Both the position numbers and the translations under genes were made by a program. 64,000 nucleotides of DNA from Kiritimatiellia bacterium. Its GTDB lineage: Bacteria > Verrucomicrobiota > Kiritimatiellia > RFP12 > UBA1067. The DNA is taken from assembly GCA_045537795.1 (NCBI GenBank), contig JAZSQE010000051.1:8313-72312 (forward strand). Reading direction: 5' to 3'. Of this stretch, positions 1 to 64,000 are shown piece after piece (position 1 is the stretch's first letter; each line of letters begins with the position of its first letter). Below the pieces are notes generated by a model. It was not told where the DNA came from and searched no databases. It worked only from the letters and a program-made list of their open reading frames with translations.

Positions 1-1
1 G

Positions 2-454
2 CAAGGCGCCATCCCCGGGTGTGACTTTCTCGACCTTTTCGCGGGCACCGGCTCCGCCGGGCTTGATGCGCTGTCGCGCGGCGCCGCTTCGGCTACATTC
101 GTCGAGCTTAATCCCAAGCATATAGCGGTTTTAAGGCGAAACATCGAAACCGTTGCCGGGGGTGCCCGCACGGCCGATGTCGTTCGCGCCGACGTCTATC
201 GCTGGCTCGGCCGCTACAGCGGCGGCGGCTTCAACGTTGTGTTCGCCGACCCGCCTTACGCTCTCGGCGAAGAGAAGGGCTACGCCAGCGTGCTTGCGAC
301 GCTCGCGGAGCGCGGCGTGGTCCGCCCCGGGGGTGTTTTTGCGGCGGAGATGACTGCCGCGCAGAAAGCTGACTCCGCCCCCGGCTGGGAACTCGTGCGA
401 GAGCGCGATTACGGCAAAACCCGTCTCGCTCTCTGGCGGCGTCTCGCGCTTTGA
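2..454 (+). CDS. rsmD: 16S rRNA (guanine-N2)-methyltransferase RsmD-like, C-terminal part; 5' end lies outside the window
   Basis: Frame 2 is open from the window edge. It reads ...DFLDLFAGTGSAGLDALSRGAASATFVELN...NVVFADPPYA...GGVF...DYGKTRLALW, showing a SAM-binding GxGxxG-type loop and the DPPY motif typical of RsmD. Confidence 0.8.
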   Translation, partial: QGAIPGCDFLDLFAGTGSAGLDALSRGAASATFVELNPKHIAVLRRNIETVAGGARTADVVRADVYRWLGRYSGGGFNVVFADPPYALGEEKGYASVLATLAERGVVRPGGVFAAEMTAAQKADSAPGWELVRERDYGKTRLALWRRLAL

Positions 455-575
455 TCTTTCGGCGATACGGTATTTTGCCGTGCGTGTTCACAATCCTGTG
501 GACAACTCTGTTTATTTCTTGCTGAAAACACATAAAAAAGTTGTCGGAAGTCTGTTCGGAAATTGTACACAACTA

Positions 576-605
576 TTGATAACATATCTGATTTTATGGT
601 ATAAT
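576..605 (+). promoter_or_regulatory. Sigma70-like promoter with extended -10 (TTGATA, 18 nt spacer, TGGTATAAT) upstream of the lipoprotein and giant-protein genes
   Basis: TTGATA at 576-581 and TGGTATAAT at 597-605, in the AT-rich intergenic region after rsmD. Confidence 0.5.
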
Positions 606-656
606 CGTCGGAGATTTACTGGGAGGAGTGTCTTCTCGGATAATAAAAATACAGAT

Positions 657-1082
657 ATGATGAAGCGTACGAGCCTTATTCTCGTGCCTTTCGTGCTATG
701 CGCGATTGGCGTGTTGTCGTTTTTTGTCGCGGGTTGCCGCGATGAGGAAAAGCCCGCGAAGCCAGTCGCGGACCCGCCGTCGGTGTATATGAAGGATCCC
801 GTTTTCAGAAACGCGCTCGATGAACAACGCGCGAAATTGAAGGAACTTCTGGCGAAGCGCGCTCCCGTCATTGAGAAGATGCAGCGGATGGTCAAGGCCG
901 TGAGAGAAAAACTTGAAACCGATGACGACAAAAAAGTCATCGAAGAACTTAAGAAGAATCCCGAGTGGGAGAAACTTCACGCCGAAGCGATCGAGATGAA
1001 CAATCTGATAGAGGCTCTGCGAAAAGAGACGACGAAGATCGTCGGCAAGCGCATCGCCCCCAAGAAACCGGTTTCCAAATGA
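657..1082 (+). CDS. Small lipoprotein with a charged coiled-coil-like body (141 aa)
   Basis: N-terminus MMKRTSLILVPFVLCAIGVLSFFVAGC has a lipobox-like VAGC. The rest is K/E-rich helical sequence. Its TGA stop (1080-1082) overlaps an in-frame ATG of the giant ORF (1079-1081). No strong SD precedes 657. Confidence 0.6.
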   Translation: MMKRTSLILVPFVLCAIGVLSFFVAGCRDEEKPAKPVADPPSVYMKDPVFRNALDEQRAKLKELLAKRAPVIEKMQRMVKAVREKLETDDDKKVIEELKKNPEWEKLHAEAIEMNNLIEALRKETTKIVGKRIAPKKPVSK

Positions 1083-1093
1083 GGAGCAGAAAT

Positions 1094-4000
1094 ATGAAGA
1101 TCACGAAGAAACTCGCGAACATCGCAACATTCGCGCTTACAGCGTTCGCGACCGTCTCCATGGCGAAGGCCGCGGATACGTCGGGACATATCGTCAGCAT
1201 CGAACCCGTAAATTACACCAGCGGAACAAAACTCGGCGTCGGCGAGAAGGTGCAGATTCTCGTCCGATTGTTGAACGAGGACTGGGAGCAGACAAAGCTC
1301 GACAAGAACGCCTTTCCGCCCAAGACATGGTATTTCATTTCGGTCGGCGCGACATCGACGAATCTCTCCTCGGCTCTCGCCCGTCCGCAGCTCGGTCTTT
1401 CCATCGGTGGCAAAATCGCATACGCCGAATACGTTGAGGCCGTTGGAGCGTATTCCAGCGGAGCGAATGCCGAATATCCCTACTATACCGATCTTTACTT
1501 TGAATACACGGTAAAGCCCGGCGATCTCGGACTTCCCATAAAGCTTCTCACATCGGATATGAAAGTCGCCGATGTATCTTCGTCCGATAGCCACGATTAC
1601 TGCCTCTTGAACGCCAACACAAAGGGCAAGAACTGGGGCGCATACTGGACGCTCAGCAACGTCGACGGCGATATCGCGGGCTTCCACTATAAGGACATGG
1701 AGGGTTCCAGCGATTTTGATGTTCCCGCGAAGCCCAACAACAGAGCTTCCCACACGATGGATATTTTCCTTGGCGGGGCGAACATTCTCGTACAGACGAT
1801 CGATTTCGACGATGTGTATTCGACCGAAGACCCCAGCGCATGGCGCGACGTCTATCCCTCGATCACCGACAACGTCGCGACGGCTCCGCGTATCATAGGT
1901 CAAGGCGGCTCCGAAGGCGCTATTGTTTATGTCTGGTCTGATAATACCGATGTTTTTGAACCTTATTCGCCGGATTCGGCGGATTATGTCGTCGTAAACG
2001 GCACCAACTGCCTCAAGGTATCCATCGCGCCGGGGTCCGAAGAGGCGACGTTCAGACTCAAAGGCGGCACGGCCGCTGTCGGCACGCCGGCCAACATCTA
2101 CATGAGCTCTCAACCTCTCGGTGAGACGGACACCATCGGCGATACGCTCGAATCGTCCATTGTCAAGCGCAAGATACGCATGGTCGCCGCGCCACCGCCG
2201 AGCGTCAAAATCACTTTCAACAGCGAGACGTCTCCCTACGCGAAAGAAGTCGATGCGACGACCAAGTCGACGGCGAACCTTTACGAGGATTACATTGAAC
2301 TTGTCATCACGCTTTCCGAGGCATATTCCGCTCCGGTGAAGGTCGCCCTCAATCCGGTGTATGCCGATAATCCGGCGATAGACCTTTTCGCCAGCAATTA
2401 TATAGCCGTTTCGTCGGTTCTGAATCTTCCTACGGGGTACAACAACTATGACACGAACGTCACGATCGCGGCCGGAACCAAGTCGACCATCGTGCATCTG
2501 TACGCGCTCGGCGGCGATCTCGGCACGGCTTCCGGCGGCATCAATTTCATGCCTACCATTGCTGACTCCACGGCGAATGATCATTATTCCGTAAAGGCCG
2601 GATGTAATCTCAGAATCAAGGACGTCAAGCCCACGATCATCTCTCCGACGGCGGGCGACTCGCTCTCCGCGGACAAGAAGACGGGCTGCCCGATTTCGAT
2701 CGAGGTGAGCGATACCTATCGCGATCTGAACGCCCCCCAGACGTATACGGTAGAAGTGACCTGGGATGCCGGAACCTCGTTCACGACAAACGGCATTTCA
2801 TTCAAAAACGGAATTCCGAGCCAGATCGTCGCCAGCGGCTTCTCCTCCACCGCCACGAAGGCTAAAATCAAGGTGACCGATCCTCAGGGCAACTCGTCCC
2901 AGACCGATTACATCCCCGTCACCGTCGCCGCGACAAAGAAGATTTACGCCGAGCTTGTCGATACTTTCAGTCTCACCGCTCCCGCGATTACCGACCTTCA
3001 GTTCGGCGAGAACAGTCCCGCGAAGTACCTGCGCTTCAGAATCGAGCCGGAGAGCGCCGCAAACAACGCTCGTATGTACGCCTTCCTCGTTCCGCTCAAC
3101 GAGGCGAGTTCGAATCTCGTTACGAGCGCCGCGTTTGACGAGGGCGTGATGATCGAAGGCGAGAGTTCGGTGGCGCTCGCTACCACACCGGCCGCGCTCA
3201 AATTCCTCGACGGCACGGATACGACGGCTGATTTAAGGTACAGCATCATGCTCCGCACCGAACCCAAGCTCGACGAGGGCTCGGAAATTCTCGATTACGA
3301 GCCGCAGACGCTCCTTTTCAGCGTCACTAACACGCCCGCGCGCGTTTCGGGCGTCACATACAACGGCGGTACCGAAATCAGAAACGGGGGAACCATCAAG
3401 GTTCCCGAAGGCATTCCGGTTACATTTATCAGCACTCTCGCGGACGACAGCGGTATCGACCTCACGAACAAACTCAACTGCGTCTGGGCGATAAAGAACC
3501 CCGACGACTACACGAAGCCGGTCGAGAATACCGCCTCGACCAACGGTTTCGATTCGTGCTCGCATACCTTCAACGAAGAAGGGTCCGTTTACACCGTCGC
3601 CGTCTACGCCAAAGACAAGGATTACGTCTCCGGCGAGCTGCCGCGCTTTGAGTTCACCGTCGAGGTCATCACCCAGCCTTACATTTATTTCTCGAGCGTA
3701 ACTAAGGGCGAACCTCTCGATATGCACGCCATCGACGAAACGGCGAGCGCCATAAATCGTTACATCTATGTGAACCTTTCGCAGGCGCCGGACGCGAGCT
3801 GCACGAAGGCGAAGCCGCTCAGTATAGGAATCACGGCCACGCAGATCGGTGACGGCGGCAATCTCGTGATGAGCACGACGAACATCACCTTCACCGAAGG
3901 CGTGAAGACAGGCGGCAGCTCGCAACGCATCATTCTCAACGATCTCGACGGTTATGAAGAAGGCGCTTCCATCTGGGTGATCTCTGCGACTGTCCTCAAC

Positions 4001-7000
4001 GACAATACACATTCGAACGAACAAGGGGTGGTCTGGAACGAATATTACGCGAGTCGCGATTTTGAACTTACGGTGAACAACGTCGCCCCCGTGATCGACA
4101 GCTACACCCCCGGTAATTCTCTCACCAACACGCCGTCTCTTTACAGCGAACAGGTGTTCTCGATCGATGCCAAAGACTGTAATTTCGATCTTACGAACGA
4201 CATGGAGGTCGTGTGGACCGATTCGAGCGGGAACACCCATAACCGCAAGTTGTTCAAGGACGGGCAGGATTGGTCGAGCGTGTTCACCAACGAATTCGTG
4301 CGGGAGAAAGATCAGCAGGTCTCCGTCCAGCTCATCGACAAGGACGGCGCGAAGTCGGAGAAAATCGTCTGGCACTTCCTCGTGGCGCCGACGAAGCGCG
4401 TTCAGGTGACGACGTTAGGTCCTGCATCATCTTCGCAGACGAAGTACGCGACGGCGGCCGGCCTCGGCAAGGGCCGTGTTTGGGCGGACGCGAGCCGCAC
4501 GGTCGTAACCTCGTTCCGTCATACGTACTTCCTCGATGTGACGGAGGCGCAGGCCGGTCTCTACGCCTACGGCTATCCCGCCGCGGCGAGCGCGGCCGGG
4601 TACGAGGACGACGGTCTCCTGAAAGACGCGAACGGCGAAACCGGGCGCGATATAGCGATTTCGACTTCGGGCCGCAGCGAGACCGAGACTTACAAGATAA
4701 CTTCACACTATAAGTACGGTGCTACGGCGACTTCGATAGAGAACGAATGGATGTACGACAACTTCTTCTACTGTTGGGTCGACACCTCTTCCACGCCCGG
4801 TCTTACGGCTGCCGTCAACGGCGTGCCCAAACCTACCGCCGGGGCGAACGTGGAGACGTACGCCGATGTTACGCTCGATCCGTACGAAGCCGACAAGGAG
4901 TCGTACGAAGTCAGAAACATCGAAGCGGTTTTCTCGCGCGAATATCTCGCCTCCGACAACATGGGCGACATCAACGCCGACGGCATCCCCGATTTCTACG
5001 TGGCCGGGTATATGCTTGACGGTGACGTCAACGCCGTACCGACGACCGACCTCCTCAGGAAGAACGCCCTTAACGACGACGCGGATTATCTTTTTGCCTC
5101 GCTTACCGCGCTTCAGAGTTCGCTTATTCCGGGACTCCCCGCGACATGGGAGATCGAAGGATACGCCTTTTCGGCGAAGCTCGAAATCCGCGGTTACGGC
5201 GAGCATCTCAACGACGCGCCGTCCATCTGCGGCGCGATACGCGGCGCAAAACCCGACAAGGTCTATACCGACCCCGACACCGACCCTAAGTCGACTTTGA
5301 CGAAGGCCGAATATCTCGCTTTCATCGAAACGGGGCTTACGAGCGATGAATGGTCGCCGGAGCGTCCGACAGACCCGACGAAGGAAGATACCGACGAGGA
5401 CGGCTTCCCCGACGGATATGAATACTTCTACTGGTACCGCGCCCATGTCGGCTGGATCGATTCCTCCGGCAACCACGTTTATCTGACGGGCGAGCGCTAC
5501 GATCCGATGAACCCCGGCGAGCCCGAAACGATCACGGCCAACGAAATCAAAGCGGCCTTCGATCCGATCGTTCCCGTCGATCTCGTCATGATCGACATGC
5601 GAGACTCCGACAACGACGGTCTTGTCGACCGCCTCGAATTCGAGCTCGGCACCAATCCGTTCCATTGGGATAGCGACGGCGACGGGTTGCCCGACGGCTA
5701 CGAAGTGATGCTTGCGGCCCGCGGCGACAACGCGACAGATCCTCTCATGTACGCGACGACGCCCGGCATCGCCGATACGCTGCGCAACTTCGACAATGAT
5801 TACATGGCGAGCGTAGTTGTCAATGCGAAGAAAAAACAGGTCGTCGTTTTCGGCAATGAAAACGGCCACTATTGCGCATGGGGCAATTATCTCGGGACGA
5901 ACATCGTCCAGTTCGCGAGCAAGTTCGATGTCACGAACAAGTTCTACAGCGCGCCTGTCATGGGCAATATCATCCGTTTCAGGTCGGGGCTTGTCGTCTG
6001 TACGACGAACGACGTGGCGACGTACACGGCGGATGACGGGTACGGCAACAGTGTTGAGCGCCTCAAAGGCGATCTTCTCGCCGAAGACACGTGGGTCTAT
6101 ACCGAATACGCCCCGTTGGGCGACGGTAAGAACGCAATCGCGATAGTAGGCATGCCGCGATACGTCAAGAGCGGCGCGATTCTCGCGACGAACGTCGAAA
6201 CCGGTGTGGAGTTCGACAAACTCGTGCTTTACACGTCGCAGGTCGATGAATACGGCGAGAAGACGGGCTTTCCGTGGCATCTCGACGGAAAGTTGAAGGA
6301 GCGTATTTATCATGTCTGGAAATACGGTGTATCCGTCGCCGATCCCGAGCTCTACGGCATCTGGGCGATGAGCGGTGATGCGTGTATCGAGAACGGCACG
6401 GTGATTCTCGACCCGCCCCAATGGGGGACCGTCGCCAAGCAACATTACATAACGTATGCCGGCGACGGCTTCGATCCGCGTACGGCGTGGAAGGGTGAGG
6501 GCTCCGTCAATACGCGTTCCTACAACGATTACGACGAATTTCTCGTGTCCACGTTCTTCCTGAGAAACGGTGAGAGCGGCCGCGAAGTATGGAGACACAT
6601 CGGTGACACCGCGCAGACGAGAGCGTATTATCTCGATGAACAGCGCGCTCTTGAGTTGCTCGTCGATTTCAGGGTAGAGGGAGAAACGACGTATCAGAGC
6701 ATTTGGGCCGCCAACTGCACGAATCCGAACGATGCCGACAGCGATCGCGACAAAGTGCCCGACGGCTGGGAGCTTTATGTCATGGGCGGCAGACTGAAGA
6801 CTTTCACCGACACTTTCGGCAGCCTGCTTCATCCCGCTGCGGGGCCCTTGGCGGTGATGAGCCCGCTGTGGGCCGATTCCGGCGTGGAAAAAGACGGCGA
6901 CGGCCTCAGCGAGGATGCTGAATACGCCGGTTCGGAGTCGACGCTTTATGCCGGCGTTTACGCGATGGGCGAGCCTGTCAACCCCTATTGGACGAACAAG

Positions 7001-10000
7001 AAGTGGCCCTCCGACCCTTGGAATGAGGACTCCGACGACGACGGTCTTGGCGACGGCGATGAAATGAATTACTTCGCCTACGGAGAGCCGAGCGCTCCCG
7101 GCGCGGGCGGCGGACTCAACCCGCTTTCGTGGGACACCGATCTCGATGGGCTCCCCGACCCGTTCGAAGCGGAATTCTCGGGTGAATACACCCCGGGCGA
7201 ATCGAATAAGGTGACCGAGGAGACCGTCGGCCAAGACGGCACGACCAACACCGTCACGACGACCGTCACCGAGAAGGGCACATGGGATGGCGGCATGGAC
7301 GGCTCCGTCAATGACTCGTTTGCCGACTACGACGCGGACGGACTTCTCAACTGGCAGGAATACATGGTCGGCGCAATGCGTTGCTGGCGTTACGACGATA
7401 CGATATCGAGCTGGAGCCACAACTCGGCCATGATAATGCCTCTAAGCGAAATCCCCATGCCCGGAACTCCCGAGTGGAACAAGTACTGGTTCGAGCGCCT
7501 TGTGCTCAACCCTCACACGATAACCGAAAACCCCGAGGCGAACGGTCGCGAGTACGAGTATAATCCTCATCTCGTGAACGGCATGTTCGACGGCGGCAAC
7601 TCGTACTTCTCGCTTTGCACGAATTCATGGGACGGCGCCGCAGGCAAGTGGTATATGTTCAAGGACGGCATTTACCACGATCTGGCCCGTCCGGGGCCGG
7701 AATGGAGCACCTTTTATGGTCCCACGAAGGTTCAGCTCAACCGCTTCACCTGGTGGGTTTTCCAGGAGATCGGCATGAGCCCCGAGGAATCGGTGGGGAT
7801 GGTCGTGCCGTACAAGTGGGGCCAGATCGGCGGTCCCACCTGGTATATCTATCCGATAAAATATATCTGCTGCGACCCGAGAAAGGCAGATACCGACAAT
7901 GACGGCATGGATGACTACTACGAAATCTTCCACGGTATGAACCCGCTTCTCGGCGAGAGTGATGTGGCGAGGACGACCGGTGAACCGCCGTACGATGTTA
8001 TTTTTGAGGCGTACGCGGGGCGTGTTCCCGAGGATCCTGCGGAGTGGTCGGCCGAGAATAACTTCTGGCTCAATCCCTCCGCTCCCATCAACAAATCCGC
8101 AAGTGGCGCGACGCTTGCGAGAACTCCGCAGTCGAAGAACGGGGAGAGCACGTACGATTTCGTGGCCTATCCGTGGCTTACGGGTGTCGCCTCCGCCGAC
8201 CCCGACGGCGACAATATCCGCAACCAGAATGAAGCCATCATGCAGGGCTTCCAGGCGGCGTCCACGTTCCTTCACAGCGACCCGACCCCGCTTTGGCTGA
8301 CGGATTTGTCGTACACCGGCAGCTTGACGTACAGATATTACAACAGGTTTTCCTCGCAGTTCAAGGCGGATAAGATCATCATAAAAGATGTGCCCGAATA
8401 CTTCGAATACGATGCCGACGGAGACGGTAGGATTGCGGTCGACAACGAGCGCTGGTATTTCAATTCTTTCCCGGGTTATGTATGGGATTCGGGGACTGGC
8501 GCGCTTGAAATCAGGCTTTACGATCCGTTTGACTTCTGGAGGCCCGTCGATGCGCTCTACAACTACGAGCAGAACGAAGGGTACGATTCCGACCACGACT
8601 ACGTAAGCGACTTCGGAGAGTCGCAGGGCAAGATGAAGTCGGCCTCCGACTCGCAGAGTTCCGATTCGCCTGTGCGCCGTCAGGCTATGTGGTTCGACGG
8701 TGTGAACTCCTTCCTCCAGACTCCGCTTGAAACAGGGGAATCGGCGCCCGTCACTTCGCTGCCGGGCATTTCCGAGCTGCCGTTCCTTTACTTCACCGTA
8801 GAATGTTGGGTCAAGCCCGAGGGCGACCTCTCGCGCACCCAGACGATTCTCGAGCGTCCGATCTGGACGGGCTACGCCAACCCGGGCGACGAGAACTATC
8901 TGCGCCGCAACTTCTGGATCGGAATCAAGAATTCGCGCTGGTCGACCGCGTTTGATTCGGCCGGTACCGACGCCAAGCAGTCCGTGGAAATTTCCGACGG
9001 GCCTGTCGCCACCACCAACTGGACGCACATCGCCGCCTCGTACGACGGCGATATGCTGCGCCTTTACGTCAACGGCGTGTGCGTCAAGGAGGACAAGACG
9101 GGCATCAAACCCGAGCACGGCATCTCCGCTTACAGCGCGACTTCCGCCGGCACGCTCGACTTCAATTCGCTGTCCTACAGGTTCAAGTCGCTTCTCGCCG
9201 GCGCGTCGGCGGCGTCCATGCTCGGCGTGGTGTTCGATTACGAGTTGAGGATTTCGCCCGCCCAGAAGACGACGATAGCCGACTACAAGAACTTCTATCA
9301 AGGTTGGATCGACGAAGTGCGCATTTGGGATGGCGCCCGCACGCCCGCCCAGATACTCGCCGACTTCAAGAAGCGCTACACGAGAGAGGAGTGTCTCGCG
9401 AACCGCAACGAAGCGTATCAGGCGTGGCGCAGCGGCGCGACCTTCACGGAACATTCCGCCGTAACGCGGCCTGCCGAACTCAGATATCACTTCTCGTTCG
9501 ATCACATCCCCGGAGGCGTCTCGACCGACGGCATCCTCAAGACTCCCGCCGGCTTCACTACCGCGAAAAACAAGACCGATTCGATGGCGATATGGGTGCG
9601 TCCAGACGGATGGGTGAACCCTTGGTGGAACGGCGTCTCCCAAATCGCTTCAAGCGTCTACAGCGACCGTGCGTGGGTGCCGTGGATCAACAACACCGTC
9701 ACCCATCTGCCGCGTTTCGACAAGACCACGCTCGACTCCGTGTACTGGAGCGAGAATTACGCGGGGGCAATGCCTTCGGTCGAGTACGGCTTCTCGTCGT
9801 TCCTTTTCCCGAGGACTGCCGAAGTCTTCAGCCTCTGGACCCAGATGAGATACGAATTGGGCGAACCCTGGACGACGCCGACGCGTCTGAATGTCGTTCT
9901 TAACTCCGGCAAGGGCGATGCGTATTACAATTACACGTTCGCGATTCGTCACGCGGTTATCGAGGGCGGCGACATGCTGCCGTTCGGCGGAGCCTATCCG

Positions 10001-13000
10001 AAGCGCGCGACCACTCTTTGGGACGAGCAGGGCGCGATGGACGCATGGGCCGAAACGGGTCTCGACGCCGACAACAACGGTCTGCCCGACTGGTGGGAGC
10101 AGTACGCCCGCGAAAACTACGGGGTGAATCCGTTCGATAAGATCGACTGGAACACGACGGTCGTTTACAACGGCGTCTCGATGACGGCGTGGCAGGCCTA
10201 TCTCAGAGACCTTGCCGCCGGTCTCCTGCCGTCGGGCGAAATCAACCCCGATTACGCGAGCACGGTCGACAGCGACAAGGACGGTCTCTTCGACTGGTGG
10301 GAAGACTACTGGCTGGTCTCGAAGTATTCAGGCGATGACGACCCCGATCACGACGGTCTTTCGAACAAGCAGGAATGGCGCGTGAGCGAAGACGAGGCCG
10401 GCGGATTCGGCACGGCGAAGGGCTACCCCTCGCTCAACCCGATCAGAGCCAATTCGCTCGACAACCAGCTCGTGCCCGACTACTTCCTCAGGTACGATGC
10501 CGCCAGAAACGGCGGAAAGTTCGACAAGTGGTATCTCGGCGAGATCTTCGCCGACCACGACATGCTCGAAGACGACGACGAGAAGGCGCTCGGCACCGAT
10601 CCGACGCTTTACGACGCCTGGAGCGATAAGGACGAGGACGGCTGGACGGCATGGAGCGAACAGCGCTACTCGACATTCAAGATGTCGATCGTCGCGAGAC
10701 TCATCTCCCACATGAACGGTTCTGAAGAAGTCATCGATTCGCCGATTCCCGTCATTCACACGACGCTCAGGTACAACGGCGAGCAGGGAGCCTCCGGCAC
10801 GAACGCGGCCGCGATCGTCATCGAGGCCTATTCGGGCAACAACCTTCAGAAGAAGCCCAACGCCTTGTGGCGCATTGTGCCCGGCGAGACCGAAGAGCGC
10901 CATCTTTATCTCGGCGCCTGGAACCGCGACAAGGTGTTCCACGGTTCGCTCGTGCCCGGGCACATCTTCCCCGGGGTCAATGAAATGGTCATCCAGTACG
11001 CGTTCGTGCAGGGGAAAGACAATTTCTCGTGGGAATATAACGGCCGCGTATTCCACGGCACGTACGACGAGATGCTCGCGGCGTACATGGCCGACCCCAT
11101 GAACGTTTTCGTCAGCGCGAAGGCTTTCGAATGGGTTGATGTTTATGACGGCATGGTCACGAACGATATGAGATCGGCCCTTCAGATCGCGATCGACGAG
11201 AAGACTCAGAAGGGGCACTTCCTGATCATGAACAAGAAGGTCGGCGAGATTGATGCCGTCACGGGCGATTTCACGCTCAACCTCGCGCAGTTCGAGGGGC
11301 TGCACATGTCCGACTCGCATGTCTCTCTCGAACAGTCGATCTTCAGACTGAAGTACAGAACGCGCGTTCCGACGACGCAGACGAAGGCGCTCCCGATAAC
11401 CCTCGGCAGACCCGATTCGGGTAGCCTCAAAGAAGGAAACACGGCGCTCGTGGCGTATATGGATCTGGACGGTAGCGGCACTTACACGCCGGGCGAGCCT
11501 CTCGGCTTCAAGAAGGATCTTGAAATCGGTTGGGATCAGGTTCCCTCGCTCACAATAGAGATGACAGACGCCTCCGTCGCCGCCGGCAAGCGCTTTGCCT
11601 ACGATGACACGGTTGAGACGCTCAGAATAATCCGCACGGCGATCAACGGCCAGGAGGTTCTTGAAGACGGCAGCGAGGTCAAGCGTCGCATCGTCTACAG
11701 CCGCAACGCTACCGATGTCGAAAGGAAGACGGTTTACGAAGGCGATCTCGTCACGGCCGGCAAGTTCGGTCTTGACTGGACAGGTCTTAGAAGCGATATC
11801 CTCGCCGCGGGCCTCCAGCTCAAGGATGTGACCGAAGTGACGTACAAGGTCATCAAGAATACGGCGTCGCTTGAGCGCATTGACGCTTCGAATACGGTTG
11901 ATACGATAACTGTCGGCTTCTCCGCGCAGCAGACGAAGCCCTCCGCAGTAAGCCCGTCCGTCTCCTCGATGGGCATCGTCGAGTCGCAGCGTCCGACCTT
12001 CGTATGGACTGGGACCGACGACAACACAGCCTTCATGTTCAAGATCAGCGATCTTGCGGGCAACGTCGTGTACTCGAACGACATGCAGCTTCTGCCGCCG
12101 CGCGACGCCAACGGCCGCTATGTCTGGCAGGCTCCCGTCTATATCGGCACGAATGTCTGTGACGATATCTGGTCGCTTAACAATTCGAGCTCGTACACAT
12201 GGCAGGTCGCGATGTTCAACGCGAAATATTCAAGCCCGCTCGACGCCGTGTGGAGTGATCCCGCGACGTTCATAACGGCTCTTGCCGCGTCGAACGACAT
12301 GACGACCGACTTCGGCACCGCGAAGGTCGCTGTCAGGTACTACGGTCCCGCGACAAATACGCTTGATCAGGTTGTCGTGGCGCTCTACAAGAACGCCGAC
12401 TTCACGGGAGAGCCGGCGGCGCAGTCGCGTCTCTACGATATCGACGGCGCCGCATGCGACAAGCTCGCTGTCGGAGTCTTCGAAAAGGCCGATGGGCTTT
12501 ATGAAGTCAACTTCACGGGTCTCGAGACGGGAGACTACTACGCGATGGCGTATATTGACCGCAACGGCAATATGAAGCGCGACCGCTGGGAGACGTGGGG
12601 ATATGCGAACAATATCGGCCTTGGACTTCAGGCGATCTACACCCCTGTCGCCGCCGAAGTCGACGCTGATGTCGCCGAGATGCCCGCCCTCACCGTTTAC
12701 ATGGAAGACACCGACGTCAATCAGGACGACATCCCCGACTGCCTGACCGAAGACGAAACGATTCTCTCCGCCGCCACAAAAATTACCGCGGCGGGCGCCG
12801 ACATGTCTGACACCGATCTCGACGGTCTTACGGCTGATGAGGAAACGGGTGATGCCTATACCGAGAAGACAAAGTGGGATACCGATGGCGACGGTATGCC
12901 TGACGGCTGGGAATACAGATACGCCGATCTCGACCCGCTCTATCCCGACGCCGAAACGACCGCATCCGGCGATGTGATGGCGTTCGCGGTTGAAACCGGC

Positions 13001-16000
13001 AAGCGTGTCTACGACGCCGCTGGCGTTTCGTATCTCTTGATGACGACGAACGATGTGACATACAGAGTCGGTGATGTCGTTACAAATGAGCATCTCTCGA
13101 CGTATTACGACTACAAGACGGTCGTCGGCAGCGGCACGAATCTTACGACTGTCACGCTCTGCGGCGTCGGCACGAATCTCACCGGCACAGCCGCGACGTT
13201 CAAGGTCGACAAGATTGAAGAAGTGAGCGTTGCGTATGTCCACGCGCAGGTTTATGACCGCTACGGCTACAGCCTCAAGACGGCGATCGCGCAGGACGGC
13301 GCCGTGAACACGAAGCCTTTCACGGCTCTCGACAAGTACATGGTCGTCAGATACCTCGAAGCGATAGGTCTCGCGGACGAGGAGACGATGAACACCTCTA
13401 AGGCGTGGAAGGACTTCACGCTCAAGCCTCGTGACGTCGACTGCGATCGCGACGGTATCGGAGACGGCTGGGAGCTTTATGTCATGTTCGGCACGAACGG
13501 CTGCGGCTTCGTCGAAGGCGCGCTCGGCGCGATCGAGAAGGCGACGGCGCTTTCGCAGGTTAAGATCAGCCCGTGGAACTACGCCGACCGTGAAGTCGAT
13601 CTTGACGGCGACGGACTTACGAACGTCAACGAGAACAGCGACGGCAACGATCCGTCCGATCCTTGGAATCAGCATTCTGTCTACGAGTCGCTCGTCGCCG
13701 AAGGCGTCATTCCTCCGACGACTGACAAGTTCGACGATAAGGTGCGCCGCTTCGGTATCGGTGATTCCGACCTCTACGGCGACTGGGATCTCGACCAGGT
13801 CAGCAACGGCCAGGAAATGTGGGCTTATTACATCGACTACGCCAAGGGTTCGACGCTCCTTCAGGATATCGATCCTAAGAAGGCATCGTCTGATGAATCG
13901 ACGCCCGATTACTTCCGCAAGGGAGTTGATGTGTCCGGTGCTACGAGTTACCTCGGCGCGATCTACAACGGAGCGGAGTTCATCGAAAGAGATGCGCGTA
14001 TGAAGCTCGACATTGCCGATCTGGCGATGACCGGTACGCGCGATCTCTATCAGGCCGGCTGGGATGTCTGGTCGATCGTCAGATACTCGTACGCCAAGTC
14101 CGACGAGGAACTCGCTTCGGGCGTCAGCGAAGAGCTCAGCATAGCCAACAAGTACACGTACGTGATGTACAATAACGACGCCGAGAATGAAGAGGGCGAA
14201 GGCTACACGGGCACGACAGAGGCCGAACTTATTGAGTACCATCACGATACTCTCGGTCATCAGGAGTGCACGTCGCTTGAGGCGATAATAACTGCGCACG
14301 GCGGGCTCGAAGCCATGAAGCAGGTGATTCGCGAAAAGGCGGCGAACAACCTCAGGGCCGACGGCTTTGAAGTTCCTGAGCCTGTCGTGAAGTTTACATT
14401 CCTTTATACCGGAAATAATGCGCTTGACGTCACGGTCGATGCGTGGCAGACCTCGTCGTTCTATCCCGAGCGCGGCGAGCAGCTCACCGCTTCTTGGGCG
14501 CTTCAGCCTGCGTTTGACGCCGGCGTAGGGTATGTCGAGGCGAAGGCCACGGCCCGCGGCACGATCAAGCAGGGCAAGACGCGCTTCATCGCTTACCTCG
14601 ACGCTAATGGCGACGGTAGACTTTCTTCCGGCGAAACGTGGGGTACGGCCGAGGCCAATGTCGGTTACGCCGGTAATGAAGTGACGATCCGTCTCGGCGA
14701 TGCGAACGAAGCGTTCCCCGTCATTCAGCTCACGTCTGGTGACACGAACGAAGCCGACCGCGTCATTCAGACGGTCGCTATCGTCCGTACGAAGATCAAC
14801 GGCGAATACGTCACGCCGCGCGGTGTAATGCTCCGTAAGTACGACAATAATGTCAAGCGCACCTTCATCTATCCGCTCGACTATGTCGGAATGGTCGACG
14901 GCATGGATTATATCGGTATAGACGGGTATCTGGCGCGTCAGCTTTCGCAGCTCGATCCCACGACCGAAGAACTGCCTGCCGTTGAAGAGGTGACGTACGA
15001 GGTTGTTAAACTGAGCCGTTCGCTCGTGAACGATGATAAGATCAGCAATACGAATCTTAATCACTATACGTACACGAGAACGGTTATTGACGCCGAGACC
15101 GGTACAGAATCCAACATCTATTATACGGTCGATCAGACCGTGAATGAAGAATTCACGCTCAGGTATTCCGTCACCCGCGATGTACCGCTTGAGGTCAAGG
15201 GCGAGGCTGATTCGACCGTCAGTGACACGACCATCTCGTTCAAGATCCCGACCGATCGCGCAGTCACCAAGTTCTGGCTTGAGGTGAACGGGTATGTTTA
15301 TAATGAAGGTACAGGCTTCATTCTTTCGCGCTCGATTCAGGGCGACGTCATAACCGGCGCGAACGGTGAAATAAGCGAATATAACAGCGGTCGCGTGATA
15401 CTTGACGCCAAGTGGTTCGCGGAAAATGGCGTTACCTTCGTCCCGGGCGAACAGAAGGTCCGTGTTGCCCTCGGTAACGACAAGTTCCCTGAATGCCCGA
15501 CTGAGTCTTCGGAATGGTCTGCCGAAGCCGTGTTCTCCGTCGCTGCCGATGCTCAACGTAAGGGCACGATGCTTGCCAAGGTCGTTCATCCTCTCGCTGA
15601 CGACAGTGAGTTCGCGGGCAGGCTTACGGTCGCCGTCTACGAAAAGCCCGACCTCGCCGAGAGCGTACTCGTCAAGACCGGGCTCAACGCGGGCGATACG
15701 ATAGAGCTTGGCGGTCTCAGGGTAGACAGAGGCTATTACCTCGCCGCCTGGTACGTGAAGGACGCTGATGACGGTCGCGAAAGTGCTGCGGAACGCAAGC
15801 CTTACGATACGTGGGGTTATGTCGCATCGCTCGGCATGGTCACGAACGGCTTTAATACGGCTGTTATTAAGGCGGTCGATCCCGCGATGACGGTAATGTC
15901 GACGAACGTCGTTTATCTCCAGGATACCGATTGGAACGACAATGAAATCATCGATCGGTTCGAAAATCTCAAGAGCATGATCGGCGTTACGCCGTCCGAA

Positions 16001-19000
16001 GCCCCTGTCTGGGACAAGCTTGATATTGACGGCGACGGAATTCCCGACATCGAAGACGATGATCCCGTCTTTGACAATTCCGCTGACGCGATTGAAAGTG
16101 ACGTCATGGCCTATCAGGAGAAGAAGATGCTCTGCGTCCAGATCGGCACGACCAGCGATGAGGCTTCGATGAGTTGGTACATTGTCGCCGATCCTGAACT
16201 TGAGACGAATGTTCTTGAGCAGGTCAACGGCGCTTTGATTGTTCCCAGAGGCACAAAGGCTTCGTCTCTTAATTCGCTTAAGAAGGTGTACCTTTACGGC
16301 AACAAGAAGACGTCGCCCTTCGGCATGGGTCTCGGCGTCAAGTTGACCGACGGTCAGGTCTATGCCTCCGAATACAAGAATATCGCTTTGGTCCACGCGC
16401 AGGTGTTTGATGAGAACGGCTTCAATCCCAACACCGCCAACGCCATGACTCCCGAAGAGGAATGGGTCAACACCAAGAAGTTCACTTCGCTCGATAAGTA
16501 CATCGTTACGAATTATCTCCACGCGGTCGGAGCTCTTCCCGACACGACGATCTGGACGAATTATGTGTTGAGCGCGAGACGTCTTGACTTTGAGTATGAC
16601 GGTATTCCGGACGGCTGGGAGCTCTACGTGATGAGCGGCCCTGCGGGCGCCGGCAAGCTTGCCGCCTACTCACCGTGGGTCTTCGATGACCGCGAATTCG
16701 ACGCTGACAACGACGGCCTCGGCCAGCTTAACGAATATGCCGGCGGCAATAACCCGACCGATCCGTGGAACGCCGATACAAACGGCGACGGCATCGGCGA
16801 CAATGACGCGTTCAACTACGGTCTCAAGGGCGAGGGTGGTCTTCGCCGCGACGGCGATAACGATCAGCTTTCGAACTTCATGGAATTCATGATTTCGAAC
16901 CTCGACGGCTTCCCCGTGCTTGATGCGGGCAGGATGGCGACTTATGGCGAGAAGTTCGGCGGCGACCAGGTCGTACCCGACTACTTTATCCGTCACGGCA
17001 GTCTCTACCTCGGCGAAATGTTCACCGACCACGACTTCATCGAAGATTGGATTGAGGACGCCGATGAACTTTTCCGCAACGACAACAAGGCATCCCGCTT
17101 TGTCTATGACGCCAATAAGGACGGAGATGATGACGGTTGGGACAACTGGTCCGAGGCTCGTGCATATCTCGCTGCTGAAAAGGGAATTGCGTACAATGTC
17201 GTTACTAACGGCTCTGTGATTATCAGCAATGCCTATGAAGTGTCGCTCTATAACGGCAAACCTACCCCGACAGGCCGTATAAAGGTCATTTACAACGGCA
17301 CCCGCGCCTGGGTCGGCAATATTGTCGTCCAGTCCTACCGCTACCGTGACGGTAAGAATCCGCCGATGACGTATCTGCCCGATTGCACGTGGACGCTGCC
17401 CGTCGCTGATCGTTCGGACTATTACGAACTCGGCTCCGTCACGAACGGCTACGTCGCCGGCGGCAGGAATATGTTTGTCGTCTTTAACGACGAAAACACC
17501 GACGGTCTTTGGACGGCTGGCGAACCTTACGGCATCGTCGCCGAGGTGAATGTCGGCTATAATAACATCGCCGATTCCTCAGTCGAACTCACCGACATCA
17601 ATTCGTCGATGATCCGCATCGATATGCCCAACGCGATTTCGCAGAGCACTTTCGCCGAACAGAACCTCATGACCGACCGCGGCGTCAACATGCGCCCCGG
17701 TTTCGCCAGCGAGGCTCTTTCGAACGCCGTCGCGATGGTTTCCGCCAACAACGTGAGAGTGCGCGTGCTGCGTACCGCGGTGAACGACCGCACAAGTTTC
17801 AAATCGGGAACGAAAACTTATTACGTGCTCGACACCGTCGTCGACGAGTATATTGATATGCTTAACAGTCCCGTGCTTTCCGAACGTGTGCTACTCAGGT
17901 CCGGCAAGTTCGATCTCGACTGGGGCAACGATCTGGACGCCATTACGAAATCGCAGAATCTGGCCATCGCCAATCTGAGCAAGATAAGCTACGCCGTCCT
18001 TTTCGGCGAAGGTGAGGTTGTTGGCTCCGCGCTGGTCTCGAAACTCAACTGTCTCGACATCAACTTCGTCGTGCCGTTCGAAACGGGTTCAGCTCAGACG
18101 CCTGCGGTGCCTACGGGCCTTATAGGCGATGCCGTGGGGAACCGTCCGACGTTCGGCTGGACTCACGCCAATTCCGTCGCCAAGGATTATCCGGCTTTCC
18201 GCCTGCGCATCTGCAGAAAGAGCGACGACTCGCTCGTGTACGATTCCGGCGCGCAGAAGGCGCCCGCGAAACGTTCCGACGGCGTTTACGGTTGGGCCGC
18301 GCCCGTGTATGTCGGCGCTGAACTTGAAAGCGGAGTCGATTATTACTACACTGTCTCCATGCTTGACGCCAAGTTCACCGCTCCGAACGCGAACGAAACG
18401 AAGAGTTACTTCAGACTCAACGTCAACAGCGCCGCCGGTGGGCTCGCCGATTACGGTCTTATACCTGTGGCGGTCAAGTATTTCGGTCCTGGCGATACCA
18501 ATGCAGACATCCGCGTCGAAGCGTATACTTCGCCCGACTTCGTCGAAGCGTGTACTTCGCCTGACTTCTCGGGCAAGCCTTACGGCGCGGCGTACGTCAA
18601 GCACACCGATACGCTCGCCGCGACCAACATGGTCGAACTTAACGCGATGGTGACGGGGCTCCCGCTCGGCAAGAGCTACTACATACTCGCCTACATCGAC
18701 ACGAACGGCAACGGCGTGCGCGATGACTGGGAATCGTGGGGCTACGGCAACTTCGTCGGCACCGAGCGCAAGGACGTTTACACGCCGCGCGCATACGAGC
18801 TCGCCGCGAAGGAAGTCAACGACGGCACGGTGCCCGACTGCGTCATCTACATCGAAGACGCTGATACGAACGACAACAAGATACCCGATGTCTGGGAATG
18901 GAACAAGGACGGCAAGCTCGGCGGCGCATCCGTCACGTCCGATGCGCAGAGCGTTTCGCCTTACATCGTGACGTTCACGAACGGCACGTCTATGACGGCG

Positions 19001-19462
19001 ATCAATCTGTTCGTCAAGCTCGACGGCGGCGCTGTCAGTCTGCCCTATTATTCGATGCTGACCGAGATGCAGAACGGCAAGACACTCTCGTCGATGTCGC
19101 TCGCCCTCGCTCTCGCTGGCATCGACAATCTCAACGATATCGACGTCAAGCCTGAAGTGACGATTACGAGCTTCTCGCTTACCGACGGTATCACCATCAA
19201 GGTTGATCCGAAGGCGGAGATAAACGGTGAGACGTTCAAGCCGACCGTCGTGAAGGTTGATGTCAAACTTACGCTGACGCTGCAGTACTCTGACTCTCTC
19301 GCAAGCGGCTGGTCGGATGTCATGTCAACGTCCGAAACGTTCACGCTCTCAAGTGATGCGACCGAGATTCCGAGTGCGAAACTCGATGCCATGAACACGG
19401 CCATCAAGTCGAACATCTCCGCCTCGGCTGGCTTCTACCGTATCGTGGTCGACGTCGAATAA
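1094..19462 (+). CDS. Giant secreted multidomain protein (6,122 aa): PKD/Ig-like modules, many thrombospondin-type-3-like DxDxDG calcium-binding motifs, one LamG/concanavalin-like domain, three large super-repeats
   Basis: Single open frame of 18.4 kb. GAGGAG SD at 1081-1086, 7 nt before ATG 1094. Signal peptide MKITKKLANIATFALTAFATVSMAKA. Motifs include DSDNDGLVDRLEFELGTNPFHWDSDGDGLPDGYE, DSDRDKVPDGWELY, DTDNDGMDDYYE and LamG-like ...FTVECWVKPEG...NWTHIAASYDGDMLRLYVNGV...WIDEVRIWDGARTP. An alternative start is ATG 1079. Confidence 0.85.
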   Translation: MKITKKLANIATFALTAFATVSMAKAADTSGHIVSIEPVNYTSGTKLGVGEKVQILVRLLNEDWEQTKLDKNAFPPKTWYFISVGATSTNLSSALARPQLGLSIGGKIAYAEYVEAVGAYSSGANAEYPYYTDLYFEYTVKPGDLGLPIKLLTSDMKVADVSSSDSHDYCLLNANTKGKNWGAYWTLSNVDGDIAGFHYKDMEGSSDFDVPAKPNNRASHTMDIFLGGANILVQTIDFDDVYSTEDPSAWRDVYPSITDNVATAPRIIGQGGSEGAIVYVWSDNTDVFEPYSPDSADYVVVNGTNCLKVSIAPGSEEATFRLKGGTAAVGTPANIYMSSQPLGETDTIGDTLESSIVKRKIRMVAAPPPSVKITFNSETSPYAKEVDATTKSTANLYEDYIELVITLSEAYSAPVKVALNPVYADNPAIDLFASNYIAVSSVLNLPTGYNNYDTNVTIAAGTKSTIVHLYALGGDLGTASGGINFMPTIADSTANDHYSVKAGCNLRIKDVKPTIISPTAGDSLSADKKTGCPISIEVSDTYRDLNAPQTYTVEVTWDAGTSFTTNGISFKNGIPSQIVASGFSSTATKAKIKVTDPQGNSSQTDYIPVTVAATKKIYAELVDTFSLTAPAITDLQFGENSPAKYLRFRIEPESAANNARMYAFLVPLNEASSNLVTSAAFDEGVMIEGESSVALATTPAALKFLDGTDTTADLRYSIMLRTEPKLDEGSEILDYEPQTLLFSVTNTPARVSGVTYNGGTEIRNGGTIKVPEGIPVTFISTLADDSGIDLTNKLNCVWAIKNPDDYTKPVENTASTNGFDSCSHTFNEEGSVYTVAVYAKDKDYVSGELPRFEFTVEVITQPYIYFSSVTKGEPLDMHAIDETASAINRYIYVNLSQAPDASCTKAKPLSIGITATQIGDGGNLVMSTTNITFTEGVKTGGSSQRIILNDLDGYEEGASIWVISATVLNDNTHSNEQGVVWNEYYASRDFELTVNNVAPVIDSYTPGNSLTNTPSLYSEQVFSIDAKDCNFDLTNDMEVVWTDSSGNTHNRKLFKDGQDWSSVFTNEFVREKDQQVSVQLIDKDGAKSEKIVWHFLVAPTKRVQVTTLGPASSSQTKYATAAGLGKGRVWADASRTVVTSFRHTYFLDVTEAQAGLYAYGYPAAASAAGYEDDGLLKDANGETGRDIAISTSGRSETETYKITSHYKYGATATSIENEWMYDNFFYCWVDTSSTPGLTAAVNGVPKPTAGANVETYADVTLDPYEADKESYEVRNIEAVFSREYLASDNMGDINADGIPDFYVAGYMLDGDVNAVPTTDLLRKNALNDDADYLFASLTALQSSLIPGLPATWEIEGYAFSAKLEIRGYGEHLNDAPSICGAIRGAKPDKVYTDPDTDPKSTLTKAEYLAFIETGLTSDEWSPERPTDPTKEDTDEDGFPDGYEYFYWYRAHVGWIDSSGNHVYLTGERYDPMNPGEPETITANEIKAAFDPIVPVDLVMIDMRDSDNDGLVDRLEFELGTNPFHWDSDGDGLPDGYEVMLAARGDNATDPLMYATTPGIADTLRNFDNDYMASVVVNAKKKQVVVFGNENGHYCAWGNYLGTNIVQFASKFDVTNKFYSAPVMGNIIRFRSGLVVCTTNDVATYTADDGYGNSVERLKGDLLAEDTWVYTEYAPLGDGKNAIAIVGMPRYVKSGAILATNVETGVEFDKLVLYTSQVDEYGEKTGFPWHLDGKLKERIYHVWKYGVSVADPELYGIWAMSGDACIENGTVILDPPQWGTVAKQHYITYAGDGFDPRTAWKGEGSVNTRSYNDYDEFLVSTFFLRNGESGREVWRHIGDTAQTRAYYLDEQRALELLVDFRVEGETTYQSIWAANCTNPNDADSDRDKVPDGWELYVMGGRLKTFTDTFGSLLHPAAGPLAVMSPLWADSGVEKDGDGLSEDAEYAGSESTLYAGVYAMGEPVNPYWTNKKWPSDPWNEDSDDDGLGDGDEMNYFAYGEPSAPGAGGGLNPLSWDTDLDGLPDPFEAEFSGEYTPGESNKVTEETVGQDGTTNTVTTTVTEKGTWDGGMDGSVNDSFADYDADGLLNWQEYMVGAMRCWRYDDTISSWSHNSAMIMPLSEIPMPGTPEWNKYWFERLVLNPHTITENPEANGREYEYNPHLVNGMFDGGNSYFSLCTNSWDGAAGKWYMFKDGIYHDLARPGPEWSTFYGPTKVQLNRFTWWVFQEIGMSPEESVGMVVPYKWGQIGGPTWYIYPIKYICCDPRKADTDNDGMDDYYEIFHGMNPLLGESDVARTTGEPPYDVIFEAYAGRVPEDPAEWSAENNFWLNPSAPINKSASGATLARTPQSKNGESTYDFVAYPWLTGVASADPDGDNIRNQNEAIMQGFQAASTFLHSDPTPLWLTDLSYTGSLTYRYYNRFSSQFKADKIIIKDVPEYFEYDADGDGRIAVDNERWYFNSFPGYVWDSGTGALEIRLYDPFDFWRPVDALYNYEQNEGYDSDHDYVSDFGESQGKMKSASDSQSSDSPVRRQAMWFDGVNSFLQTPLETGESAPVTSLPGISELPFLYFTVECWVKPEGDLSRTQTILERPIWTGYANPGDENYLRRNFWIGIKNSRWSTAFDSAGTDAKQSVEISDGPVATTNWTHIAASYDGDMLRLYVNGVCVKEDKTGIKPEHGISAYSATSAGTLDFNSLSYRFKSLLAGASAASMLGVVFDYELRISPAQKTTIADYKNFYQGWIDEVRIWDGARTPAQILADFKKRYTREECLANRNEAYQAWRSGATFTEHSAVTRPAELRYHFSFDHIPGGVSTDGILKTPAGFTTAKNKTDSMAIWVRPDGWVNPWWNGVSQIASSVYSDRAWVPWINNTVTHLPRFDKTTLDSVYWSENYAGAMPSVEYGFSSFLFPRTAEVFSLWTQMRYELGEPWTTPTRLNVVLNSGKGDAYYNYTFAIRHAVIEGGDMLPFGGAYPKRATTLWDEQGAMDAWAETGLDADNNGLPDWWEQYARENYGVNPFDKIDWNTTVVYNGVSMTAWQAYLRDLAAGLLPSGEINPDYASTVDSDKDGLFDWWEDYWLVSKYSGDDDPDHDGLSNKQEWRVSEDEAGGFGTAKGYPSLNPIRANSLDNQLVPDYFLRYDAARNGGKFDKWYLGEIFADHDMLEDDDEKALGTDPTLYDAWSDKDEDGWTAWSEQRYSTFKMSIVARLISHMNGSEEVIDSPIPVIHTTLRYNGEQGASGTNAAAIVIEAYSGNNLQKKPNALWRIVPGETEERHLYLGAWNRDKVFHGSLVPGHIFPGVNEMVIQYAFVQGKDNFSWEYNGRVFHGTYDEMLAAYMADPMNVFVSAKAFEWVDVYDGMVTNDMRSALQIAIDEKTQKGHFLIMNKKVGEIDAVTGDFTLNLAQFEGLHMSDSHVSLEQSIFRLKYRTRVPTTQTKALPITLGRPDSGSLKEGNTALVAYMDLDGSGTYTPGEPLGFKKDLEIGWDQVPSLTIEMTDASVAAGKRFAYDDTVETLRIIRTAINGQEVLEDGSEVKRRIVYSRNATDVERKTVYEGDLVTAGKFGLDWTGLRSDILAAGLQLKDVTEVTYKVIKNTASLERIDASNTVDTITVGFSAQQTKPSAVSPSVSSMGIVESQRPTFVWTGTDDNTAFMFKISDLAGNVVYSNDMQLLPPRDANGRYVWQAPVYIGTNVCDDIWSLNNSSSYTWQVAMFNAKYSSPLDAVWSDPATFITALAASNDMTTDFGTAKVAVRYYGPATNTLDQVVVALYKNADFTGEPAAQSRLYDIDGAACDKLAVGVFEKADGLYEVNFTGLETGDYYAMAYIDRNGNMKRDRWETWGYANNIGLGLQAIYTPVAAEVDADVAEMPALTVYMEDTDVNQDDIPDCLTEDETILSAATKITAAGADMSDTDLDGLTADEETGDAYTEKTKWDTDGDGMPDGWEYRYADLDPLYPDAETTASGDVMAFAVETGKRVYDAAGVSYLLMTTNDVTYRVGDVVTNEHLSTYYDYKTVVGSGTNLTTVTLCGVGTNLTGTAATFKVDKIEEVSVAYVHAQVYDRYGYSLKTAIAQDGAVNTKPFTALDKYMVVRYLEAIGLADEETMNTSKAWKDFTLKPRDVDCDRDGIGDGWELYVMFGTNGCGFVEGALGAIEKATALSQVKISPWNYADREVDLDGDGLTNVNENSDGNDPSDPWNQHSVYESLVAEGVIPPTTDKFDDKVRRFGIGDSDLYGDWDLDQVSNGQEMWAYYIDYAKGSTLLQDIDPKKASSDESTPDYFRKGVDVSGATSYLGAIYNGAEFIERDARMKLDIADLAMTGTRDLYQAGWDVWSIVRYSYAKSDEELASGVSEELSIANKYTYVMYNNDAENEEGEGYTGTTEAELIEYHHDTLGHQECTSLEAIITAHGGLEAMKQVIREKAANNLRADGFEVPEPVVKFTFLYTGNNALDVTVDAWQTSSFYPERGEQLTASWALQPAFDAGVGYVEAKATARGTIKQGKTRFIAYLDANGDGRLSSGETWGTAEANVGYAGNEVTIRLGDANEAFPVIQLTSGDTNEADRVIQTVAIVRTKINGEYVTPRGVMLRKYDNNVKRTFIYPLDYVGMVDGMDYIGIDGYLARQLSQLDPTTEELPAVEEVTYEVVKLSRSLVNDDKISNTNLNHYTYTRTVIDAETGTESNIYYTVDQTVNEEFTLRYSVTRDVPLEVKGEADSTVSDTTISFKIPTDRAVTKFWLEVNGYVYNEGTGFILSRSIQGDVITGANGEISEYNSGRVILDAKWFAENGVTFVPGEQKVRVALGNDKFPECPTESSEWSAEAVFSVAADAQRKGTMLAKVVHPLADDSEFAGRLTVAVYEKPDLAESVLVKTGLNAGDTIELGGLRVDRGYYLAAWYVKDADDGRESAAERKPYDTWGYVASLGMVTNGFNTAVIKAVDPAMTVMSTNVVYLQDTDWNDNEIIDRFENLKSMIGVTPSEAPVWDKLDIDGDGIPDIEDDDPVFDNSADAIESDVMAYQEKKMLCVQIGTTSDEASMSWYIVADPELETNVLEQVNGALIVPRGTKASSLNSLKKVYLYGNKKTSPFGMGLGVKLTDGQVYASEYKNIALVHAQVFDENGFNPNTANAMTPEEEWVNTKKFTSLDKYIVTNYLHAVGALPDTTIWTNYVLSARRLDFEYDGIPDGWELYVMSGPAGAGKLAAYSPWVFDDREFDADNDGLGQLNEYAGGNNPTDPWNADTNGDGIGDNDAFNYGLKGEGGLRRDGDNDQLSNFMEFMISNLDGFPVLDAGRMATYGEKFGGDQVVPDYFIRHGSLYLGEMFTDHDFIEDWIEDADELFRNDNKASRFVYDANKDGDDDGWDNWSEARAYLAAEKGIAYNVVTNGSVIISNAYEVSLYNGKPTPTGRIKVIYNGTRAWVGNIVVQSYRYRDGKNPPMTYLPDCTWTLPVADRSDYYELGSVTNGYVAGGRNMFVVFNDENTDGLWTAGEPYGIVAEVNVGYNNIADSSVELTDINSSMIRIDMPNAISQSTFAEQNLMTDRGVNMRPGFASEALSNAVAMVSANNVRVRVLRTAVNDRTSFKSGTKTYYVLDTVVDEYIDMLNSPVLSERVLLRSGKFDLDWGNDLDAITKSQNLAIANLSKISYAVLFGEGEVVGSALVSKLNCLDINFVVPFETGSAQTPAVPTGLIGDAVGNRPTFGWTHANSVAKDYPAFRLRICRKSDDSLVYDSGAQKAPAKRSDGVYGWAAPVYVGAELESGVDYYYTVSMLDAKFTAPNANETKSYFRLNVNSAAGGLADYGLIPVAVKYFGPGDTNADIRVEAYTSPDFVEACTSPDFSGKPYGAAYVKHTDTLAATNMVELNAMVTGLPLGKSYYILAYIDTNGNGVRDDWESWGYGNFVGTERKDVYTPRAYELAAKEVNDGTVPDCVIYIEDADTNDNKIPDVWEWNKDGKLGGASVTSDAQSVSPYIVTFTNGTSMTAINLFVKLDGGAVSLPYYSMLTEMQNGKTLSSMSLALALAGIDNLNDIDVKPEVTITSFSLTDGITIKVDPKAEINGETFKPTVVKVDVKLTLTLQYSDSLASGWSDVMSTSETFTLSSDATEIPSAKLDAMNTAIKSNISASAGFYRIVVDVE
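18515..18568 (+). repeat. In-frame 27-nt tandem duplication inside the giant gene (VEAYTSPDF / VEACTSPDF)
   Basis: gtcgaagcgtatacttcgcccgacttc is followed directly by gtcgaagcgtgtacttcgcctgacttc, with 2 mismatches. Confidence 0.9.
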
Positions 19463-19548
19463 TGCCCGTGAGGTTCCGGTGGCGCCCATGCCGAGCGCCG
19501 CCAGGAGCCTCATCTGCGAAAGGCCCAGGAATTTAAAGGAACTCTAAA

Positions 19549-20721
19549 ATGAAAACCGAAAAACATTCGAACATTCGAACATTCAAACATTCAAACATTA
19601 AAAAGGTTCTCGTCGTGAACTCCGGTTCGAGTTCACTGAAATACCAGCTCTTCGATATGCAGAAAGAAGAGCGCCTCGCCAAGGGCCTCGTCGAGCGTAT
19701 CGGTGCAGGCGGCCCCGCCAACCACGCCGAGGCGTTGAAGCAGGTAGTCGCCGATCTCGGCAACCCCGACGATATCGACGCTATCGGCCATCGCGTTCTT
19801 CACGGCGCTGAAATTTTCAAAGATTCCGTTAAGGTGACCTCGAGCGTTATGAAGACGCTCAAGAAACTCGTTAAGTTCGGTCCGCTTCACATGCCGCCGA
19901 ACCTCGGCGGTATCGAGGCCTGCGAAAAGATCTTTAAGAGCGTTCCGAACGTAGCTGTTTTCGATACGGCGTTTCATCAGACGATGCCCGACTGCGCGGC
20001 GATGTACGCTATCGATCCGAAGTACTACAAGAAGAGCGGCATCCGCAAGTATGGCTTCCATGGTACAAGCCATAAGTTCGTAACTCAGGCGGCGGCGAAG
20101 TTTTTGAAGAAGCCTCTTTCAAAATTGAACATCGTCACATGTCACCTCGGCAACGGCAGCTCACTCGCCGCAATAAAGAACGGTGAAGTCGTCGACACTT
20201 CCATGGGTCTTACTCCGCTCGCCGGCATGGTGATGGGTACGCGCTGCGGTGATATCGACACTGCCGCCGTTCTTTCGATCATGGAGGCCGAGGGCAAGAC
20301 TCCCGCAGAGATGGACAAGATGCTCAATAAGGAGTCGGGGCTTCAGGGACTTACGGGTGTCAAGGGCGGCGACTGCCGCGACATCTGCTCGCGCGCCGCG
20401 AAGGGCGACAAGCAGTGCGAGCTTGCGCTCGAGATGCTCGCATACCGCGTTGCGTTCTATGTCGGCGGCTACAACACGATTATCGGCGGAGCAGACGCGA
20501 TTATCATGACCGGCGGCATCGGCGAAAACTCGACCGAGGTGAGAGAGCGCATCATTAAACGTCTCGCAGGTCTTGGCATCAAGCTCGATAAGGCGGCGAA
20601 CAGAAAGTCTCACGGTGTCGTCGCCGTTCTTTCGACCAAGGATTCGAAAATACCCGTCATCGTTCTTCCGACGAACGAGGAGCTCATGATCGCGAAAGAT
20701 ACGGTGAGGGTGCTTGGTTAA
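19549..20721 (+). CDS. ackA: Acetate kinase
   Basis: VLVVNSGSSSLKYQLFDM... is the acetate kinase N-terminal signature, and the gene has full length (390 aa). The first 17 codons, MKTEKHSNIRTFKHSNI, are largely encoded by an octamer repeat array, so the true start is uncertain. Confidence 0.9.
   Translation: MKTEKHSNIRTFKHSNIKKVLVVNSGSSSLKYQLFDMQKEERLAKGLVERIGAGGPANHAEALKQVVADLGNPDDIDAIGHRVLHGAEIFKDSVKVTSSVMKTLKKLVKFGPLHMPPNLGGIEACEKIFKSVPNVAVFDTAFHQTMPDCAAMYAIDPKYYKKSGIRKYGFHGTSHKFVTQAAAKFLKKPLSKLNIVTCHLGNGSSLAAIKNGEVVDTSMGLTPLAGMVMGTRCGDIDTAAVLSIMEAEGKTPAEMDKMLNKESGLQGLTGVKGGDCRDICSRAAKGDKQCELALEMLAYRVAFYVGGYNTIIGGADAIIMTGGIGENSTEVRERIIKRLAGLGIKLDKAANRKSHGVVAVLSTKDSKIPVIVLPTNEELMIAKDTVRVLG
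19561..19600 (+). repeat. Octanucleotide tandem array, 5 units of NAACATTC, inside the 5' end of ackA
   Basis: aaacattc gaacattc gaacattc aaacattc aaacatta. Confidence 0.9.
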
Positions 20722-20776
20722 TGTTTGAATGTTTGCAAACATTCCAACATTCTGACATTCAAACATTCTAACATTA
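20719..20776. repeat. Octanucleotide array in the ackA-pta spacer: 2 inverted units then 5 forward units, forming a palindrome
   Basis: taatgttt gaatgttt g|c aaacattc caacattc tgacattc aaacattc taacatta. The core gaatgtttgcaaacattc (20727-20744) is a perfect palindrome. Confidence 0.9.
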
Positions 20777-20781
20777 TCCCT

Positions 20782-21819
20782 ATGAACGCGATTAAAAATA
20801 TAATTGAGAGAGCTTCGAAGTTGAACGGAAGCATTGTTCTTCCGGAGGGGCAGGATGCAAGAGTTGTTACAGCCGCGTGTGCTCTCGTTGACCGCAAGAT
20901 TTGTACACCTATCGTTCTGGGTACACCCGACGAGATAGCCGCCGCTGAAGTGAAGGCCGGCCTTTCACTTGCCGAGCGCGCGATCAAGGTTATCGATTAC
21001 ACAAAAGGTAATGATGAGCTTGAGAACGCCTATCTTGAAGCGTGGAACGCGAAGGAGTCGAAAAAGCCTGCCGAGAAGCAGAAGATAATCGACCTTGCGG
21101 CGGCGCAGCATACGCTCCGCACCAAGCGCATTTATTTCGGCGGCATGATGGTGAAACTCGGCAAGGTGAACGGCCTTGTCGCCGGCTCCATCGCGTCGAC
21201 GGGCGATATGCTTCGCGCGGCGTTTCACACGCTTGGCACTCAAAGCGGCGTCAAGACGGCTTCTTCCTGCTTTATCATGGACCTTAAGGAGCCTACTGCC
21301 TCGGGCGACAGCGTTCTTGCTTTCGGCGACTGCGCCGTAATCCCCGATCCTACCGCCGAGCAGCTCGTCGACATCGGTCTTGCCACGGCCGAGACATATC
21401 GCGATCTTACCGGCAATGAGCCGCGTGTCGCGTATCTCTCGTTTTCGACGAAAGGCTCTGCCGCAGGTCCGCTCGTCGAGAAGGTGCAGAAGGCCGTTGA
21501 GCTCGCCAAGCCGCGCTTTGCCGAAAAGGGCATCAAGATGGACGGCGAACTTCAGTTCGACGCGGCGATCGTTCCTTCAGTCGGAGCTCTCAAGAATCCG
21601 GAAGGCGAAGTGAAGGGCGATGCGAACGTATTCATTTTCCCCGATCTTCAGGCCGGCAATATCGGCTACAAAATCGCCCAGCGTCTCGGCGGCGCTGACG
21701 CTATCGGTCCGAACCTCCAGGGGCTCGCCAAGGCGATGAACGATCTCTCCCGCGGCTGCAGCGCTGAAGATATCGTCGGAACCGCGTGCGTAACGCTGTT
21801 GCAGAGCCAGGGGAAGTAG
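20782..21819 (+). CDS. pta: Phosphate acetyltransferase (short PTA_PTB-only form, 345 aa)
   Basis: MNAIKNIIERASKLNGSIVLPEGQDARVV... and ...IFPDLQAGNIGYKIAQRLGGADAIGP... are typical Pta motifs. The tracked ORF start at 20725 would translate the octamer array, so the ATG at 20782 downstream of the array is preferred. Confidence 0.85.
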   Translation: MNAIKNIIERASKLNGSIVLPEGQDARVVTAACALVDRKICTPIVLGTPDEIAAAEVKAGLSLAERAIKVIDYTKGNDELENAYLEAWNAKESKKPAEKQKIIDLAAAQHTLRTKRIYFGGMMVKLGKVNGLVAGSIASTGDMLRAAFHTLGTQSGVKTASSCFIMDLKEPTASGDSVLAFGDCAVIPDPTAEQLVDIGLATAETYRDLTGNEPRVAYLSFSTKGSAAGPLVEKVQKAVELAKPRFAEKGIKMDGELQFDAAIVPSVGALKNPEGEVKGDANVFIFPDLQAGNIGYKIAQRLGGADAIGPNLQGLAKAMNDLSRGCSAEDIVGTACVTLLQSQGK

Positions 21820-21854
21820 TGGTTAGTTGTCAGTGGTCGGTGGTTAGTTGTCAG
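21819..21854 (+). promoter_or_regulatory. Perfect 15-nt direct repeat (gtggttagttgtcag) with 21-bp periodicity, upstream of kdsD and the pilus-like cluster
   Basis: Copies at 21819-21833 and 21840-21854, separated by tggtcg. The repeat lies between the pta stop and the kdsD start. Confidence 0.35.
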
Positions 21855-21892
21855 CGAGAAGAAAAGAAGAGGTTGAAGTGAGAGAGAACGAA

Positions 21893-22867
21893 ATGATAGA
21901 ACGGGCGCGTCAGGTCTTTGATGTCGAAATCAAAGGCCTTAAGGACGTTCGCGATTCGCTTGACGAATCGTTTGTCAAGACGGTTTCGCTTATTCTCGAC
22001 ACTCTCGAAAAGGGCGGACTTGTTGTCGTTACCGGCGTCGGAAAAAATCTGCATATCGCCGAAAAGATGTCGGCCATCTTCGCTTCGACGGGCACGCGCT
22101 CGATCGTTCTCAATCCCGTTCAGGCGATGCACGGCGACCTCGGCATGGTCTCTTCGCGCGACGTTCTGATAGCCCTTTCGTTTTCGGGCGAATCGGACGA
22201 GCTCATAAAACTGATCCCCGCCATCCGCCGCCACGGGCTTAAGGTCGTCTCATTGACCGGCAATCCGAAGTCGACGCTCGCCGAAATGAGCGATATCCAT
22301 CTCAACATCCCGTGCGGCAAGGAGGCGTGTCCCTTCGGCATGGCGCCTACCAATTCAACAACCGCGACAATGGCGATGGGCGATGCGCTCGCGATGGTTC
22401 TCATCGATGCGCAGAAATTCCCGATCGAAGATTATGCGATGAACCATCCTGCGGGCGCCATCGGGCGCGCGCTCGTGATGAAAGTGACCGACATCATGCG
22501 GACGGGCGAGAGGCTCGCGCTTCTGCCGCCGACAGCGACGGTCATGGAGGCTGCGGTCGCGATGACAAAGGCGCAGTCCGGTTCGGCCCTCGTCGTCGAC
22601 GTCGACGGCAAACTCCTGGGCATCTTCACCGACGGAGACTTCCGCCGCGCTTTGGGGAAATGTTCAAACATTCAAACATTGACGCATTCAAACATTGACG
22701 CATTGATGACCTCATCTCCGCTTTTCGTCTACGACGACGCGTATGCAGCGGAACTTCTCAAGATTTTCGAAAAAAAGAAAATCGACGATCTGCCCGTCTG
22801 CAACAGAGAGGGCAAGCTCGTCGGACTCGTCGACATTCAGGATCTTCCCAAAATGAAGGTGCTTTAA
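21893..22867 (+). CDS. kdsD: Arabinose-5-phosphate isomerase (KdsD/KpsF; SIS domain plus CBS pair)
   Basis: SIS motifs VVVTGVGKNLHIAEKMSAIFASTG and LIALSFSGESDEL; CBS region LLGIFTDGDFRR.... An octamer array is translated within the CBS region. The TTG at 21848 is an alternative start. Confidence 0.8.
   Translation: MIERARQVFDVEIKGLKDVRDSLDESFVKTVSLILDTLEKGGLVVVTGVGKNLHIAEKMSAIFASTGTRSIVLNPVQAMHGDLGMVSSRDVLIALSFSGESDELIKLIPAIRRHGLKVVSLTGNPKSTLAEMSDIHLNIPCGKEACPFGMAPTNSTTATMAMGDALAMVLIDAQKFPIEDYAMNHPAGAIGRALVMKVTDIMRTGERLALLPPTATVMEAAVAMTKAQSGSALVVDVDGKLLGIFTDGDFRRALGKCSNIQTLTHSNIDALMTSSPLFVYDDAYAAELLKIFEKKKIDDLPVCNREGKLVGLVDIQDLPKMKVL
22658..22705 (+). repeat. Octanucleotide array, 6 units (48 nt, frame-preserving), inside the kdsD coding sequence
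   Basis: aaatgttc aaacattc aaacattg acgcattc aaacattg acgcattg, translated as GKCSNIQTLTHSNIDAL. Confidence 0.85.
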
Positions 22868-22884
22868 CGAAAGGAACAGCAAAA

Positions 22885-23598
22885 ATGAAAAAGCTGATAT
22901 TGATCGCTCTTACCGCGGCCGTGAGCTTCTCGGCTGAAGCGCAGCAACGCCGCTCATCGCGTCGCTCCACGAGGGGTGCCGACAGTGAAGTCGCCACGGG
23001 TAAGGCCGCCAAGATTCTTATCGAGCAGGGCCCCAAACTCGGCCAGATCGCCTGTCTTCGCGCTCCTTCCGTCGCGGGCGCTTCGATTATAGGCCAGTGC
23101 TACAAAAAACCGCGCAGCTGGATCGTTCTTGAGACGAAGTACGCGACGTTCGGCACCGATGAATCGAAGTTTCAGGATCAGCTCACTTTTACGTGGCACG
23201 TTCTTCTCGATACGAAGAGCGCGACCGAGAACAGAGGCAACAGAGAAGGTCTTGCGCCGTACAGCTATTTCACGACGGCCGTCACGTATTTCAACATTCC
23301 CGCCGGTTCGCATGCGTCGTCGGTCGTTCTCCCCCCGTCGTATCTCGAGCGTTACGGCGAGCCTAAGGCCGTCGGTTACGTGATAACGAACGCCAACGGT
23401 GAAGAGCTTCAGGGCGACTGCTGGAGCGAGATCAAGGGTATCGAGAACGGCAGGAAGTTCTGGGAGAATCAGAATATCATGGATGCGAAGTCCAAGGACG
23501 GCAAGCCCATGATTGAACGCCGACAGGGCCTCGTCGACCGCTCCAAAACGATCTGGGCGCTCGTCAACCCCAACGACTACGAAGCTACGGTCCAATGA
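22885..23598 (+). CDS. Secreted protein of unknown function, in the position of Akkermansia Amuc_1102
   Basis: Signal peptide MKKLILIALTAAVSFSAEAQ. It sits immediately upstream of the PilM-like gene. No catalytic motif was recognised. Confidence 0.5.
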   Translation: MKKLILIALTAAVSFSAEAQQRRSSRRSTRGADSEVATGKAAKILIEQGPKLGQIACLRAPSVAGASIIGQCYKKPRSWIVLETKYATFGTDESKFQDQLTFTWHVLLDTKSATENRGNREGLAPYSYFTTAVTYFNIPAGSHASSVVLPPSYLERYGEPKAVGYVITNANGEELQGDCWSEIKGIENGRKFWENQNIMDAKSKDGKPMIERRQGLVDRSKTIWALVNPNDYEATVQ

Positions 23599-23599
23599 A

Positions 23600-23711
23600 T
23601 AATGTTTGAATGTTGGAATGTTAGAATGATCGAATGATGAAAACCTCCAACATTCAAACATTCCAACATTCTAACATTCCAACATTCTAACATTCCAACA
23701 TTCTAACATTA
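23600..23711. repeat. Largest octanucleotide array: 5 inverted units, an 8-nt spacer, then 8 forward units; potential long imperfect hairpin
   Basis: taatgttt gaatgttg gaatgtta gaatgatc gaatgatg aaaacctc caacattc aaacattc caacattc taacattc caacattc taacattc caacattc taacatta. The array ends 3 nt before the ATG at 23715. Confidence 0.9.
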
Positions 23712-23714
23712 AAC

Positions 23715-25322
23715 ATGGCAACGCGATTTCTAACTCTCAACATCGGCGCTTCCGGCGTATCGCTCGCCGAATACGAATCGGGCGGGAAAGGGCATCTTAC
23801 CCTCGTCAACTACGGCATCGCGCCGCTCGACGCGCCGCTCGATTCAGGGGCGGTCGAAACGATTCTCACGCCCGCTCTTCTTGGCATCGTGCGCGAAAAG
23901 GGCATCAAGCCCGGCAAGGTCGCGATATCGGTGTCGGGGCAGATGGTGTTCCCCAAATTCGCGGCGATTCCTCTTGCGGGCGGGGCGGAGAAGTTCGAGC
24001 AGATGATCCGCTACGAGATCGAGCAGAACTTCCCCTTCCCCATAGACGAGATGGTCTGCGACAGTCAGGTGCTCGGAGATACCGAGAACGGCGACAAGTC
24101 GGTGATGATCGTCGCCGCGAAGGTCGATCAAATAGAAGAAATCACTTCGGCAGTCAAACGCGCGGGATTCGAACCGGAGCTCGTCGATGCCGCTCCCATC
24201 GCTCTCGTCAACGCGATACGCAACAACGGAGAAGGAGCCGATGACTGCATCGTCGCGCTTGACATCGGCGCGAAGACGACGTCGCTCGTAATCGTCGAGG
24301 GCGACAAGATATACAGCCGCTCGATTCCCGTCGCGGGCGCCACTCTCACGAAGGAAATCGCGCAGGCGCTCGGCTGCACGCTTGAGGAGGCGGAAGGCTT
24401 CAAGCTCGAGCACGGCTACGTCTCCGTCGGCGGCGTCACCGAAGACGAGGATGAAGCGATCGACAGAATGTCGAAAGTCTGCCGCGCCGTGATGACGAGG
24501 CTCAACGCCGAGATTTCGCGCTCCATCAATTTCTACCGCTCGCAGCAGAACGGCGGTACCCCCGTAAAACTTTATCTCACGGGCGGCAGCGCGCTTCTCC
24601 CCGAGGTCGATACTTTCTTCGCCGAATCGCTCGGTATCGCCGTCGAATTTTTCAATCCGTTCGAGCAGGTCGGACTCTCGAGAAAGATCGACGAGGAATC
24701 TCTCGGCGTTGATGCCGCTCTTCTGGCCTCTACCGTGGGCGTCGCTCTCAACATGACGCAGGCCGCGCGTTTCTCGATAAATCTCCTTCCGCCTTCGATA
24801 ACCGAAGAGCGCGCCGAGAAGGCGAAGATTCCGTTCGTGGCGCTGGGCGGAGCCGCCTTCGTCGCCGCGCTTGTTGTCGTGTGGCTCGGCGTCAACCGCG
24901 AAATAGCGGTTTTCGAGTCGAGGCTCGAGACGGTGCGGGCCGAGAGTTCAAGGCTGCAGTCGCTTGAAAAGAAGGTCAAGGCCGAAGAGACGAAGCTTGA
25001 CGCCGAAAACGGCGAGGCGGAAAAACTGCGCGATTTCGTTTTGAGGCGCGTCGCGGCGGTTCAGAGAATGAACGCGATACGCGAGTCGATTTCGCGCATC
25101 GGCGGCGCGTGGATCGAAAAGTGGGAGAACGGCAAGATGACCGTGCGTGCATGGCGTGATCGCGTGAAAACCGATGGCGGCAAGACTCTTGCGGAAACCG
25201 TCGTCGAGCAACTCAAAACAAAGGCCGTAGTCGATGCCTCGGGCATAAAAATTTCGGATATGTCCACGATCGGCAAGGACTCGCAGGTCGAACAGTTCAC
25301 GGTGGAGGTGAAGTTCAAATGA
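23715..25322 (+). CDS. pilM: PilM-like actin-fold ATPase fused to a PilN-like TM/coiled-coil segment
   Basis: The N-terminal region of about 350 aa has the PilM/FtsA-like pattern (LNIGASGVSLAEY..., ALDIGAKTTSLVIV, YLTGGSALLPEV). It is followed by INLLPPSITEERAEKAKIPFVALGGAAFVAALVVVWLGV, a PilN-type INLLP motif plus TM helix, and then a coiled coil. Confidence 0.75.
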   Translation: MATRFLTLNIGASGVSLAEYESGGKGHLTLVNYGIAPLDAPLDSGAVETILTPALLGIVREKGIKPGKVAISVSGQMVFPKFAAIPLAGGAEKFEQMIRYEIEQNFPFPIDEMVCDSQVLGDTENGDKSVMIVAAKVDQIEEITSAVKRAGFEPELVDAAPIALVNAIRNNGEGADDCIVALDIGAKTTSLVIVEGDKIYSRSIPVAGATLTKEIAQALGCTLEEAEGFKLEHGYVSVGGVTEDEDEAIDRMSKVCRAVMTRLNAEISRSINFYRSQQNGGTPVKLYLTGGSALLPEVDTFFAESLGIAVEFFNPFEQVGLSRKIDEESLGVDAALLASTVGVALNMTQAARFSINLLPPSITEERAEKAKIPFVALGGAAFVAALVVVWLGVNREIAVFESRLETVRAESSRLQSLEKKVKAEETKLDAENGEAEKLRDFVLRRVAAVQRMNAIRESISRIGGAWIEKWENGKMTVRAWRDRVKTDGGKTLAETVVEQLKTKAVVDASGIKISDMSTIGKDSQVEQFTVEVKFK

Positions 25323-26359
25323 GCAGGACGAAAATGATATTGGCGGCTATGGGAGGGATTTCCCTGCTCGGGGTTCTCGCCATGGCGTATCTCGTCTGGA
25401 CGGCCGTCCAGCGCAAGGGTGAGCTTGACGATGAACTTTCGGGCGCCGTCGCGACGGTCGAGAGTCTTTCGCGGGCGAAGGTGTACCCGAGCAAAGCGAG
25501 CATCCTCGCCGTCGCTTCGAATGTCACCAGAGTCGCCGAATGGAAGGATGAAGTGTTCCGTCTCGTTTCCGCCGGAGACCGCGTCTACGAAAAGACGACG
25601 GCCCCCGCGTTCAAGAACTTTATGGTGAGCGAGGCGAAGCGTCTCGCCGCGCTTCCGGGAGAGGCCGACGGCAAGATCGCCAAAGCGGCTTTTACCTTTG
25701 GTCCGTTCAAGGATTATATTTTCGAGGGCAAGATGCCTTCGGAGCAGTCGCTCGGCGATCTGCAGCGCAAATGGGATGACGTCGTTTTCATCATTGAGAC
25801 TCTCGGCGGCGCGGGGATATCCGAGATAACGGATATTCAGGCGAAGGCGGTAGAAATGCCGAAAGAGGAAGAGACCGGCAAAAAGCGCAATGCCCGCAAG
25901 AGGCGCATGAAGGCGAAGAAAGCCGAAGATGCCGATGCGAAGAAGCTCCCCGTCGTCAACGCCTGGACGGTCGCGTTCGAGACGCGTCCTGCGGGGTATG
26001 TCAAAACGCTTAACGCGTTCGCGTTGAGCGAGCGTTTCGCGGTCGTCGAAGACGTTACCGTAACACGAAAGGCAGATGCCGTCGTCGCTGCGCTCGGTGG
26101 AGAAGAGAAGAAGGAGGAGAACGTGCGTCAGAGCGGCCGTCGCCGCCGCCGCGCAGGTTCGCTCGCCGAGCCGAAGGATGGCGACGATGCCGCAAGGCTC
26201 AAAGACGGGGTCGTCACCGACCCGTCTCTTGATGAGCCGCTCAAGGTCTTTATGACCGTCAAGGTTTATGATTTCAGGACGCTTGAGGCTGAGGAGAAAG
26301 AGATTGCGGACGATGGCGCCGCAGGCAAGGATTCCAAAAAGAAAGGGGCGTCAAAATGA
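25319..26359 (+). CDS. Membrane-anchored protein resembling Amuc_1100 in architecture (PilO-position protein)
   Basis: ATGA overlap with pilM. It has an N-terminal TM helix (ILAAMGGISLLGVLAMAYLVW), a helical region, a charged K/R/E-rich linker and a terminal beta segment (KVFMTVKVYDF). The order of segments matches my recollection of Amuc_1100. Sequence similarity is weak. Confidence 0.45.
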   Translation: MSRTKMILAAMGGISLLGVLAMAYLVWTAVQRKGELDDELSGAVATVESLSRAKVYPSKASILAVASNVTRVAEWKDEVFRLVSAGDRVYEKTTAPAFKNFMVSEAKRLAALPGEADGKIAKAAFTFGPFKDYIFEGKMPSEQSLGDLQRKWDDVVFIIETLGGAGISEITDIQAKAVEMPKEEETGKKRNARKRRMKAKKAEDADAKKLPVVNAWTVAFETRPAGYVKTLNAFALSERFAVVEDVTVTRKADAVVAALGGEEKKEENVRQSGRRRRRAGSLAEPKDGDDAARLKDGVVTDPSLDEPLKVFMTVKVYDFRTLEAEEKEIADDGAAGKDSKKKGASK

Positions 26360-27492
26360 TATCGAGGTCGGCAAAATCGAACTTTTTCGTCGCGCATTAC
26401 GAATGGCTGGTTTCGGGCGTCGGCATCCTTGTGTTTGCGTTGGCCGCAGTATATTTCATCAGTGTTTCGGGTGAGGATCCTTCTGATGCCGCCCGGCGTG
26501 AAGAGGCGCGTCTCAAGCGTCTCGATCCCGGTTCGACCGGAGTGCAGAAAACCGATATGGCGCTCTTCGATGCGGCCAAACGCGTTGCAAAGGCACCGGT
26601 AGTTCTCGCCGAGTTCGATGACAAAACGCAGAACTTTCTCGCGAGCGAGCGCCGCGTACTTTGTAAAAAATGCAAGAAAGCGATTTATATAGAGTTCAAA
26701 AAGGGTGAAGACGGCGAGGATCTGCCGCCCAAATGCCCGTTCTGCGGAGAAGATCAGGGACTCGCGAAGAAGGTCGTGCTCGACGGCGACGGCGACGGAC
26801 TGCCCGACAAATGGGAGAAAAGCGTAGGGCTCGACCCCAAGAATCCCGCCGACGCCGATGCCGACATGGACGGCGATGATTTCACGAACAAGGAGGAATT
26901 TCTTGCCGGCACTAAGATCGACGACAAGTCGAGCCATCCGGATTATCTTGATTGCGTCAAGATCGTTCTTCCGCTCAAGGAGACATATCTGCCGTTCGTT
27001 TTCCGGAAGGCGAACCAGATACCCGGCGGCTGGAGATGCGAGTTCTTCGACCCGAAGAAGATGGACGATTACGGACGCAAGGGTCTGACGGTAACCGCCA
27101 GAATCGGAGAGGAAATCCCGGGGACGGAATATGTCGTCGAGAAGTACGTCCGAAAGGAGACTAGAGTGAAAATCAAAGGAGCCGAAGGATTGACCCGGCC
27201 CGTTGATGTGTCAGAAGTGTACGTCAAGCGCAAGAGCGACGCGAAGATCGTGAAGCTCGTTATCGACACCGCTAAAATTCCCAGGCCTGTAGCTGTTGAT
27301 ATCCAGGCTGTTCTGAAGTATGAAAGAGGTGTGAAATCCAAGGACTTCACAGTGGTGCCCGGAGACGAGATCGCGCTCGGTCTCGAGAAATGGAAAATCA
27401 GTTCCGTCACTCCAGACGGCAAAGGTGCGAAGATTGTCTTCGAGAACGTTCTAACCGGCAAGAAGCGGACGTTGTCTGCGCTTGAACAATGA
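26356..27492 (+). CDS. Membrane-anchored protein with a CxxC...CxxC zinc ribbon and TSP3-like DGDGDGLPD motifs (Amuc_1099 position)
   Basis: ATGA overlap with the upstream gene. TM helix WLVSGVGILVFALAAVYFI; zinc ribbon CKKCKK...CPFCGED; TSP3-like LDGDGDGLPDKWEKSVGLDPKNPADADADMDGDDFTNKEEF. Confidence 0.6.
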   Translation: MISRSAKSNFFVAHYEWLVSGVGILVFALAAVYFISVSGEDPSDAARREEARLKRLDPGSTGVQKTDMALFDAAKRVAKAPVVLAEFDDKTQNFLASERRVLCKKCKKAIYIEFKKGEDGEDLPPKCPFCGEDQGLAKKVVLDGDGDGLPDKWEKSVGLDPKNPADADADMDGDDFTNKEEFLAGTKIDDKSSHPDYLDCVKIVLPLKETYLPFVFRKANQIPGGWRCEFFDPKKMDDYGRKGLTVTARIGEEIPGTEYVVEKYVRKETRVKIKGAEGLTRPVDVSEVYVKRKSDAKIVKLVIDTAKIPRPVAVDIQAVLKYERGVKSKDFTVVPGDEIALGLEKWKISSVTPDGKGAKIVFENVLTGKKRTLSALEQ

Positions 27493-27541
27493 CAAAATAA
27501 ATGGTAAAATGTTATTGAAAATGAGCATCAGAAGGGTCGAT

Positions 27542-30500
27542 ATGACAAACATCAAGAACTTGGTCGTCCTTGGCGCGACTATTGCCACAGTCTTTTTCTG
27601 CAATTATGTCTCCGCGCAAGATGACCTTGATAGTCTTCTCAAGGAACTTGACGGCGGCGACAAAAAGGTTGAAGCGAAAAAGCCGGAGGCGAAAGCCGCC
27701 GAGAAGCCTGTCGCCGAGAAGCCTGCCGAGGAGAAGGTCGCGGAGCCTGTCGCCGAGAAGCCTGCGGAGGAAAAACCTGCTGAGGCCGAAAAGAAATCTG
27801 AGGCAGTAGCCGAGAAACCGGCCGAAGAGAAACCTGCCGAAGTCGTGGCGGAAAAGCCTGCCGAAGAAAAGCCTGCTGAAGAAAAGGTCGTTGTCAAGGC
27901 CGATGCGAAAGTATCGGCAAGTCCCGACGCTGAAATTCTTTCGAACGCGGTCGCCACCGAGCAGTTGCGAAGAACCGCTCTTGACGCGCAGGCGCGCCGA
28001 GAAATTCTCGAAGCGAGAAAGTGCATGGAAAACGATGAGTATACCGAGGCTGTGCGTCATTACGGTCTTGCTCAGAAGTTGCTCAACGATCGCGCTTCGT
28101 CGAAGAATCTCCGCAAGGAATGCGATCAGGGTATTGCCGAAGGCCTTTACCGTGCCGCCATGCAGGAGGACGATCTCGGTCGTCGCGAGAAGGCGCTCGA
28201 GCTCATGGAGAAGGCTCTTGATATGCGTCATCCGAAGGCGAGGCGGGTTCTCGAGCGGTGGGTGAACGAGCGCGAGAGCGTCATTGAAGATGTTGCCGTC
28301 GACGATATCAAACATCGCAAGAGCGAAGAGAACTACAAGAAAAAACATGAATTCATAAGAAGGCATCTCAAGCGCAGCCGCGATCTGCTCGCCCAGAACG
28401 AATTCGATGAAGCGCTCGAGGAGTGCGAAATCGTTTTGCTGAAAGACAAATACAATCAAGAGGCCATCCGTATCCGCAAGGCGATTCAGAAGAAGCGCGA
28501 TATCGTTCTCAAGCAGGAGCGTAAGGCGAGCCGCGACGGGATGATTGCCGATGTGGACGCCGCATGGAGGCCGGTGTATGCGCCCAACGCCGCCCAGCTT
28601 GACGAGGCGGAGGCGGAGACCGTCAAGAAGAAAACCGGTGACGATACGGAACTTACCGAGGAGCAGATGATCGAGGCCCGCATGAAGGCGATGCGCCTGC
28701 CTACGATTTCGTTCAAGCCGCCGGCGACTATCATCGACGCTGTGGACTTCTTCCGCGGGGCTTCGAAGGATTATGACCGTCCTGACATCCCGATCGAGAA
28801 GCGCGGCTTCAACTTCGTCCTCAAGACTCCGCAGGGGGCGCTGAAACAGCAGGCCGCCACTGAAGACAGCGGTGACGACTTCGCCGCCGCTGCCGAAGAT
28901 AAGAGCACCGACAAGGGCACGGCGAACGGCCTGCCCCCGATTCCGACGATTACGGCGAGCGATATCACGTTCTACGAAGCGCTTAAACTCGTCTGTGATT
29001 CCGTCGACTACAAGTTCATCGTCCGCGGGCCTGTCGTTATGGTCATGCATAAGGATATGTCGACGGCCGAACTTCTCTCGAGAAAGTATGACGTTCTCGA
29101 CGCGTTTCTCGAGCGTATGACGAGCGCTTCGAGCGACATGAAGGAGATGCGCTCGGCTGGTTTCGGCGGGGGCAACACCCGCGCCAACAATAACGAAGGC
29201 GAAGAAAACCAAGAGAAGGATTGGAAGGCGTTCTTCGAGCAGATGGGCGTCAAGTGGCCTGAGGGTTCTTCGATCATGTACATCAAGACTCTCGGCAAGC
29301 TCTACGTTCGCAACACGCGCGAGAATCTCGCCGAGTTCGAGAAGGTTCTCGAAGAAATGGGTTCGCAGCCGAAGCTCATCGAAATCGAGACGCGCTTCGT
29401 CGAAGTTTCGCAGGAAGATCTCAACTCTCTCGGTTTCGAATGGATTCTGAACAGCGACTATTCGCTGAATCTTGGTAATAAGCTCGGTAAGGCTCTCGGT
29501 GTCAAAGAAGGTTTCTTTCAGGGCGATGTCCAAAATCTCGGAAAGCGCGACCCCACCACGGGCATTTATACGGGTAGCGACAATGTAATCGTCGATCCCA
29601 CGGCTCCCACGGCCGGAGCGGCGTGGCGTCCGGCGGGAAATTATTATAACGGTATGAAGCCTGACGGAAACGACGGTTTCGCCACGATGGCTAACGGTAA
29701 GCGCAACGTCGGTATCAACGCTTTCGGCGGCACGTCCGATATGCAGAACGGCAACCGTTATCTTTCCACGGTCGGCAACCATATCTCTGGAGAGTCTGCG
29801 TCGGTAAATGATCAGTTTATGCGTGTGAACGCGTTCCTCGGGTCGGCTGATCTTTCGATGATTCTTCACATGCTCGCGCAACGCAGCGACACCGACCTTC
29901 TCTCGGCTCCGAAGGTCGTCACGAAGTCCGGCGAGAACGCCGTTATCAAGGTTGTGACAGAGTACATCTATCCGCAGGACTACGATGTTCAACTTCAGTC
30001 GAGTTCGTCTTCGAGCGGCAGCAGCAATTCGGGCGGCAGCCAGTCTGCGATTCTCGCGGTCGTCGAGCCGCAGAACTTCACCATGCGTGAAGTCGGTGTC
30101 ATTCTCGATGTCACGCCTACCTATTCTGAAGCGAACGGCGGCACGATCGATCTTGAGCTCAAGCCGCAGGTCGTCGATGAGCCTACGTGGAAGAACTACG
30201 GCATGAAGATTCCTTTCACAGGCAACAACAGTGCTCTTCAGAGTTTTGAAGGTATCGGGTCCATTTACGAGTTCCTTCCTGGCGTTCTTGCCGCGCTTGG
30301 GGCGACGCTTGATGACGCGACCAGAAACGCCATGGCGATTACCGCTGTCGAGAGTGCCAACAGCGCGGTCGCCAACGCTTCCAAAACGGGAGCCGATTCG
30401 CTTACCTATTACGACGCTCCGATGGAACAGCCGTTCTTCCATGTGCGCTCAATCGACTCTAAGGTTTCGATTACGCCCGGTTCGACGGTCGTGATGGGAG

Positions 30501-30724
30501 GTCTTATCACCGAAGCGCGAAAGGCGATGGATGACAAGGTTCCGTTCCTCGGCGACATTCCTTATATCGGTCGTTTCTTCCGCAGTCATTCCGAATGGAC
30601 CAGCAAGCGCAACCTGCTTATCTTCGTGACGGGTCGTTTGATCACGCCTTCTGGTCGCGAGCTTCGCACCGGCAACCCCGATGTTAACCCCGCCGATGTC
30701 ACGCCTGCTCCGAAGGGGAAGTGA
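27542..30724 (+). CDS. Secretin (GspD/PilQ family) with a long N-terminal low-complexity and TPR-like extension
   Basis: Signal peptide MTNIKNLVVLGATIATVFFCNYVSAQ. C-terminal secretin motifs LSAPKVVTKSGENAVIKV and VPFLGDIPYIGRFFRSHSEWTSKRNLLIFVTGRLI. Alternative starts are 27509 and 27521; the tracked ORF begins at TTG 27482. Confidence 0.85.
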   Translation: MTNIKNLVVLGATIATVFFCNYVSAQDDLDSLLKELDGGDKKVEAKKPEAKAAEKPVAEKPAEEKVAEPVAEKPAEEKPAEAEKKSEAVAEKPAEEKPAEVVAEKPAEEKPAEEKVVVKADAKVSASPDAEILSNAVATEQLRRTALDAQARREILEARKCMENDEYTEAVRHYGLAQKLLNDRASSKNLRKECDQGIAEGLYRAAMQEDDLGRREKALELMEKALDMRHPKARRVLERWVNERESVIEDVAVDDIKHRKSEENYKKKHEFIRRHLKRSRDLLAQNEFDEALEECEIVLLKDKYNQEAIRIRKAIQKKRDIVLKQERKASRDGMIADVDAAWRPVYAPNAAQLDEAEAETVKKKTGDDTELTEEQMIEARMKAMRLPTISFKPPATIIDAVDFFRGASKDYDRPDIPIEKRGFNFVLKTPQGALKQQAATEDSGDDFAAAAEDKSTDKGTANGLPPIPTITASDITFYEALKLVCDSVDYKFIVRGPVVMVMHKDMSTAELLSRKYDVLDAFLERMTSASSDMKEMRSAGFGGGNTRANNNEGEENQEKDWKAFFEQMGVKWPEGSSIMYIKTLGKLYVRNTRENLAEFEKVLEEMGSQPKLIEIETRFVEVSQEDLNSLGFEWILNSDYSLNLGNKLGKALGVKEGFFQGDVQNLGKRDPTTGIYTGSDNVIVDPTAPTAGAAWRPAGNYYNGMKPDGNDGFATMANGKRNVGINAFGGTSDMQNGNRYLSTVGNHISGESASVNDQFMRVNAFLGSADLSMILHMLAQRSDTDLLSAPKVVTKSGENAVIKVVTEYIYPQDYDVQLQSSSSSSGSSNSGGSQSAILAVVEPQNFTMREVGVILDVTPTYSEANGGTIDLELKPQVVDEPTWKNYGMKIPFTGNNSALQSFEGIGSIYEFLPGVLAALGATLDDATRNAMAITAVESANSAVANASKTGADSLTYYDAPMEQPFFHVRSIDSKVSITPGSTVVMGGLITEARKAMDDKVPFLGDIPYIGRFFRSHSEWTSKRNLLIFVTGRLITPSGRELRTGNPDVNPADVTPAPKGK
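27671..27887 (+). repeat. Degenerate tandem repeats encoding (A/V)EKPAEEK low-complexity sequence in the secretin N-terminus
   Basis: Reiterated gccgagaagcctgcc/gaggagaag-like units, translated as ...AEKPVAEKPAEEKVAEPVAEKPAEEKPAEAEKK...AEKPAEEKPAEVVAEKPAEEKPAEEK. Confidence 0.8.
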
Positions 30725-30747
30725 TCAGCGGTTAGCGATTAATGGTT

Positions 30748-30775
30748 GGTGGCGCGCTCTGACGGGCGCGCCGCT
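30748..30775 (+). terminator. Possible intrinsic terminator after the secretin gene
   Basis: GC-rich hairpin ggcgcgc (30751-57), 8-nt loop, gcgcgcc (30766-72), extendable by wobble pairs. It is followed by the T-containing gcttgctcttgtt, so the U-tract is weak. Confidence 0.4.
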
Positions 30776-30800
30776 TGCTCTTGTTGGATGAGGTCACAAA

Positions 30801-30809
30801 TGATATAAT
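30801..30809 (+). promoter_or_regulatory. Extended -10 element TGATATAAT upstream of gltX
   Basis: Matches TGnTATAAT exactly and lies about 110 nt upstream of the ATG at 30918. Confidence 0.45.
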
Positions 30810-30917
30810 TTCGGCCCAATGGAGTTTGCCGTGAAGAAGAATTTATTGAAATATTTATCGCTTGATGTTCTATTATGTTCGCGTGACGGCGAAGTGAGAA
30901 ACCAGGAAAGATAAGTC

Positions 30918-32240
30918 ATGACAGAAGAAATAAGAACGAGATTCGCGCCTTCTCCGACAGGCAAGGTACACATCGGCAATATCCGTGCCGCCATCTACAA
31001 CTGGCTCTATGCGCGCCATACGGGCGGCAAATTCCTTTTGCGTGTCGAAGACACCGACCTTGAGCGTTCGACGCCCGAGGCGATCCGGGCGCTTTTCGAG
31101 TGCATGCAGTGGCTGGGGCTCGATTACGACGAAGAGGTTTTCTACCAGACGAAGAACAAGGCGCGCCATCTCGAAGCCGTCGAAAAACTCCTCGCCTCGG
31201 GCGACGCATACAAGTGCGAGCGCACGTCGCGCGACGGTAAGACGGGCGAAGTCGTGATGTTCAAAATGCCCAAGGAGGGCGTTATTGAATTCGACGACAT
31301 CGTCAAGGGCAGAATGGCGAAGAAGGCCGAAGACATTCAGGATTTTGCGATCGTGCGCAGCGACGGCTCGCCCATCTTCCATATCGCCAACGTCGTCGAT
31401 GATATCGACCAGCGCGTCACGCACATCATCCGCGGAGACGATCACGTCGAGAACACGTTCAAGCATATCTGCATTTTCAAAGCGCTCGGCGCGAGCGTCC
31501 CGAAGTATGCCCACCTTTCGATGATTGTCAACCAGCAGGGCAAGCCATACTCGAAGCGCGACGGAGCTGCGTTCGTCGGGGAATTCCGCGAGTCGGGGTA
31601 TCTCCCGGACGCGCTTTTCAATTATCTTCTTCTTCTCGGCTGGAACCCGGGCGACGAGCGCGAGGTGCTGACTAAAGAAGAGATGATCTCGCTCTTCGAG
31701 CTCGGGAATGTGCACGTAACCGCCGCGAAGTTCGACATGAAGAAACTCCAGTGGATGAACGGCGAGTACATAAAACGCCTTCCCCCGGACGTGTACGCGT
31801 CCGAGCTCGTTTCGCGCGTCACCGAGGCGGGCATGACGGTTCCTGAAGGGTATGATCTCGATTATCTCGTCGGACAGTTGCAGGTGCGCACGAAATTCCT
31901 GAACGATATCCCGTCAATCTGCCGTTGCTTTTTTTCCGACGATTATCCGTTTGACGAAAAGGCCGTCGAAAAGCGACTTAAGAAGGCCGGGGTAAAGGAA
32001 CTTCTCCTCGATCTCGTCGAGCGCTTCTCGAAAGCGGACGAATGGAACGCTCCCGCGCTTGAGAATCTCGTCAAAGAACTTTCTCAGGGCAACGGCATGG
32101 GGCCGTGGGTGCATCCGATACGCGTCGCCGTCTCGGGACGCGGAGAAGGGATAGGGCTTTTCGAAATGCTCCAGCTTCTCGGGCGCGAAAAAACGCTCGA
32201 GCGCCTCAGGAGCGCCGCCGAAAACCTTACCGTGCAATGA
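30918..32240 (+). CDS. gltX: Glutamyl-tRNA synthetase
   Basis: RTRFAPSPTGKVHIGNIRAAIYNWLYARHTGGKFLLRVEDTD carries the class I HIGH-type motif; KPYSKRDG is the KMSKS-like motif. Confidence 0.9.
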   Translation: MTEEIRTRFAPSPTGKVHIGNIRAAIYNWLYARHTGGKFLLRVEDTDLERSTPEAIRALFECMQWLGLDYDEEVFYQTKNKARHLEAVEKLLASGDAYKCERTSRDGKTGEVVMFKMPKEGVIEFDDIVKGRMAKKAEDIQDFAIVRSDGSPIFHIANVVDDIDQRVTHIIRGDDHVENTFKHICIFKALGASVPKYAHLSMIVNQQGKPYSKRDGAAFVGEFRESGYLPDALFNYLLLLGWNPGDEREVLTKEEMISLFELGNVHVTAAKFDMKKLQWMNGEYIKRLPPDVYASELVSRVTEAGMTVPEGYDLDYLVGQLQVRTKFLNDIPSICRCFFSDDYPFDEKAVEKRLKKAGVKELLLDLVERFSKADEWNAPALENLVKELSQGNGMGPWVHPIRVAVSGRGEGIGLFEMLQLLGREKTLERLRSAAENLTVQ

Positions 32241-33172
32241 AGACGCTTCTCGTCGGATACAAGGCGGCCGACATAAGGTCCGGGTCGCTTGAAGGCGACG
32301 TCACGTGGCATACGCTTGACATTTACCACGCGCATGCCGTCGAGAAGGTGCACGAAGGCGTCAAGGTCGTCTGTTCGCCGCATCTCCCCGAGGGCGATTG
32401 GGATCTCGTGCGTTTCAGGACCGGTCCCGCGCTTATGAGCGGTGAACTCGCCCTCGACCTGATGCAGGAGATACATCGTCTCTCGCACAAGCGTTTCGAG
32501 CTCGACTTCATCGGCAGGCGCGAGCGCGACCGCAACGATCTTCTAGATAAAATCAGGAACGACCCGAAGCGTGTAAGGAGTTTCAGGGCCGAGTGGCCCG
32601 CGAGCGTCCCCGGCGGAGAGAAGCTTTTGTTCACGAGCTACCCGGGCTGCTTCTGCCACCGCAGACTGGATGAAGGCGGGCTCGCTCTCGCCGAAGTCGT
32701 CTCGCGCGATCTCCTTTCCGTTCCCCATTCTGTCCCCTGTTCCCCGCTCCTCAACCTCCTCGACATGGGCTGCGGCTGCGGTCTCGTCGGGTTTTTGATC
32801 GCTTCGGTTGTGCCGGGCGTTAAACTGACGATGATCGACTCGCATACGCGTGCAGTAGAGGCGGCGCGCGAAAACGCGCTGAAGTTCGGCGTCGACGCGG
32901 ATGTCATTCTCTCCGACGACGGTCTTGATTCCTCTCCCGGCGCGGGGCCGTTCGACGTGTTCGTCGGCAACCCTCCTTATTACAGCGATTACCGGATAGC
33001 CGAAGTGTTTCTTGAAACGGCGAGGAAAAACCTGAAGCCGGGCGGGCGTTGCTACAGCGTCGTAAAAAATGCGGATGGTCTGAAAAGCGTGCAGGAGAAA
33101 TATTTCGACTCTGTCGAAATTATCCCCAGACGCGGCTACGCGGTTCTCAAGTCCGTTTCGGTAATCGGTTAG
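32237..33172 (+). CDS. Class I SAM-dependent methyltransferase, RsmC/RlmG-like (NPPY motif)
   Basis: ATGA overlap with the gltX stop. Motifs LLDMGCGCGLVGFLIA (motif I) and DVFVGNPPYY (motif IV). Confidence 0.65.
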   Translation: MKTLLVGYKAADIRSGSLEGDVTWHTLDIYHAHAVEKVHEGVKVVCSPHLPEGDWDLVRFRTGPALMSGELALDLMQEIHRLSHKRFELDFIGRRERDRNDLLDKIRNDPKRVRSFRAEWPASVPGGEKLLFTSYPGCFCHRRLDEGGLALAEVVSRDLLSVPHSVPCSPLLNLLDMGCGCGLVGFLIASVVPGVKLTMIDSHTRAVEAARENALKFGVDADVILSDDGLDSSPGAGPFDVFVGNPPYYSDYRIAEVFLETARKNLKPGGRCYSVVKNADGLKSVQEKYFDSVEIIPRRGYAVLKSVSVIG

Positions 33173-33214
33173 CCGGTTGCTCGGCTCGCGCTTTGTTGCG
33201 CCACGAGTCGACTG

Positions 33215-33223
33215 TGGTATAAT
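33215..33223 (+). promoter_or_regulatory. Extended -10 element TGGTATAAT at the left edge of the lower-GC islet
   Basis: Exact TGnTATAAT match, 137 nt upstream of the 33360 gene. Confidence 0.35.
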
Positions 33224-33359
33224 ATCCCTCATGAGACAACTTTTGCTATGCTCGCTTTTGCTTCTTTCGCCAGAGCTTAAGGCCGGTGCGGCTGCTACGC
33301 CGGCAGATTAAGTCGCGTGTCGGGCGGATGATCGCGGCGCTTGAGGAGAGGCTTGGCGA

Positions 33360-34262
33360 ATGAAATCGCTTTGGGTATTATGCTTTAGCCTTATGATGTG
33401 TTTCGCTGCTGCAGGAGCTGAGGCGGAATATGAAAACGAGCGTCAGGAGGTTAAAAAGCTTCTTGCAGATGATTTCGCCGCGCTTAACAAAGGTAAAATC
33501 ACTCTTGCCGAATTTGGCGAGCGAACTTGTGCACTGGCGGGAAAGTCGAGCGTAACTGTCAAAAGACGTATTCTTTATGAAGGCGCGAAGCGAATTTTCG
33601 AACGTACGGGTGAATTGGAGCGCGCTGCGAAGGTTGAAGAACTTTTGAGATTGGAGACGACGCTTTTTGTCGCTTTAGGCCAGTCCGCGCTTTTGCGGCT
33701 CGGCAAATACGGCGAGATTGAGTTTGTTCATTGTCCGACGGGAACGGTGGATTTATCTGTTAATTGGCGCAACGGCAAGACGGAGCGTGTCACACTTACA
33801 AAGCCGTATTGGATTATGAAATACCCGCTTACGCGTCGGCAGTCGGCGGTATTCCCGCCGCTTGATCCGCCGAACGGAATTGTGAGTGAAGAGTCATTTA
33901 AGAATTACGTCTGCCTTAACCGCACGCAGGCGGAAGGGCTGAGCGAATGTTTTACTCAGCATTTTAGAGATGTTTTGCCGGATGGATATGTTATTCGTCT
34001 GCCGACACTCGCGGAGTGGGAGTATGCGTTTCATGCGGGAGAGCGTGACCAGACGAGTCCGTTCTACGACTTGTTGCATATTCACATGCGTGATGAGGTT
34101 GATCGCGCCGTTCGGTATGATTACGACGGCGGGATGCCGCAGCGTAAGCAAGCGGTCAATGCGTGGGGAATCGGTGATTGGTGCGGGCAGGAGAAGGTTT
34201 ATGATACGGTCGATCCGTCAAAGATAGAGGTCTCTCCCGACCAGAGCTCGCATAGTCAATAG
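33360..34262 (+). CDS. Secreted protein with a formylglycine-generating-enzyme (SUMF1/FGE)-like C-terminal domain
   Basis: Signal peptide MKSLWVLCFSLMMCFAAAGAEA. FGE-like strings KPYWIMKYPLTRRQ, RLPTLAEWEYAFHAG and NAWGIGDW. GAGGAGAGG SD upstream. Confidence 0.5.
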   Translation: MKSLWVLCFSLMMCFAAAGAEAEYENERQEVKKLLADDFAALNKGKITLAEFGERTCALAGKSSVTVKRRILYEGAKRIFERTGELERAAKVEELLRLETTLFVALGQSALLRLGKYGEIEFVHCPTGTVDLSVNWRNGKTERVTLTKPYWIMKYPLTRRQSAVFPPLDPPNGIVSEESFKNYVCLNRTQAEGLSECFTQHFRDVLPDGYVIRLPTLAEWEYAFHAGERDQTSPFYDLLHIHMRDEVDRAVRYDYDGGMPQRKQAVNAWGIGDWCGQEKVYDTVDPSKIEVSPDQSSHSQ

Positions 34263-34368
34263 CAAATCGCCAACTTTAGAATTATTTGCACTGCAAATTA
34301 TTCTAAAATCACAATTGATATTTCACAGTCAATATGTTATCATTCATTTCGCTACTTAAAGGAGGATT

Positions 34369-35682
34369 ATGGAAATCAATAGAGATAGTTACTTGGAGCG
34401 ACTGGTTCATTTTATGCATAACGGCACGGTAAAGGTCGTTACTGGCGTTCGTCGCTGCGGTAAAAGCTACCTTTTAAGAACACTATTTCATCGTTACCTG
34501 ATTAACAATGGTGTGCCCGAAGATCATATTGTTGAAATTGATCTAGAAGCTGAGGGCAATGAAAGATTTTGGGATCCGCTTGTTTTAGGGGAATATATAA
34601 GGAGTCGGATCAATGGTAATGGGCGTTATTATGTTATCCTTGACGAAATACAGCGTGTACGAAAGACGCTTCCTCTATGGGTAGATTTGTCAAGGATATC
34701 TCCGGAAGAACAGAAAAGCGCTTTTGTTACATTCTATGACGTTTTAAATGGTTTAAACAACAGGAAGAATGTTGATGTCTATGTGACTGGTTCCAACTCC
34801 AAAATGCTCTCAAAAGATGTTATGACGGTATTCAGAGGGCGTTCTACAGAAATTCGTGTCTTCCCGTTGTCATTTTCAGAAGTGTTGTCCGCAAAAGGCG
34901 GAGATAAGAGTGACGTATGGGAAGAATATCTTATGTTCGGCGGAATGCCGCAAGCCGTACTTGAGCCAGATGAAAAGGAGCGGGTCAATATTTTGAAATC
35001 TTTTTTTGAATACGTTTATTTCCGCGATCTCGTTGAGCGTCATTCACTTAAAAATGATATGGTTCTTCGTGAAATCACAGATGTAGCCTGTTCATCTGTG
35101 GGATCTTTAGTGAGTCCGCAGAAAATTGGGGCGACCATTCGTTCAGTTCAAGGACATTCTGCTTCGGCACCAACGGTTAAGAAATATCTGGAATATTTAG
35201 AGGATGCTTTTCTATTTGAGAAGGCATCCCGGTACGATGTGCGCGGAAGAAAATATTTCGATACCCCAGCAAAATATTTCGCTGTTGACGCTGGCCTTCG
35301 GAATGCCCGTCTCAATTTCCGCGAACCTGAACGGACGCATTTGATGGAAAATGTCATATATAACGAGTTGCGAAGAAGAGGATATTCTGTTGATGTAGGA
35401 GTGGTAGATATTCAGTCTACCGTGGATGGCAAGCGTGTATTCAAGCGGCATGAAATTGACTTTGTTGTCAACCTTCCTCTTGGAAAAATGTACATTCAGT
35501 CGGCGTTCAATATTGACGATCCGGTCAGAAAAGCGGCAGAGACGGCGTCGCTGCATAAAACAGGAGACTTCTTCCGCAAGCTGATTGTCACAGATGGAAA
35601 TCGCAAGCTTGTTACAGACGAGGATGGTATCTCATACGTCGGCGTTCTTCAATTCCTGACGAATTGGGATATAATGAATTGA
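34369..35682 (+). CDS. AAA-family ATPase of the AAA_14 / DUF4143 type
   Basis: Walker A TGVRRCGKSYLL, Walker B-like YVILDEIQ and a characteristic C-terminal half. AAGGAGGA SD 5 nt upstream of the start. AT-richer than the flanks. Confidence 0.7.
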   Translation: MEINRDSYLERLVHFMHNGTVKVVTGVRRCGKSYLLRTLFHRYLINNGVPEDHIVEIDLEAEGNERFWDPLVLGEYIRSRINGNGRYYVILDEIQRVRKTLPLWVDLSRISPEEQKSAFVTFYDVLNGLNNRKNVDVYVTGSNSKMLSKDVMTVFRGRSTEIRVFPLSFSEVLSAKGGDKSDVWEEYLMFGGMPQAVLEPDEKERVNILKSFFEYVYFRDLVERHSLKNDMVLREITDVACSSVGSLVSPQKIGATIRSVQGHSASAPTVKKYLEYLEDAFLFEKASRYDVRGRKYFDTPAKYFAVDAGLRNARLNFREPERTHLMENVIYNELRRRGYSVDVGVVDIQSTVDGKRVFKRHEIDFVVNLPLGKMYIQSAFNIDDPVRKAAETASLHKTGDFFRKLIVTDGNRKLVTDEDGISYVGVLQFLTNWDIMN

Positions 35683-35859
35683 GCCATAAAGAGCTCCGAG
35701 GAAACTGAATGAAACTTTTCTTTTTTTGTAGGCATTACGCCACGCCCAAGATGAGTTGTTTCGTGGCGACGACTTATATCGACTTTGAGCATAGTACAGA
35801 TGATCGGTTAATTAATAAGTGTCACACTCCTTTCGCGTTTTGCGTATAGCATACCGATA

Positions 35860-35869
35860 CCCCCCCCCC
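35860..35869. repeat. C10 homopolymer tract upstream of the hisS promoter
   Basis: gatacccccccccccgatt: ten consecutive C, about 35-45 nt upstream of the TGCTATAAT element. Confidence 0.9.
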
Positions 35870-35902
35870 GATTACCGGTCCCGCGCACTGAGCGTCGCAA
35901 TT

Positions 35903-35911
35903 TGCTATAAT
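35903..35911 (+). promoter_or_regulatory. Extended -10 element TGCTATAAT upstream of hisS
   Basis: Exact TGnTATAAT match, 20 nt upstream of the ATG at 35931, with a GGAG SD between them. Confidence 0.5.
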
Positions 35912-35930
35912 ATGGCACCACGGAGAAATT

Positions 35931-37160
35931 ATGGCTGAAAAAATCAGTTTCGAGGCCCCTAGGGGTATGCGGGATTTCTATCCCGAGGACATGGCGTGGC
36001 GCAACCGCGTTTTCGACGCGTTCCGCGCGGCGGGAGAAGCGGCCGGGTTCGAGCCGTACGATTCATGCGTTGTCGAGAGCTACGAGCTTCTCGCGCGCAA
36101 GGCCGGTGAAGAGGTCGGCGAGCAGATTTACCACTTCTTCGACAAATCCGAGCGTCATATCGCGCTTCGCGCCGAAATGACGCCGACTCTTGCGCGCATG
36201 GTCGCCCAGCGCCAGAAAGAACTGCAGTTCCCTCTCAAGTGGACGACGATCGCGCAGTGCTTTCGGTACGAGCGCATGACGAAGGGACGCAAGCGCGAAC
36301 ATTACCAGTGGAACATCGACATCATCGGCGAAGACTCGATTCTTGCCGAAGCCGAAGTGATCGCCGCCGCATGCGACGCGCTCAGGCGCATGGGGCTCTC
36401 TTCGAAGGATTTCAAGGTTCATGTTTCCTCCCGCAGATTTCTCGGCGACCTTCTCGCGAAGAGCGGCATCGCCGCCGACAAGCACGCGCAGGTCTTCCTC
36501 GCGCTCGACAAACGAGGCAAAATGCCCGATGCGGAAATAGGCGCGATGCTTAAAGACGGGGGGCTCTCGGACGACGAAGTGAAGGCGACGTTCGCCATCA
36601 TGGATCGCAAGTCTTACGAGGGCTGCGCCGAGCTCGAAGAACTTTTCCGTCTTGCCGAAATCGCCGGCTTCGCGGATTGTCTCGAGTTCGACATTTCCGT
36701 CATACGCGGTCTCAGTTATTATACGGGCGTCGTTTTCGAATGTTTCGATACGGCGGGTGAATTCCGCGCGATTTTCGGCGGCGGGCGCTACGACAATCTC
36801 CTTACGACGATCGGCGGCGAGCCGACGAGCGCCGTCGGCCTCGGATTCGGCGATGTCGTCGTCACCGAACTTCTCAAGGCGCGTCTCGGCGCCGGCGCCG
36901 CGAAGGCCAAGAAGGGCGTGGCGGTCGGTTTCATGTTCCCGGAGCAGCGCGATGCGGCGCTCGCGCTCGCGGCGCGCCTGAGGCGGGAAGGAGAGCGCGT
37001 CGATCTCGCGCTCAAAAACCAGAAACCCAAGAAATTCTTTTCGCACGCCGATTCATCGGGCGCTTCGAAGGCGGTCTTTCTCGGGCCCGACGATGTCGAA
37101 AAGGGCGTCGCCAGAATCAAGGACATGGCGACGAGAGAAGAAACGGAAATCGTTCTTTGA
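35931..37160 (+). CDS. hisS: Histidyl-tRNA synthetase
   Basis: PRGMRDFYPED, RAEMTPTLARMV and CFRYERMTKGRKREHYQWNIDIIG are class II HisRS motifs, followed by a C-terminal anticodon-binding-like domain. The nearby hisG is the long form, which argues against this being HisZ. Confidence 0.85.
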   Translation: MAEKISFEAPRGMRDFYPEDMAWRNRVFDAFRAAGEAAGFEPYDSCVVESYELLARKAGEEVGEQIYHFFDKSERHIALRAEMTPTLARMVAQRQKELQFPLKWTTIAQCFRYERMTKGRKREHYQWNIDIIGEDSILAEAEVIAAACDALRRMGLSSKDFKVHVSSRRFLGDLLAKSGIAADKHAQVFLALDKRGKMPDAEIGAMLKDGGLSDDEVKATFAIMDRKSYEGCAELEELFRLAEIAGFADCLEFDISVIRGLSYYTGVVFECFDTAGEFRAIFGGGRYDNLLTTIGGEPTSAVGLGFGDVVVTELLKARLGAGAAKAKKGVAVGFMFPEQRDAALALAARLRREGERVDLALKNQKPKKFFSHADSSGASKAVFLGPDDVEKGVARIKDMATREETEIVL

Positions 37161-37627
37161 TGAAGAAGGAAGTGCGCACCAGCCTTGAAGTCGGATTCAC
37201 GGGTGATTGTCCGCCCGCGAACTTCGCGCATCTTCGCGGCATGGCATGGCGCAGAATCCCGATCTGCGACGAATTCCCGTTCGAGGACGCGCAGTTCGAT
37301 GTCGTGATGCTCGGCGGCTCGTGCGTCTCGTACGCGTCCGTCAAAGAGGCGCACCGCGTTCTCAGACCGGAAGGGCGACTTTTCTTCACCGTCAACGAAA
37401 AGACGAAGAAAGAGCCCGGGTACACGATGCCCGACATTTACGCGATCGTGCGTGAAGGTTTCAATATAACGGGGCTGGAGCGCCCGCCGTGGTGGAAGTT
37501 CGGCCGCGAAGGCCACACGATCACCATCTGCGCCCAGAAAAAAGCGTGGAAGGAATACCGGGCGTTCGTGCGCGACGGGTCGCTGCCGTTTTCGCCGTTC
37601 AGACCTCGCACGAGGGAGATGTCATGA
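37160..37627 (+). CDS. Small methyltransferase-like protein (155 aa), function unknown
   Basis: The start overlaps the hisS stop (TGATG). FPFEDAQFDVVMLGG...EAHRVLRPEGRLFF resembles the post-motif-I region of class I methyltransferases. Motif I is degenerate (LEVGFTGD). Confidence 0.4.
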   Translation: MKKEVRTSLEVGFTGDCPPANFAHLRGMAWRRIPICDEFPFEDAQFDVVMLGGSCVSYASVKEAHRVLRPEGRLFFTVNEKTKKEPGYTMPDIYAIVREGFNITGLERPPWWKFGREGHTITICAQKKAWKEYRAFVRDGSLPFSPFRPRTREMS

Positions 37628-38400
37628 AGATATTGATGATAGGCGACGTCGTGGGTTCTCCCGGCCGCAGGATTTTCAGAAGCGAAGTCCCGAAACTGAA
37701 GGCCGCCCGTGCCGTCGACGCCGTCGTCGTCAACGCGGAGAACTGCGCCGCGGGCTCCGGCTTGACGGCGGCTTTGTCCAAAGAATTTTTCGATGCCGGC
37801 GCCGACGCGATAACGCTCGGTGACCATACGTGGGGGCAGAAGGAGTTCGCCGGCCAGATCGGCTCGCTCGAGAACGTCGTGCGCCCCGCCAACTTCGCCG
37901 CCGATTGTCCGGGGCGCGGCTGGTGCACGGTGACGATGCCGACGTTCCGTTTCGCCGTCGTCAATCTTCAGGGCCGCGTTTTCATGAACAGCGTCGACTG
38001 CCCGTTCAAGGCGGCCGACAGGGTTCTGGCCGAAATCCCGAAGGATGTGAGCGTGTTCGTCGATTTTCACGCCGAGGCTACGAGCGAGAAGATAACGCTC
38101 GCGCATTATCTCGACGGGCGCGTTACGGCGATCGTCGGCACGCATACGCATGTGCAGACGTCAGATGCGTTTCTTCTCCCGAAGGGGACGGCCTATCTCA
38201 CCGATCTCGGAATGACCGGGCCGTACATATCGTCCATCGGCCGGGATTTGAAGCCCGTCACAAAGAAATTCGTCACCGGCATGCCCAGCCGTTTCGACGT
38301 CGCCGAAGGACCATGTGTTCTCGAGGGCGCGATTGTAGAGTTCGATCCCGCGACGCGCAAGGCTTCGTCGATAGAAACCGTACGCGTCCGCGAAACCTGA
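37624..38400 (+). CDS. ymdB: YmdB-like metallophosphoesterase (2',3'-cyclic-nucleotide phosphodiesterase family)
   Basis: MKILMIGDVVGSPGRR...VVVNAENCAAGSGLT...ITLGDHTWGQKE...DFHAEATSEK...GTHTHVQTSD matches the family pattern. ATGA overlap with the upstream stop. Confidence 0.85.
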   Translation: MKILMIGDVVGSPGRRIFRSEVPKLKAARAVDAVVVNAENCAAGSGLTAALSKEFFDAGADAITLGDHTWGQKEFAGQIGSLENVVRPANFAADCPGRGWCTVTMPTFRFAVVNLQGRVFMNSVDCPFKAADRVLAEIPKDVSVFVDFHAEATSEKITLAHYLDGRVTAIVGTHTHVQTSDAFLLPKGTAYLTDLGMTGPYISSIGRDLKPVTKKFVTGMPSRFDVAEGPCVLEGAIVEFDPATRKASSIETVRVRET

Positions 38401-38411
38401 TTTTCCGGGCT

Positions 38412-38957
38412 ATGCTTCACTGCGGCATGAACATTGTGCACGGCGTCCCGGTGGAGGTCGCCGTGAAGCGCGTAAGCCGCATAAATCTGCGCATCGGGCT
38501 TGACGGGGTCGTTAAAATCTCCGTGCCGCGCTGGCGCTGCACTCTGCATGAAGCCGAGTCGTTCCTTTTTTCTAAATGGAAGTGGGTGGAGAAGGTCCGC
38601 CGTGAATCTGCCGCGAAGCGCGAAAACTCCCCGAAAGAGGCGGATGAAGCAGATATTGCCGCTCTTCAAGATCTTCTTTCGATGCTTGTCGCCTGGCGTT
38701 CACTCGAATTCGAGGAGTCCGGCGTCAGATGGAATATGCGGCGCATGAAATCGGTCTGGGGCAGCTGCCATTGGCGCAAGCGCGAGCTTACTTTCAATTC
38801 GGAATTGGCCGTAAAAGCGAGGGATCTCGTGGACTATGTCGTCGTGCACGAGCTTACGCATCTCAAAGTGCATGATCACGGGCCTTCGTTTTACGCGCTT
38901 ATGGACGAGCGGCTCCCCGGCTGGCGAGATCTTCGCCGACGCCTCAACCGCGGATAA
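38412..38957 (+). CDS. YgjP-like (DUF45/M48-related) zinc metallohydrolase
   Basis: MRRMKSVWGSCHWRKRELTFNSEL...VVHELTHLKVHDHGPSFYAL carries the HExxH motif and is typical of the YgjP family. Confidence 0.75.
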   Translation: MLHCGMNIVHGVPVEVAVKRVSRINLRIGLDGVVKISVPRWRCTLHEAESFLFSKWKWVEKVRRESAAKRENSPKEADEADIAALQDLLSMLVAWRSLEFEESGVRWNMRRMKSVWGSCHWRKRELTFNSELAVKARDLVDYVVVHELTHLKVHDHGPSFYALMDERLPGWRDLRRRLNRG

Positions 38958-38964
38958 GGTCGAT

Positions 38965-38994
38965 TTGCAAAGAGAAGGGCAAATATGATATAAT
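38965..38994 (+). promoter_or_regulatory. Sigma70-like promoter (TTGCAA, 18 nt spacer, TGATATAAT) upstream of hisG
   Basis: TTGCAA at 38965-38970 and TGATATAAT at 38986-38994. Confidence 0.5.
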
Positions 38995-39031
38995 TATCGC
39001 CAATTATCAACTTTCGGAGAAAAAAGGAAAC

Positions 39032-39901
39032 ATGGCGATAGTCTTAGGTTTGCCCAAGGGCAGTCTGCAGGAGTCGACGTTCGCTCTCTTCAAGAGGGCG
39101 GGCTTCAACGTCACCTGTTCGAGCCGCTCGTACGTCCCGTCGATCGATGACGAGGAGATAAAGTGCCGTCTTCTCAGACCGCAGGAAATGAGCCGCTACG
39201 TCGAACTCGGTCTTCTCGACGCGGGTATCTGCGGTTATGACTGGGTTTACGAGAACGGCAGCGACGTTCAGGAGATTTGCGAGCTCAATTATTCAAAGGC
39301 CACGTCTAATCCCGTTCGTTGGGTGCTCGCCGTTCCGAACGATTCGAAGATCAAGTCCGTCAAGGACCTCAAGGGCAAGCGCATTTCCACCGAGGCGATC
39401 GGTCTCGTGAAGCGCTACCTCAAGAAGCACGGCGTCAAGGCCGACGTCGAGTTCAGCTGGGGCGCGACCGAAGTCAAGGCCCCCGAGCTCGTCGACGCGA
39501 TCGTCGATCTCACCGAGACGGGCAGCTCGCTCAGGGCGAACAATCTGCGTATCGTCGACACGATTCTCACTTCGACGACGCGCTTCATCGCCAACAAAAA
39601 GAGCTGGAAGAACTCCGCCAAGCGCGCCAAGCTCGAGCAGCTCAAGATGCTTCTCACGGGCGCGCTCGAAGCGCAGCGCCGCGTTCTTCTCAAGTGCAAC
39701 GCTCCGGCGAAATCGCTCGACAAGATCGTCAAGGCCCTCCCCGCTCTCCACGCCCCGACCGTAAACAGGCTCAACGACGAAAAGTGGTTCGCCGTCGAGT
39801 CGGTCGTCGAGGAGAAGCTCGTGCGCGATCTTATCCCCGCGCTTACCAAAAACGGCGCGACGGGTATTATCGAACTGCCTCTCAACAAGATCATTTTCTG
39901 A
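39032..39901 (+). CDS. hisG: ATP phosphoribosyltransferase, long form
   Basis: LGLPKGSLQESTFALFKRAGF...LRPQEMSRYVELGLLDAGICGYDW...DLTETGSSLRANNL, plus a C-terminal regulatory domain (289 aa). Confidence 0.9.
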   Translation: MAIVLGLPKGSLQESTFALFKRAGFNVTCSSRSYVPSIDDEEIKCRLLRPQEMSRYVELGLLDAGICGYDWVYENGSDVQEICELNYSKATSNPVRWVLAVPNDSKIKSVKDLKGKRISTEAIGLVKRYLKKHGVKADVEFSWGATEVKAPELVDAIVDLTETGSSLRANNLRIVDTILTSTTRFIANKKSWKNSAKRAKLEQLKMLLTGALEAQRRVLLKCNAPAKSLDKIVKALPALHAPTVNRLNDEKWFAVESVVEEKLVRDLIPALTKNGATGIIELPLNKIIF

Positions 39902-39930
39902 TCGAAATCAAAACCTAAGGAGAATAAAAA

Positions 39931-40020
39931 ATGGGATCCATCAAGAAAAAACGGCGCAAAAAAATGTCGAAGCATAAATACGACAAGCGTATGAAGGCTC
40001 AGCGCCACAAGAACAAATAA
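39931..40020 (+). CDS. 29-aa highly basic small protein resembling ribosomal protein bS22 (AURKAIP1/COX24-like family); not in the ORF track
   Basis: MGSIKKKRRKKMSKHKYDKRMKAQRHKNK. AAGGAG SD 8 nt upstream. It resembles the actinobacterial MGSVIKKRRKRM...K-rich bS22 peptides as I recall them. Confidence 0.6.
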   Translation: MGSIKKKRRKKMSKHKYDKRMKAQRHKNK

Positions 40021-40028
40021 GCTTGTGA

Positions 40029-40057
40029 AGGCCCGGTTCCGAAAGAGCCGGGTCTTT
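40029..40057 (+). terminator. Possible intrinsic terminator after the bS22-like ORF
   Basis: Hairpin ggcccgg, 11-nt loop, ccgggtc, followed by the short T run ctttc. Confidence 0.35.
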
Positions 40058-40089
40058 CGCCGTCTGCATCAACGCGGAGGAGGCGCGTC

Positions 40090-40977
40090 GTGATCAAGGA
40101 GATTTTTTACATACTCTCGGCAGCGTCGTTCGCGCTCGGCGCGTGCGTCGCTTCTTTTCTTAACGTCGTCATTTACCGCGTTCCGCTCGGCCGGTCGGTC
40201 GTCCTGCCCCGATCGCATTGTCCTTCCTGCGGCAAGACCATCCCCTGGCGGCTTAACATCCCGATACTGAGTTGGCTCCTGCTGCGCGGACGCTGCGCCT
40301 TCTGCAGAACGGCGATTTCGCCGCGCTACATCATAGTCGAAGTCCTCGGCGGCGTTCTTTTTCTCGCGGCGTTTCTCCGCATTTTCGCTCCCGGCGGCAA
40401 TGCCGCGTCGATAGCGGCCGAATCGTCGTTCGGCTTCGCGCTCCCGCTCGTCTATCTTATCGTCACATGGATATGGATATCGCTGATGATCGCCGGGAGT
40501 TTCATTGATTTCGATCATAAACTTCTGCCGGATTTCACCACCGTCGGCGGCATGGTTCTCGGCGTCGTTTTCTGGACGGCGGCTTCTCTCTCGTCGAAGA
40601 CGTACGGCTTCGGCGATTTCGGCAAGTACGCAGCGCTTCTTTATTCCGTGTCGGGGCTGGCGGTCGGCTTCGGCCTGATGTGGCTCGTGAGATTTCTCGG
40701 CTCGATGGCGTTCAAGCGCGAGGCGATGGGGCTCGGCGACGTCTTTCTGATGGGCGCGGTCGGCGCGATGTGCGGACCTGTCGCCGTCATCGTGACGCTG
40801 ATTCTTTCTTCCGTCATCGGGTCCGTGGCGGGGCTGTCGCTTGTCGCGCTTTCGAAGACGAAGATCGGCAGATTCGTCGAAATCCCGTACGGGCCCTACA
40901 TCTGCGCGGGGTGCCTGACGTGGATGTTCTGCGGCCCTGAACTTGTCGCCTGGTATTGCCGCCTTCTCGCGCCGTAA
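40090..40977 (+). CDS. pilD: Prepilin peptidase (A24 family, PilD/GspO)
   Basis: GTG start. CPSCGKTIPWRLNIPILSWLLLRGRCAFCRTAISPRYIIVE is the zinc-binding N-terminal domain. The protein is polytopic, with GLGDVFLMGAVG carrying the catalytic Asp. Confidence 0.85.
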   Translation: MIKEIFYILSAASFALGACVASFLNVVIYRVPLGRSVVLPRSHCPSCGKTIPWRLNIPILSWLLLRGRCAFCRTAISPRYIIVEVLGGVLFLAAFLRIFAPGGNAASIAAESSFGFALPLVYLIVTWIWISLMIAGSFIDFDHKLLPDFTTVGGMVLGVVFWTAASLSSKTYGFGDFGKYAALLYSVSGLAVGFGLMWLVRFLGSMAFKREAMGLGDVFLMGAVGAMCGPVAVIVTLILSSVIGSVAGLSLVALSKTKIGRFVEIPYGPYICAGCLTWMFCGPELVAWYCRLLAP

Positions 40978-41030
40978 CCGGACAAGGCGCAGCGGGATTT
41001 TACATTCAGGGGCGTAAACCAGGCGGGTTT

Positions 41031-41039
41031 TGGTATAAT
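41031..41039 (+). promoter_or_regulatory. Extended -10 element TGGTATAAT ending only 9 nt before the KS-like start codon
   Basis: Exact TGnTATAAT match; ATG at 41049. This would give a leaderless or near-leaderless transcript if it is functional. Confidence 0.35.
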
Positions 41040-41048
41040 ATCGGGAAA

Positions 41049-42452
41049 ATGGAATCGTCTATTGCGATAGTCGGCATGAGTTGCCGTTTTGCGGGGGTGG
41101 GGTCGCCTTCCGCGTTCTGGGACTCTATCATGTCCAGAAGCGCGAATCTGGGCGTTCCCGGCCCCGAAGCGGAACTGCCTGTCGGCGAGCGCAGCGTTTT
41201 CAACCGCCCGTATCCCGCGCGCATCGGACAGCTCGGCGATCTCTATTCGTGCGTGCAGGCGATGCAGAACTTTCCGCGCCAGATAAACGCCGGCGAAAAC
41301 CAGGACCTCTACTTCGCGACGCAGCTCGCGTTCGACGCGCTCGCCGACGCGGCGATGAAGCCGCATTCGCGCGAAGCCGTCAACGGCTCCGTGCGTATCG
41401 GTTACGCGCCTCCTTTCAACGCCTCGACGATCAACTGGCTGCAGCACACGTCGTTTCTCGATCAGACGATGGACATTCTCAGGCGTTTCATGCCCAGCGC
41501 CACCGACGCGAACATCGACGCGGTGCGCGTGAAGCTCGCCGAGTCGCTGCCCGCGCCGAACGCGGCCTCGTTTCTTCTCGGCGCGGGCTACCGTTTCGCC
41601 TCGTGGATCGCGCGCGAATGCAACTTCAACGGCCCCGCGACGATTATGGACGCGGGGATGCTCACGGGCGCGACGGTGCTTATGGACGCGAAGAGCGATC
41701 TCGACGAAGGGCGAGTCGACATCGCTCTGGCGGGTTCGCTCACTCCGCCCGTGTCGCGTTCTTATCTCGAAGGTCTGTCGGGAGAAGTCCCTTTTTCCGT
41801 CGGACAGGAGTATCAGCCGTTTTCCGAAGACGCTGCGGGGACGCTGCCGGGCGAAGGAGGCGCGTTTTTCGTTCTGAAGCGCCGCGCCGACGCGCTTCGC
41901 GACCGCGACAGGATATATGCCGTCATCCGCTCGGTAGCCGTCGGGCATAATCCGCCCGGCGATCCGTCGGTGATACTTTCGCGGGCGACGGAAAAGGCGG
42001 GCGTTCCGGTCAGCACGATCGGGCTCATCGAAGCCGACGGCAACGGCGTCAAAGCGGCCGAGTGCCGCGAGATCGGCGCGATACAGAAACTCTGGGGAGA
42101 GCACCGCCCCGGAGGCCCGCTTGTGGGAGTCGGTTCCGTCAAGGGCAATATCGGTCACACGCTCAGAGCTTCGATGGCCGCGGGGGTCGCCAAGGCCGCT
42201 CTCGCCCTGAGCCGGCGCGTTCTGCCGCCGCAGGTCGACGTCACGAAGCCCAACTACATGATTTCGAATCTCGCCTCGAGCGTCTACCTGCTCACGGAGG
42301 CGAGGCCGTGGATATCGGGCGACAGCTCTTCGCCGCGCCGCGCCGTGGTGATGGGTTCCAATTTCGACGCCGTAGACCCCGTGGGCGGCGCCGCGCCCGA
42401 AGGCAGATGCGCCGCCATAGTCCTTGAAGAAGAGCCGGAGGATCGCCAGTGA
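41049..42452 (+). CDS. Beta-ketoacyl synthase-like protein lacking the catalytic Cys and the first catalytic His (KS0)
   Basis: The type I PKS KS pattern IAIVGMSCRFAGVGSPSAFW is present. The active-site stretch reads GPATIMDAGMLTGA where KS enzymes have GPxxxVDTACSSS. EADGNGV replaces EAHGTGT. GSVKGNIGHT is retained. Confidence 0.75.
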   Translation: MESSIAIVGMSCRFAGVGSPSAFWDSIMSRSANLGVPGPEAELPVGERSVFNRPYPARIGQLGDLYSCVQAMQNFPRQINAGENQDLYFATQLAFDALADAAMKPHSREAVNGSVRIGYAPPFNASTINWLQHTSFLDQTMDILRRFMPSATDANIDAVRVKLAESLPAPNAASFLLGAGYRFASWIARECNFNGPATIMDAGMLTGATVLMDAKSDLDEGRVDIALAGSLTPPVSRSYLEGLSGEVPFSVGQEYQPFSEDAAGTLPGEGGAFFVLKRRADALRDRDRIYAVIRSVAVGHNPPGDPSVILSRATEKAGVPVSTIGLIEADGNGVKAAECREIGAIQKLWGEHRPGGPLVGVGSVKGNIGHTLRASMAAGVAKAALALSRRVLPPQVDVTKPNYMISNLASSVYLLTEARPWISGDSSSPRRAVVMGSNFDAVDPVGGAAPEGRCAAIVLEEEPEDRQ

Positions 42453-45400
42453 CGGAGCTTGTCCTCATACGTGCCGAAGACGACGCGGCGCTCGTCAGGA
42501 GCATCAATGAACTGAGCGTTTTTCTTGCGCGCGTGAGCGACGTCAGACTCTGCGACGTCGCGTTCACTCTCGCGCGCGCCACGGGCCCAGCCGCGCTCGC
42601 GATCATCGCCGGCGACGTCTCCGAACTTCGCGCGAGGCTCGATTCCGCGAGGTCGCGGATCGGCTCGGGCAGCGCGCGCCTCAGGGACAAGAGCGGCACG
42701 TACTGGTTTCGCGACAGACTTCTCGGAGAAGGCGGCGGCAGGCTCGCTTTCGTCTTTTCGGGCGTGACCGGTTTTTATCCCGACATGATGCGCGATCTCG
42801 CCATCGCCTATCCGCAGTGCCGCAGCGCCTTCGACGAACTCGAAGAGGCGCTCGCCAAGGAAGGCGGCGAATTCACTCCTTCGTCGTTCGTTTTCCCTCC
42901 CGCGCCGTATTACCGACACGACGCCGACGTTTTCAGTTCCGGCGCCTACGCGCAGGCTCTCGTTTCGACATACGCCGGGTGCGCCGCCCTGTCTCGCCTC
43001 ATGGACAGTCTCGCCGTCAAGCCTGACGGAATCGTCGGTTTCGCCGGCGGCGATCTCGCCGCCATGATGCTCTCTGGCGCGGCGGGCGCCGAGCCTTCGC
43101 GCCCCGACCGGGTGCGCGTCGTGCGAGAGATATACAAGATCGTCGACAAGGCCGTTAACCACGGCGGGCTCCCCGAGGTCGCGATGATCACGGTTCTTCT
43201 GCGCCGCGGCGATGAGATAGACGAAATAGTGAAGACGTTCCCCGCCGACAAGTTCATGCTCGTGGTCGATTTCTCTCCGCGCCAGAAAACGTACGCCGTC
43301 AGGGTCGATTTCGAAGAGACCGTCCTTGCGGCGTTCGCGGCGGCGGGCGTCAGAGTCATGAAACTCGCTCTCGACAGACCTTTCAACACGAAGATGTGCG
43401 AGAAGCTCCTCGTGCCGGTCATCAAGAAGTTCACGTGCGGCTGGATGAAGCACCACCCGACGTGCGATTTCTATTCCTGCGCCACGGGCGAGCGTCTCCC
43501 GAAGAGCGTGCGCGCTTCGCGCGCCGACATGGCGGAGAGCTGGGCGAAGCCCGTCCTTTTCGAGCGGACGATCAGGCGCATGCACGAAGACGGTTACCGC
43601 GTATTTCTCGAGGTGGGGCCGCGCGGCCTTATGACGAGCGCCGTAGAAGACACGCTGAGGGACGAAGAGCACGCGGCGATCGCGCTCAACTCGATCCACC
43701 GCCGCGGCGTCGTGCAGGTGCAGCACGCGATCGCGCAGCTCGCCGCGCTCGGAGCCGCAGTCGACATCGCGCCTCTCTTCGAAGGGCGCAAGGTGAAACT
43801 CCTCGATTTCGCCTCGACGATATCCCTCGAAGAGCGCAAGGACGCCGAGATGAAACTCTCGCGCTCCTTCCCGCGGCTGACGCTCCTCTCGGACGAGGGG
43901 ATGCCCCGCGCGGCCTCTCCCCTCGCCGAAGCGAAAGGGCGCGGCGCGAAGGCGGCGGCGCGCGCCGCGGTTCTCGCCGAGCGCGCCAGACGTCAGCGCC
44001 AGTTCGATTTCGGCGCGATGAACCCGCTCATATCGGATGCCGAGACGATCGACTCGAGCCCCGGCGTGTCCGTCGAGCTCGTTAAGGACTTCCGTCTGTC
44101 GGAGCTGCCGTTCATCGCCGACTACGCGCTCGGCACGAGCCAGCTCAGCTACTCCGACCCCAATCTCAAGGGACTTGTGCTTCTCACTCTGCCCGTGGGT
44201 GCGGAGATAATGGCCGAAGCGGCGCAGCTCGTGATGCCAAACCGCACGTTCACCGCGATAGAAGATCTCGTCTGCCGGCGCACCGTTGCATTCAAGCGCG
44301 CTTCGCTGAAGCTCTTCATACGCGCGGAGCGAGTCGCCGCCGGCAATCCGGGAGAGGCGGCAGTCAAGGTGCAGATACGCGACGACTCGCCGAACGCGGC
44401 GTACACGTGGCCCGTCATGGAGGCGACGGTCGTCTTCGCGGAGAAGCCGCGCGGAGCCGTTCCCGCCGCGGTGGAGCCGCTCTGCAAGCCTCGCATGGTG
44501 CACTGGTCCGGCCGCGATATCTATCCGCAGCGTCTCTGCTACGGCAAGCGCCTCAGGGGCGTTCAGTTCGTAGAGTCGTGGAGCGAGTCCGGCATGGACT
44601 ACGAAGTGGCGGTGCCCGCGCTCGGCGGCAACGTCGCGTTCACGCGCTTTCCGATCTGGGTCGTCAATCCCATACTTCTCGAAATCGTGGCGAGCGGCTT
44701 TCAGCTTTGGCGCAGCCACGAGAAGTTCTCGGGCGCGTTTTCCTTCCCGTTCAGGATGCGTCGGCTCGATTTCGGCGGTTACATCCCCGAAGAAGGCGCG
44801 AAGCTCAAGTGTTATCTGCGCCTTACGGGTGTCACTCCGAAGAGCCACGTCTCCGACATCGACGTTACCGACGGCAACGGCAACGAGCTTATGTCCGTGA
44901 CAGGGTGGGAAGAGCTTACCGAACGCGTTCCCGTCGAATACCGCGAGCTCGTGCTGCAGCCGGCGATGAGTTTTCTCACGGCCGAAGTCGATCGCGAGTT
45001 CCTCGGCTCTCCCGCGACGGACGTCGCCTCGGCGTTCATCACCGACATACCTTACGGGATTTTCGAGCGCAACGAGGAACTTTGGCTCAAGACTCTCTCG
45101 CATGTCATTCTTTCCGCGCAGGAGAGGCGCGAGTTCGCTGCGATGACAGGCTCGACGGCTCGCCGAACCGAGTGGCTCTTCGGGCGTGTCGCCGCCAAGG
45201 AGGCGGTGCGGAGGTTCATGAAGGTCTATCATCAGGCGCGCTGGAGCGACGCCGACATCCAGATATGGCCCGACGATTCCGGCAAGCCGCACGCCCTCGG
45301 CGCATGGGGCGACAGGCTCTCGACGAAACTCGATGTGGCGATCGCCCACACTTCGCAGTTCGTCATCGCCGTCGCGGCCGCCAACGCCCGCGTCGGCGTC

Positions 45401-45757
45401 GACGTCGAGAGCGCCAACCGCGATCTCTCGCAGGAGTTCTCGCTCGGCGTTTTCACTCCCGATGAACTGGAGCTCGCGGCGCACGCGGTCAACGCGGCGC
45501 AGACGCTCATCAGGTTCTGGTGCGCCAAGGAGGCGGTCTCCAAGGCGCTCGGCACGGGTATACGCTATTCCCCGAAGGAGATGGTCATAAGAGACTACCA
45601 GCCTTCGGCGGGGACGATCGCCGTAAGGCTCGAGGGCGCGTGGGTCGAGGCTTTCAAGAATTTCAGAGGCCGCGACATAACGGTCACGGTCGGCATGATG
45701 CGCGAACACGCGCTTGCGTTCTGTTTTCTGCCATCGTCGCTTTTCGACGCGGATTGA
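42449..45757 (+). CDS. 1,102-aa fusion: acyltransferase-like domain (Ser/His dyad lost), PKS dehydratase-like double hotdog (His lost), and a C-terminal Sfp-type 4'-phosphopantetheinyl transferase with intact motifs
   Basis: GTGA overlap with the KS-like stop. AT-like: FVFSGVTGF (versus FPGQGSQ), GFAGGD (versus GHSxGE), RPFNT (versus AFHS). DH-like: LPFIADYALG...LPVGAEIMAEAA (versus LxxHxVxG...LPGA). PPTase: DDSGKPH, VAIAHTSQF, VGVDVE, FWCAKEAVSKALG. No ACP-like GxDS motif was seen. Confidence 0.7.
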   Translation: MTELVLIRAEDDAALVRSINELSVFLARVSDVRLCDVAFTLARATGPAALAIIAGDVSELRARLDSARSRIGSGSARLRDKSGTYWFRDRLLGEGGGRLAFVFSGVTGFYPDMMRDLAIAYPQCRSAFDELEEALAKEGGEFTPSSFVFPPAPYYRHDADVFSSGAYAQALVSTYAGCAALSRLMDSLAVKPDGIVGFAGGDLAAMMLSGAAGAEPSRPDRVRVVREIYKIVDKAVNHGGLPEVAMITVLLRRGDEIDEIVKTFPADKFMLVVDFSPRQKTYAVRVDFEETVLAAFAAAGVRVMKLALDRPFNTKMCEKLLVPVIKKFTCGWMKHHPTCDFYSCATGERLPKSVRASRADMAESWAKPVLFERTIRRMHEDGYRVFLEVGPRGLMTSAVEDTLRDEEHAAIALNSIHRRGVVQVQHAIAQLAALGAAVDIAPLFEGRKVKLLDFASTISLEERKDAEMKLSRSFPRLTLLSDEGMPRAASPLAEAKGRGAKAAARAAVLAERARRQRQFDFGAMNPLISDAETIDSSPGVSVELVKDFRLSELPFIADYALGTSQLSYSDPNLKGLVLLTLPVGAEIMAEAAQLVMPNRTFTAIEDLVCRRTVAFKRASLKLFIRAERVAAGNPGEAAVKVQIRDDSPNAAYTWPVMEATVVFAEKPRGAVPAAVEPLCKPRMVHWSGRDIYPQRLCYGKRLRGVQFVESWSESGMDYEVAVPALGGNVAFTRFPIWVVNPILLEIVASGFQLWRSHEKFSGAFSFPFRMRRLDFGGYIPEEGAKLKCYLRLTGVTPKSHVSDIDVTDGNGNELMSVTGWEELTERVPVEYRELVLQPAMSFLTAEVDREFLGSPATDVASAFITDIPYGIFERNEELWLKTLSHVILSAQERREFAAMTGSTARRTEWLFGRVAAKEAVRRFMKVYHQARWSDADIQIWPDDSGKPHALGAWGDRLSTKLDVAIAHTSQFVIAVAAANARVGVDVESANRDLSQEFSLGVFTPDELELAAHAVNAAQTLIRFWCAKEAVSKALGTGIRYSPKEMVIRDYQPSAGTIAVRLEGAWVEAFKNFRGRDITVTVGMMREHALAFCFLPSSLFDAD

Positions 45758-45771
45758 GAGGAGTTCCGACG

Positions 45772-46176
45772 ATGATTTCGCCAGAAACGATCGAAAAGAT
45801 AAAAGATATGATGGCCGAGGCTTCCGTGCACGAGGAGGATCTTGAGGAGAGTTTCATTCTCGGCGGCGGTCCCGGCGGGCAGAAGACGAACAAGACTTCG
45901 AGCGTCGTGAGACTTTCGCACGCCCCGAGCGCATTGCAGGTGAGATGCGGCGAGACGCGCAGCCGCGAGACCAACCGCTGGCTCGCCCGCCGCGCGCTCG
46001 CGGAGATGATTCTCGAAAGGGAGAAGGGCGTCAAATCCGCGGCGCGGCAGGAGCGCGAGAAGATACGCCGCCGGAAGCGCCGTCGCAGCCGCCGGCAGAA
46101 AGACAAGATGCTCGCCGACAAGCGCGCGAATTCCGCGAAGAAGGCGGCTCGCCGCAAAGTCGATGCGCAGGAGTGA
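45772..46176 (+). CDS. Stand-alone GGQ-domain protein (release factor / peptidyl-tRNA hydrolase-like) with a basic C-terminal tail
   Basis: GAGAGGAG SD. GGGPGGQKTNKTSSVVRLSHAPSALQVRCGETRSRETNR matches the class I RF GGQ domain. The tail reads REKIRRRKRRRSRRQKDK. Confidence 0.75.
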   Translation: MISPETIEKIKDMMAEASVHEEDLEESFILGGGPGGQKTNKTSSVVRLSHAPSALQVRCGETRSRETNRWLARRALAEMILEREKGVKSAARQEREKIRRRKRRRSRRQKDKMLADKRANSAKKAARRKVDAQE

Positions 46177-46229
46177 GTGAATGTCCCGTCCGCGAGACGC
46201 GAATCAGCGATGAAAGCATAGGAGGTGAC

Positions 46230-48620
46230 TTGAAAACGACGTTGTTGTCCGTTGCGGTGACGTGCGCTTTGGCCGCGCAGGCCGAGACGTTCGAAATGAA
46301 GGCCAGAGCGTCGATGACGCCCGTCGAACTGAACAGGGGCGACGTATGCCGCTTCACCCTCGTCAACGGCGAGACGCGCACGATCGAATATCTCGGCGCG
46401 GAGTCGTCCGTTCTGGAGATCCCCGCGACAGAAGGGCTTGTGGCGACGCTCACCATGCGCCTGAGGATAGACGGCGACGAGATACCGTTTCGCAGATATT
46501 TCGCGACGCAGGAGTCTTTTTACGAGCCGGCAGTCGTCAACGGCATGCGGATTTTCCCCGATTCGACGCTCGAATATCTGCAGAAGACGGTGCCGATGCG
46601 CTATCCCGCGAAAGGGGCCATGCGTCACCATCCGTGGAAGGACTGCCGCATCGTCGTGCAGGATGCGACGCTTTCGCTCTGCCCCGAAAAACTTCACCCG
46701 TGGTTTCTCGACAAGCGCATTGACTCGCTCTTTCTCCCGATAGGCGACGCCTATCACGGCGGCGACTGCTGGCTCGGGCCGTTCGCCTACGGTCAAGCGC
46801 ACGGCGGGATGGATCTCAGGATGCAGCGCGGCAGTCTCCTTTACGCGCCGTTCGCGATGGACGATCAGTGGATGCCGCTTTACGCAAAGAAGGGGCGCGG
46901 CAACTCGTCGCGCTGGCGTGGCGTACGCCGTTTCTCCGACGGCACGTACTGGTCGCTCAACACGAGCCACGTCATAGACTGCGTCGTCCCCGAGCGTACG
47001 GCCATAACGAACGGTCAGGCCTATTGCACCGCGGCCGGCACCGCGGTCGGCGAATACGACCACACGCATTTCGAGCTGCACATCTGCCGCGACCTGAACC
47101 CGCAGATCGACGACAGGATTTGGGATGAAGGCTGGGGCAAGGAGAGCGAGGTGAAAAACGACTGTCCTTCGGGGCAGCCGGAGTTCTACAATCTCGACCC
47201 GTGGATGCTCTTCTGGGAGACGTTCGTGCAACTTCGAGACGAGCGTTCTCTGCCGTCGGCCTCGATCGCGCCGTTCTCGCCGACGAAAGCCGGCGTGAAG
47301 ACGCGCTTCAGATCGGCGCGGCCTCTGCCCAAGGGCGCCCTCGCGCGCTGGACGTTCAACGACGGCGTGGCCGTGACGGGCGAAGAGGTGACGCATGTCT
47401 TTTCGAAGCCGGGCGCCCACGTCGTCACGCTGACGGTGACAGACGGCAAGGGTATGCGTCTTCGCGACGTCGCGCACATAACCGTCGCGCCCGGAGAAGT
47501 CAAAGGGCCGCTTCTCGGCGTGAGGTCCGACGACGTATCGTTTGTCGAACTCAGGCCCGGCGATCTTCCCGCGTGGGGCGAGAGATTGAAGGTCGACCCG
47601 TACTGCGTCGCGCGCGAAGAGGATCTCGTTTTTTTCGATCGGGCAGGCGGCGGCGAGATGAAGCCTTCGCTTGTCAAGAGCGAAAAGTTCGTCGGCAGAA
47701 TCGAGCGCCGCGTCTACGGCGCCGGTGCGGCGGGGTCGATCGAGGTCTTCGTCCGAGGCCCCGGGAATCCGGGCGCGATGCGCGACGAGGAGTTCACCCT
47801 GGACATCGGGTCGGCGGAAGAGTGCTATTATCATACGCCGTGTTTCTGGGTGCAGCACCATTTCGACAAGAAGCGCCGCTGGTACGAGATTTCGGGCGCG
47901 CGCGCGGAAAAGGGGCAGTTTGTGCGCTTCATGCCGCGTCTGCGCGGCGGCAGATGGAGGGTCGAAGAGACTTATGCCGCCACGCACGCGCCCGGCTCGT
48001 CGTACACGGTGAAGGTGAAGGCCCGCGACGGCATGCACGCCGTGAAGTTCAGCCCGCTGAAGAACATCGTCATAGGCGAGTTCGATTTCGACGAGGGCGA
48101 AGGCTATGTCCAGATAGAGGCCGAGAACGCGATCGGTCCCGTTTACGTCGCATCGCTCAAGTTCGTGCCGCTCGGACTCGAGCCGCCGAAATACATAACG
48201 CAGGCGCGTCTCGACGAGACGCGGGTGTTGAGAAAAAGCCTCGAGAAGGAGATTCGCGCCGTCGCGGCCGCCGCCGAATATCCTTCGTCGCAGCCGTTTG
48301 ACCCCGCCGAGTGGCTCCCCGTCACGCGCGTCATGCCGGCCTTCACGATCGGCGGCCTTACGCCGGCGAAGTTCTTCGCGGCGATAACCGAAGAATACGC
48401 CGCGAAGGACGTCATCCCCGGCACCCGCGCCGACTGGGAGCAGTTCATCGGCTGGATCTTCTGCCGCACATGGGCGCTTGAGCTCAAAGACAAGTGGATG
48501 AACGAGATTCTCAAGCGTCCGTTCAGGCCTTTCGAGGGAGAAAAAACGGCGCGCGCCAAGCGTCTCAAGGAGCTCAGCGCGCGTCTCGCGAAAGCGATCG
48601 CCGAAGCCAAAGGGCTTTGA
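46230..48620 (+). CDS. Secreted protein with an M23 (LytM)-like metallopeptidase signature and a PKD domain
   Basis: TTG start 4 nt after AGGAGG. Signal peptide LKTTLLSVAVTCALAAQA. HGGMD and YDHTHFELH resemble the M23 HxxxD and HxH motifs. WTFNDGVAVTGEEVTHVFSKPGAHVVTLTVTDGKG is PKD-like. Confidence 0.6.
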   Translation: MKTTLLSVAVTCALAAQAETFEMKARASMTPVELNRGDVCRFTLVNGETRTIEYLGAESSVLEIPATEGLVATLTMRLRIDGDEIPFRRYFATQESFYEPAVVNGMRIFPDSTLEYLQKTVPMRYPAKGAMRHHPWKDCRIVVQDATLSLCPEKLHPWFLDKRIDSLFLPIGDAYHGGDCWLGPFAYGQAHGGMDLRMQRGSLLYAPFAMDDQWMPLYAKKGRGNSSRWRGVRRFSDGTYWSLNTSHVIDCVVPERTAITNGQAYCTAAGTAVGEYDHTHFELHICRDLNPQIDDRIWDEGWGKESEVKNDCPSGQPEFYNLDPWMLFWETFVQLRDERSLPSASIAPFSPTKAGVKTRFRSARPLPKGALARWTFNDGVAVTGEEVTHVFSKPGAHVVTLTVTDGKGMRLRDVAHITVAPGEVKGPLLGVRSDDVSFVELRPGDLPAWGERLKVDPYCVAREEDLVFFDRAGGGEMKPSLVKSEKFVGRIERRVYGAGAAGSIEVFVRGPGNPGAMRDEEFTLDIGSAEECYYHTPCFWVQHHFDKKRRWYEISGARAEKGQFVRFMPRLRGGRWRVEETYAATHAPGSSYTVKVKARDGMHAVKFSPLKNIVIGEFDFDEGEGYVQIEAENAIGPVYVASLKFVPLGLEPPKYITQARLDETRVLRKSLEKEIRAVAAAAEYPSSQPFDPAEWLPVTRVMPAFTIGGLTPAKFFAAITEEYAAKDVIPGTRADWEQFIGWIFCRTWALELKDKWMNEILKRPFRPFEGEKTARAKRLKELSARLAKAIAEAKGL

Positions 48621-48626
48621 GGGCGA

Positions 48627-49628
48627 TCAGACTCCGCAGAGGAGTTTGAGGTCGTCCTCCGTCGGGGCTCTGCCGTATTCGCTCACCTCGAAGACCTCCA
48701 TGTTCTTCGGAACGGGGTGGTCGGGGTACATCTCTTTCCACGCGTCGGCGAAACGCCTGGCATCGTTGCGCTTGCGCCCGAGAGTGTATTTATCGAGGTA
48801 GGCGTTGCGCGCTTTAATGTCGGAGCGGTCGCCGAGCGCGGCGACTTGCGCTTCGCGTCCGCCGTCCCACGCGAGCCATTCGTAGAACTGGGAAACCTGC
48901 GCGTCGAGTCCGTCGCAGAGCTTGTCGATGTAGTTGTCGACATCGAACATCACGTCGGGACGCAGCTCGCGCGGATAGGTGAAACTGTCGGACATGTACA
49001 GGATGACGGGGCGCAGGCGCTGCGCGGGCTCTTCGGGGCACCAGTGCGGCACACCAAGGAGATATCCGGCGTCCATGACGAGTTGACCCGTGGCGCGGTG
49101 GTCGGCGTGATAGTCGCACGTGCGGTGCGTAAAGATGAAGTCGGGCTGATATTCGCGTATCTTGCGCGCGACGAGCTGGCGCGCTTCATCCGTCGGATAG
49201 AGCCCGCAGTCCGGGTAGCCGTAGATGTCGTAGCCGTCGAGCTTCATGCGGCGCGCCGCCTCGAGGGTTTCCTTGCGGCGGATCCTCGCCGTTTCGTCGG
49301 GAGTGCGGATGTGGTGGCCCATGCGTCCGTCGGTGATCGAAACGAATTTCACCTTGAAGCCGCGGTCGATAAGCTTGAGCGCGGTACCGCCGCAGACGAT
49401 GTCGGCGTCGTCGGGGTGCGCTCCGATGACCATGACGCGCGTCGGGCCGGGGCGGCGCGAGTTGTATTCGCGGGAACTCGGAGGACAGGCTCCGATGAAG
49501 GTGCGTTTTTTCTTTGGCGCTTTCGGCGCCGCCGGCTTGTCGGCGAGCGCGCCTGCGGCGGTGCCTGCGGCGGCGACCGCAACGACGCCTTTGCTCAATC
49601 CGAGAAACGACCGTCTGTTCATGTTCAT
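48627..49628 (-). CDS. PIG-L/LmbE-family deacetylase with a Tat-type signal
   Basis: Tat-type signal MNMNRRSFLGLSKGVVAVAAAG. VMVIGAHPDDADIVCGGT...ITDGRMGHH is the PIG-L motif. It converges on the upstream gene with a 6-nt gap. Confidence 0.8.
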   Translation of the reverse strand: MNMNRRSFLGLSKGVVAVAAAGTAAGALADKPAAPKAPKKKRTFIGACPPSSREYNSRRPGPTRVMVIGAHPDDADIVCGGTALKLIDRGFKVKFVSITDGRMGHHIRTPDETARIRRKETLEAARRMKLDGYDIYGYPDCGLYPTDEARQLVARKIREYQPDFIFTHRTCDYHADHRATGQLVMDAGYLLGVPHWCPEEPAQRLRPVILYMSDSFTYPRELRPDVMFDVDNYIDKLCDGLDAQVSQFYEWLAWDGGREAQVAALGDRSDIKARNAYLDKYTLGRKRNDARRFADAWKEMYPDHPVPKNMEVFEVSEYGRAPTEDDLKLLCGV

Positions 49629-49735
49629 GTTTGATTCTCCGTTTTTTGTGTCAGAAACATCGAAAGTATATCATATTGCCGTGTGATTTTGGAATATTTG
49701 AAATATGCTCGTCTGTTGCATGGGGTCTGATTCTG

Positions 49736-49744
49736 TGATATGAT
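49736..49744 (+). promoter_or_regulatory. Extended -10-like element TGATATGAT directly upstream of the GH2 fusion gene
   Basis: TGnTATGAT ends 7 nt before the ATG at 49752. It lies in the divergent AT-rich spacer shared with the PIG-L gene. Confidence 0.3.
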
Positions 49745-49751
49745 ATTCGCT

Positions 49752-52700
49752 ATGAAAAAAAATATGGTTTTCGTTTTCGTCTGTTCTCTGTGCACGGTTC
49801 TTCCCGCAGAGACGCCGTTCCCCGATTTCGCTGCGCCCAGATGCGTCACGTCGAAAGACAAGGAGCATCTTCTGGCGAGTTATTACGGCATCGACTGCTG
49901 GAGCCCCGACAAGAGGTATCTGCTTGCGCTGAGAACGTCTCTTAACGGGCGTCTCCCGGAGACGAACGACGTCGCCGAGATCGGTCTTGTCGATCTCAAG
50001 AACACCAACGCGTGGATCAAGGTCGGCGAGACGCGCTGCTGGAATTTCCAGGAGGCGGCGATGGGTCACTGGCTGTCTCAGGACAAGATACTTTTCAACG
50101 ATACGGTCGACGGCAGATTCTCGACGGTGATACTCGATCTCAAGACGGGCAAGCGCCGCTCGCTGCCGTATCCGACGGCGGCCGTTTCGCCGGACGGAAA
50201 GAAAATCATTTCGATCAATTACGCCCGCATCAGACTCACGCGCCCCGATTACGGATATGCGGGGCCCGGGCAGGACGCGATGAGAAACGTCATCTATCCT
50301 GAAAACGACGGGCTCTGGCTCGTCGATCTCGAGAGCGGCGAAGCGAAGCTGATTGTCACGATAGCCTCTCTAAAGGACAAGATGCACAAAATCCGCACGA
50401 CCGAAGGGATGGCGTATTTCTGCCATGTCGTCTTTTCCAAAGGCGGCAAGCGCATCTTCTTTCTCGGGCGCACGATCCAGAATTTCAAGACGTGGTGCGA
50501 GACGGTCGCTTTCACCTGCGACGCCGACGGCTCCAACGTGCGCGTCGCGCAGGACTGGTATTCGTCGCACTTCAACTGGAAGGACGACGATACGATGGCC
50601 GTCACCGCCGGCTGGCACCGCGGACCGATGGGGCACGGCGTTTTCACGGTCGGGCGCGAGAGCGAGGCGAAGCGCCTTTCGCCGGGCGTGCTCGACTGGG
50701 ACGGTCACTGCCTCTGGACGCCCGACGGCAAGTTCCTTTCGTCCGACGGCTACTGGGACAAACGCACCTTCAAGCGCAACTGGGTCATGATCAGACTCGA
50801 AGATGAAGCCATCAGGCGCGTCGGGCAGTTTTACGTGCCGCCGCAGTACCGCCACGACTACTGGCGCTGCGATCTTCATCCGCATATCCGCGACGACGGT
50901 ATGCAGTATGCGTTCAACTCCGTTCACGAGGGGAGCCGCCAGATATATCTGATGGACGTTCTGCCGCCGAAGGGGCGCGTCGTCACGAAACTCTCCGGGC
51001 CCGGATGGACTCTTGACGGCAAAAGCGTCGTCGTGCCTCATTCGTGGAATATCGAGGACGCCGCGAAAGGCCCGGCGGGTAAACCTCGTCAATCGGGGCG
51101 TTCCGTCGAAGATCCGCTCTTTCTCCAGAAGAAGGGCGTTTACGCTCGAACCATTGCCGCGCGCAACCACAATCGCCGTTATTTCGTCAAGTGCGAAGGC
51201 GCGAGCCAGAAGGCGACAGTTCGCGTCAACGGCACGAGAATCGGCGCGCACCACGGCGCGTACAACGCCTTCACGTTCGAGATTACCGAAAACATGAAGA
51301 GCGATGACGTCAATCTTCTGGAAATAGAGGTCGACAACCGCTTCGATAAAGACCTGCCGCCGACGAGCGCCGACTTCACGCCGTTCGGAGGCCTTTACCG
51401 CGACGTGTGGCTCATTGAAACGCCGATGACGTGCATCGCGCCGGCGAAGGACTCCGCAAACGGGCTTAAGATAAAAACCGATCCCAAGACAGGCAAGGTC
51501 ACCGCCGAGATTGAGATCGACGGTCACGAAAACTGGTCGCCCGAAAAACCGAACGTTTATGAACTCACCGTGATCGTGCGCAAGGGTGATGTTGAAGACA
51601 GCGTCACGAAGACGTTCGGTTTCCGTGACGTCGAATTCCGCAAGGACGGCTTTTATCTCAACGGCGTCAAGCGCCAGATGCGCGGAGTGAACCGACATCA
51701 GGATGTCGGCGCAGAGCACGGCTGGGTGGCCGATTATGCCGACGACGAGCGCGATGTCAAACTTATCAAGGAGATGGGCGCCGACGCGGTGAGGCTTTGT
51801 CACTATCCGCAGAGTGAGCGCTTTCTTGATCTTTGCGACAAGTACGGGCTTTTCGTGTGGAGCGAAATACCTCTCGTCAACACGATGACCGACTCGGCGC
51901 GTTTTAGAGAAAACGTTCTTACCGCGACGCGCGAGATGGTGCTTGAGCGCATGCATCATCCCAGCGTTTTCGCCTGGGGGCTTTATAACGAGATGAGCTC
52001 CATTCCCGGTTGTATGCCCGCCGCCAAGGCCGCGGAGCAGCTGACGCCCTCGCGCGATCTCATGCGCGAACTCGATCCGGCGCGTCCCGTCGTGGCGGCG
52101 ACCTGCCAGTGGCTCGGCAAGATAAAACTCAATTTCATCACGGACATCCTCGGCTTCAATCTCTATCCGTACTGGTACGACAAGAAGAACTCGATGGCCG
52201 ATCTCGTGAAGGGCGCGCTCGCGAATTGTCCGCTTGAAACGATTTGCGTGAGCGAATACGGCGCCGGCGGCAGCGTGAAGCATCACACGCTGCCCGTCAG
52301 GGAGAATTCGCCCGGTTCCCGCTTTCACTCCGAAGAATATCAGACGCAGATCATCATCGACGACTGCCGCGATCTTTTCGGCAATCCACACGTCTGGGGG
52401 ACGTTCCATTGGTGCATGTTCGATTTTCCGTCGTGCGCCCGGGAAGAGGGCGACTCGCCCGGCATCAACGACAAGGGCGTGATGACGCGCGATCGCAAGA
52501 CGAAGAAGGACGCTTATTACTTCTATCAGGCGAACTGGTCGTCAACGCCCGTTTTGCGCCTTATGGGGCAGAGGGCGCGCAAGCTCGACGCTGAAATATG
52601 CGACGTTACGGGCTTTTCCAACGTCGGAGACGTCGAGCTTTTCGTCAACGGCAAATCTCTCGGCAGGCGTCAGCCGGATAAGATCAAGACGGTCGTCTGG

Positions 52701-52784
52701 AAGAACGTGCGTTTTGCTGCAGGCGACAATGTCGTTGAACTGAAGTCCGGCGCCCGCGTCGCTCGCACGGTCTGGACGCGGTGA
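49752..52784 (+). CDS. Fusion of a TolB-like beta-propeller domain and a glycoside hydrolase family 2 module
   Basis: Signal-like MKKNMVFVFVCSLCTVLPA. The N-terminal half ends ...WRCDLHPHIRDDGMQYAFNSVHEGSRQIYLMDV. GH2 strings: FGFRDVEF, GVNRHQD, DVKLIKEMGADAVRLCHYPQ, WGLYNEM (acid/base NE) and VSEYGAGG (nucleophile E). ATG 49740 is an alternative start. Confidence 0.75.
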   Translation: MKKNMVFVFVCSLCTVLPAETPFPDFAAPRCVTSKDKEHLLASYYGIDCWSPDKRYLLALRTSLNGRLPETNDVAEIGLVDLKNTNAWIKVGETRCWNFQEAAMGHWLSQDKILFNDTVDGRFSTVILDLKTGKRRSLPYPTAAVSPDGKKIISINYARIRLTRPDYGYAGPGQDAMRNVIYPENDGLWLVDLESGEAKLIVTIASLKDKMHKIRTTEGMAYFCHVVFSKGGKRIFFLGRTIQNFKTWCETVAFTCDADGSNVRVAQDWYSSHFNWKDDDTMAVTAGWHRGPMGHGVFTVGRESEAKRLSPGVLDWDGHCLWTPDGKFLSSDGYWDKRTFKRNWVMIRLEDEAIRRVGQFYVPPQYRHDYWRCDLHPHIRDDGMQYAFNSVHEGSRQIYLMDVLPPKGRVVTKLSGPGWTLDGKSVVVPHSWNIEDAAKGPAGKPRQSGRSVEDPLFLQKKGVYARTIAARNHNRRYFVKCEGASQKATVRVNGTRIGAHHGAYNAFTFEITENMKSDDVNLLEIEVDNRFDKDLPPTSADFTPFGGLYRDVWLIETPMTCIAPAKDSANGLKIKTDPKTGKVTAEIEIDGHENWSPEKPNVYELTVIVRKGDVEDSVTKTFGFRDVEFRKDGFYLNGVKRQMRGVNRHQDVGAEHGWVADYADDERDVKLIKEMGADAVRLCHYPQSERFLDLCDKYGLFVWSEIPLVNTMTDSARFRENVLTATREMVLERMHHPSVFAWGLYNEMSSIPGCMPAAKAAEQLTPSRDLMRELDPARPVVAATCQWLGKIKLNFITDILGFNLYPYWYDKKNSMADLVKGALANCPLETICVSEYGAGGSVKHHTLPVRENSPGSRFHSEEYQTQIIIDDCRDLFGNPHVWGTFHWCMFDFPSCAREEGDSPGINDKGVMTRDRKTKKDAYYFYQANWSSTPVLRLMGQRARKLDAEICDVTGFSNVGDVELFVNGKSLGRRQPDKIKTVVWKNVRFAAGDNVVELKSGARVARTVWTR

Positions 52785-52792
52785 GATCAAAA

Positions 52793-52801
52793 TGCTACAA
52801 T
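52793..52801 (+). promoter_or_regulatory. Extended -10-like element TGCTACAAT upstream of the beta-helix gene
   Basis: TGnTAcAAT lies about 135 nt upstream of the ATG at 52937. The leader contains alternative GGGATA/TATCCC/GGGATA pairings at 52884-52915. Confidence 0.3.
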
Positions 52802-52936
52802 ACCAATGCTTGATTTCTCGGTTGCGAATGTCAGCCAACGTGTGTCAGCAAGTCAGGCGGCTTGCCTCGTCGGCCTCGCGAAGAGGGATAAGGATTCTAT
52901 CCCGTCTATGGGATAGCAATGAAAAGGAGGTAAATA

Positions 52937-54502
52937 ATGGATGCGAAATTTTTGTTTACGGGTGCGTTGTTATTTGTCTCTGCGGCCAATGCGGCGACAT
53001 ACTACGCTTCACCGGACGGGGCGGCGGATGCTGCCTGTACGGAGGATTCGCCCGGCACTCTCGAACTCGCCGTTTCAAAGGCGGCGCAGGCCGGCGACGT
53101 CGTCAAGCTGGCGGCGGGCGAGTACGGGCGGCTCGAATCTTCTCTCGTTTTGAATGTGGAGGGTATCACCATAGAAGGCGCGTCGGATGATGCTGCGCAG
53201 ACGGTCATCAAAGGCCCGGGGAACGCGAAAACGTTCACCGGCGTCGTGGTCAAGAAGGCTGCCGTCATGAAGAATCTCACCATTTCGGGGTTTTATGCCA
53301 CCGCCGGCGGTTCTGCCGTGGCGGGCGGCAACAATATCGCGACGAAGGCCGATGTTTGTACTGCCGTCAACTGCCGCATTGTCGGCAATGTCTCGTCGAG
53401 CCCTGCCGTATACGGCGGCACATGGATTGACTGCTGCTTCGCGTCGAACACCAATTTAACTTCCGACGGTGGAGCCGCATTCGCAGGGACTTATTACGGC
53501 TGCCTTTTTACCGACAATTACGCGAAGGGGAGCGCGGGAGCCGTTCGTTCCGCAAAAGTCGCCGAGCGTTGCACATTCGTTCGCAACGAGAGTCCGCACG
53601 TTTTCGGGGGCGGAGCCGTAAGATCGGGCGTGCTTCGCGACTGCATCTTCAACGCGAACAAAGGCAAGTGCGGCGGTGCCGGTTCAAGCGGCACGTATTA
53701 CAATTGCTTCTTCACCAACAATATCGCGACGCGTAACGACGGTGCCGGAGGCGGGGCTCTTTACGAAGCGACGACGGCGTCGAACTGCGTGTTTATCGCG
53801 AATGAATCGAAGTACAACGGCGGCGCCTGCTATAAAGGCAAATGTTTCGATTGTCGATTTAAGGGCAATAGTGCCGGCTATGACGGAGGCGCTGTCTATC
53901 TTACGACCGTCGTAGGGTGTTATATCGAGGGCAATCACGGCCGTGTGGGCTCCGGCAGTTGCAATAGCGTCGCGACAAACTGCGTGTATTCGGCAAATTC
54001 CCCGAAAAGCGGTTTTACCGATGCAGGTGTGGCGGCACATTTTGGTGTCGCCGTCAACTGTCTTTTCACCGGGAATGACTCTCTTACCCACGCGCAGTCG
54101 ACGGTGTCTTCGGTCAAGTGCGTCAATTGTACAATTGCGGGCAATAAGACAGCGTCTTCGCAGGGCGGCATCAGAGGCGGATCGAGCATCAATACGATAA
54201 TCTTCGATAATACGAAAGATATCGTTTCAGGCGCTCATACCAATGCTCTTTACGCGACCGTGTCCGGCGCGAGCGAGTTGGTGGATTGCATTCAAACGCA
54301 AAACGCGAAGTTTAACGCCGGTCGCGACGCATCGCTGCCGTATTACTATCTTTGTAAAAATTCGCCTGCAAGGAACGCAGGAATCGACATAGGTTGGACG
54401 AGCAAGTCTCGTGATCTTCGCGGCAAGAAGCGTCTCGTAGGCGCGGTCGATCTCGGATGTTACGAGTATCAGGCCGGCAGCTTTGCGCTTATTGTCAGGT
54501 AA
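52937..54502 (+). CDS. Secreted right-handed parallel beta-helix repeat protein (choice-of-anchor-Q-like C-terminus)
   Basis: AAGGAGG SD. Signal peptide MDAKFLFTGALLFVSAANA followed by TYYASPDG. Periodic GGA(V/L)/N-rich beta-helix rungs. C-terminal ...DLGCYEY. Confidence 0.65.
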   Translation: MDAKFLFTGALLFVSAANAATYYASPDGAADAACTEDSPGTLELAVSKAAQAGDVVKLAAGEYGRLESSLVLNVEGITIEGASDDAAQTVIKGPGNAKTFTGVVVKKAAVMKNLTISGFYATAGGSAVAGGNNIATKADVCTAVNCRIVGNVSSSPAVYGGTWIDCCFASNTNLTSDGGAAFAGTYYGCLFTDNYAKGSAGAVRSAKVAERCTFVRNESPHVFGGGAVRSGVLRDCIFNANKGKCGGAGSSGTYYNCFFTNNIATRNDGAGGGALYEATTASNCVFIANESKYNGGACYKGKCFDCRFKGNSAGYDGGAVYLTTVVGCYIEGNHGRVGSGSCNSVATNCVYSANSPKSGFTDAGVAAHFGVAVNCLFTGNDSLTHAQSTVSSVKCVNCTIAGNKTASSQGGIRGGSSINTIIFDNTKDIVSGAHTNALYATVSGASELVDCIQTQNAKFNAGRDASLPYYYLCKNSPARNAGIDIGWTSKSRDLRGKKRLVGAVDLGCYEYQAGSFALIVR

Positions 54503-54638
54503 GATAAAATCGGGGGCCTTGCATAAGGATGCTCGCCGGGGCTGTATAGAATTCGAAAGAAAGAGTATCATTTAGCCGTCTACGAATACTGCAATCTGCA
54601 CGGTCTTTGGAAGTTGGACGTGAAATAAAAAAGGCTTG

Positions 54639-55280
54639 ATGACGAAGGAACTCGTAGACCGTCCAGGGAAGTTCAGAAACTGCAATGTAGGCGTGATGGA
54701 TGGTGCTGGAAACGTCGTCCACATGGCGCCGCCTTTCGCCAATGTCCCCTCGCTCGTGAAAGACCTCTTCGCGTGGCTTGCCGATAGCGAAGACCCGGTA
54801 CTGATCAAGAGCTGCGTGTTCCACTATGAGTTCGAGTTCATCCATCCGTTCCCGGACGGCAACGGACGCACCGGGCGACTCTGGCAGACTGCGTTGCTCG
54901 GTACCTGGCGCAACGAGTTCTACGGTGCGCCTGTCGAGAACATTGTCTGGGCGCACCAGCAGGAATACTACCAGGCAATCCGCGCCTCAACCGCCGCCGG
55001 CGAGTGTGGGCCGTTTATCGATTTCATGCTCGACAAGATTCTATGGACGCTCATGGCCAAGGGCAAGGCGTATGGGGCTGCCAACGAGAAAAGTAGCCAG
55101 AAAAGTGACCAGAAAATTCTCTCAATCATGAAATCAATGCCAGATATTACAATGGCGGAAATTGCCAATGCCACGGGCCTTTCAATTGCTGGTGTGAAGA
55201 AGAACATCCGCAAACTGAAAGACGCCAATCTCATCCGCCGCATCGGCCCGGACAAAGGCGGCCATTGGGAGGTCGTTTGA
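54639..55280 (+). CDS. Fic-family protein (canonical motif) with a C-terminal winged-helix domain
   Basis: HPFPDGNGRTGR matches HxFx(D/E)GNGRxxR. C-terminal ILSIMKSMPDITMAEIANATGLSIAGVKKNIRKLKDANLIRRIG is HTH-like. Confidence 0.8.
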   Translation: MTKELVDRPGKFRNCNVGVMDGAGNVVHMAPPFANVPSLVKDLFAWLADSEDPVLIKSCVFHYEFEFIHPFPDGNGRTGRLWQTALLGTWRNEFYGAPVENIVWAHQQEYYQAIRASTAAGECGPFIDFMLDKILWTLMAKGKAYGAANEKSSQKSDQKILSIMKSMPDITMAEIANATGLSIAGVKKNIRKLKDANLIRRIGPDKGGHWEVV

Positions 55281-55321
55281 GGTCTGTTTTTGTATAATGT
55301 CATCCAGAAAGTGAATGATTG

Positions 55322-55429
55322 ATGAGCAGTAAATCGACATCCTGCGCTCTCAAGCGCGACATTCTGGAATGGCACGTTTCAGAAGAGGTCCTTGCAGTCT
55401 TGCCATCACTAATGACGAAAGGAATGTGA
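55322..55429 (+). pseudogene. 35-codon 5' fragment (copy A) of the methyltransferase-like gene family whose intact member starts at 63289
   Basis: MSSKSTSCALKRDILEWHVSEEVLAVLPSLMTKGM. The core gacattctggaatggcacgtt.c.gaagaggt is shared with copies at 62311 and 63120. Preceded by TGTATAAT at 55291. Confidence 0.55.
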
Positions 55430-55430
55430 A

Positions 55431-56348
55431 ATGAAGAAACATGGCGAAAAGGAATTGCGTAAGTTGCCCGCAGATGGAAAGATTGCGTATCTGATCAAGC
55501 CCATTCTAAAAGTGCTTCAGGACGCCGGTGGTCAGTTGGAGCGGTCCGAGATAAAGGAGCGCATAGCCGACATTGACGATCAGATTGCGGAATACGCAGA
55601 GGAAGTGAAGCAGTCCAAGAGGACGGGGAACACGTACAAGGAATTCAATTTCAAGTTCAACTTCGCCATCAAGGATCTGCTGTTCAATGACTTGGTGACG
55701 TTTACGCATTCATCGCCTGTTGCGCTAACGGAAAAGGGCGAGAATCTTGACTTGGATAAATTGGACGCCTGGACGATAATTGAGGAGTCGAGAAACCATT
55801 GGGAGAAACTCAGCAAAAGTAAAGCACAGAAGACATTTGATGTTGACGATAGCGAAGAGGAAACGCAGGGCGAAGATAAAATCAAGGACGAGATCAACGA
55901 GAAATTGCTTGCCGCGATAGCGAAAATGTCGCCGAAGAAGTTCGAGGCGTTTTCAAGGGCGTTGCTGACCAAGATGGGGGTCGAGTTCACAGAGAAAGGT
56001 GTTCAGGTCAGCAATGACGGCGGAATCGACGGATATGGTTACCATGTCGATCGGAGCGATTTCCGGACGACGCGTGTGGTGATACAGTGTAAGCGATATA
56101 ATGCTGGACCTGTCCGTGAACCGCAGATCAACGAGTTCTTGGGCGCAATGAACAAGTATCAGGCCGGCTATGGCGTATTCATCACCAACGGAAGGTTCAC
56201 GACTGCGGCGCGGACGGCTGCAAAAGAAGGTTCGCCCATTACGTTGATAGACGGCAACGAACTTGTGAAACTGGTCATACGGTATCAGCTCTATATCAAG
56301 CCTGTTCAAACATACGTGCTGGACGAGTTCTATGATTCGGAAGGGTGA
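55431..56348 (+). CDS. mrr: Mrr-family restriction endonuclease (Mrr_N winged helix plus Mrr catalytic domain)
   Basis: N-terminal IKPILKVLQDAGGQLERSEIKERI. C-terminal SPKKFEAFSRALLTKMG...GGIDGYGY...VVIQCKRY carries the D...QxK nuclease core. Confidence 0.8.
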   Translation: MKKHGEKELRKLPADGKIAYLIKPILKVLQDAGGQLERSEIKERIADIDDQIAEYAEEVKQSKRTGNTYKEFNFKFNFAIKDLLFNDLVTFTHSSPVALTEKGENLDLDKLDAWTIIEESRNHWEKLSKSKAQKTFDVDDSEEETQGEDKIKDEINEKLLAAIAKMSPKKFEAFSRALLTKMGVEFTEKGVQVSNDGGIDGYGYHVDRSDFRTTRVVIQCKRYNAGPVREPQINEFLGAMNKYQAGYGVFITNGRFTTAARTAAKEGSPITLIDGNELVKLVIRYQLYIKPVQTYVLDEFYDSEG

Positions 56349-56461
56349 AATTATCACAAGGGACTTGTCTTATGGCTGTTGCGAAAGTGGGCGTAAGATG
56401 CGCCTTGGTTTTGTTGGCGGTTTTTACCGCGTTGAATCTGTTTGCTGAAGGAGAACCGAAG

Positions 56462-58234
56462 ATGCCGACGCTAAATTGGATGGGTAGGGAAAAGGCGACG
56501 AAGTCCGTCAAGGAGGTCGTCATGAAGATTCTGCGCGAGGACAAGTCGCTGTCGTATGGTTCGGGCGACAACGTTCTTGTGCATGGCGACAACCTGGAGG
56601 CGCTGAAGGCGCTGCTGCCGTTCTATGCCGGGCAGGTGAAGTGCATCTACATCGATCCGCCGTACAACACCGGCTCCGCGTTCGAGCATTACGACGACAA
56701 CCTCGAACATTCCACTTGGCTCAACATGATGTATCCGCGCCTCAAGCTCCTGCGCGAGTTTCTGCGCGAGGACGGCAGCATCTGGATTTCTATCGACGAC
56801 CGAGAGGGCGCGTACCTTCGCGTCATCTGCGACGAGATTTTCGGGCGGCAGAATTTTGTCTCGAACATCTCGTGGCAACGCACATACTCCACGCGCAACG
56901 ATGCAAAGGGAATCGTCAACGAGGTCGAACACATCCTCGTCTATTCCAAACGCGAGGGCTGGCAGCCGAAGAAACTGGCGCGAACGGAGGAGATGGACAA
57001 AAAGTATAAAAACCTCGACAATGACCCAAATGGTCCTTGGCGGAGTGACAATGCGTATGCCGCTGATGCCAACACTCATCAAGGGATGGTCTATGCAATT
57101 CAGCACCCGTTTACTGGTGAATTACTATATCCAACGACCAGTTCTCATTGGCGTTACGCTCAGGAAGAAATGCTTCGACACATGAACGGCTGGTGTCCGT
57201 ATGAATTGCGTGAGATAGATGATGCAGATAGGCGGGCGGCGATTTGCGGCGTCGGGGTTGATGAAGTACGCAAGGGTGTGAAAGCGATAATGCTGGTGGG
57301 TACAGGAGGGCGAGCGTCCACGCAAGCCGCTACGGAAACCGGCGCGATTTCGGCTCGCGTGGACGCTCGCCCTCCCGAGATGTTCGGTGAATCGCGGAAG
57401 ATGGCGATGGAGGTTTTGAAGAAAGGGCCGTGGCCGAAGTTCTTCTTCAGTAAAAATGGCCAAGGCGGTATTGCACGTAAGACTTATCTTTCCGCCGTTG
57501 GCGATGTGCCGCCGACGAATCTGTTTGAATACAAGGATGTCGGGCATACGGACGAGGCGAAGAAGGAAGTGCTGAAGGTGTTTGATGGGCAGTCACCGTT
57601 TGCGACGCCGAAGCCGGAGAGGTTGATCAAGCGCGTGTTGGAGATTGCGACGGATGAGGGCGATTTGGTTCTTGATTCGTTCTTGGGAAGCGGAACGACA
57701 ACGGCGGTTGCGCACAAGATGGGGCGGCGGTGGATTGGCATCGAGATGGGCGAACACGCGAAGACGCATTGCGCGGTTAGGATGAAGAAGGTGGTGGACG
57801 GCGAGCAGGGCGGAATCTCCAAGGCGGTGAAGTGGCAGGGCGGCGGCGGTTTCCGTTACTACGAGCTGGGCGAGGCGATCTTGAACGAGGACGGTTCGCT
57901 GACGTGTGACATTCCGTTTGACGTGATGGCGGCGCATGTTTGGTTCTCCGAAACGAAGACACCTTATATTGGCGGCAAGAAATCCACGGTGCTTGGCGTA
58001 TATGGGGGAACGGCGTATGTGCTTCTGTACAACGGCATCCTCAAGGACAGGAGCGTAAACGGCGGCAATGTGCTGACGCGCAAGACGCTAGAGGTGATAC
58101 AGGCGGACTTGTCGGGGCATGACTATGAGAAGATCGTCGTCTATGGCGAGGCGTGTCGTTTGATGGCGCCGACATTGGAGGCGTTGAAGATCGAGTTCCG
58201 CCAGACGCCATACGATTTGGTGACGAGGAGATGA
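56462..58234 (+). CDS. mod: Type III restriction-modification Mod subunit (beta-class N6-adenine DNA methyltransferase)
   Basis: GAAGGAG SD 8 nt upstream. MPTLNWMGREKA, HGDNLEALKALLPFYAGQVKCIYIDPPYNTG (motif IV) and DSFLGSGTTTAVAHKMGRRWIGIE (motif I). Confidence 0.85.
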   Translation: MPTLNWMGREKATKSVKEVVMKILREDKSLSYGSGDNVLVHGDNLEALKALLPFYAGQVKCIYIDPPYNTGSAFEHYDDNLEHSTWLNMMYPRLKLLREFLREDGSIWISIDDREGAYLRVICDEIFGRQNFVSNISWQRTYSTRNDAKGIVNEVEHILVYSKREGWQPKKLARTEEMDKKYKNLDNDPNGPWRSDNAYAADANTHQGMVYAIQHPFTGELLYPTTSSHWRYAQEEMLRHMNGWCPYELREIDDADRRAAICGVGVDEVRKGVKAIMLVGTGGRASTQAATETGAISARVDARPPEMFGESRKMAMEVLKKGPWPKFFFSKNGQGGIARKTYLSAVGDVPPTNLFEYKDVGHTDEAKKEVLKVFDGQSPFATPKPERLIKRVLEIATDEGDLVLDSFLGSGTTTAVAHKMGRRWIGIEMGEHAKTHCAVRMKKVVDGEQGGISKAVKWQGGGGFRYYELGEAILNEDGSLTCDIPFDVMAAHVWFSETKTPYIGGKKSTVLGVYGGTAYVLLYNGILKDRSVNGGNVLTRKTLEVIQADLSGHDYEKIVVYGEACRLMAPTLEALKIEFRQTPYDLVTRR

Positions 58235-58239
58235 AAGGG

Positions 58240-59397
58240 ATGAACGACTTTGACAAGTACTACGAATCTGAAGAGCCGGGGCGCCGCGAACGCGCGTACG
58301 GTTGGGCGACGGCCATCGGCCTTCAGGATGTCGATGGGCTCAAGCCGTCGCACTACCTCATTGAGACCGCGAAACGAAACATCGAGGGCGAGATTTCCGC
58401 CGATGAAGCCCGTCGGCTTGTCGATGAGTATTACGAAGTCAGGGGCGAACACGACATTCCCGAAGATACGGTCGAGGCAGACAAGGTTTCCGCGAGAATC
58501 AACCAGCTCATCCGTTCCCCGTCCTTCCGTCTCGACCCGGAGTTCTACATTGCCCTGCACGGTCAAATTTTCGAGGGCGTATTCCCGCATGCCGGCAGCA
58601 TTCGCACCGTCAATATCTCAAAGCGCGAATGGGTCCTCAACGGCGACACGGTCGATTACGAAATCGAATCCGAGATTGAAAAAACGCTGGCATACGATTT
58701 TGCCCAGGAAGCGAAATTCAAGTACAAGGGACTGTCGGAGGATCGTTTTATTGAGCATTTCGCGTCTTTCATCTCAAATATCTGGCAGGTACACCCTTTC
58801 CGCGAGGGTAATACGCGCACAACGGCACTTTTTGCCATAAAGTATTTGCGCTCAAAGGGTTTCTCCGTGGAAAACAACTTGTTTGCGCAAAAATCATTCT
58901 ATTTCAGGAATGCACTTGTGCGCGCCAATTACGCGAATCAAAGCCTTGGTGTTGAAAGGACGACACTGTATCTGGAGGAGTTCTTCAAGGTGCTGCTGTA
59001 TGGCGATGAAATTGAACTCCACAACCGCTTTCTTAAAATCGGGCAGGAATACGGTACGACGGCTGCCGCCGCAATAGCCGATTTGCACCGACAGGATGAC
59101 GTAATAAATGGCGTAATAAACAAGCCCGATGTCGGGATAAATGTCGGGATAAAACATGTTGACGACGTAATAAACCGACAGGATGACGTAATAAATGGCG
59201 TAATAAAATTTACCGAGAAAGAGGAATTCGCCGTAAAAGCATTTATTCGAGATCCCAAACTATCTGCTATGAAATTAGCCGACCTGATAGGCGTAAAGCA
59301 TCGTCAAGCACAGCGTATCATCGCGTCGCTTAAGGAAAAGGCCGGGCTTCGCCGCGAGGGAGCCCGGAAGAACGGGCGTTGGGTATTCGGAGGGTAA
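58240..59397 (+). CDS. Fic-family protein with a divergent motif, located between mod and res
   Basis: HPFREGNTRTTALF is a variant of HxFx(D/E)GNGRxxR. ATG 58231 overlaps the mod stop (ATGA); ATG 58240 has better SD spacing. The C-terminal region has the internal repeats RQDDVINGVI x2 and an HTH-like end. Confidence 0.75.
   Translation: MNDFDKYYESEEPGRRERAYGWATAIGLQDVDGLKPSHYLIETAKRNIEGEISADEARRLVDEYYEVRGEHDIPEDTVEADKVSARINQLIRSPSFRLDPEFYIALHGQIFEGVFPHAGSIRTVNISKREWVLNGDTVDYEIESEIEKTLAYDFAQEAKFKYKGLSEDRFIEHFASFISNIWQVHPFREGNTRTTALFAIKYLRSKGFSVENNLFAQKSFYFRNALVRANYANQSLGVERTTLYLEEFFKVLLYGDEIELHNRFLKIGQEYGTTAAAAIADLHRQDDVINGVINKPDVGINVGIKHVDDVINRQDDVINGVIKFTEKEEFAVKAFIRDPKLSAMKLADLIGVKHRQAQRIIASLKEKAGLRREGARKNGRWVFGG
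59087..59207 (+). repeat. Perfect 34-nt direct repeat (period 87 nt, in frame) in the Fic C-terminal region
   Basis: accgacaggatgacgtaataaatggcgtaataaa occurs at 59087-59120 and 59174-59207. Confidence 0.9.
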
Positions 59398-59401
59398 TGT
59401 A

Positions 59402-62092
59402 ATGAGCATGACATTAACGAGATATCAAAACAACACGCTGGCCGCAGTCAAGGCGTATTTCGAGAGGTGCGCGTTCGAGTCGCCGGAGGCTGCCTACAAG
59501 ACGGTGACGGCGCAAGGCGACACGCGGCTGCGCCTTGGTGCGGACTATGGCTACAAGTCGCCGAACGGGATGGAGGACGTGCCAACTGTCTGCATCAAGG
59601 TTCCGACAGGCGGCGGCAAGACGATACTTGCGGCGCATTCGCTGAAGATCGTCGCCGAGGCGCAGTCAAAGGATTATCCGTTCGTGGTGTGGTTCGCGCC
59701 GAGCGACACGATACGGAAGCAGACTGCGGATGTATTCAAGAACGTACGGCATCCCTATCGGCAGGAACTTGACCGTCAGTTCGAAGGACGCGTCAAGGTG
59801 TTCGACCTTGACGAGAAGTTCCAGATATTGCCGGAGGACATCGCGGACAACCTTTGCATCGTCGTTAGCACCGTTCAGGCGTTCGTTCATGAGGAAACCG
59901 GCAAGTACAACGTCTATCGGCATAACGAAGACATGGAGCGGCATTTCGGCGGTATCGCGCTTGAGCCCGGCATGGAGGCGCAGGACGCGGCTGTTGGCGG
60001 CGATCCGACGAAGCCTAAGTTTTCTTTCGCCAATCTTCTGTGCCACTTGCGTCCGATCATCATTGTTGACGAAGCGCATCACATGGTGACAGACCTATCG
60101 CAGAAGTCGCTGGTGCGTCTGAATCCAAGCGCCGTCTTGGGGTTGACGGCGACGCCGGGACGTGACAACAACGTCCTTTACAGCGTCTATGCGCAGGAGC
60201 TTTTTGACGAAGAGATGGTCAAGTTGCCGATTGAGCTGACGGAGTACAAGCTTGACTGGGAAAAGGCCGTCATTTCAGCAAACGCCAAACGTGCGCAGTT
60301 GGCGAAGCTTGCGGCGGCAGAGAATGCCGCAAAAGAGGGTAAATATGTCCGGCCGATTGTCTTGTTCCAGGCAACGCCGAAGAACGGCGATGTTCCAGTC
60401 GAAAAGCTGAAGGCGTATCTGACGGATACGCTGAAGATTCCGGAAGAAGAAATCAAGATCGCAACAGGCGACCAGAAGGAACTGGATGATGTCGATGTAA
60501 TGGATTCAGCCTGTAAGGTCAATTATGTCATCACCGTCCAAGCGTTGAAGGAAGGATGGGATTGCCCGTTCGCATATGTTTTCTGTTCGCTTGCAAACGT
60601 CGGCAGCAGTAAGGACACGATTCAGTTATTGGGGCGTGTGATGCGCATGCCGTATGCAAAACGGCGCAAAACGCGCGAATTGAACCGTGCGTATGCGTTC
60701 GTTATGAGCAAGGAGTTCGGTTCCGCCGCCAAGGAACTGACGGAAGGACTCAAGAAGAAGGGTTTTTCGGAGGTTGAGGCATTCAAGGCCGTGCAGGAGA
60801 ATCTGCCGGAGATAGGCGACCAGGGCGATTTGTTTTCCGTGCCGTCCGATGTGGTCAAGTTGGACAAGGCGACGCTGGATGGCCTGGTTTTGCCTGCGGG
60901 AATCAAGGTTCAGGATTTTGCAAGCGGCGACGGCGAGATACAGCTTTCTGGAGCTGAGGATGACGGAGAGATAGCGCAAGTGGCCGTGCAGCTTGCAAGA
61001 AATGGCTTGCAAGAAAAGGCGCATGAACTTAAGCTCAAGCACCAGAAGAAGAAGGTACAAGTTGCGGCGCCGGTTCCGGCAAAGGGCCATCCATGGAGGT
61101 TCCCGAGGCTTGGCGTTGAGATAGACGGGGACAGTCTGTTTTCGACGGACGCTGTCTATGAGACGATTGGGGACTCCATTCTTGCTTTTCTGCCGGAAGC
61201 GTTGTCTGCGAACGAAATATCAATTAGCGGAAACGACGGAAAAACTTTCATACTGAAACTGGACGGCAACGAGATGACCGCACGGTTTGCGGCAGATGCG
61301 CATACCGAGTATCTAAAAGGATTCTCAGGCAAGATTGAAGAGGCCGATGTCGTGAATGTGCTGGACGGAATTACCAAGGATTGCGTGTTATTGTTGCAGT
61401 CTGAAAAGCGGCATTGGTTGACTCGGATCGTTTCCGACCTTCTGGTCAATCATGACATGACCTGCGAGCAGATGGTTTTAGCGCGCTTCCAGATCAAGCA
61501 ACGGCTGGAATGGCATTTGAGCGAGGCGCTTGGCAAGGCAAGGCGCAAGGCGTACCAGCAGACCTTCTGTCTTGGCGGTGATTACAGGCTTTCTTTGGAT
61601 ATGCCCGGTGGGTTTGTGCTCGACGAAAACGTATATGCGGGTAATGCTGATGTTTACAACGGAAGTTGGCGGTTTAAAAAGCACTATTTGGGGACTTATG
61701 CTATACCGAAGTTTGACGGCAAGAAGCCATTTGGCGAGGGAGAGGAATTTGAATGTGCAAAGCTGATTGATTCGTCGGCAAAAGTTCTTTATTGGCTCAG
61801 GAACAAGGATTCCGATTCGGCTTCGTTTCGCTTGCCAATGGGTGGCAGGACGGAGTGGTTCTATCCTGACTTTATCGGAGAACTTGTTGACGGTCGACTT
61901 TTTGTTTTGGAATACAAGGGAGAACTTACAGGGCAGTCTGCCGATACGATCGAAAAGACGGCCATCGGGAAACTCTGGGCCGCGCAAGACAGCTCCCGAT
62001 ATGTTTATGCTACGATATACGGTTCCGCGCCAAGTGGCTTGACCGTGGCGCAACAGATAGAAGAGGCCTTCAAGAATCGAGGTAAAATGTAG
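59402..62092 (+). CDS. res: Type III restriction enzyme Res subunit (SF2 helicase plus C-terminal PD-(D/E)xK nuclease)
   Basis: VPTGGGKT (Walker A), IIVDEAHH (DEAH box), and C-terminal YPDFIGEL...FVLEYKG (nuclease motif). Confidence 0.85.
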   Translation: MSMTLTRYQNNTLAAVKAYFERCAFESPEAAYKTVTAQGDTRLRLGADYGYKSPNGMEDVPTVCIKVPTGGGKTILAAHSLKIVAEAQSKDYPFVVWFAPSDTIRKQTADVFKNVRHPYRQELDRQFEGRVKVFDLDEKFQILPEDIADNLCIVVSTVQAFVHEETGKYNVYRHNEDMERHFGGIALEPGMEAQDAAVGGDPTKPKFSFANLLCHLRPIIIVDEAHHMVTDLSQKSLVRLNPSAVLGLTATPGRDNNVLYSVYAQELFDEEMVKLPIELTEYKLDWEKAVISANAKRAQLAKLAAAENAAKEGKYVRPIVLFQATPKNGDVPVEKLKAYLTDTLKIPEEEIKIATGDQKELDDVDVMDSACKVNYVITVQALKEGWDCPFAYVFCSLANVGSSKDTIQLLGRVMRMPYAKRRKTRELNRAYAFVMSKEFGSAAKELTEGLKKKGFSEVEAFKAVQENLPEIGDQGDLFSVPSDVVKLDKATLDGLVLPAGIKVQDFASGDGEIQLSGAEDDGEIAQVAVQLARNGLQEKAHELKLKHQKKKVQVAAPVPAKGHPWRFPRLGVEIDGDSLFSTDAVYETIGDSILAFLPEALSANEISISGNDGKTFILKLDGNEMTARFAADAHTEYLKGFSGKIEEADVVNVLDGITKDCVLLLQSEKRHWLTRIVSDLLVNHDMTCEQMVLARFQIKQRLEWHLSEALGKARRKAYQQTFCLGGDYRLSLDMPGGFVLDENVYAGNADVYNGSWRFKKHYLGTYAIPKFDGKKPFGEGEEFECAKLIDSSAKVLYWLRNKDSDSASFRLPMGGRTEWFYPDFIGELVDGRLFVLEYKGELTGQSADTIEKTAIGKLWAAQDSSRYVYATIYGSAPSGLTVAQQIEEAFKNRGKM

Positions 62093-62242
62093 ACTGCTGG
62101 TAGGAGTGGATACGGGAGAGACAAGACCTTGTTGATGGAGCAGAAATGGTGGCGTAGAGACTATGGCGATGCCGCAGAGAGACGACACGATAGAGGCGAT
62201 TTATCTCCAGGGTCGTGTTTTATTCATAAAATCGGCGGTATT

Positions 62243-62251
62243 TGGTATAAT
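62243..62251 (+). promoter_or_regulatory. Extended -10 TGGTATAAT preceding 5' fragment copy B
   Basis: Exact TGnTATAAT match, 14 nt before the ATG at 62266. Confidence 0.4.
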
Positions 62252-62265
62252 TCTCACATATGTAA

Positions 62266-62355
62266 ATGATGGAATCAAGATGGGCGCAATGGAAAAACCG
62301 CATTCAATCAGACATTCTGGAATGGCACGTTCCGGAAGAGGTGCTGTCGGTTTGA
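62266..62355 (+). pseudogene. 29-codon 5' fragment (copy B) of the methyltransferase-like gene family
   Basis: MMESRWAQWKNRIQSDILEWHVPEEVLSV then stop. About 100 nt is alignable with 63072-63170. Confidence 0.55.
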
Positions 62356-62358
62356 TTC

Positions 62359-62367
62359 TGGTATAAT
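62359..62367 (+). promoter_or_regulatory. Extended -10 TGGTATAAT preceding the HsdR N-terminal fragment
   Basis: Exact match, followed by AAGGAGGA and the ATG at 62398. Confidence 0.4.
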
Positions 62368-62397
62368 ATCGCAAGAGATGAAGGAGGAGAGCTTTTT

Positions 62398-62526
62398 ATG
62401 GTTTTAGATAAATCGGATATGACCGAAGAAGACGTCAAGTTGCAGTACATAACTCCTGCGATATTGGCGAAGTGGGATTGTGGCCATGTTACGATGGAAA
62501 CCAAAAAACTCGGAGACGCGAAGTGA
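62398..62526 (+). pseudogene. 42-codon fragment resembling the N-terminus of a type I restriction enzyme R subunit (HSDR_N-type)
   Basis: MVLDKSDMTEEDVKLQYITPAILAKWDCGHVTMETK... matches the (S/T)EExxKxxxIxPALxxxGW pattern, then stops after 42 codons. Confidence 0.5.
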
Positions 62527-63062
62527 GTGACGACCTTTCCGAATATCTGCGGACGCTTGGCTACACCGTGGAGAACGACATATTTGCGGATAACTCCTTC
62601 TATTTTCGGAATGCGCTTGTAAGGGTGAACTATACCAATGTTCCAAAGGGAATTCATCCGACGCTTGTCTATCTTGAACGGTTCTTCGCCAATCTGCTGC
62701 TCGGCGAGAACAACGAGTTGAAAAGCAGGTATCTTCTTGTTGGGCTCCACGAAGAGCCGAAGTCACTTGCTTCTTCGGAAAGGGAGCAAGTAAGGGAACA
62801 AGTAAGGGAACAAGTAAACATGGAGGTGCCGAAGGGCGTTGCACGACTCCTGAAAGTGCTCAAGGGCGAAATGTCGGTATTGGATATGATGGTGGCGCTC
62901 AAGCTTGGCGGACGGCGCAACTTCCTCGAAAAATATCTTACGCCGTCAATCGAACTCGGCCTTGTCGAGATGACGCAGCCCAATTCGCCGCGCTCGCCCA
63001 CGCAGAAGTACCGGCTCACCGCGAAGGGGAAGCGTTCTACGCGCGGAGAGCAGTTGGTATAA
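62523..63062 (+). pseudogene. C-terminal remnant of a Fic-family gene; the catalytic motif region is missing
   Basis: LSEYLRTLGYTVENDIFADNSFYFRNALVRVNYTN...LVYLERFFANLLLGENNELKSRYLLVG parallels LRSKGFSVENNLFAQKSFYFRNALVRANYAN...TLYLEEFFKVLLYGDEIELHNRFLKIG of the 58240 gene. No HxFxxGNxR is present. It contains a 3 x 12-nt repeat at 62784-62819 (EQVREQVREQV). Confidence 0.6.
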
Positions 63063-63063
63063 T
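63055..63063 (+). promoter_or_regulatory. Extended -10 TGGTATAAT preceding 5' fragment copy C
   Basis: Exact match; it overlaps the last codons of the Fic remnant. Confidence 0.4.
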
Positions 63064-63088
63064 ACACGCAAATGGAAATGATGGAATC

Positions 63089-63247
63089 ATGGCAGGCGTA
63101 ATGACAAAAAACCGTATTCAATCAGATATTTTGGAATGGTCCCTTCCGAAAGAGGTTCTGTCGGTTTTGCTGAAAGACCGCACGACAGGTGATTTCGTAT
63201 TTCCAAAAGTTCACACACTGTGTAAACTTTTGTCTTTGTCTCGCTAG
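63089..63247 (+). pseudogene. 52-codon 5' fragment (copy C) of the methyltransferase-like gene family
   Basis: MAGVMTKNRIQSDILEWSLPKEVLSVLLKDRTTGDFVFPKVHTLCKLLSLSR then stop. It aligns with the N-terminus of the intact gene (DILESEIPRDVLDILLKDRTTGKNILW). Confidence 0.6.
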
Positions 63248-63268
63248 TGCCATTAAGTGCTGATATTT

Positions 63269-63277
63269 TGATATAAT
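63269..63277 (+). promoter_or_regulatory. Extended -10 TGATATAAT directly upstream of the intact methyltransferase-like gene
   Basis: Exact TGnTATAAT match, ending 11 nt before the ATG at 63289. Confidence 0.4.
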
Positions 63278-63288
63278 TCTTGGTAAGA

Positions 63289-64000
63289 ATGATGAATGTA
63301 AAAAATGCAGAAATGATTAATAGAGTGATAGATCCTGATTTAGAAAAAAGAGATATCCTGGAGTCTGAGATTCCAAGGGATGTGTTGGATATTCTTCTCA
63401 AAGATAGGACGACTGGAAAGAATATCCTTTGGATGACGGATAGTTATGAGCATCTTGAATCGGTATTTGATATTAAGATGGGGATTCATGATCCTATTGA
63501 TGCAGATGCCATTTCGCGCCCGGGAAACAAGATCATTCGTCCGCGTGTTGACAAAAGCAAAGAAGAGCAGCGCGAGCGTGTACAGAAAAAGGCTGAGGTG
63601 TTCACGCCTTCGTGGATTTGCAATAACATGAACAACCTCATAGATGCGGCATGGTTTGAACGTAAGACATCGCCGTTTACGGTTGAGGGTCATAAATCAT
63701 GGCGAGCGACAAGAAAGCCAATTGTATTCCCAAAGAAGTTAAAGAAGACTTGGCTTGATTTCGTCACAGAAGTGCGCCTTGAGATTACATGTGGTGAGGC
63801 GCCATTTCTTGTCAGTCGATATGACACCACCACAGGCGAGATAATCCCTATTCCCGAACGTATCGGCATACTTGACCGTAAGTTGAGAATCGTGACTGAG
63901 AATGTCCGCGGCAAACCGAAAGAATGGTTGAAATACGCTAAAATGGCCCTTAAAGCCATTCTTGGTTTTGAGTGGCAGGGCGATAACGTATTATTGGCTC
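63289..64000 (+). CDS. Restriction-modification-associated protein, possibly a DNA methyltransferase; N-terminal 237 codons only, gene runs off the window
   Basis: Open + frame absent from the ORF track because it has no stop in the window. It reads MMNVKNAEMINRVIDPDLEKRDILESEIPRDVLDILLKDRTTGKNILWMTDSYE...AEVFTPSWICNNMNN...LEITCGEAPFLVSRYDTTTGE.... The strings resemble N-terminal regions of RM methylase-annotated proteins I recall, but I cannot name the family. Confidence 0.5.
   Translation, partial: MMNVKNAEMINRVIDPDLEKRDILESEIPRDVLDILLKDRTTGKNILWMTDSYEHLESVFDIKMGIHDPIDADAISRPGNKIIRPRVDKSKEEQRERVQKKAEVFTPSWICNNMNNLIDAAWFERKTSPFTVEGHKSWRATRKPIVFPKKLKKTWLDFVTEVRLEITCGEAPFLVSRYDTTTGEIIPIPERIGILDRKLRIVTENVRGKPKEWLKYAKMALKAILGFEWQGDNVLLA

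Follow-up and report, generated by a model that had tools for sequence, protein, structure and literature searches.

Octamer repeat arrays from ackA to pilM in a Kiritimatiellia genome as probable arms of decayed intervening-sequence-type foldback elements

Tandem repeat arrays from ackA to pilM

Four tandem arrays of an 8-nt unit, here named A1 to A4, are located around ackA, pta, a SIS+CBS (KdsD-like) gene and pilM in the window, which is the whole 64-kb stretch of DNA analysed; the gene names around the arrays are supported by a Pfam search, and all arrays are described on the + strand. The direct unit is NAACATTC, and the inverted unit, present in the 5' arms of A2 and A4, is GAATGTTN. The first-pass annotation had reported four octamer arrays within 19561-23711, with AACATTA as the common end of three of them and no similar array elsewhere in the 64 kb. 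All four are present, at 19561-19600, 20736-20776, 22659-22706 and 23648-23711, the three sharing the end are A1, A2 and A4, and no array of the NAACATTC unit was found in the rest of the 64-kb window, so the last statement is borne out for this unit. Allowing at most one mismatch, AACATTCNAACATTC gave 20 two-unit matches in the 64-kb window, against 0.03 expected from shuffles.

Two arrays lie within coding sequence. A1 (19561-19600) is a 3'-type solo arm of five NAACATTC units, in the order AAACATTC GAACATTC GAACATTC AAACATTC AAACATTA, in the 5' end of the ackA ORF, where it forms a 12-codon in-frame insertion (MKTE-KHSNIRTFKHSNI-KKVLVVN) that is missing from the AckA starts of relatives (MKKLIRKVLVVN, MKKAINKVLVIN or MKKNIRKVLVVN). 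A3 (22659-22706) consists of six degenerate units with a 16-nt super-period, in frame in the KdsD-like gene, and is translated as ..CSNIQTLTHSNID.. in a variable linker after DGDFRR. Three 8-nt units make 8 codons, which gives the peptide period (K/Q)HSNIxTF.

The other two arrays lie between genes. The 5' arm of A2 (20719-20735) has two inverted units, TAATGTTTG AATGTTTG, the first TAA of which is the ackA stop codon (20719-20721), and its 3' arm (20736-20776) has five direct units with AACATTA last, 5 nt before the pta ATG (20782). A2 occupies the whole spacer from the ackA stop to the pta ATG, and its arms abut, with no loop and no ORF between them. The 5' arm of A4 (23600-23639), which begins 1 nt past the stop codon (23596-23598) of an Amuc_1102-like gene, has about five inverted units, TAATGTTTG AATGTTGG AATGTTAG AATGATCG AATGATG; it is followed by an 8-nt loop, AAAACCTC (23640-23647), also found in relative L200, and by a 3' arm (23648-23711) of eight direct units, with C and T alternating at the variable position and AACATTA last. 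The pilM ATG (23715) is 3 nt beyond the end of this arm, upstream of a pilus-like gene cluster.

Two features had been missed by the first-pass annotation, namely that in A2 and in A4 the inverted units and the direct units are complementary to each other as the arms of a hairpin, and that a heptamer array (TGGTTAG TTGTCAG TGGTCGG TGGTTAG TTGTCAG; 21818-21854) is also present. The latter is G/T-rich and of the 5'-arm type, with its first base at the pta stop codon. Terminal inverted repeats form a stem in A2 and A4 and not in A1, A3 or the heptamer array, which are single arms with the partner arm absent. In the RNA fold of 23590-23725 (-44.1 kcal/mol, z -9.4), the stem of A4 is about 28 bp long and extends to the pilM AUG; the copy between the Amuc_1102-like gene and pilM is a hairpin alone. 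A2 folds with a 14-bp stem (-21.1 kcal/mol, z -2.4). Scanning the window for Rfam families and tRNAs gave no match, and rRNA is absent from it. As had been noted, the arrays are not a CRISPR, the units being joined head to tail without unique spacers; REP/BIME elements were also rejected.

The orthologous locus in relatives

The PF05635/TIGR02436 'four helix bundle' family (23S rRNA intervening-sequence protein, S23p/IVP) comprises small bacterial proteins that are very common and whose function is uncharacterised. Among the relatives of the window, which were found by homology search, L114, L203, L207, L208 and L211 show the order ackA, (GAATGTNN)n, PF05635 ORF, (NAACATTC)n, pta. These IVP-bearing loci are nearest to the window by Pta (87-91% identity, versus 80-86% for array-free loci); an exact-protein look-up of the window Pta and Amuc_1102-like protein gave no identical record. 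The ackA-pta spacer of the window has the arms of the IVP-bearing relatives with nothing between them, and in L207-L209 and L203/L211 the ackA stop is followed by a longer version of the A2 5' arm. No IVP ORF or remnant was found anywhere in the 64-kb window by profile and phmmer searches. In a protein NJ tree the window is sister to the IVP-bearing clade and not within it, which leaves room for gain of the ORF after the arms existed. The arm ends are flush (TAATGTT...AACATTA), and the empty sites are too diverged for a target-site duplication to be read.

At the A3 site, L114, L200, L202, L203 and L211 have arrays of different lengths, and L196/L198 have none. The inverted arm of A4 has 5 units in the window, 3.5 in L200 and 3-4 in L114 and L202, and the direct arm is not present in L114. 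Relatives with the same operon (L196, L198/L199, L201) have no arrays, the spacers of L196 and L198 being coupled and 5-7 nt long, and the syntenic locus of L197 has different units in the same spacers, three of which are filled by the heptamer (TGGTTAG) unit family. Each of four Kiritimatiellae MAGs contains several loci with AACATTC arrays.

One proposal of the first-pass annotation was that a regulator binds to the reiterated units; such a DNA-binding protein would act on the ackA-pta-kdsD-pilM region. In its favour are four arrays of one unit within 4.2 kb and none in the remaining 60 kb. However, this reading is unsupported because relatives with the same operon are array-free or carry other units; the unit also occurs at unrelated genes of many phyla, and the arrays are placed within ORFs and after stop codons, not at promoters. 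We consider it highly improbable.

The number of units changes quickly and by whole units, with 6, 8 or 10 units in the 5' arm beside the identical IVP protein P0125. The variation suggested earlier under the name of slipped-strand contingency loci is therefore real. Gain or loss of one 8-nt unit would put ackA or kdsD out of frame or alter pilM expression, close strains differ in unit number, and a pilus-like cluster lies downstream of A4. Nevertheless, a switching role is very unlikely, because the genes affected are housekeeping genes, the units are imperfect (the first base varies and A3 is degenerate), which damps slippage, and the coding copies in six relatives were seen in frame only; the same arrays also stand at unrelated genes of many genomes.

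Another explanation considered is that the host has selected the arrays as cis-elements of its mRNA. Intercistronic stems would set processing or stability, and an unstructured, G-poor and C/A/U-rich leader would drive the translation of pta and pilM without a Shine-Dalgarno sequence. The distance from the 3' arms to the start codons of these two genes is 3-5 nt, and the arms take the place of a purine-rich SD-like sequence found in relatives; the strong A4 stem takes in the AUG, and of the two arms it is preferentially the 3' one that is poor in G. However, the arrays are not kept across orthologous operons, including those with the short coupled spacers, similar arrays lie within coding sequence (A1, A3), and unit number drifts among near-identical strains. 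Mismatches between arms were 76 G.U and 80 A.C, and this lack of a G.U excess gives no sign of selection on pairing in the sense RNA. The explanation is accordingly regarded as improbable, less so than the two preceding ones.

Repeat arms beside IVP genes elsewhere

IVP genes were searched with an 80-sequence profile and phmmer, an earlier 3-sequence profile having missed divergent IVPs. Among 62 metagenomic IVP ORFs with full flanks, a 7/8-nt array was present at most 150 nt away in 56 (on both sides in 32 and on one side in 24), while such a period-7/8 array was seen in 54 of 1039 control windows (5%). Comparison of the upstream flank with the reverse complement of the downstream flank gave a median score of 40 for IVP genes and 16-17.5 for controls. 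Such arrays also adjoin five of the six IVP genes on finished plasmids of Riemerella, Nostoc (three plasmids) and Trichormus, those flanking the IVP genes on the Nostoc and Trichormus plasmids being heptamer arrays. Assembly artefact was rejected as an explanation, since the arrays recur in many independent assemblies as well as in these finished plasmids. Together, the results suggest that, across many bacterial phyla, the PF05635 family sits in hairpins made of tandem repeats of 7-8 bases. The best solved relative of the IVP protein is 2rld_A.

IVP genes are found inside housekeeping operons, for example between leuC and leuD or accB and accC. They share the orientation of the upstream neighbour in 68 cases against 5 and of the downstream neighbour in 54 against 5, and the gaps measure about 50 nt. 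A clean bias of array orientation was not observed in the genome loci, where the ORF calls were crude and unreliable in GC-rich loci. Arrays occur at only 8 places in viral contigs, where no relative of the IVP subfamily considered here was found, so a phage vector is not indicated.

Exact three-unit arrays of the octamer of the window exist in reference genomes at over 115 places, spread across many phyla. Of the three roles first offered for the arrays, the nearest to our interpretation is a genome-specific, microsatellite-like selfish element; the selfish element is retained, but the label genome-specific is lost, because of this distribution and because the arms belong to a PF05635 type of element. 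When 115 genome loci were chosen by AACATTC arrays alone, an IVP ORF or remnant was found in 8, always adjoining the arrays, and no IVP was nearby in the other 107, indicating that arrays may arise or spread without the protein.

The last result is in line with the arrays being primary, that is, a slippage-prone hairpin microsatellite in AT-poor-tolerant spacers whose loops are preferentially entered by separate mobile IVP ORFs. The possible sister position of the window and the frequent occurrence of solo arms of both types point the same way. However, each IVP lineage has its own matching arm pair, the ORF start often lies within the last 5' unit, and pieces of the ORF are shared between loci along with the arms. 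A decay series was also identified, with a full ORF in L006, different internal deletions between the same arms in L047 and L073, and a remnant in L113; decayed ORFs between intact arms give the direction from ORF-bearing to ORF-less. Primary arrays are thus an unlikely explanation, albeit the least unlikely of the alternatives.

Origin of the arrays and comparison with known systems

We consider it likely that the arrays of the window are what remains of an IVS-type foldback element, namely the arms of copies that have decayed and have no ORF. An intact element consists of a G/T-rich 5' arm of 7-8-nt tandem units (here GAATGTTN), a PF05635/TIGR02436 gene and a complementary 3' arm (NAACATTC). 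It lies in sense orientation in an operon spacer, beginning at the stop codon of one gene and ending at the start codon of the co-transcribed gene that follows. A2 would have arisen by loss of the ORF from the copy between ackA and pta. Being in frame and without stop codons, A1 and A3 survive in ackA and kdsD as lone 3'-type arms. Unit number would change by slipped-strand mispairing or unequal exchange, and paired arms would form long stems in the polycistronic RNA. By analogy with the Coxiella IVS, the stem of A4 is a putative substrate of RNase III, which would cut it, and the pilM start may be occluded. The arrays are presumably selfish or near-neutral for the host and not regulator sites.

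Several observations were counted against the decayed-element reading: the window has neither IVP ORF nor remnant, A1, A3 and the heptamer array are unpartnered, the spacers have diverged too far for a duplication to be read, most array loci (107/115) are without IVP, the NJ position is that of a sister, and G.U pairs are not in excess.

More tentatively, and with less confidence than we place in the origin of the arrays of the window, PF05635 proteins might mark a large undescribed class of bacterial foldback elements. These would have arms of tandem 7-8-nt repeats with an AATG/CATT core in common, would have colonised many phyla, in operon spacers, in rRNA genes and even in coding sequence, and would mostly survive as arrays without the ORF. 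The cyanobacterial STRR heptamers may be among these survivors. A possible role of the Avd-like protein is to bind the units and to help in copying the arms or the element. The decayed-element reading offers a concrete origin for tandem repeats of short period at which metagenome assemblies break (contigs L114, L200, L202, L204 and L210 terminate within arrays), links these repeats with a protein family that is very widespread and of uncharacterised function, and takes the idea of the intervening sequence beyond rRNA, to ordinary operons and to coding sequence. For annotation, HSNIQTF-type peptide inserts in AckA and KdsD, as well as false N-terminal extensions of gene calls through arrays, would be explained. 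The predictions are that the IVP protein binds repeat units, that RNase III cuts the arm stems and that, from genome to genome, array presence tracks PF05635 presence.

Among known systems, the Correia/NEMIS-type MITEs of Neisseria are small, ORF-less, co-transcribed intergenic inverted-repeat elements, whose hairpins are cleaved by RNase III. The elements of the window resemble them in form, but their arms are tandem, while Correia arms are unique 26-bp terminal repeats with a TA target duplication; to our knowledge, no four-helix-bundle gene is associated with Correia elements. The STRR heptamers of heterocystous cyanobacteria, of unknown function, are likewise dispersed arrays of a short (7-nt) unit in spacers and even in a structured RNA gene, although units and phylum differ. 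Eukaryotic foldback transposons also have long inverted arms, made of varying numbers of short tandem repeats; the loop sometimes contains a gene, which most copies lack. They are far larger and have an unrelated protein, and the likeness goes no further than analogy.

IVP and Avd, a protein of diversity-generating retroelements, are members of one four-helix-bundle family (PMC10053308). IVP genes have no adjoining reverse transcriptase or template/variable repeat pair, and their neighbours are housekeeping operon partners (leuC/leuD, accB/accC, ackA/pta); a diversity-generating retroelement was rejected on these grounds.

Another close system is the 23S rRNA IVS, which carries an S23p/IVP ORF in Coxiella burnetii and Leptospira, is regarded as selfish and is known to undergo ORF decay (PMC4990558). 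In Coxiella, the PF05635 ORF lies in the loop, the stem of terminal inverted repeats is cut by RNase III, and the 5' arm has 2-3 tandem heptamers (GACAGAT) whose number differs by strain (PMC4990558). The earlier remark that the arrays match no known pattern was therefore only partly right; in the literature on octa- and heptanucleotide repeats and PF05635, repeat arms were not found as a general feature of the family, the nearest report being that on Coxiella (PMC4990558). Like the 23S rRNA IVS, the elements described here are in sense orientation within a highly transcribed unit and have short tandem units of variable number in the arm, here octamers. Unlike it, they are located in spacers of protein operons and even in ORFs, not in rRNA, the copies of the window are without the PF05635 ORF, and the arms are long octamer arrays of up to 8-12 units.

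Short-period arrays of the ackA-pilM operon

Four period-8 clusters with the unit NAACATTC, which had been proposed in the first-pass annotation, were confirmed at their places by reading of 19300-24000, Tandem Repeats Finder and a pattern search, in which a two-unit pattern with at most one mismatch gave 20 matches against 0.03 expected. Cluster A1 (19561-19600, five units) lies inside the ackA ORF; in A2, two inverted units (20720-20735) run straight into five direct units (20737-20776); A3 (22659-22706) is degenerate, with six units and a 16-nt super-period, and also lies inside an ORF; in A4, an 8-nt loop separates about five inverted units (23600-23639) from eight direct units (23648-23711). 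The claim that no comparable octamer array exists elsewhere also held, as NAACATTC-type units in the rest of the window are isolated singles; the octamer has spread locally within a single operon. The annotation had overlooked, however, a fifth short-period array of the operon, a heptamer array at 21818-21854 (TGGTTAG, TTGTCAG, TGGTCGG, TGGTTAG, TTGTCAG), which begins at the pta stop codon and whose unit family fills three spacers in the syntenic locus L197.

The gene names were confirmed by Pfam (acetate kinase, phosphotransacetylase, a KdsD-like protein with SIS and CBS domains, PilM and secretin), and the protein encoded between kdsD and pilM (237 aa) belongs to the Amuc_1102 family according to homology search. 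Scans for Rfam families and tRNAs found none in the window. A single ORF of 6165 aa (965-19462) is located directly upstream of ackA; the giant genes of syntenic relatives range from 2234 to >5253 aa, with faint Laminin_G_3/TSP3_bac matches. The region 22885-30724 encodes the Amuc_1102-like protein (PF28178), PilM, two unassigned proteins and secretin, and relatives also possess Amuc_1100 (PF28028); it is an Akkermansia-type pilus-like cluster conserved in these gut Kiritimatiellae. At 59096-59207 and 62780-62817 there are imperfect 12-nt repeats (ATGACGTAATAA / ATGTCGGGATAA), as well as AAGGGAACAAGT in triplicate just 5' of an ATG at 62820.

The inverted and direct parts of A2 and A4 are complementary, and the outer ends of these arms are flush with the genes. 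The ackA stop codon is the TAA of the first inverted A2 unit, and the inverted arm of A4 begins 1 base past the stop of the Amuc_1102-like gene; AACATTA closes the direct arms of A2 and A4, 5 and 3 nt upstream of the pta and pilM start codons, respectively. The hairpins are energetically strong: the A4 RNA (23590-23725) has a predicted folding energy of -44.1 kcal/mol (z -9.4), its ~28-bp stem extending to the pilM AUG, and A2 is predicted to form a 14-bp stem (-21.1 kcal/mol, z -2.4). The coding copies A1 and A3, each a single arm within an ORF, are stop-free and in frame, and any such array encodes an 8-residue period, (K/Q)HSNIxTF, because three 8-nt units make eight codons.

A homology search with the Amuc_1102-like protein as query led, through the contigs that encode its matches, to syntenic loci with the order giant protein, ackA, pta, kdsD, Amuc_1102, pilM. 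No arrays at all were found in the syntenic operon of L196, L198/L199 and L201. In L196 and L198/L199, the ackA|pta spacer measures 5-7 nt and the other spacers 10-13 and 36-47 nt; the AckA protein begins with MKKLIRKVLVVN or MKKAINKVLVIN. Given this absence, A1 represents 12 inserted codons, and A3 was inserted into a linker of variable length. L197 carries other units at the same boundaries, namely TTGGTTG/TTAGTTG in three spacers, CTAGAACNN, and a CATGTCTC/GAGACG hairpin. Being absent or replaced in syntenic operons, the arrays are labile gains that single lineages have made at gene boundaries rather than conserved regulatory sites. The closer relatives L200 and L202 keep A3 and A4 with different unit counts, and both contigs end within arrays. 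Other short-read contigs start in arrays (L114, L204, L205, L210), and most contigs with the L114-type gene family described below are <4 kb; the arrays are assembly breakpoints.

An IVP gene at the ackA|pta boundary of relatives

Three exact units of the octamer were found in at least 115 places of the reference genomes; among the matches listed, 27 places are in four Kiritimatiellae MAGs and many others in Bacteroidota, Verrucomicrobiota, Lentisphaerota, Planctomycetota and candidate phyla. One listed match, L114, is syntenic with the window and carries, 5' of pta, inverted units, a 122-aa ORF and twelve direct units. This ORF encodes a PF05635 "23S rRNA intervening sequence protein" (IVP; E 3.5e-20), also TIGR02436 "four helix bundle protein", with 2rld_A as nearest solved relative. 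The site orthologous to A2 thus holds an IVP gene in relatives: close homologues of the L114 protein (84-97% identity) are all arranged as ackA, arm, IVP, arm, pta (L203-L211). Judged by Pta identity (87-91% to the window for IVP-bearing loci versus 80-86% for array-free loci), the IVP-bearing loci are the nearest relatives of the window, which falls within their clade in a neighbour-joining DNA tree and sister to it in the protein tree. A2, with arm against arm and no loop, is best read as an L114-type element after ORF loss. In L203, L204, L206 and L211, gene callers placed the start of the IVP ORF at an ATG within one of the GAATGTTC units of the 5' arm, giving 132 aa rather than 122 aa; the arrays give false N-terminal extensions and mini-ORFs because ATG is present in every 5' unit. 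The L114 subfamily had no relative in the phage collection, where only 8 such arrays occur.

Repeat arms around IVP genes and loss of the ORF

The arrays of the window are of the same kind as the arms that flank IVP genes. When metagenomes were scanned with an alignment of three IVPs, 80 loci were recovered (33-55% identity), and for 62 ORFs the sequence extended 150 nt to either side. A period-7/8 array was present within 150 nt on both sides in 32 of these 62, upstream only in 8, downstream only in 16 and on neither side in 6, versus 54/1039 (5.2%) of control windows taken at least 300 nt away. The median alignment score of flanks was 40 between upstream and reverse-complemented downstream flanks, 17.5 in direct comparison and 16 between flanks of different loci. 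The units vary by element (ATAACTGA/TCAGTTAT, AATGTGCC/GGCACATT, GAATATC/GATATTC, AATTTGAA/TTCAAATT), while AAT occurs in 39/50 and AATG in 18/50 5'-arm units, and an AATG/CATT core recurs across phyla; the 5' arms of the metagenomic elements are C-poor and the 3' arms G-poor. IVP genes share the orientation of their neighbours (68 vs 5 and 54 vs 5), with gaps of ~50 nt. Among the operon partners on either side of them are leuC|leuD, accB|accC, two ketoacyl synthases, two acyl-CoA dehydrogenases, infB and era. Diversity-generating retroelements were considered and rejected, because no reverse transcriptase was found among ten IVP neighbours scanned.

Arrays of 7-8 nt likewise flank 5/6 IVP genes on finished plasmids, namely those of Riemerella, Nostoc ATCC 53789, Nostoc PCC 7120, Trichormus variabilis and Nostoc punctiforme. 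The heptamers on Nostoc/Trichormus plasmids (L221, L223, L224, L225) are GGGAAAA/CCCTTTT, TCAGGAG/CTCCTGA and CTTCTGC, which suggests a link between the IVP heptamers of heterocystous cyanobacteria and the classical STRR heptamers.

Among 115 listed genome loci selected solely by their AACATTC arrays, 8 contain an intact or residual IVP ORF, in each case next to arrays or between them; 39 adjacent reverse-complement array pairs were counted, with the G-rich arm first in 28. In Kiritimatiellae MAG46 and MB2.95_2, a 9-nt array, (TCTAAACCT)n plus CATTC, precedes AACATTC arrays (L007, L020, L048, L049, L092), and such composite arms recur at many loci of both genomes. Immediately past the 3' arm, different loci (L047 ~7080-7115, L073 ~168-205, L095 ~1100-1110) share a conserved stretch of ~35 nt (..GTATTATCCTGAAGAACC..), and given this stretch the mobile unit may extend past the arrays.

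The arms outlast loss of the ORF. L006 carries a full IVP ORF between (ATGGAAWA)n and (TTCCAAYA)n, its arm unit TTCCAACA being a rotation of AACATTCC, the unit of the window; L047 and L073, from one other MAG, have L006-type arms around different internal deletions of the L006-type ORF, and L113 retains a 78-residue remnant. These loci document how an element with an ORF turns into bare arrays. Unit number is unstable: beside the identical IVP P0125, the 5' arm comprises 6, 8 or 10 units and the 3' arm 3 or 4 in contigs of different samples, and unit number therefore changes faster than protein sequence.

Possible processing and relation to known elements

The arms would pair within the polycistronic RNA and would be cut there by RNase III. 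In the Coxiella intervening sequence (IVS), RNase III cleavage was demonstrated in vitro, and the 5' cut coincides with the first of the heptamers, which number 2-3 depending on the strain (PMC4990558). The elements are probably selfish or neutral for the host. Selection of the stem at the RNA level is an alternative, but the arm-to-arm mismatches, 76 of G.U type versus 80 of A.C type, speak against it.

In the searchable literature, PF05635 is termed functionally uncharacterised, and repeat arms, operon insertion and ORF-less arrays are not described there as its general features. Analogies are offered by Correia-type MITEs, cyanobacterial STRR heptamers and eukaryotic foldback transposons. 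Among known systems, the S23p-bearing IVS of 23S rRNA comes closest; the window copies share its inverted arms and variable tandem units, whereas its ORF and rRNA location are missing from them. The window copies are best classed as derivatives of IVS-type elements that lack the ORF and occupy a new setting.

Follow-up and report, generated by a model that had tools for sequence, protein, structure and literature searches.

A conserved Kiritimatiellia gene pair resembles a pseudoenzyme polyketide synthase that retains a predicted Sfp-type PPTase

Enediyne polyketide synthases (PKSE; SgcE, CalE8 and DynE8) are iterative polyketide synthases (PKSs) with the domain order KS-AT-ACP-KR-DH-PPTase that phosphopantetheinylate themselves, and cells are known whose general or even sole PPTase is an Sfp-type enzyme. 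PKS-type proteins ending in a fused PPTase have also been documented in the PfaA-like group (PMC3098273; JACS Au PMC13291983 / bioRxiv 10.1101/2025.10.24.682833), and the PPTases integrated in, or adjacent to, pfa-like synthases are pathway-associated (PMC3098273). The PfaA-like (PUFA or 'secondary lipid') synthases with an integrated PPTase include pfaC-PPT of Pseudoalteromonas sp. DS-12, the type M clusters (Renibacterium) and the pfaBC-PPT fusions of Aquimarina and Flavobacterium, all of them catalytically intact, equipped with ACP domains and located in biosynthetic clusters. In contrast, the Kiritimatiellia gene pair described here lacks the catalytic KS, AT and DH residues as well as any linked ACP, KR or ER, and lies among housekeeping genes. 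Searches of the literature returned nothing specific on proteins combining all-inactive KS, AT and DH domains with a PPTase, on AT-DH-PPT architectures or on PPTases in Kiritimatiellae.

The window analysed, a stretch of 64,000 nucleotides from a Kiritimatiellia bacterium, carries both genes on the forward strand, exactly where a preliminary description of this DNA had placed them. The first gene (41049-42452, ATG start) encodes a 467-aa protein with a ketosynthase (KS) fold devoid of the Cys-His-His triad (KS0), matched by the N- and C-terminal ketoacyl-synt models of Pfam. The second (42449-45757, GTG start) encodes a 1102-aa AT-DH-PPTase protein in which Pfam recognised Acyl_transf_1 (residues 179-411), ACPS (981-1072) and, weakly, PS-DH (695-819) and a KS-AT linker. 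The start codon of the second gene lies on the stop codon of the KS0 gene, forming a 4-nt overlap (GTGA, 42449-42452) which suggests that both proteins are translationally coupled; an identical overlap was found at three related loci (L001, L044 and L045). The KS-AT linker domain (42449-42733, residues 1-95), with weak Pfam matches to RhiE-like_linker and CurL-like_PKS_C, was modelled by AF2 with a pLDDT of about 90, and NCBIfam PKS models start aligning at residue 4-5 of the 1102-aa protein. KS, KS-AT linker, AT and PKS-type DH thus appear in the canonical order and with PfaA/PKS homology. Pfam detected neither PP-binding (ACP) nor KR domains in either protein, in keeping with the earlier impression that no such motif was visible, and Rfam and tRNA scans of the window returned nothing.

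HMMER alignment to solved PKS structures revealed that the KS Cys has been replaced by Met204 (41658-41660; 'imDAGMltg' opposite 'vDTACSaS') and the first KS His by Asp330 (42036-42038; 'EADGNG' opposite 'EAHGTG'), which leaves the second His, His370 (42156-42158, in GNIGHT), as the only residue of the triad found in active type I PKS and PfaA-like enzymes. Among 121 homologues, the Cys position was occupied by Met (54), Ile (43), Leu (9), Val (9), Asn (5) or Ala (1), and the first His position by Asp in 120 and Asn in one; Lys365 and His370 were present in all 121. Similar changes were observed in the AT-like domain (AT0, 42734-43798, delimited by Acyl_transf_1, PDB alignments and Foldseek). 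In the alignments to PKS structures, GFAGGD stands opposite GHSQGE, with Phe198 and Ala199 at the His and Ser positions, Asn313 (RPFNT) substitutes the catalytic His of YASHS/HAFHS, and GVTGF occupies the place of the GQGSQ motif. The carboxylate/malonyl-binding Arg (equivalent to FabD Arg117) has become Ile, so that neither the GHSxG Ser, nor the catalytic His, nor the malonyl-binding Arg of active type I PKS and PfaA-like ATs is left. The AT0 fold was nevertheless well predicted (AF2 pLDDT 85-92; Foldseek TMt of 0.71-0.78 to PKS AT domains). The third synthase domain, DH0 (44039-44923), has a PKS-type double-hotdog dehydratase fold according to Pfam (PS-DH), to the strand/helix pattern of the AF2 model and to Foldseek matches to KS-AT-DH PKS modules; its first hotdog is covered by PKS_DH_N in a relative, P0137. 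The catalytic His of the first hotdog is here Tyr559 (ADYALG) and the catalytic Asp of the second is Glu745, at columns which hold His and Asp, respectively, in 126 of 126 active relatives, so the residue pair of active type I PKS and PfaA-like DHs is missing. The change of the Asp had gone unnoticed in the preliminary description. Its by-eye readings of the KS motifs, of the three AT motifs and of the DH His all coincide with these alignments, and the possibility of a shifted alignment was discarded, as HMMER alignment to PKS chains in the PDB and a 139-sequence MAFFT alignment gave identical catalytic columns.

These substitutions are not peculiar to one genome. More than 120 full-length homologues, 67-93% identical, have matching substitutions, which excludes chance, frameshift or sequencing error as their origin, and both ORFs are found in independent assemblies with the 4-nt overlap and the altered motifs. 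The dN/dS values were 0.062 for KS0, 0.031 for AT0, 0.053 for DH0 and 0.033 for the PPTase. The post-AT linker (43799-44038, residues 451-530), a basic, Ala/Arg-rich and clade-conserved segment with invariant residues R498...R514 R515 Q516 Q518 D520 F521 G522 (alignment A1), gave 0.031 as well, although its AF2 pLDDT was below 50. Judging from these values (0.03-0.06 in every domain), all domains are under strong purifying selection, which rules out neutral decay and demonstrates a need for the dead domains. A decaying pseudogene, a frameshift or an assembly artefact would explain the missing catalytic residues and nothing further; against intact ORFs, an architecture and overlap shared by many independent assemblies, the abundance of homologues and the low dN/dS, we give such an explanation a negligible probability. 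It should be considered that the generic pattern used to scan GTDB species genomes ([AG]KEAx[SAV]KALG), which yielded at least 6 informative loci (L006-L011), under-samples the taxonomic spread of the family. NCBI names for the homologues include 'polyketide synthase' and 'hypothetical protein'.

The degenerate proteins and their active relatives fell together into one family tree, in which the former (13 representatives) made up a single monophyletic clade and the other 126, PfaA-like PKSs ending in a PPTase, all had canonical AT and DH residues. The AT Ser, present in 123 of 123 active representatives, was retained in 3 of the 13 degenerate ones, the column being G, A or S; the DH His was retained in none (Y, F, S, C, E or R) and the DH Asp in 6. 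Two basal members of the clade (P0126 and P0130) keep both the AT Ser and the AT His, so the designation of all synthase domains as predicted dead is limited to the crown group, to which the window belongs. This variability also bears on whether KS, AT and DH might still be catalytic through non-canonical residues, making the pair an unusual but active synthase. The strong purifying selection on all domains and the retention of the second KS His and the Lys would fit such chemistry, but the residues found at the KS nucleophile (M/I/L/V/N/A), AT Ser and DH His positions vary and have mostly inert side chains, neither the GQGSQ motif nor the malonyl-binding Arg has survived, and there is neither an ACP domain nor a linked ACP gene, all of which makes an active synthase highly improbable. 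Of the three options raised in the preliminary description, a scaffold and a PKS-derived recognition module both stay viable, whereas non-canonical chemistry fares poorly at former nucleophile sites that are variable and non-nucleophilic.

The C-terminal domain (45059-45757, residues 871-1102 plus the stop codon) presents a different picture. It matches Pfam ACPS and NCBIfam pantethn_trn and contains all the motifs of Sfp-type PPTases (GKP, (I/V)xHS/T, GxDxE with the Mg2+ ligands, and WxxKEAxxK with the catalytic Glu and Lys), as GKPH at residue 945, IAHT at 965, VGVDVE at 982 and FWCAKEAVSKALG at 1023. Nine motif positions, comprising catalytic, metal-binding and flanking residues, were invariant in the 13 representatives of the degenerate clade, and the PPTase was the best-conserved domain (75% identity versus about 70%). 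In profile comparisons both halves of the domain matched AcpS, with further matches to Sfp (1e-11) and to the PPT domain of fungal FAS. A full-length AF2 model, based on a shallow alignment, had low quality over the linkers and the PPTase; remodelling the PPTase alone (residues 862-1102) with a diverse alignment produced a good model (pLDDT 93, pTM 0.90), whose top Foldseek hits were AASDHPPT, PptAb, Sfp, PcpS and PptT (TM 0.55-0.67). The predicted structure is that of the two-lobed, pseudo-dimeric Sfp-type (type II) enzymes of about 230 aa, not of the AcpS type (type I), a free-standing, single-lobe trimer of about 120 aa, since two lobes are present and an 870-aa region precedes them in the same protein. 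Both the motifs and the fold therefore bear out the intact Sfp-type PPTase proposed from the sequence, and, together with the column assignments, they support the earlier idea of a KS0/AT0/DH0 scaffold carrying a live PPTase, the activity of the latter being a prediction.

The constraint on the dead domains, as strong as that on the PPTase, together with the maintenance of pocket residues, hints at a specific function of these domains beyond scaffolding. Taken further, it could mean that the main role resides in them, with KS0, AT0 and DH0 acting as a non-catalytic binder of acyl-ACP, holo-ACP or CoA esters, that is, as a sensor, sequestering factor or regulator of lipid synthesis, and the PPTase providing a secondary or accessory activity. 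Besides the equal dN/dS (0.03-0.06), three residues of the KS0 pocket (Asp330, Lys365 and His370) are each present in 120 or 121 of the 121 homologues, and the AT0 pocket motifs (G197, G200, G201 and D202, plus RPFNT) are invariant within the crown clade. Yet the most conserved domain is the PPTase, and only its catalytic positions are invariant across the whole degenerate clade, and we consider a primary role of the dead domains unlikely.

As to the origin of the pair, KS0, the active KS and, in active relatives, KR and KS-AT all had their best NCBIfam match in the PfaA subfamily; the AT-DH-PPT relative P0137 scored about as well against a generic type I PKS model. All PfaA-model scores were far under the family cut-off (148 versus 1010 bits). 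A related arrangement was found among the active relatives at an uncharacterised metagenomic locus (L042), where genes for a KR, a canonical KS, an AT-DH-PPT protein of 1104 aa and an ACP-like protein of 99 aa stand in a row. This split PKS (P0137/P0292) shares with the Kiritimatiellia pair the gene sizes (467 and 1104 aa), the domain order, a KS directly upstream and about 30% identity over the full length. It differs in its canonical KS (DAACSSS, EAHATG, MIGHC), AT (GHSSGE, PYHT) and DH His, and in the KR and ACP genes that flank it, whereas the Kiritimatiellia pair has no KR or ACP gene within the flanks examined (up to 10 kb). The ancestral type is an iterative, PfaA-like PKS that ends in a PPTase and is encoded either as a fusion or as separate KR / KS / AT-DH-PPT / ACP genes; by analogy with the enediyne PKSE, its PPTase would prime the ACP of the synthase itself. 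As predicted from the catalytic columns, the KS, AT and DH active sites are lost in the Kiritimatiellia lineage, and the PPTase catalytic set stayed invariant.

In nine distinct contexts of the degenerate pair, KS0 was the sole conserved neighbour; in two loci (L004 and L005) the KS0 gene is not adjacent, so that a complex with KS0 may not be obligatory. The annotated flanks (the window, L001-L005, L044 and L045, and the genes adjoining the pair in L008 and L011) are unrelated and mostly housekeeping (including hisG, ligA, uvrD, gmk, pheST, panB and dapF), and contain no ACP, KR, TE or other PKS gene. They are already entirely different between relatives at 93% and 86% identity, and membership of a biosynthetic gene cluster was accordingly ruled out for the window and nine related contexts. 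There is thus no linked ACP of the kind expected for active type I PKS and PfaA-like synthases. Neither an ACP nor an AcpS was found in the window plus 295 kb of related loci beyond the PPTase domain itself, a sample far below genome-wide. A separate AcpS may exist elsewhere in Kiritimatiellia genomes, and in that case the PPTase domain might serve a specialised carrier protein. Under this explanation, a normal AcpS would do the housekeeping and the live PPTase would be dedicated to the carrier protein of an unlinked secondary-lipid, PKS or NRPS system, a notion in line with the ancestral family, in which the PPTase lies within the synthase beside its own ACP, and with the pathway-associated PPTases of pfa-like systems (PMC3098273). 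We find it doubtful, because no carrier-protein or biosynthetic gene is linked in the nine contexts, the housekeeping flanks vary at 86-93% identity, and conservation so strong and broad is seen more typically with core functions than with accessory pathways.

The explanation we favour, with a probability of roughly 55%, is that the two genes encode a pseudoenzyme PKS whose sole remaining catalytic activity would be that of the C-terminal Sfp-type PPTase; the old assembly line seems now to be only a frame for this enzyme. A KS0 dimer would bind linker and AT0 of the second protein in the manner of an ordinary KS-AT didomain, to give a (KS0)2(AT0-DH0-PPT)2 complex whose fixed ratio would be ensured by translational coupling. 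The PPTase, using Mg2+ (bound by Asp985, Glu987 and Glu1028), Lys1032 and His967, would move 4'-phosphopantetheine from CoA to the Ser of a carrier protein encoded elsewhere, most likely the AcpP of the fatty-acid synthase, in which case it would be the housekeeping holo-ACP synthase, and the dead domains would provide a frame for folding and oligomerisation, and perhaps also a surface on which the carrier protein docks. The pair is, in short, probably a trans-acting PPTase on a pseudoenzyme PKS scaffold that primes the fatty-acid ACP. More tentatively, Kiritimatiellia could lack a conventional AcpS altogether, the fossil PKS then being their sole and essential holo-ACP synthase and an indispensable PPTase platform for oligomerisation or ACP docking. 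If true, an enzyme of primary metabolism would be confined within a pseudoenzyme megasynthase throughout a whole class.

Single domains without activity (KS0, CLF) are already known, and so are PPTase-megasynthase fusions; in the literature we found no synthase with every chain-building domain dead, its priming enzyme alive and strong purifying selection across a bacterial class. The pair would be a clean natural example of the conversion of a multi-domain enzyme into a pseudoenzyme scaffold, with surviving intermediates in the basal clade members that still have the AT Ser and His. In practice, genome mining will label it as a 'polyketide synthase' or biosynthetic cluster, though a polyketide product is unlikely. 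Were it the general PPTase of Kiritimatiellia, it would be relevant to lipid metabolism and to the expression of carrier-protein-dependent pathways there, and the dead KS-AT-DH body offers a chance to test PKS domains as pure carrier-protein recognition modules.

The resemblance to the enediyne PKSE pointed out in the preliminary description holds for the order of KS, AT, DH and C-terminal Sfp-type PPTase, and for the ancestral principle that a synthase primes an ACP of its own. By sequence, however, the best scores were those of PfaA-type synthases; DynE8 was neither among the best 60 of 117 PDB matches to KS0 nor among the 28 matches to the 1102-aa protein. A PKSE is one polypeptide with ACP, KR and intact active sites, whereas the Kiritimatiellia synthase is encoded by two genes, lacks ACP and KR, and its domains are predicted inactive, which sets it outside the PKSE. 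With PcpS of Pseudomonas aeruginosa and human AASDHPPT it shares the two-lobed fold (Foldseek TM of 0.58-0.67 to 7BCZ and 2CG5), but those enzymes are free-standing (about 230-320 aa), while here the PPTase is the C-terminus of a 1102-aa pseudo-PKS coupled to KS0. The alpha-subunit of fungal type I FAS likewise carries a PPTase within a megasynthase, downstream of the KS, and the second lobe of the Kiritimatiellia PPTase matched 2WAS/2WAT (fungal FAS PPT) with a TMt of about 0.8; the fungal domain, however, consists of one AcpS-like lobe and forms trimers, and its synthase is fully active. Finally, known inactive PKS domains (the KS0 of trans-AT PKSs, KSQ/CLF and the ACP-less CalA3) preserve the KS fold without Cys in a structural or gatekeeping role, and CalA3 (KS-AT-DH-KR) headed the full-length Foldseek hits. 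There, inactivity is confined to single domains within a working line, whereas in the Kiritimatiellia pair every synthase domain is predicted to be dead and only the priming enzyme is left.

The segment 41049-45757 was occupied by two plus-strand ORFs: gene 1 (ATG at 41049 to 42452), encoding a 467-aa ketosynthase-like protein (KS0, where 0 marks lost catalytic residues), and gene 2 (GTG at 42449 to 45757), encoding 1102 aa, whose start codon overlaps the gene 1 stop (GTGA). Pfam recognised both ketoacyl-synthase halves in gene 1 and, in gene 2, a KS-AT linker (weak), an Acyl_transf_1 domain (residues 179-411; AT0), a PS-DH domain (residues 695-819, weak; DH0) and an ACPS domain (residues 981-1072). 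Neither product gave family-level membership in NCBIfam, the best partial model for KS0 being the PfaA subfamily (148 bits vs a cut-off of 1010). The adjoining genes are non-biosynthetic, with hisS, a YgjP-like protein, hisG and a prepilin peptidase on the 5' side and a PKD-domain protein, a PIG-L deacetylase and a GH2 glycosidase on the 3' side; ackA-pta, a pilus/secretin cluster, gltX and a 6165-aa ORF are found elsewhere in the window. The ackA-pta operon (acetate kinase/phosphotransacetylase; 19549-21819, +) is consistent with a fermentative lifestyle. The giant, uninterrupted 6165-aa ORF (965-19462, +), in which Pfam recognised only a single Laminin_G_3 (concanavalin-like lectin) domain around residue 2600, probably encodes a huge surface or adhesin-like protein, and the long antisense ORFs across it are apparently compositional by-products. 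The segment 23715-30724 (+) contains ORFs for a PilM-like ATPase-fold protein and a 1080-aa secretin with a TPR, plus two without a family match, and as a set they resemble a type IV pilus or T2SS-like cluster; the prepilin peptidase (A24) gene is located 10 kb from them, directly upstream of KS0 (40090-40977, +). GC content falls to 0.446 at 34001-36000 (about 0.55-0.65 elsewhere), coinciding with an AAA_14/DUF4143 ATPase gene (ORF 34369-35682, +), and this segment may be a foreign insertion.

Alignment by phmmer to solved PKS ketosynthases placed Met204 of KS0 under the catalytic cysteine (imDAGMltg vs vDTACSaS) and Asp330 under the first histidine (EADGNG vs EAHGTG), with the GNIGHT histidine kept. 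When AT0 was aligned to solved AT domains, GFAGGD lay under GHSQGE (His to Phe, Ser to Ala), RPFNT under YASHS/HAFHS (His to Asn) and GVTGF under GQGSQ, and the malonyl-binding arginine position was an isoleucine. A family alignment of 138 representatives put Tyr559, the tyrosine of ADYALG, in the DH histidine column and Glu745 in the DH aspartate column, and the four PPTase motifs lie at residues 945, 965, 982 and 1023. The preliminary description had proposed, by eye, the KS, AT and DH histidine replacements and the retention of NIGHT and of the PPTase motifs; these assignments are correct, since the alignments to solved structures and to the family put the same residues in the catalytic columns, and Glu745 is a second DH loss absent from that description. 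When a profile built on the last 240 residues of 20 diverse members was compared with solved enzymes, its first half matched B. subtilis AcpS (3e-15) and its second half other AcpS enzymes; the profile also matched Sfp (1e-11), AASDHPPT, PptT and the PPT domain of fungal FAS. The AF2 model of the PPTase domain was confident (pLDDT 93, pTM 0.90) and its best structural matches were Sfp-type (AASDHPPT, PptAb, Sfp, PcpS and PptT; TM 0.55-0.67), while the full-length gene 2 model (pLDDT 85-92 for linker and AT, moderate for the double hotdog) resembled KS-AT-DH PKS modules such as CalA3, MAS and PsoA. Taken together, the findings fit a trans-acting Sfp-type PPTase housed in a catalytically dead PKS body on which it would depend; that body would probably assemble with a KS0 dimer in the fashion of a KS-AT didomain.

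A search of 5.8 billion proteins brought up more than 120 homologues spanning the full length of the gene 2 product (about 1100 aa, 67-93% identity) with identical motif states, so that an artefact was rejected; one of them, from a Kiritimatiellae MAG, is named PPTase superfamily protein. KS0 also had more than 120 homologues, named 'hypothetical protein' or 'polyketide synthase' [Kiritimatiellae bacterium] by NCBI. Gene decay was rejected as well, given the Nei-Gojobori dN/dS between the window and one relative (L044, 93% identical) of 0.062 for KS0, 0.031 for AT0, 0.053 for DH0 and 0.033 for the PPTase; the dead domains are therefore as constrained as the live one. The PPTase was the best-conserved domain (75% identity vs about 70% for AT0 and DH0 in 37 homologues). 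Among 121 KS0 sequences, the cysteine column held M (54), I (43), L (9), V (9), N (5) and A (1), the first-histidine column was Asp in 120, and Lys365 and His370 were kept in all. Asp330, Lys365 and His370 (42036-42158) thus form a conserved triad in the dead pocket (120-121/121), in contrast to the nucleophile position, which drifts among hydrophobic residues. Retention of these three residues and a dead-domain constraint as strong as that of the PPTase would favour a non-catalytic binding role of the dead domains as the primary one, a reading we regard as rather improbable. That KS, AT and DH still catalyse by non-canonical chemistry, an option raised in the preliminary description, is disfavoured as highly improbable, the residues now standing where the nucleophiles and bases were being variable and inert.

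Searched exhaustively with HMMER, a set of 1.84 billion cluster representatives yielded 8422 relatives, of which 767 fell below 1e-30. Those at 27-34% identity were proteins of 1100-1900 aa with AT-DH-PPT, AT-ACP-DH-PPT, KS-AT-DH-PPT or KS-AT-x-ACP-DH-PPT architectures, scoring highest against PfaA (for the AT-DH-PPT protein P0137, a generic type I PKS model scored about as well). In a neighbour-joining tree of 139 sequences, 13 representatives including the window protein formed one monophyletic, degenerate clade, in which the AT serine was present in 3/13 (vs 123/123 in the other representatives), the AT histidine in 6/13, the DH histidine in 0/13 and the DH aspartate in 6/13 (each 126/126 in the others). 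Each of nine PPTase motif positions was kept in 13/13, being less uniform in the 126 others (Glu987 column, 99/126). The KS partners within the clade are also dead (M, L, M, V, A and E at the Cys position of six loci); the KS of L009, a fused actinobacterial relative, is canonical. The loss of synthase residues looks graded: the AT serine and histidine persist in basal members, P0126 and P0130 among them. The locus L042 carries, in a row, KR, KS, AT-DH-PPT (P0292, 1104 aa, an active relative) and a 99-aa ACP-like protein, its KS being canonical (DAACSSS, EAHATG, MIGHC); the ancestor type is accordingly a small iterative PKS carrying its own PPTase and, to judge from the analogous enediyne PKSE, this PPTase probably primed the ACP of the synthase itself. 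The 99-aa protein (L042 13342-13641, +), which carries the motif GDLDFQSTD and resembles an ACP (GDLDFQSTDVVEL), gave no Pfam PP-binding match at E below 0.001 and may represent a divergent carrier protein family. The family of PKSs that end in a PPTase has a further uncharacterised member in L010, a Candidatus Brocadia (anammox) MAG locus (4386-12295, about 28% identity to the query) with a KS and two AT-like regions besides the C-terminal PPTase.

Nine distinct contexts of the degenerate pair were compared (the window, L001-3, L004-5, L006, L007, L008, L011, L044 and L045), labelled, where an organism was given, as Kiritimatiellae/Kiritimatiellia or 'Verrucomicrobia' rumen MAGs. KS0 was immediately upstream in 8/9, and the gene calls for L001-L003, L044 and L045 showed the same 4-nt overlap as the window. 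The sole exception was L004/L005 (71% identical), whose AT0-DH0-PPT gene (9198-14081) is preceded by dapF and overlapped by 11 nt at its 3' end by a radical-SAM gene. All other flanking genes differed between contexts, even at 93% and 86% protein identity, and included uvrD/RF-1, gmk/hpt, ispF/ligA, pheST and panB. The panB gene (ketopantoate hydroxymethyltransferase, pantothenate/CoA pathway; 7742-8584, +) lies directly upstream of KS0 in L011, a clade member 43% identical; linkage to CoA-precursor synthesis was seen in this one case. The L006 pair (CAVJWR010000005.1; Kiritimatiellia-type, 54-56% identity), in which the AT region matches only in pieces, is filed under a 'Limosilactobacillus gorillae' MAG, and the contig is almost certainly mis-binned. 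No linked ACP, KR, ER, TE or second KS was found in the annotated flanks of the nine contexts, nor a second PPTase or any ACP in the window or about 295 kb of related loci. Broad conservation, housekeeping neighbours that change from context to context and the lack of a linked carrier protein suggest a core function for the embedded PPTase, most plausibly the priming of fatty-acid AcpP; a dedicated, unlinked specialised carrier protein as its target seems unlikely.

These observations are relevant to PKS evolution, pseudoenzymes and PPTases, and they call for caution in genome mining, since genes of this pair are annotated as polyketide synthase. Our literature search found no earlier account of proteins like these, whose synthase domains have all lost activity and whose PPTase alone persists. 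There is precedent for inactivity of individual KS or AT domains, and integrated PPTase domains occur in enediyne PKSE and fungal FAS. Integrated PPTase domains have also been documented in pfa-like synthases (PMC3098273), including in a JACS Au paper on hybrid specialised lipids (PMC13291983).
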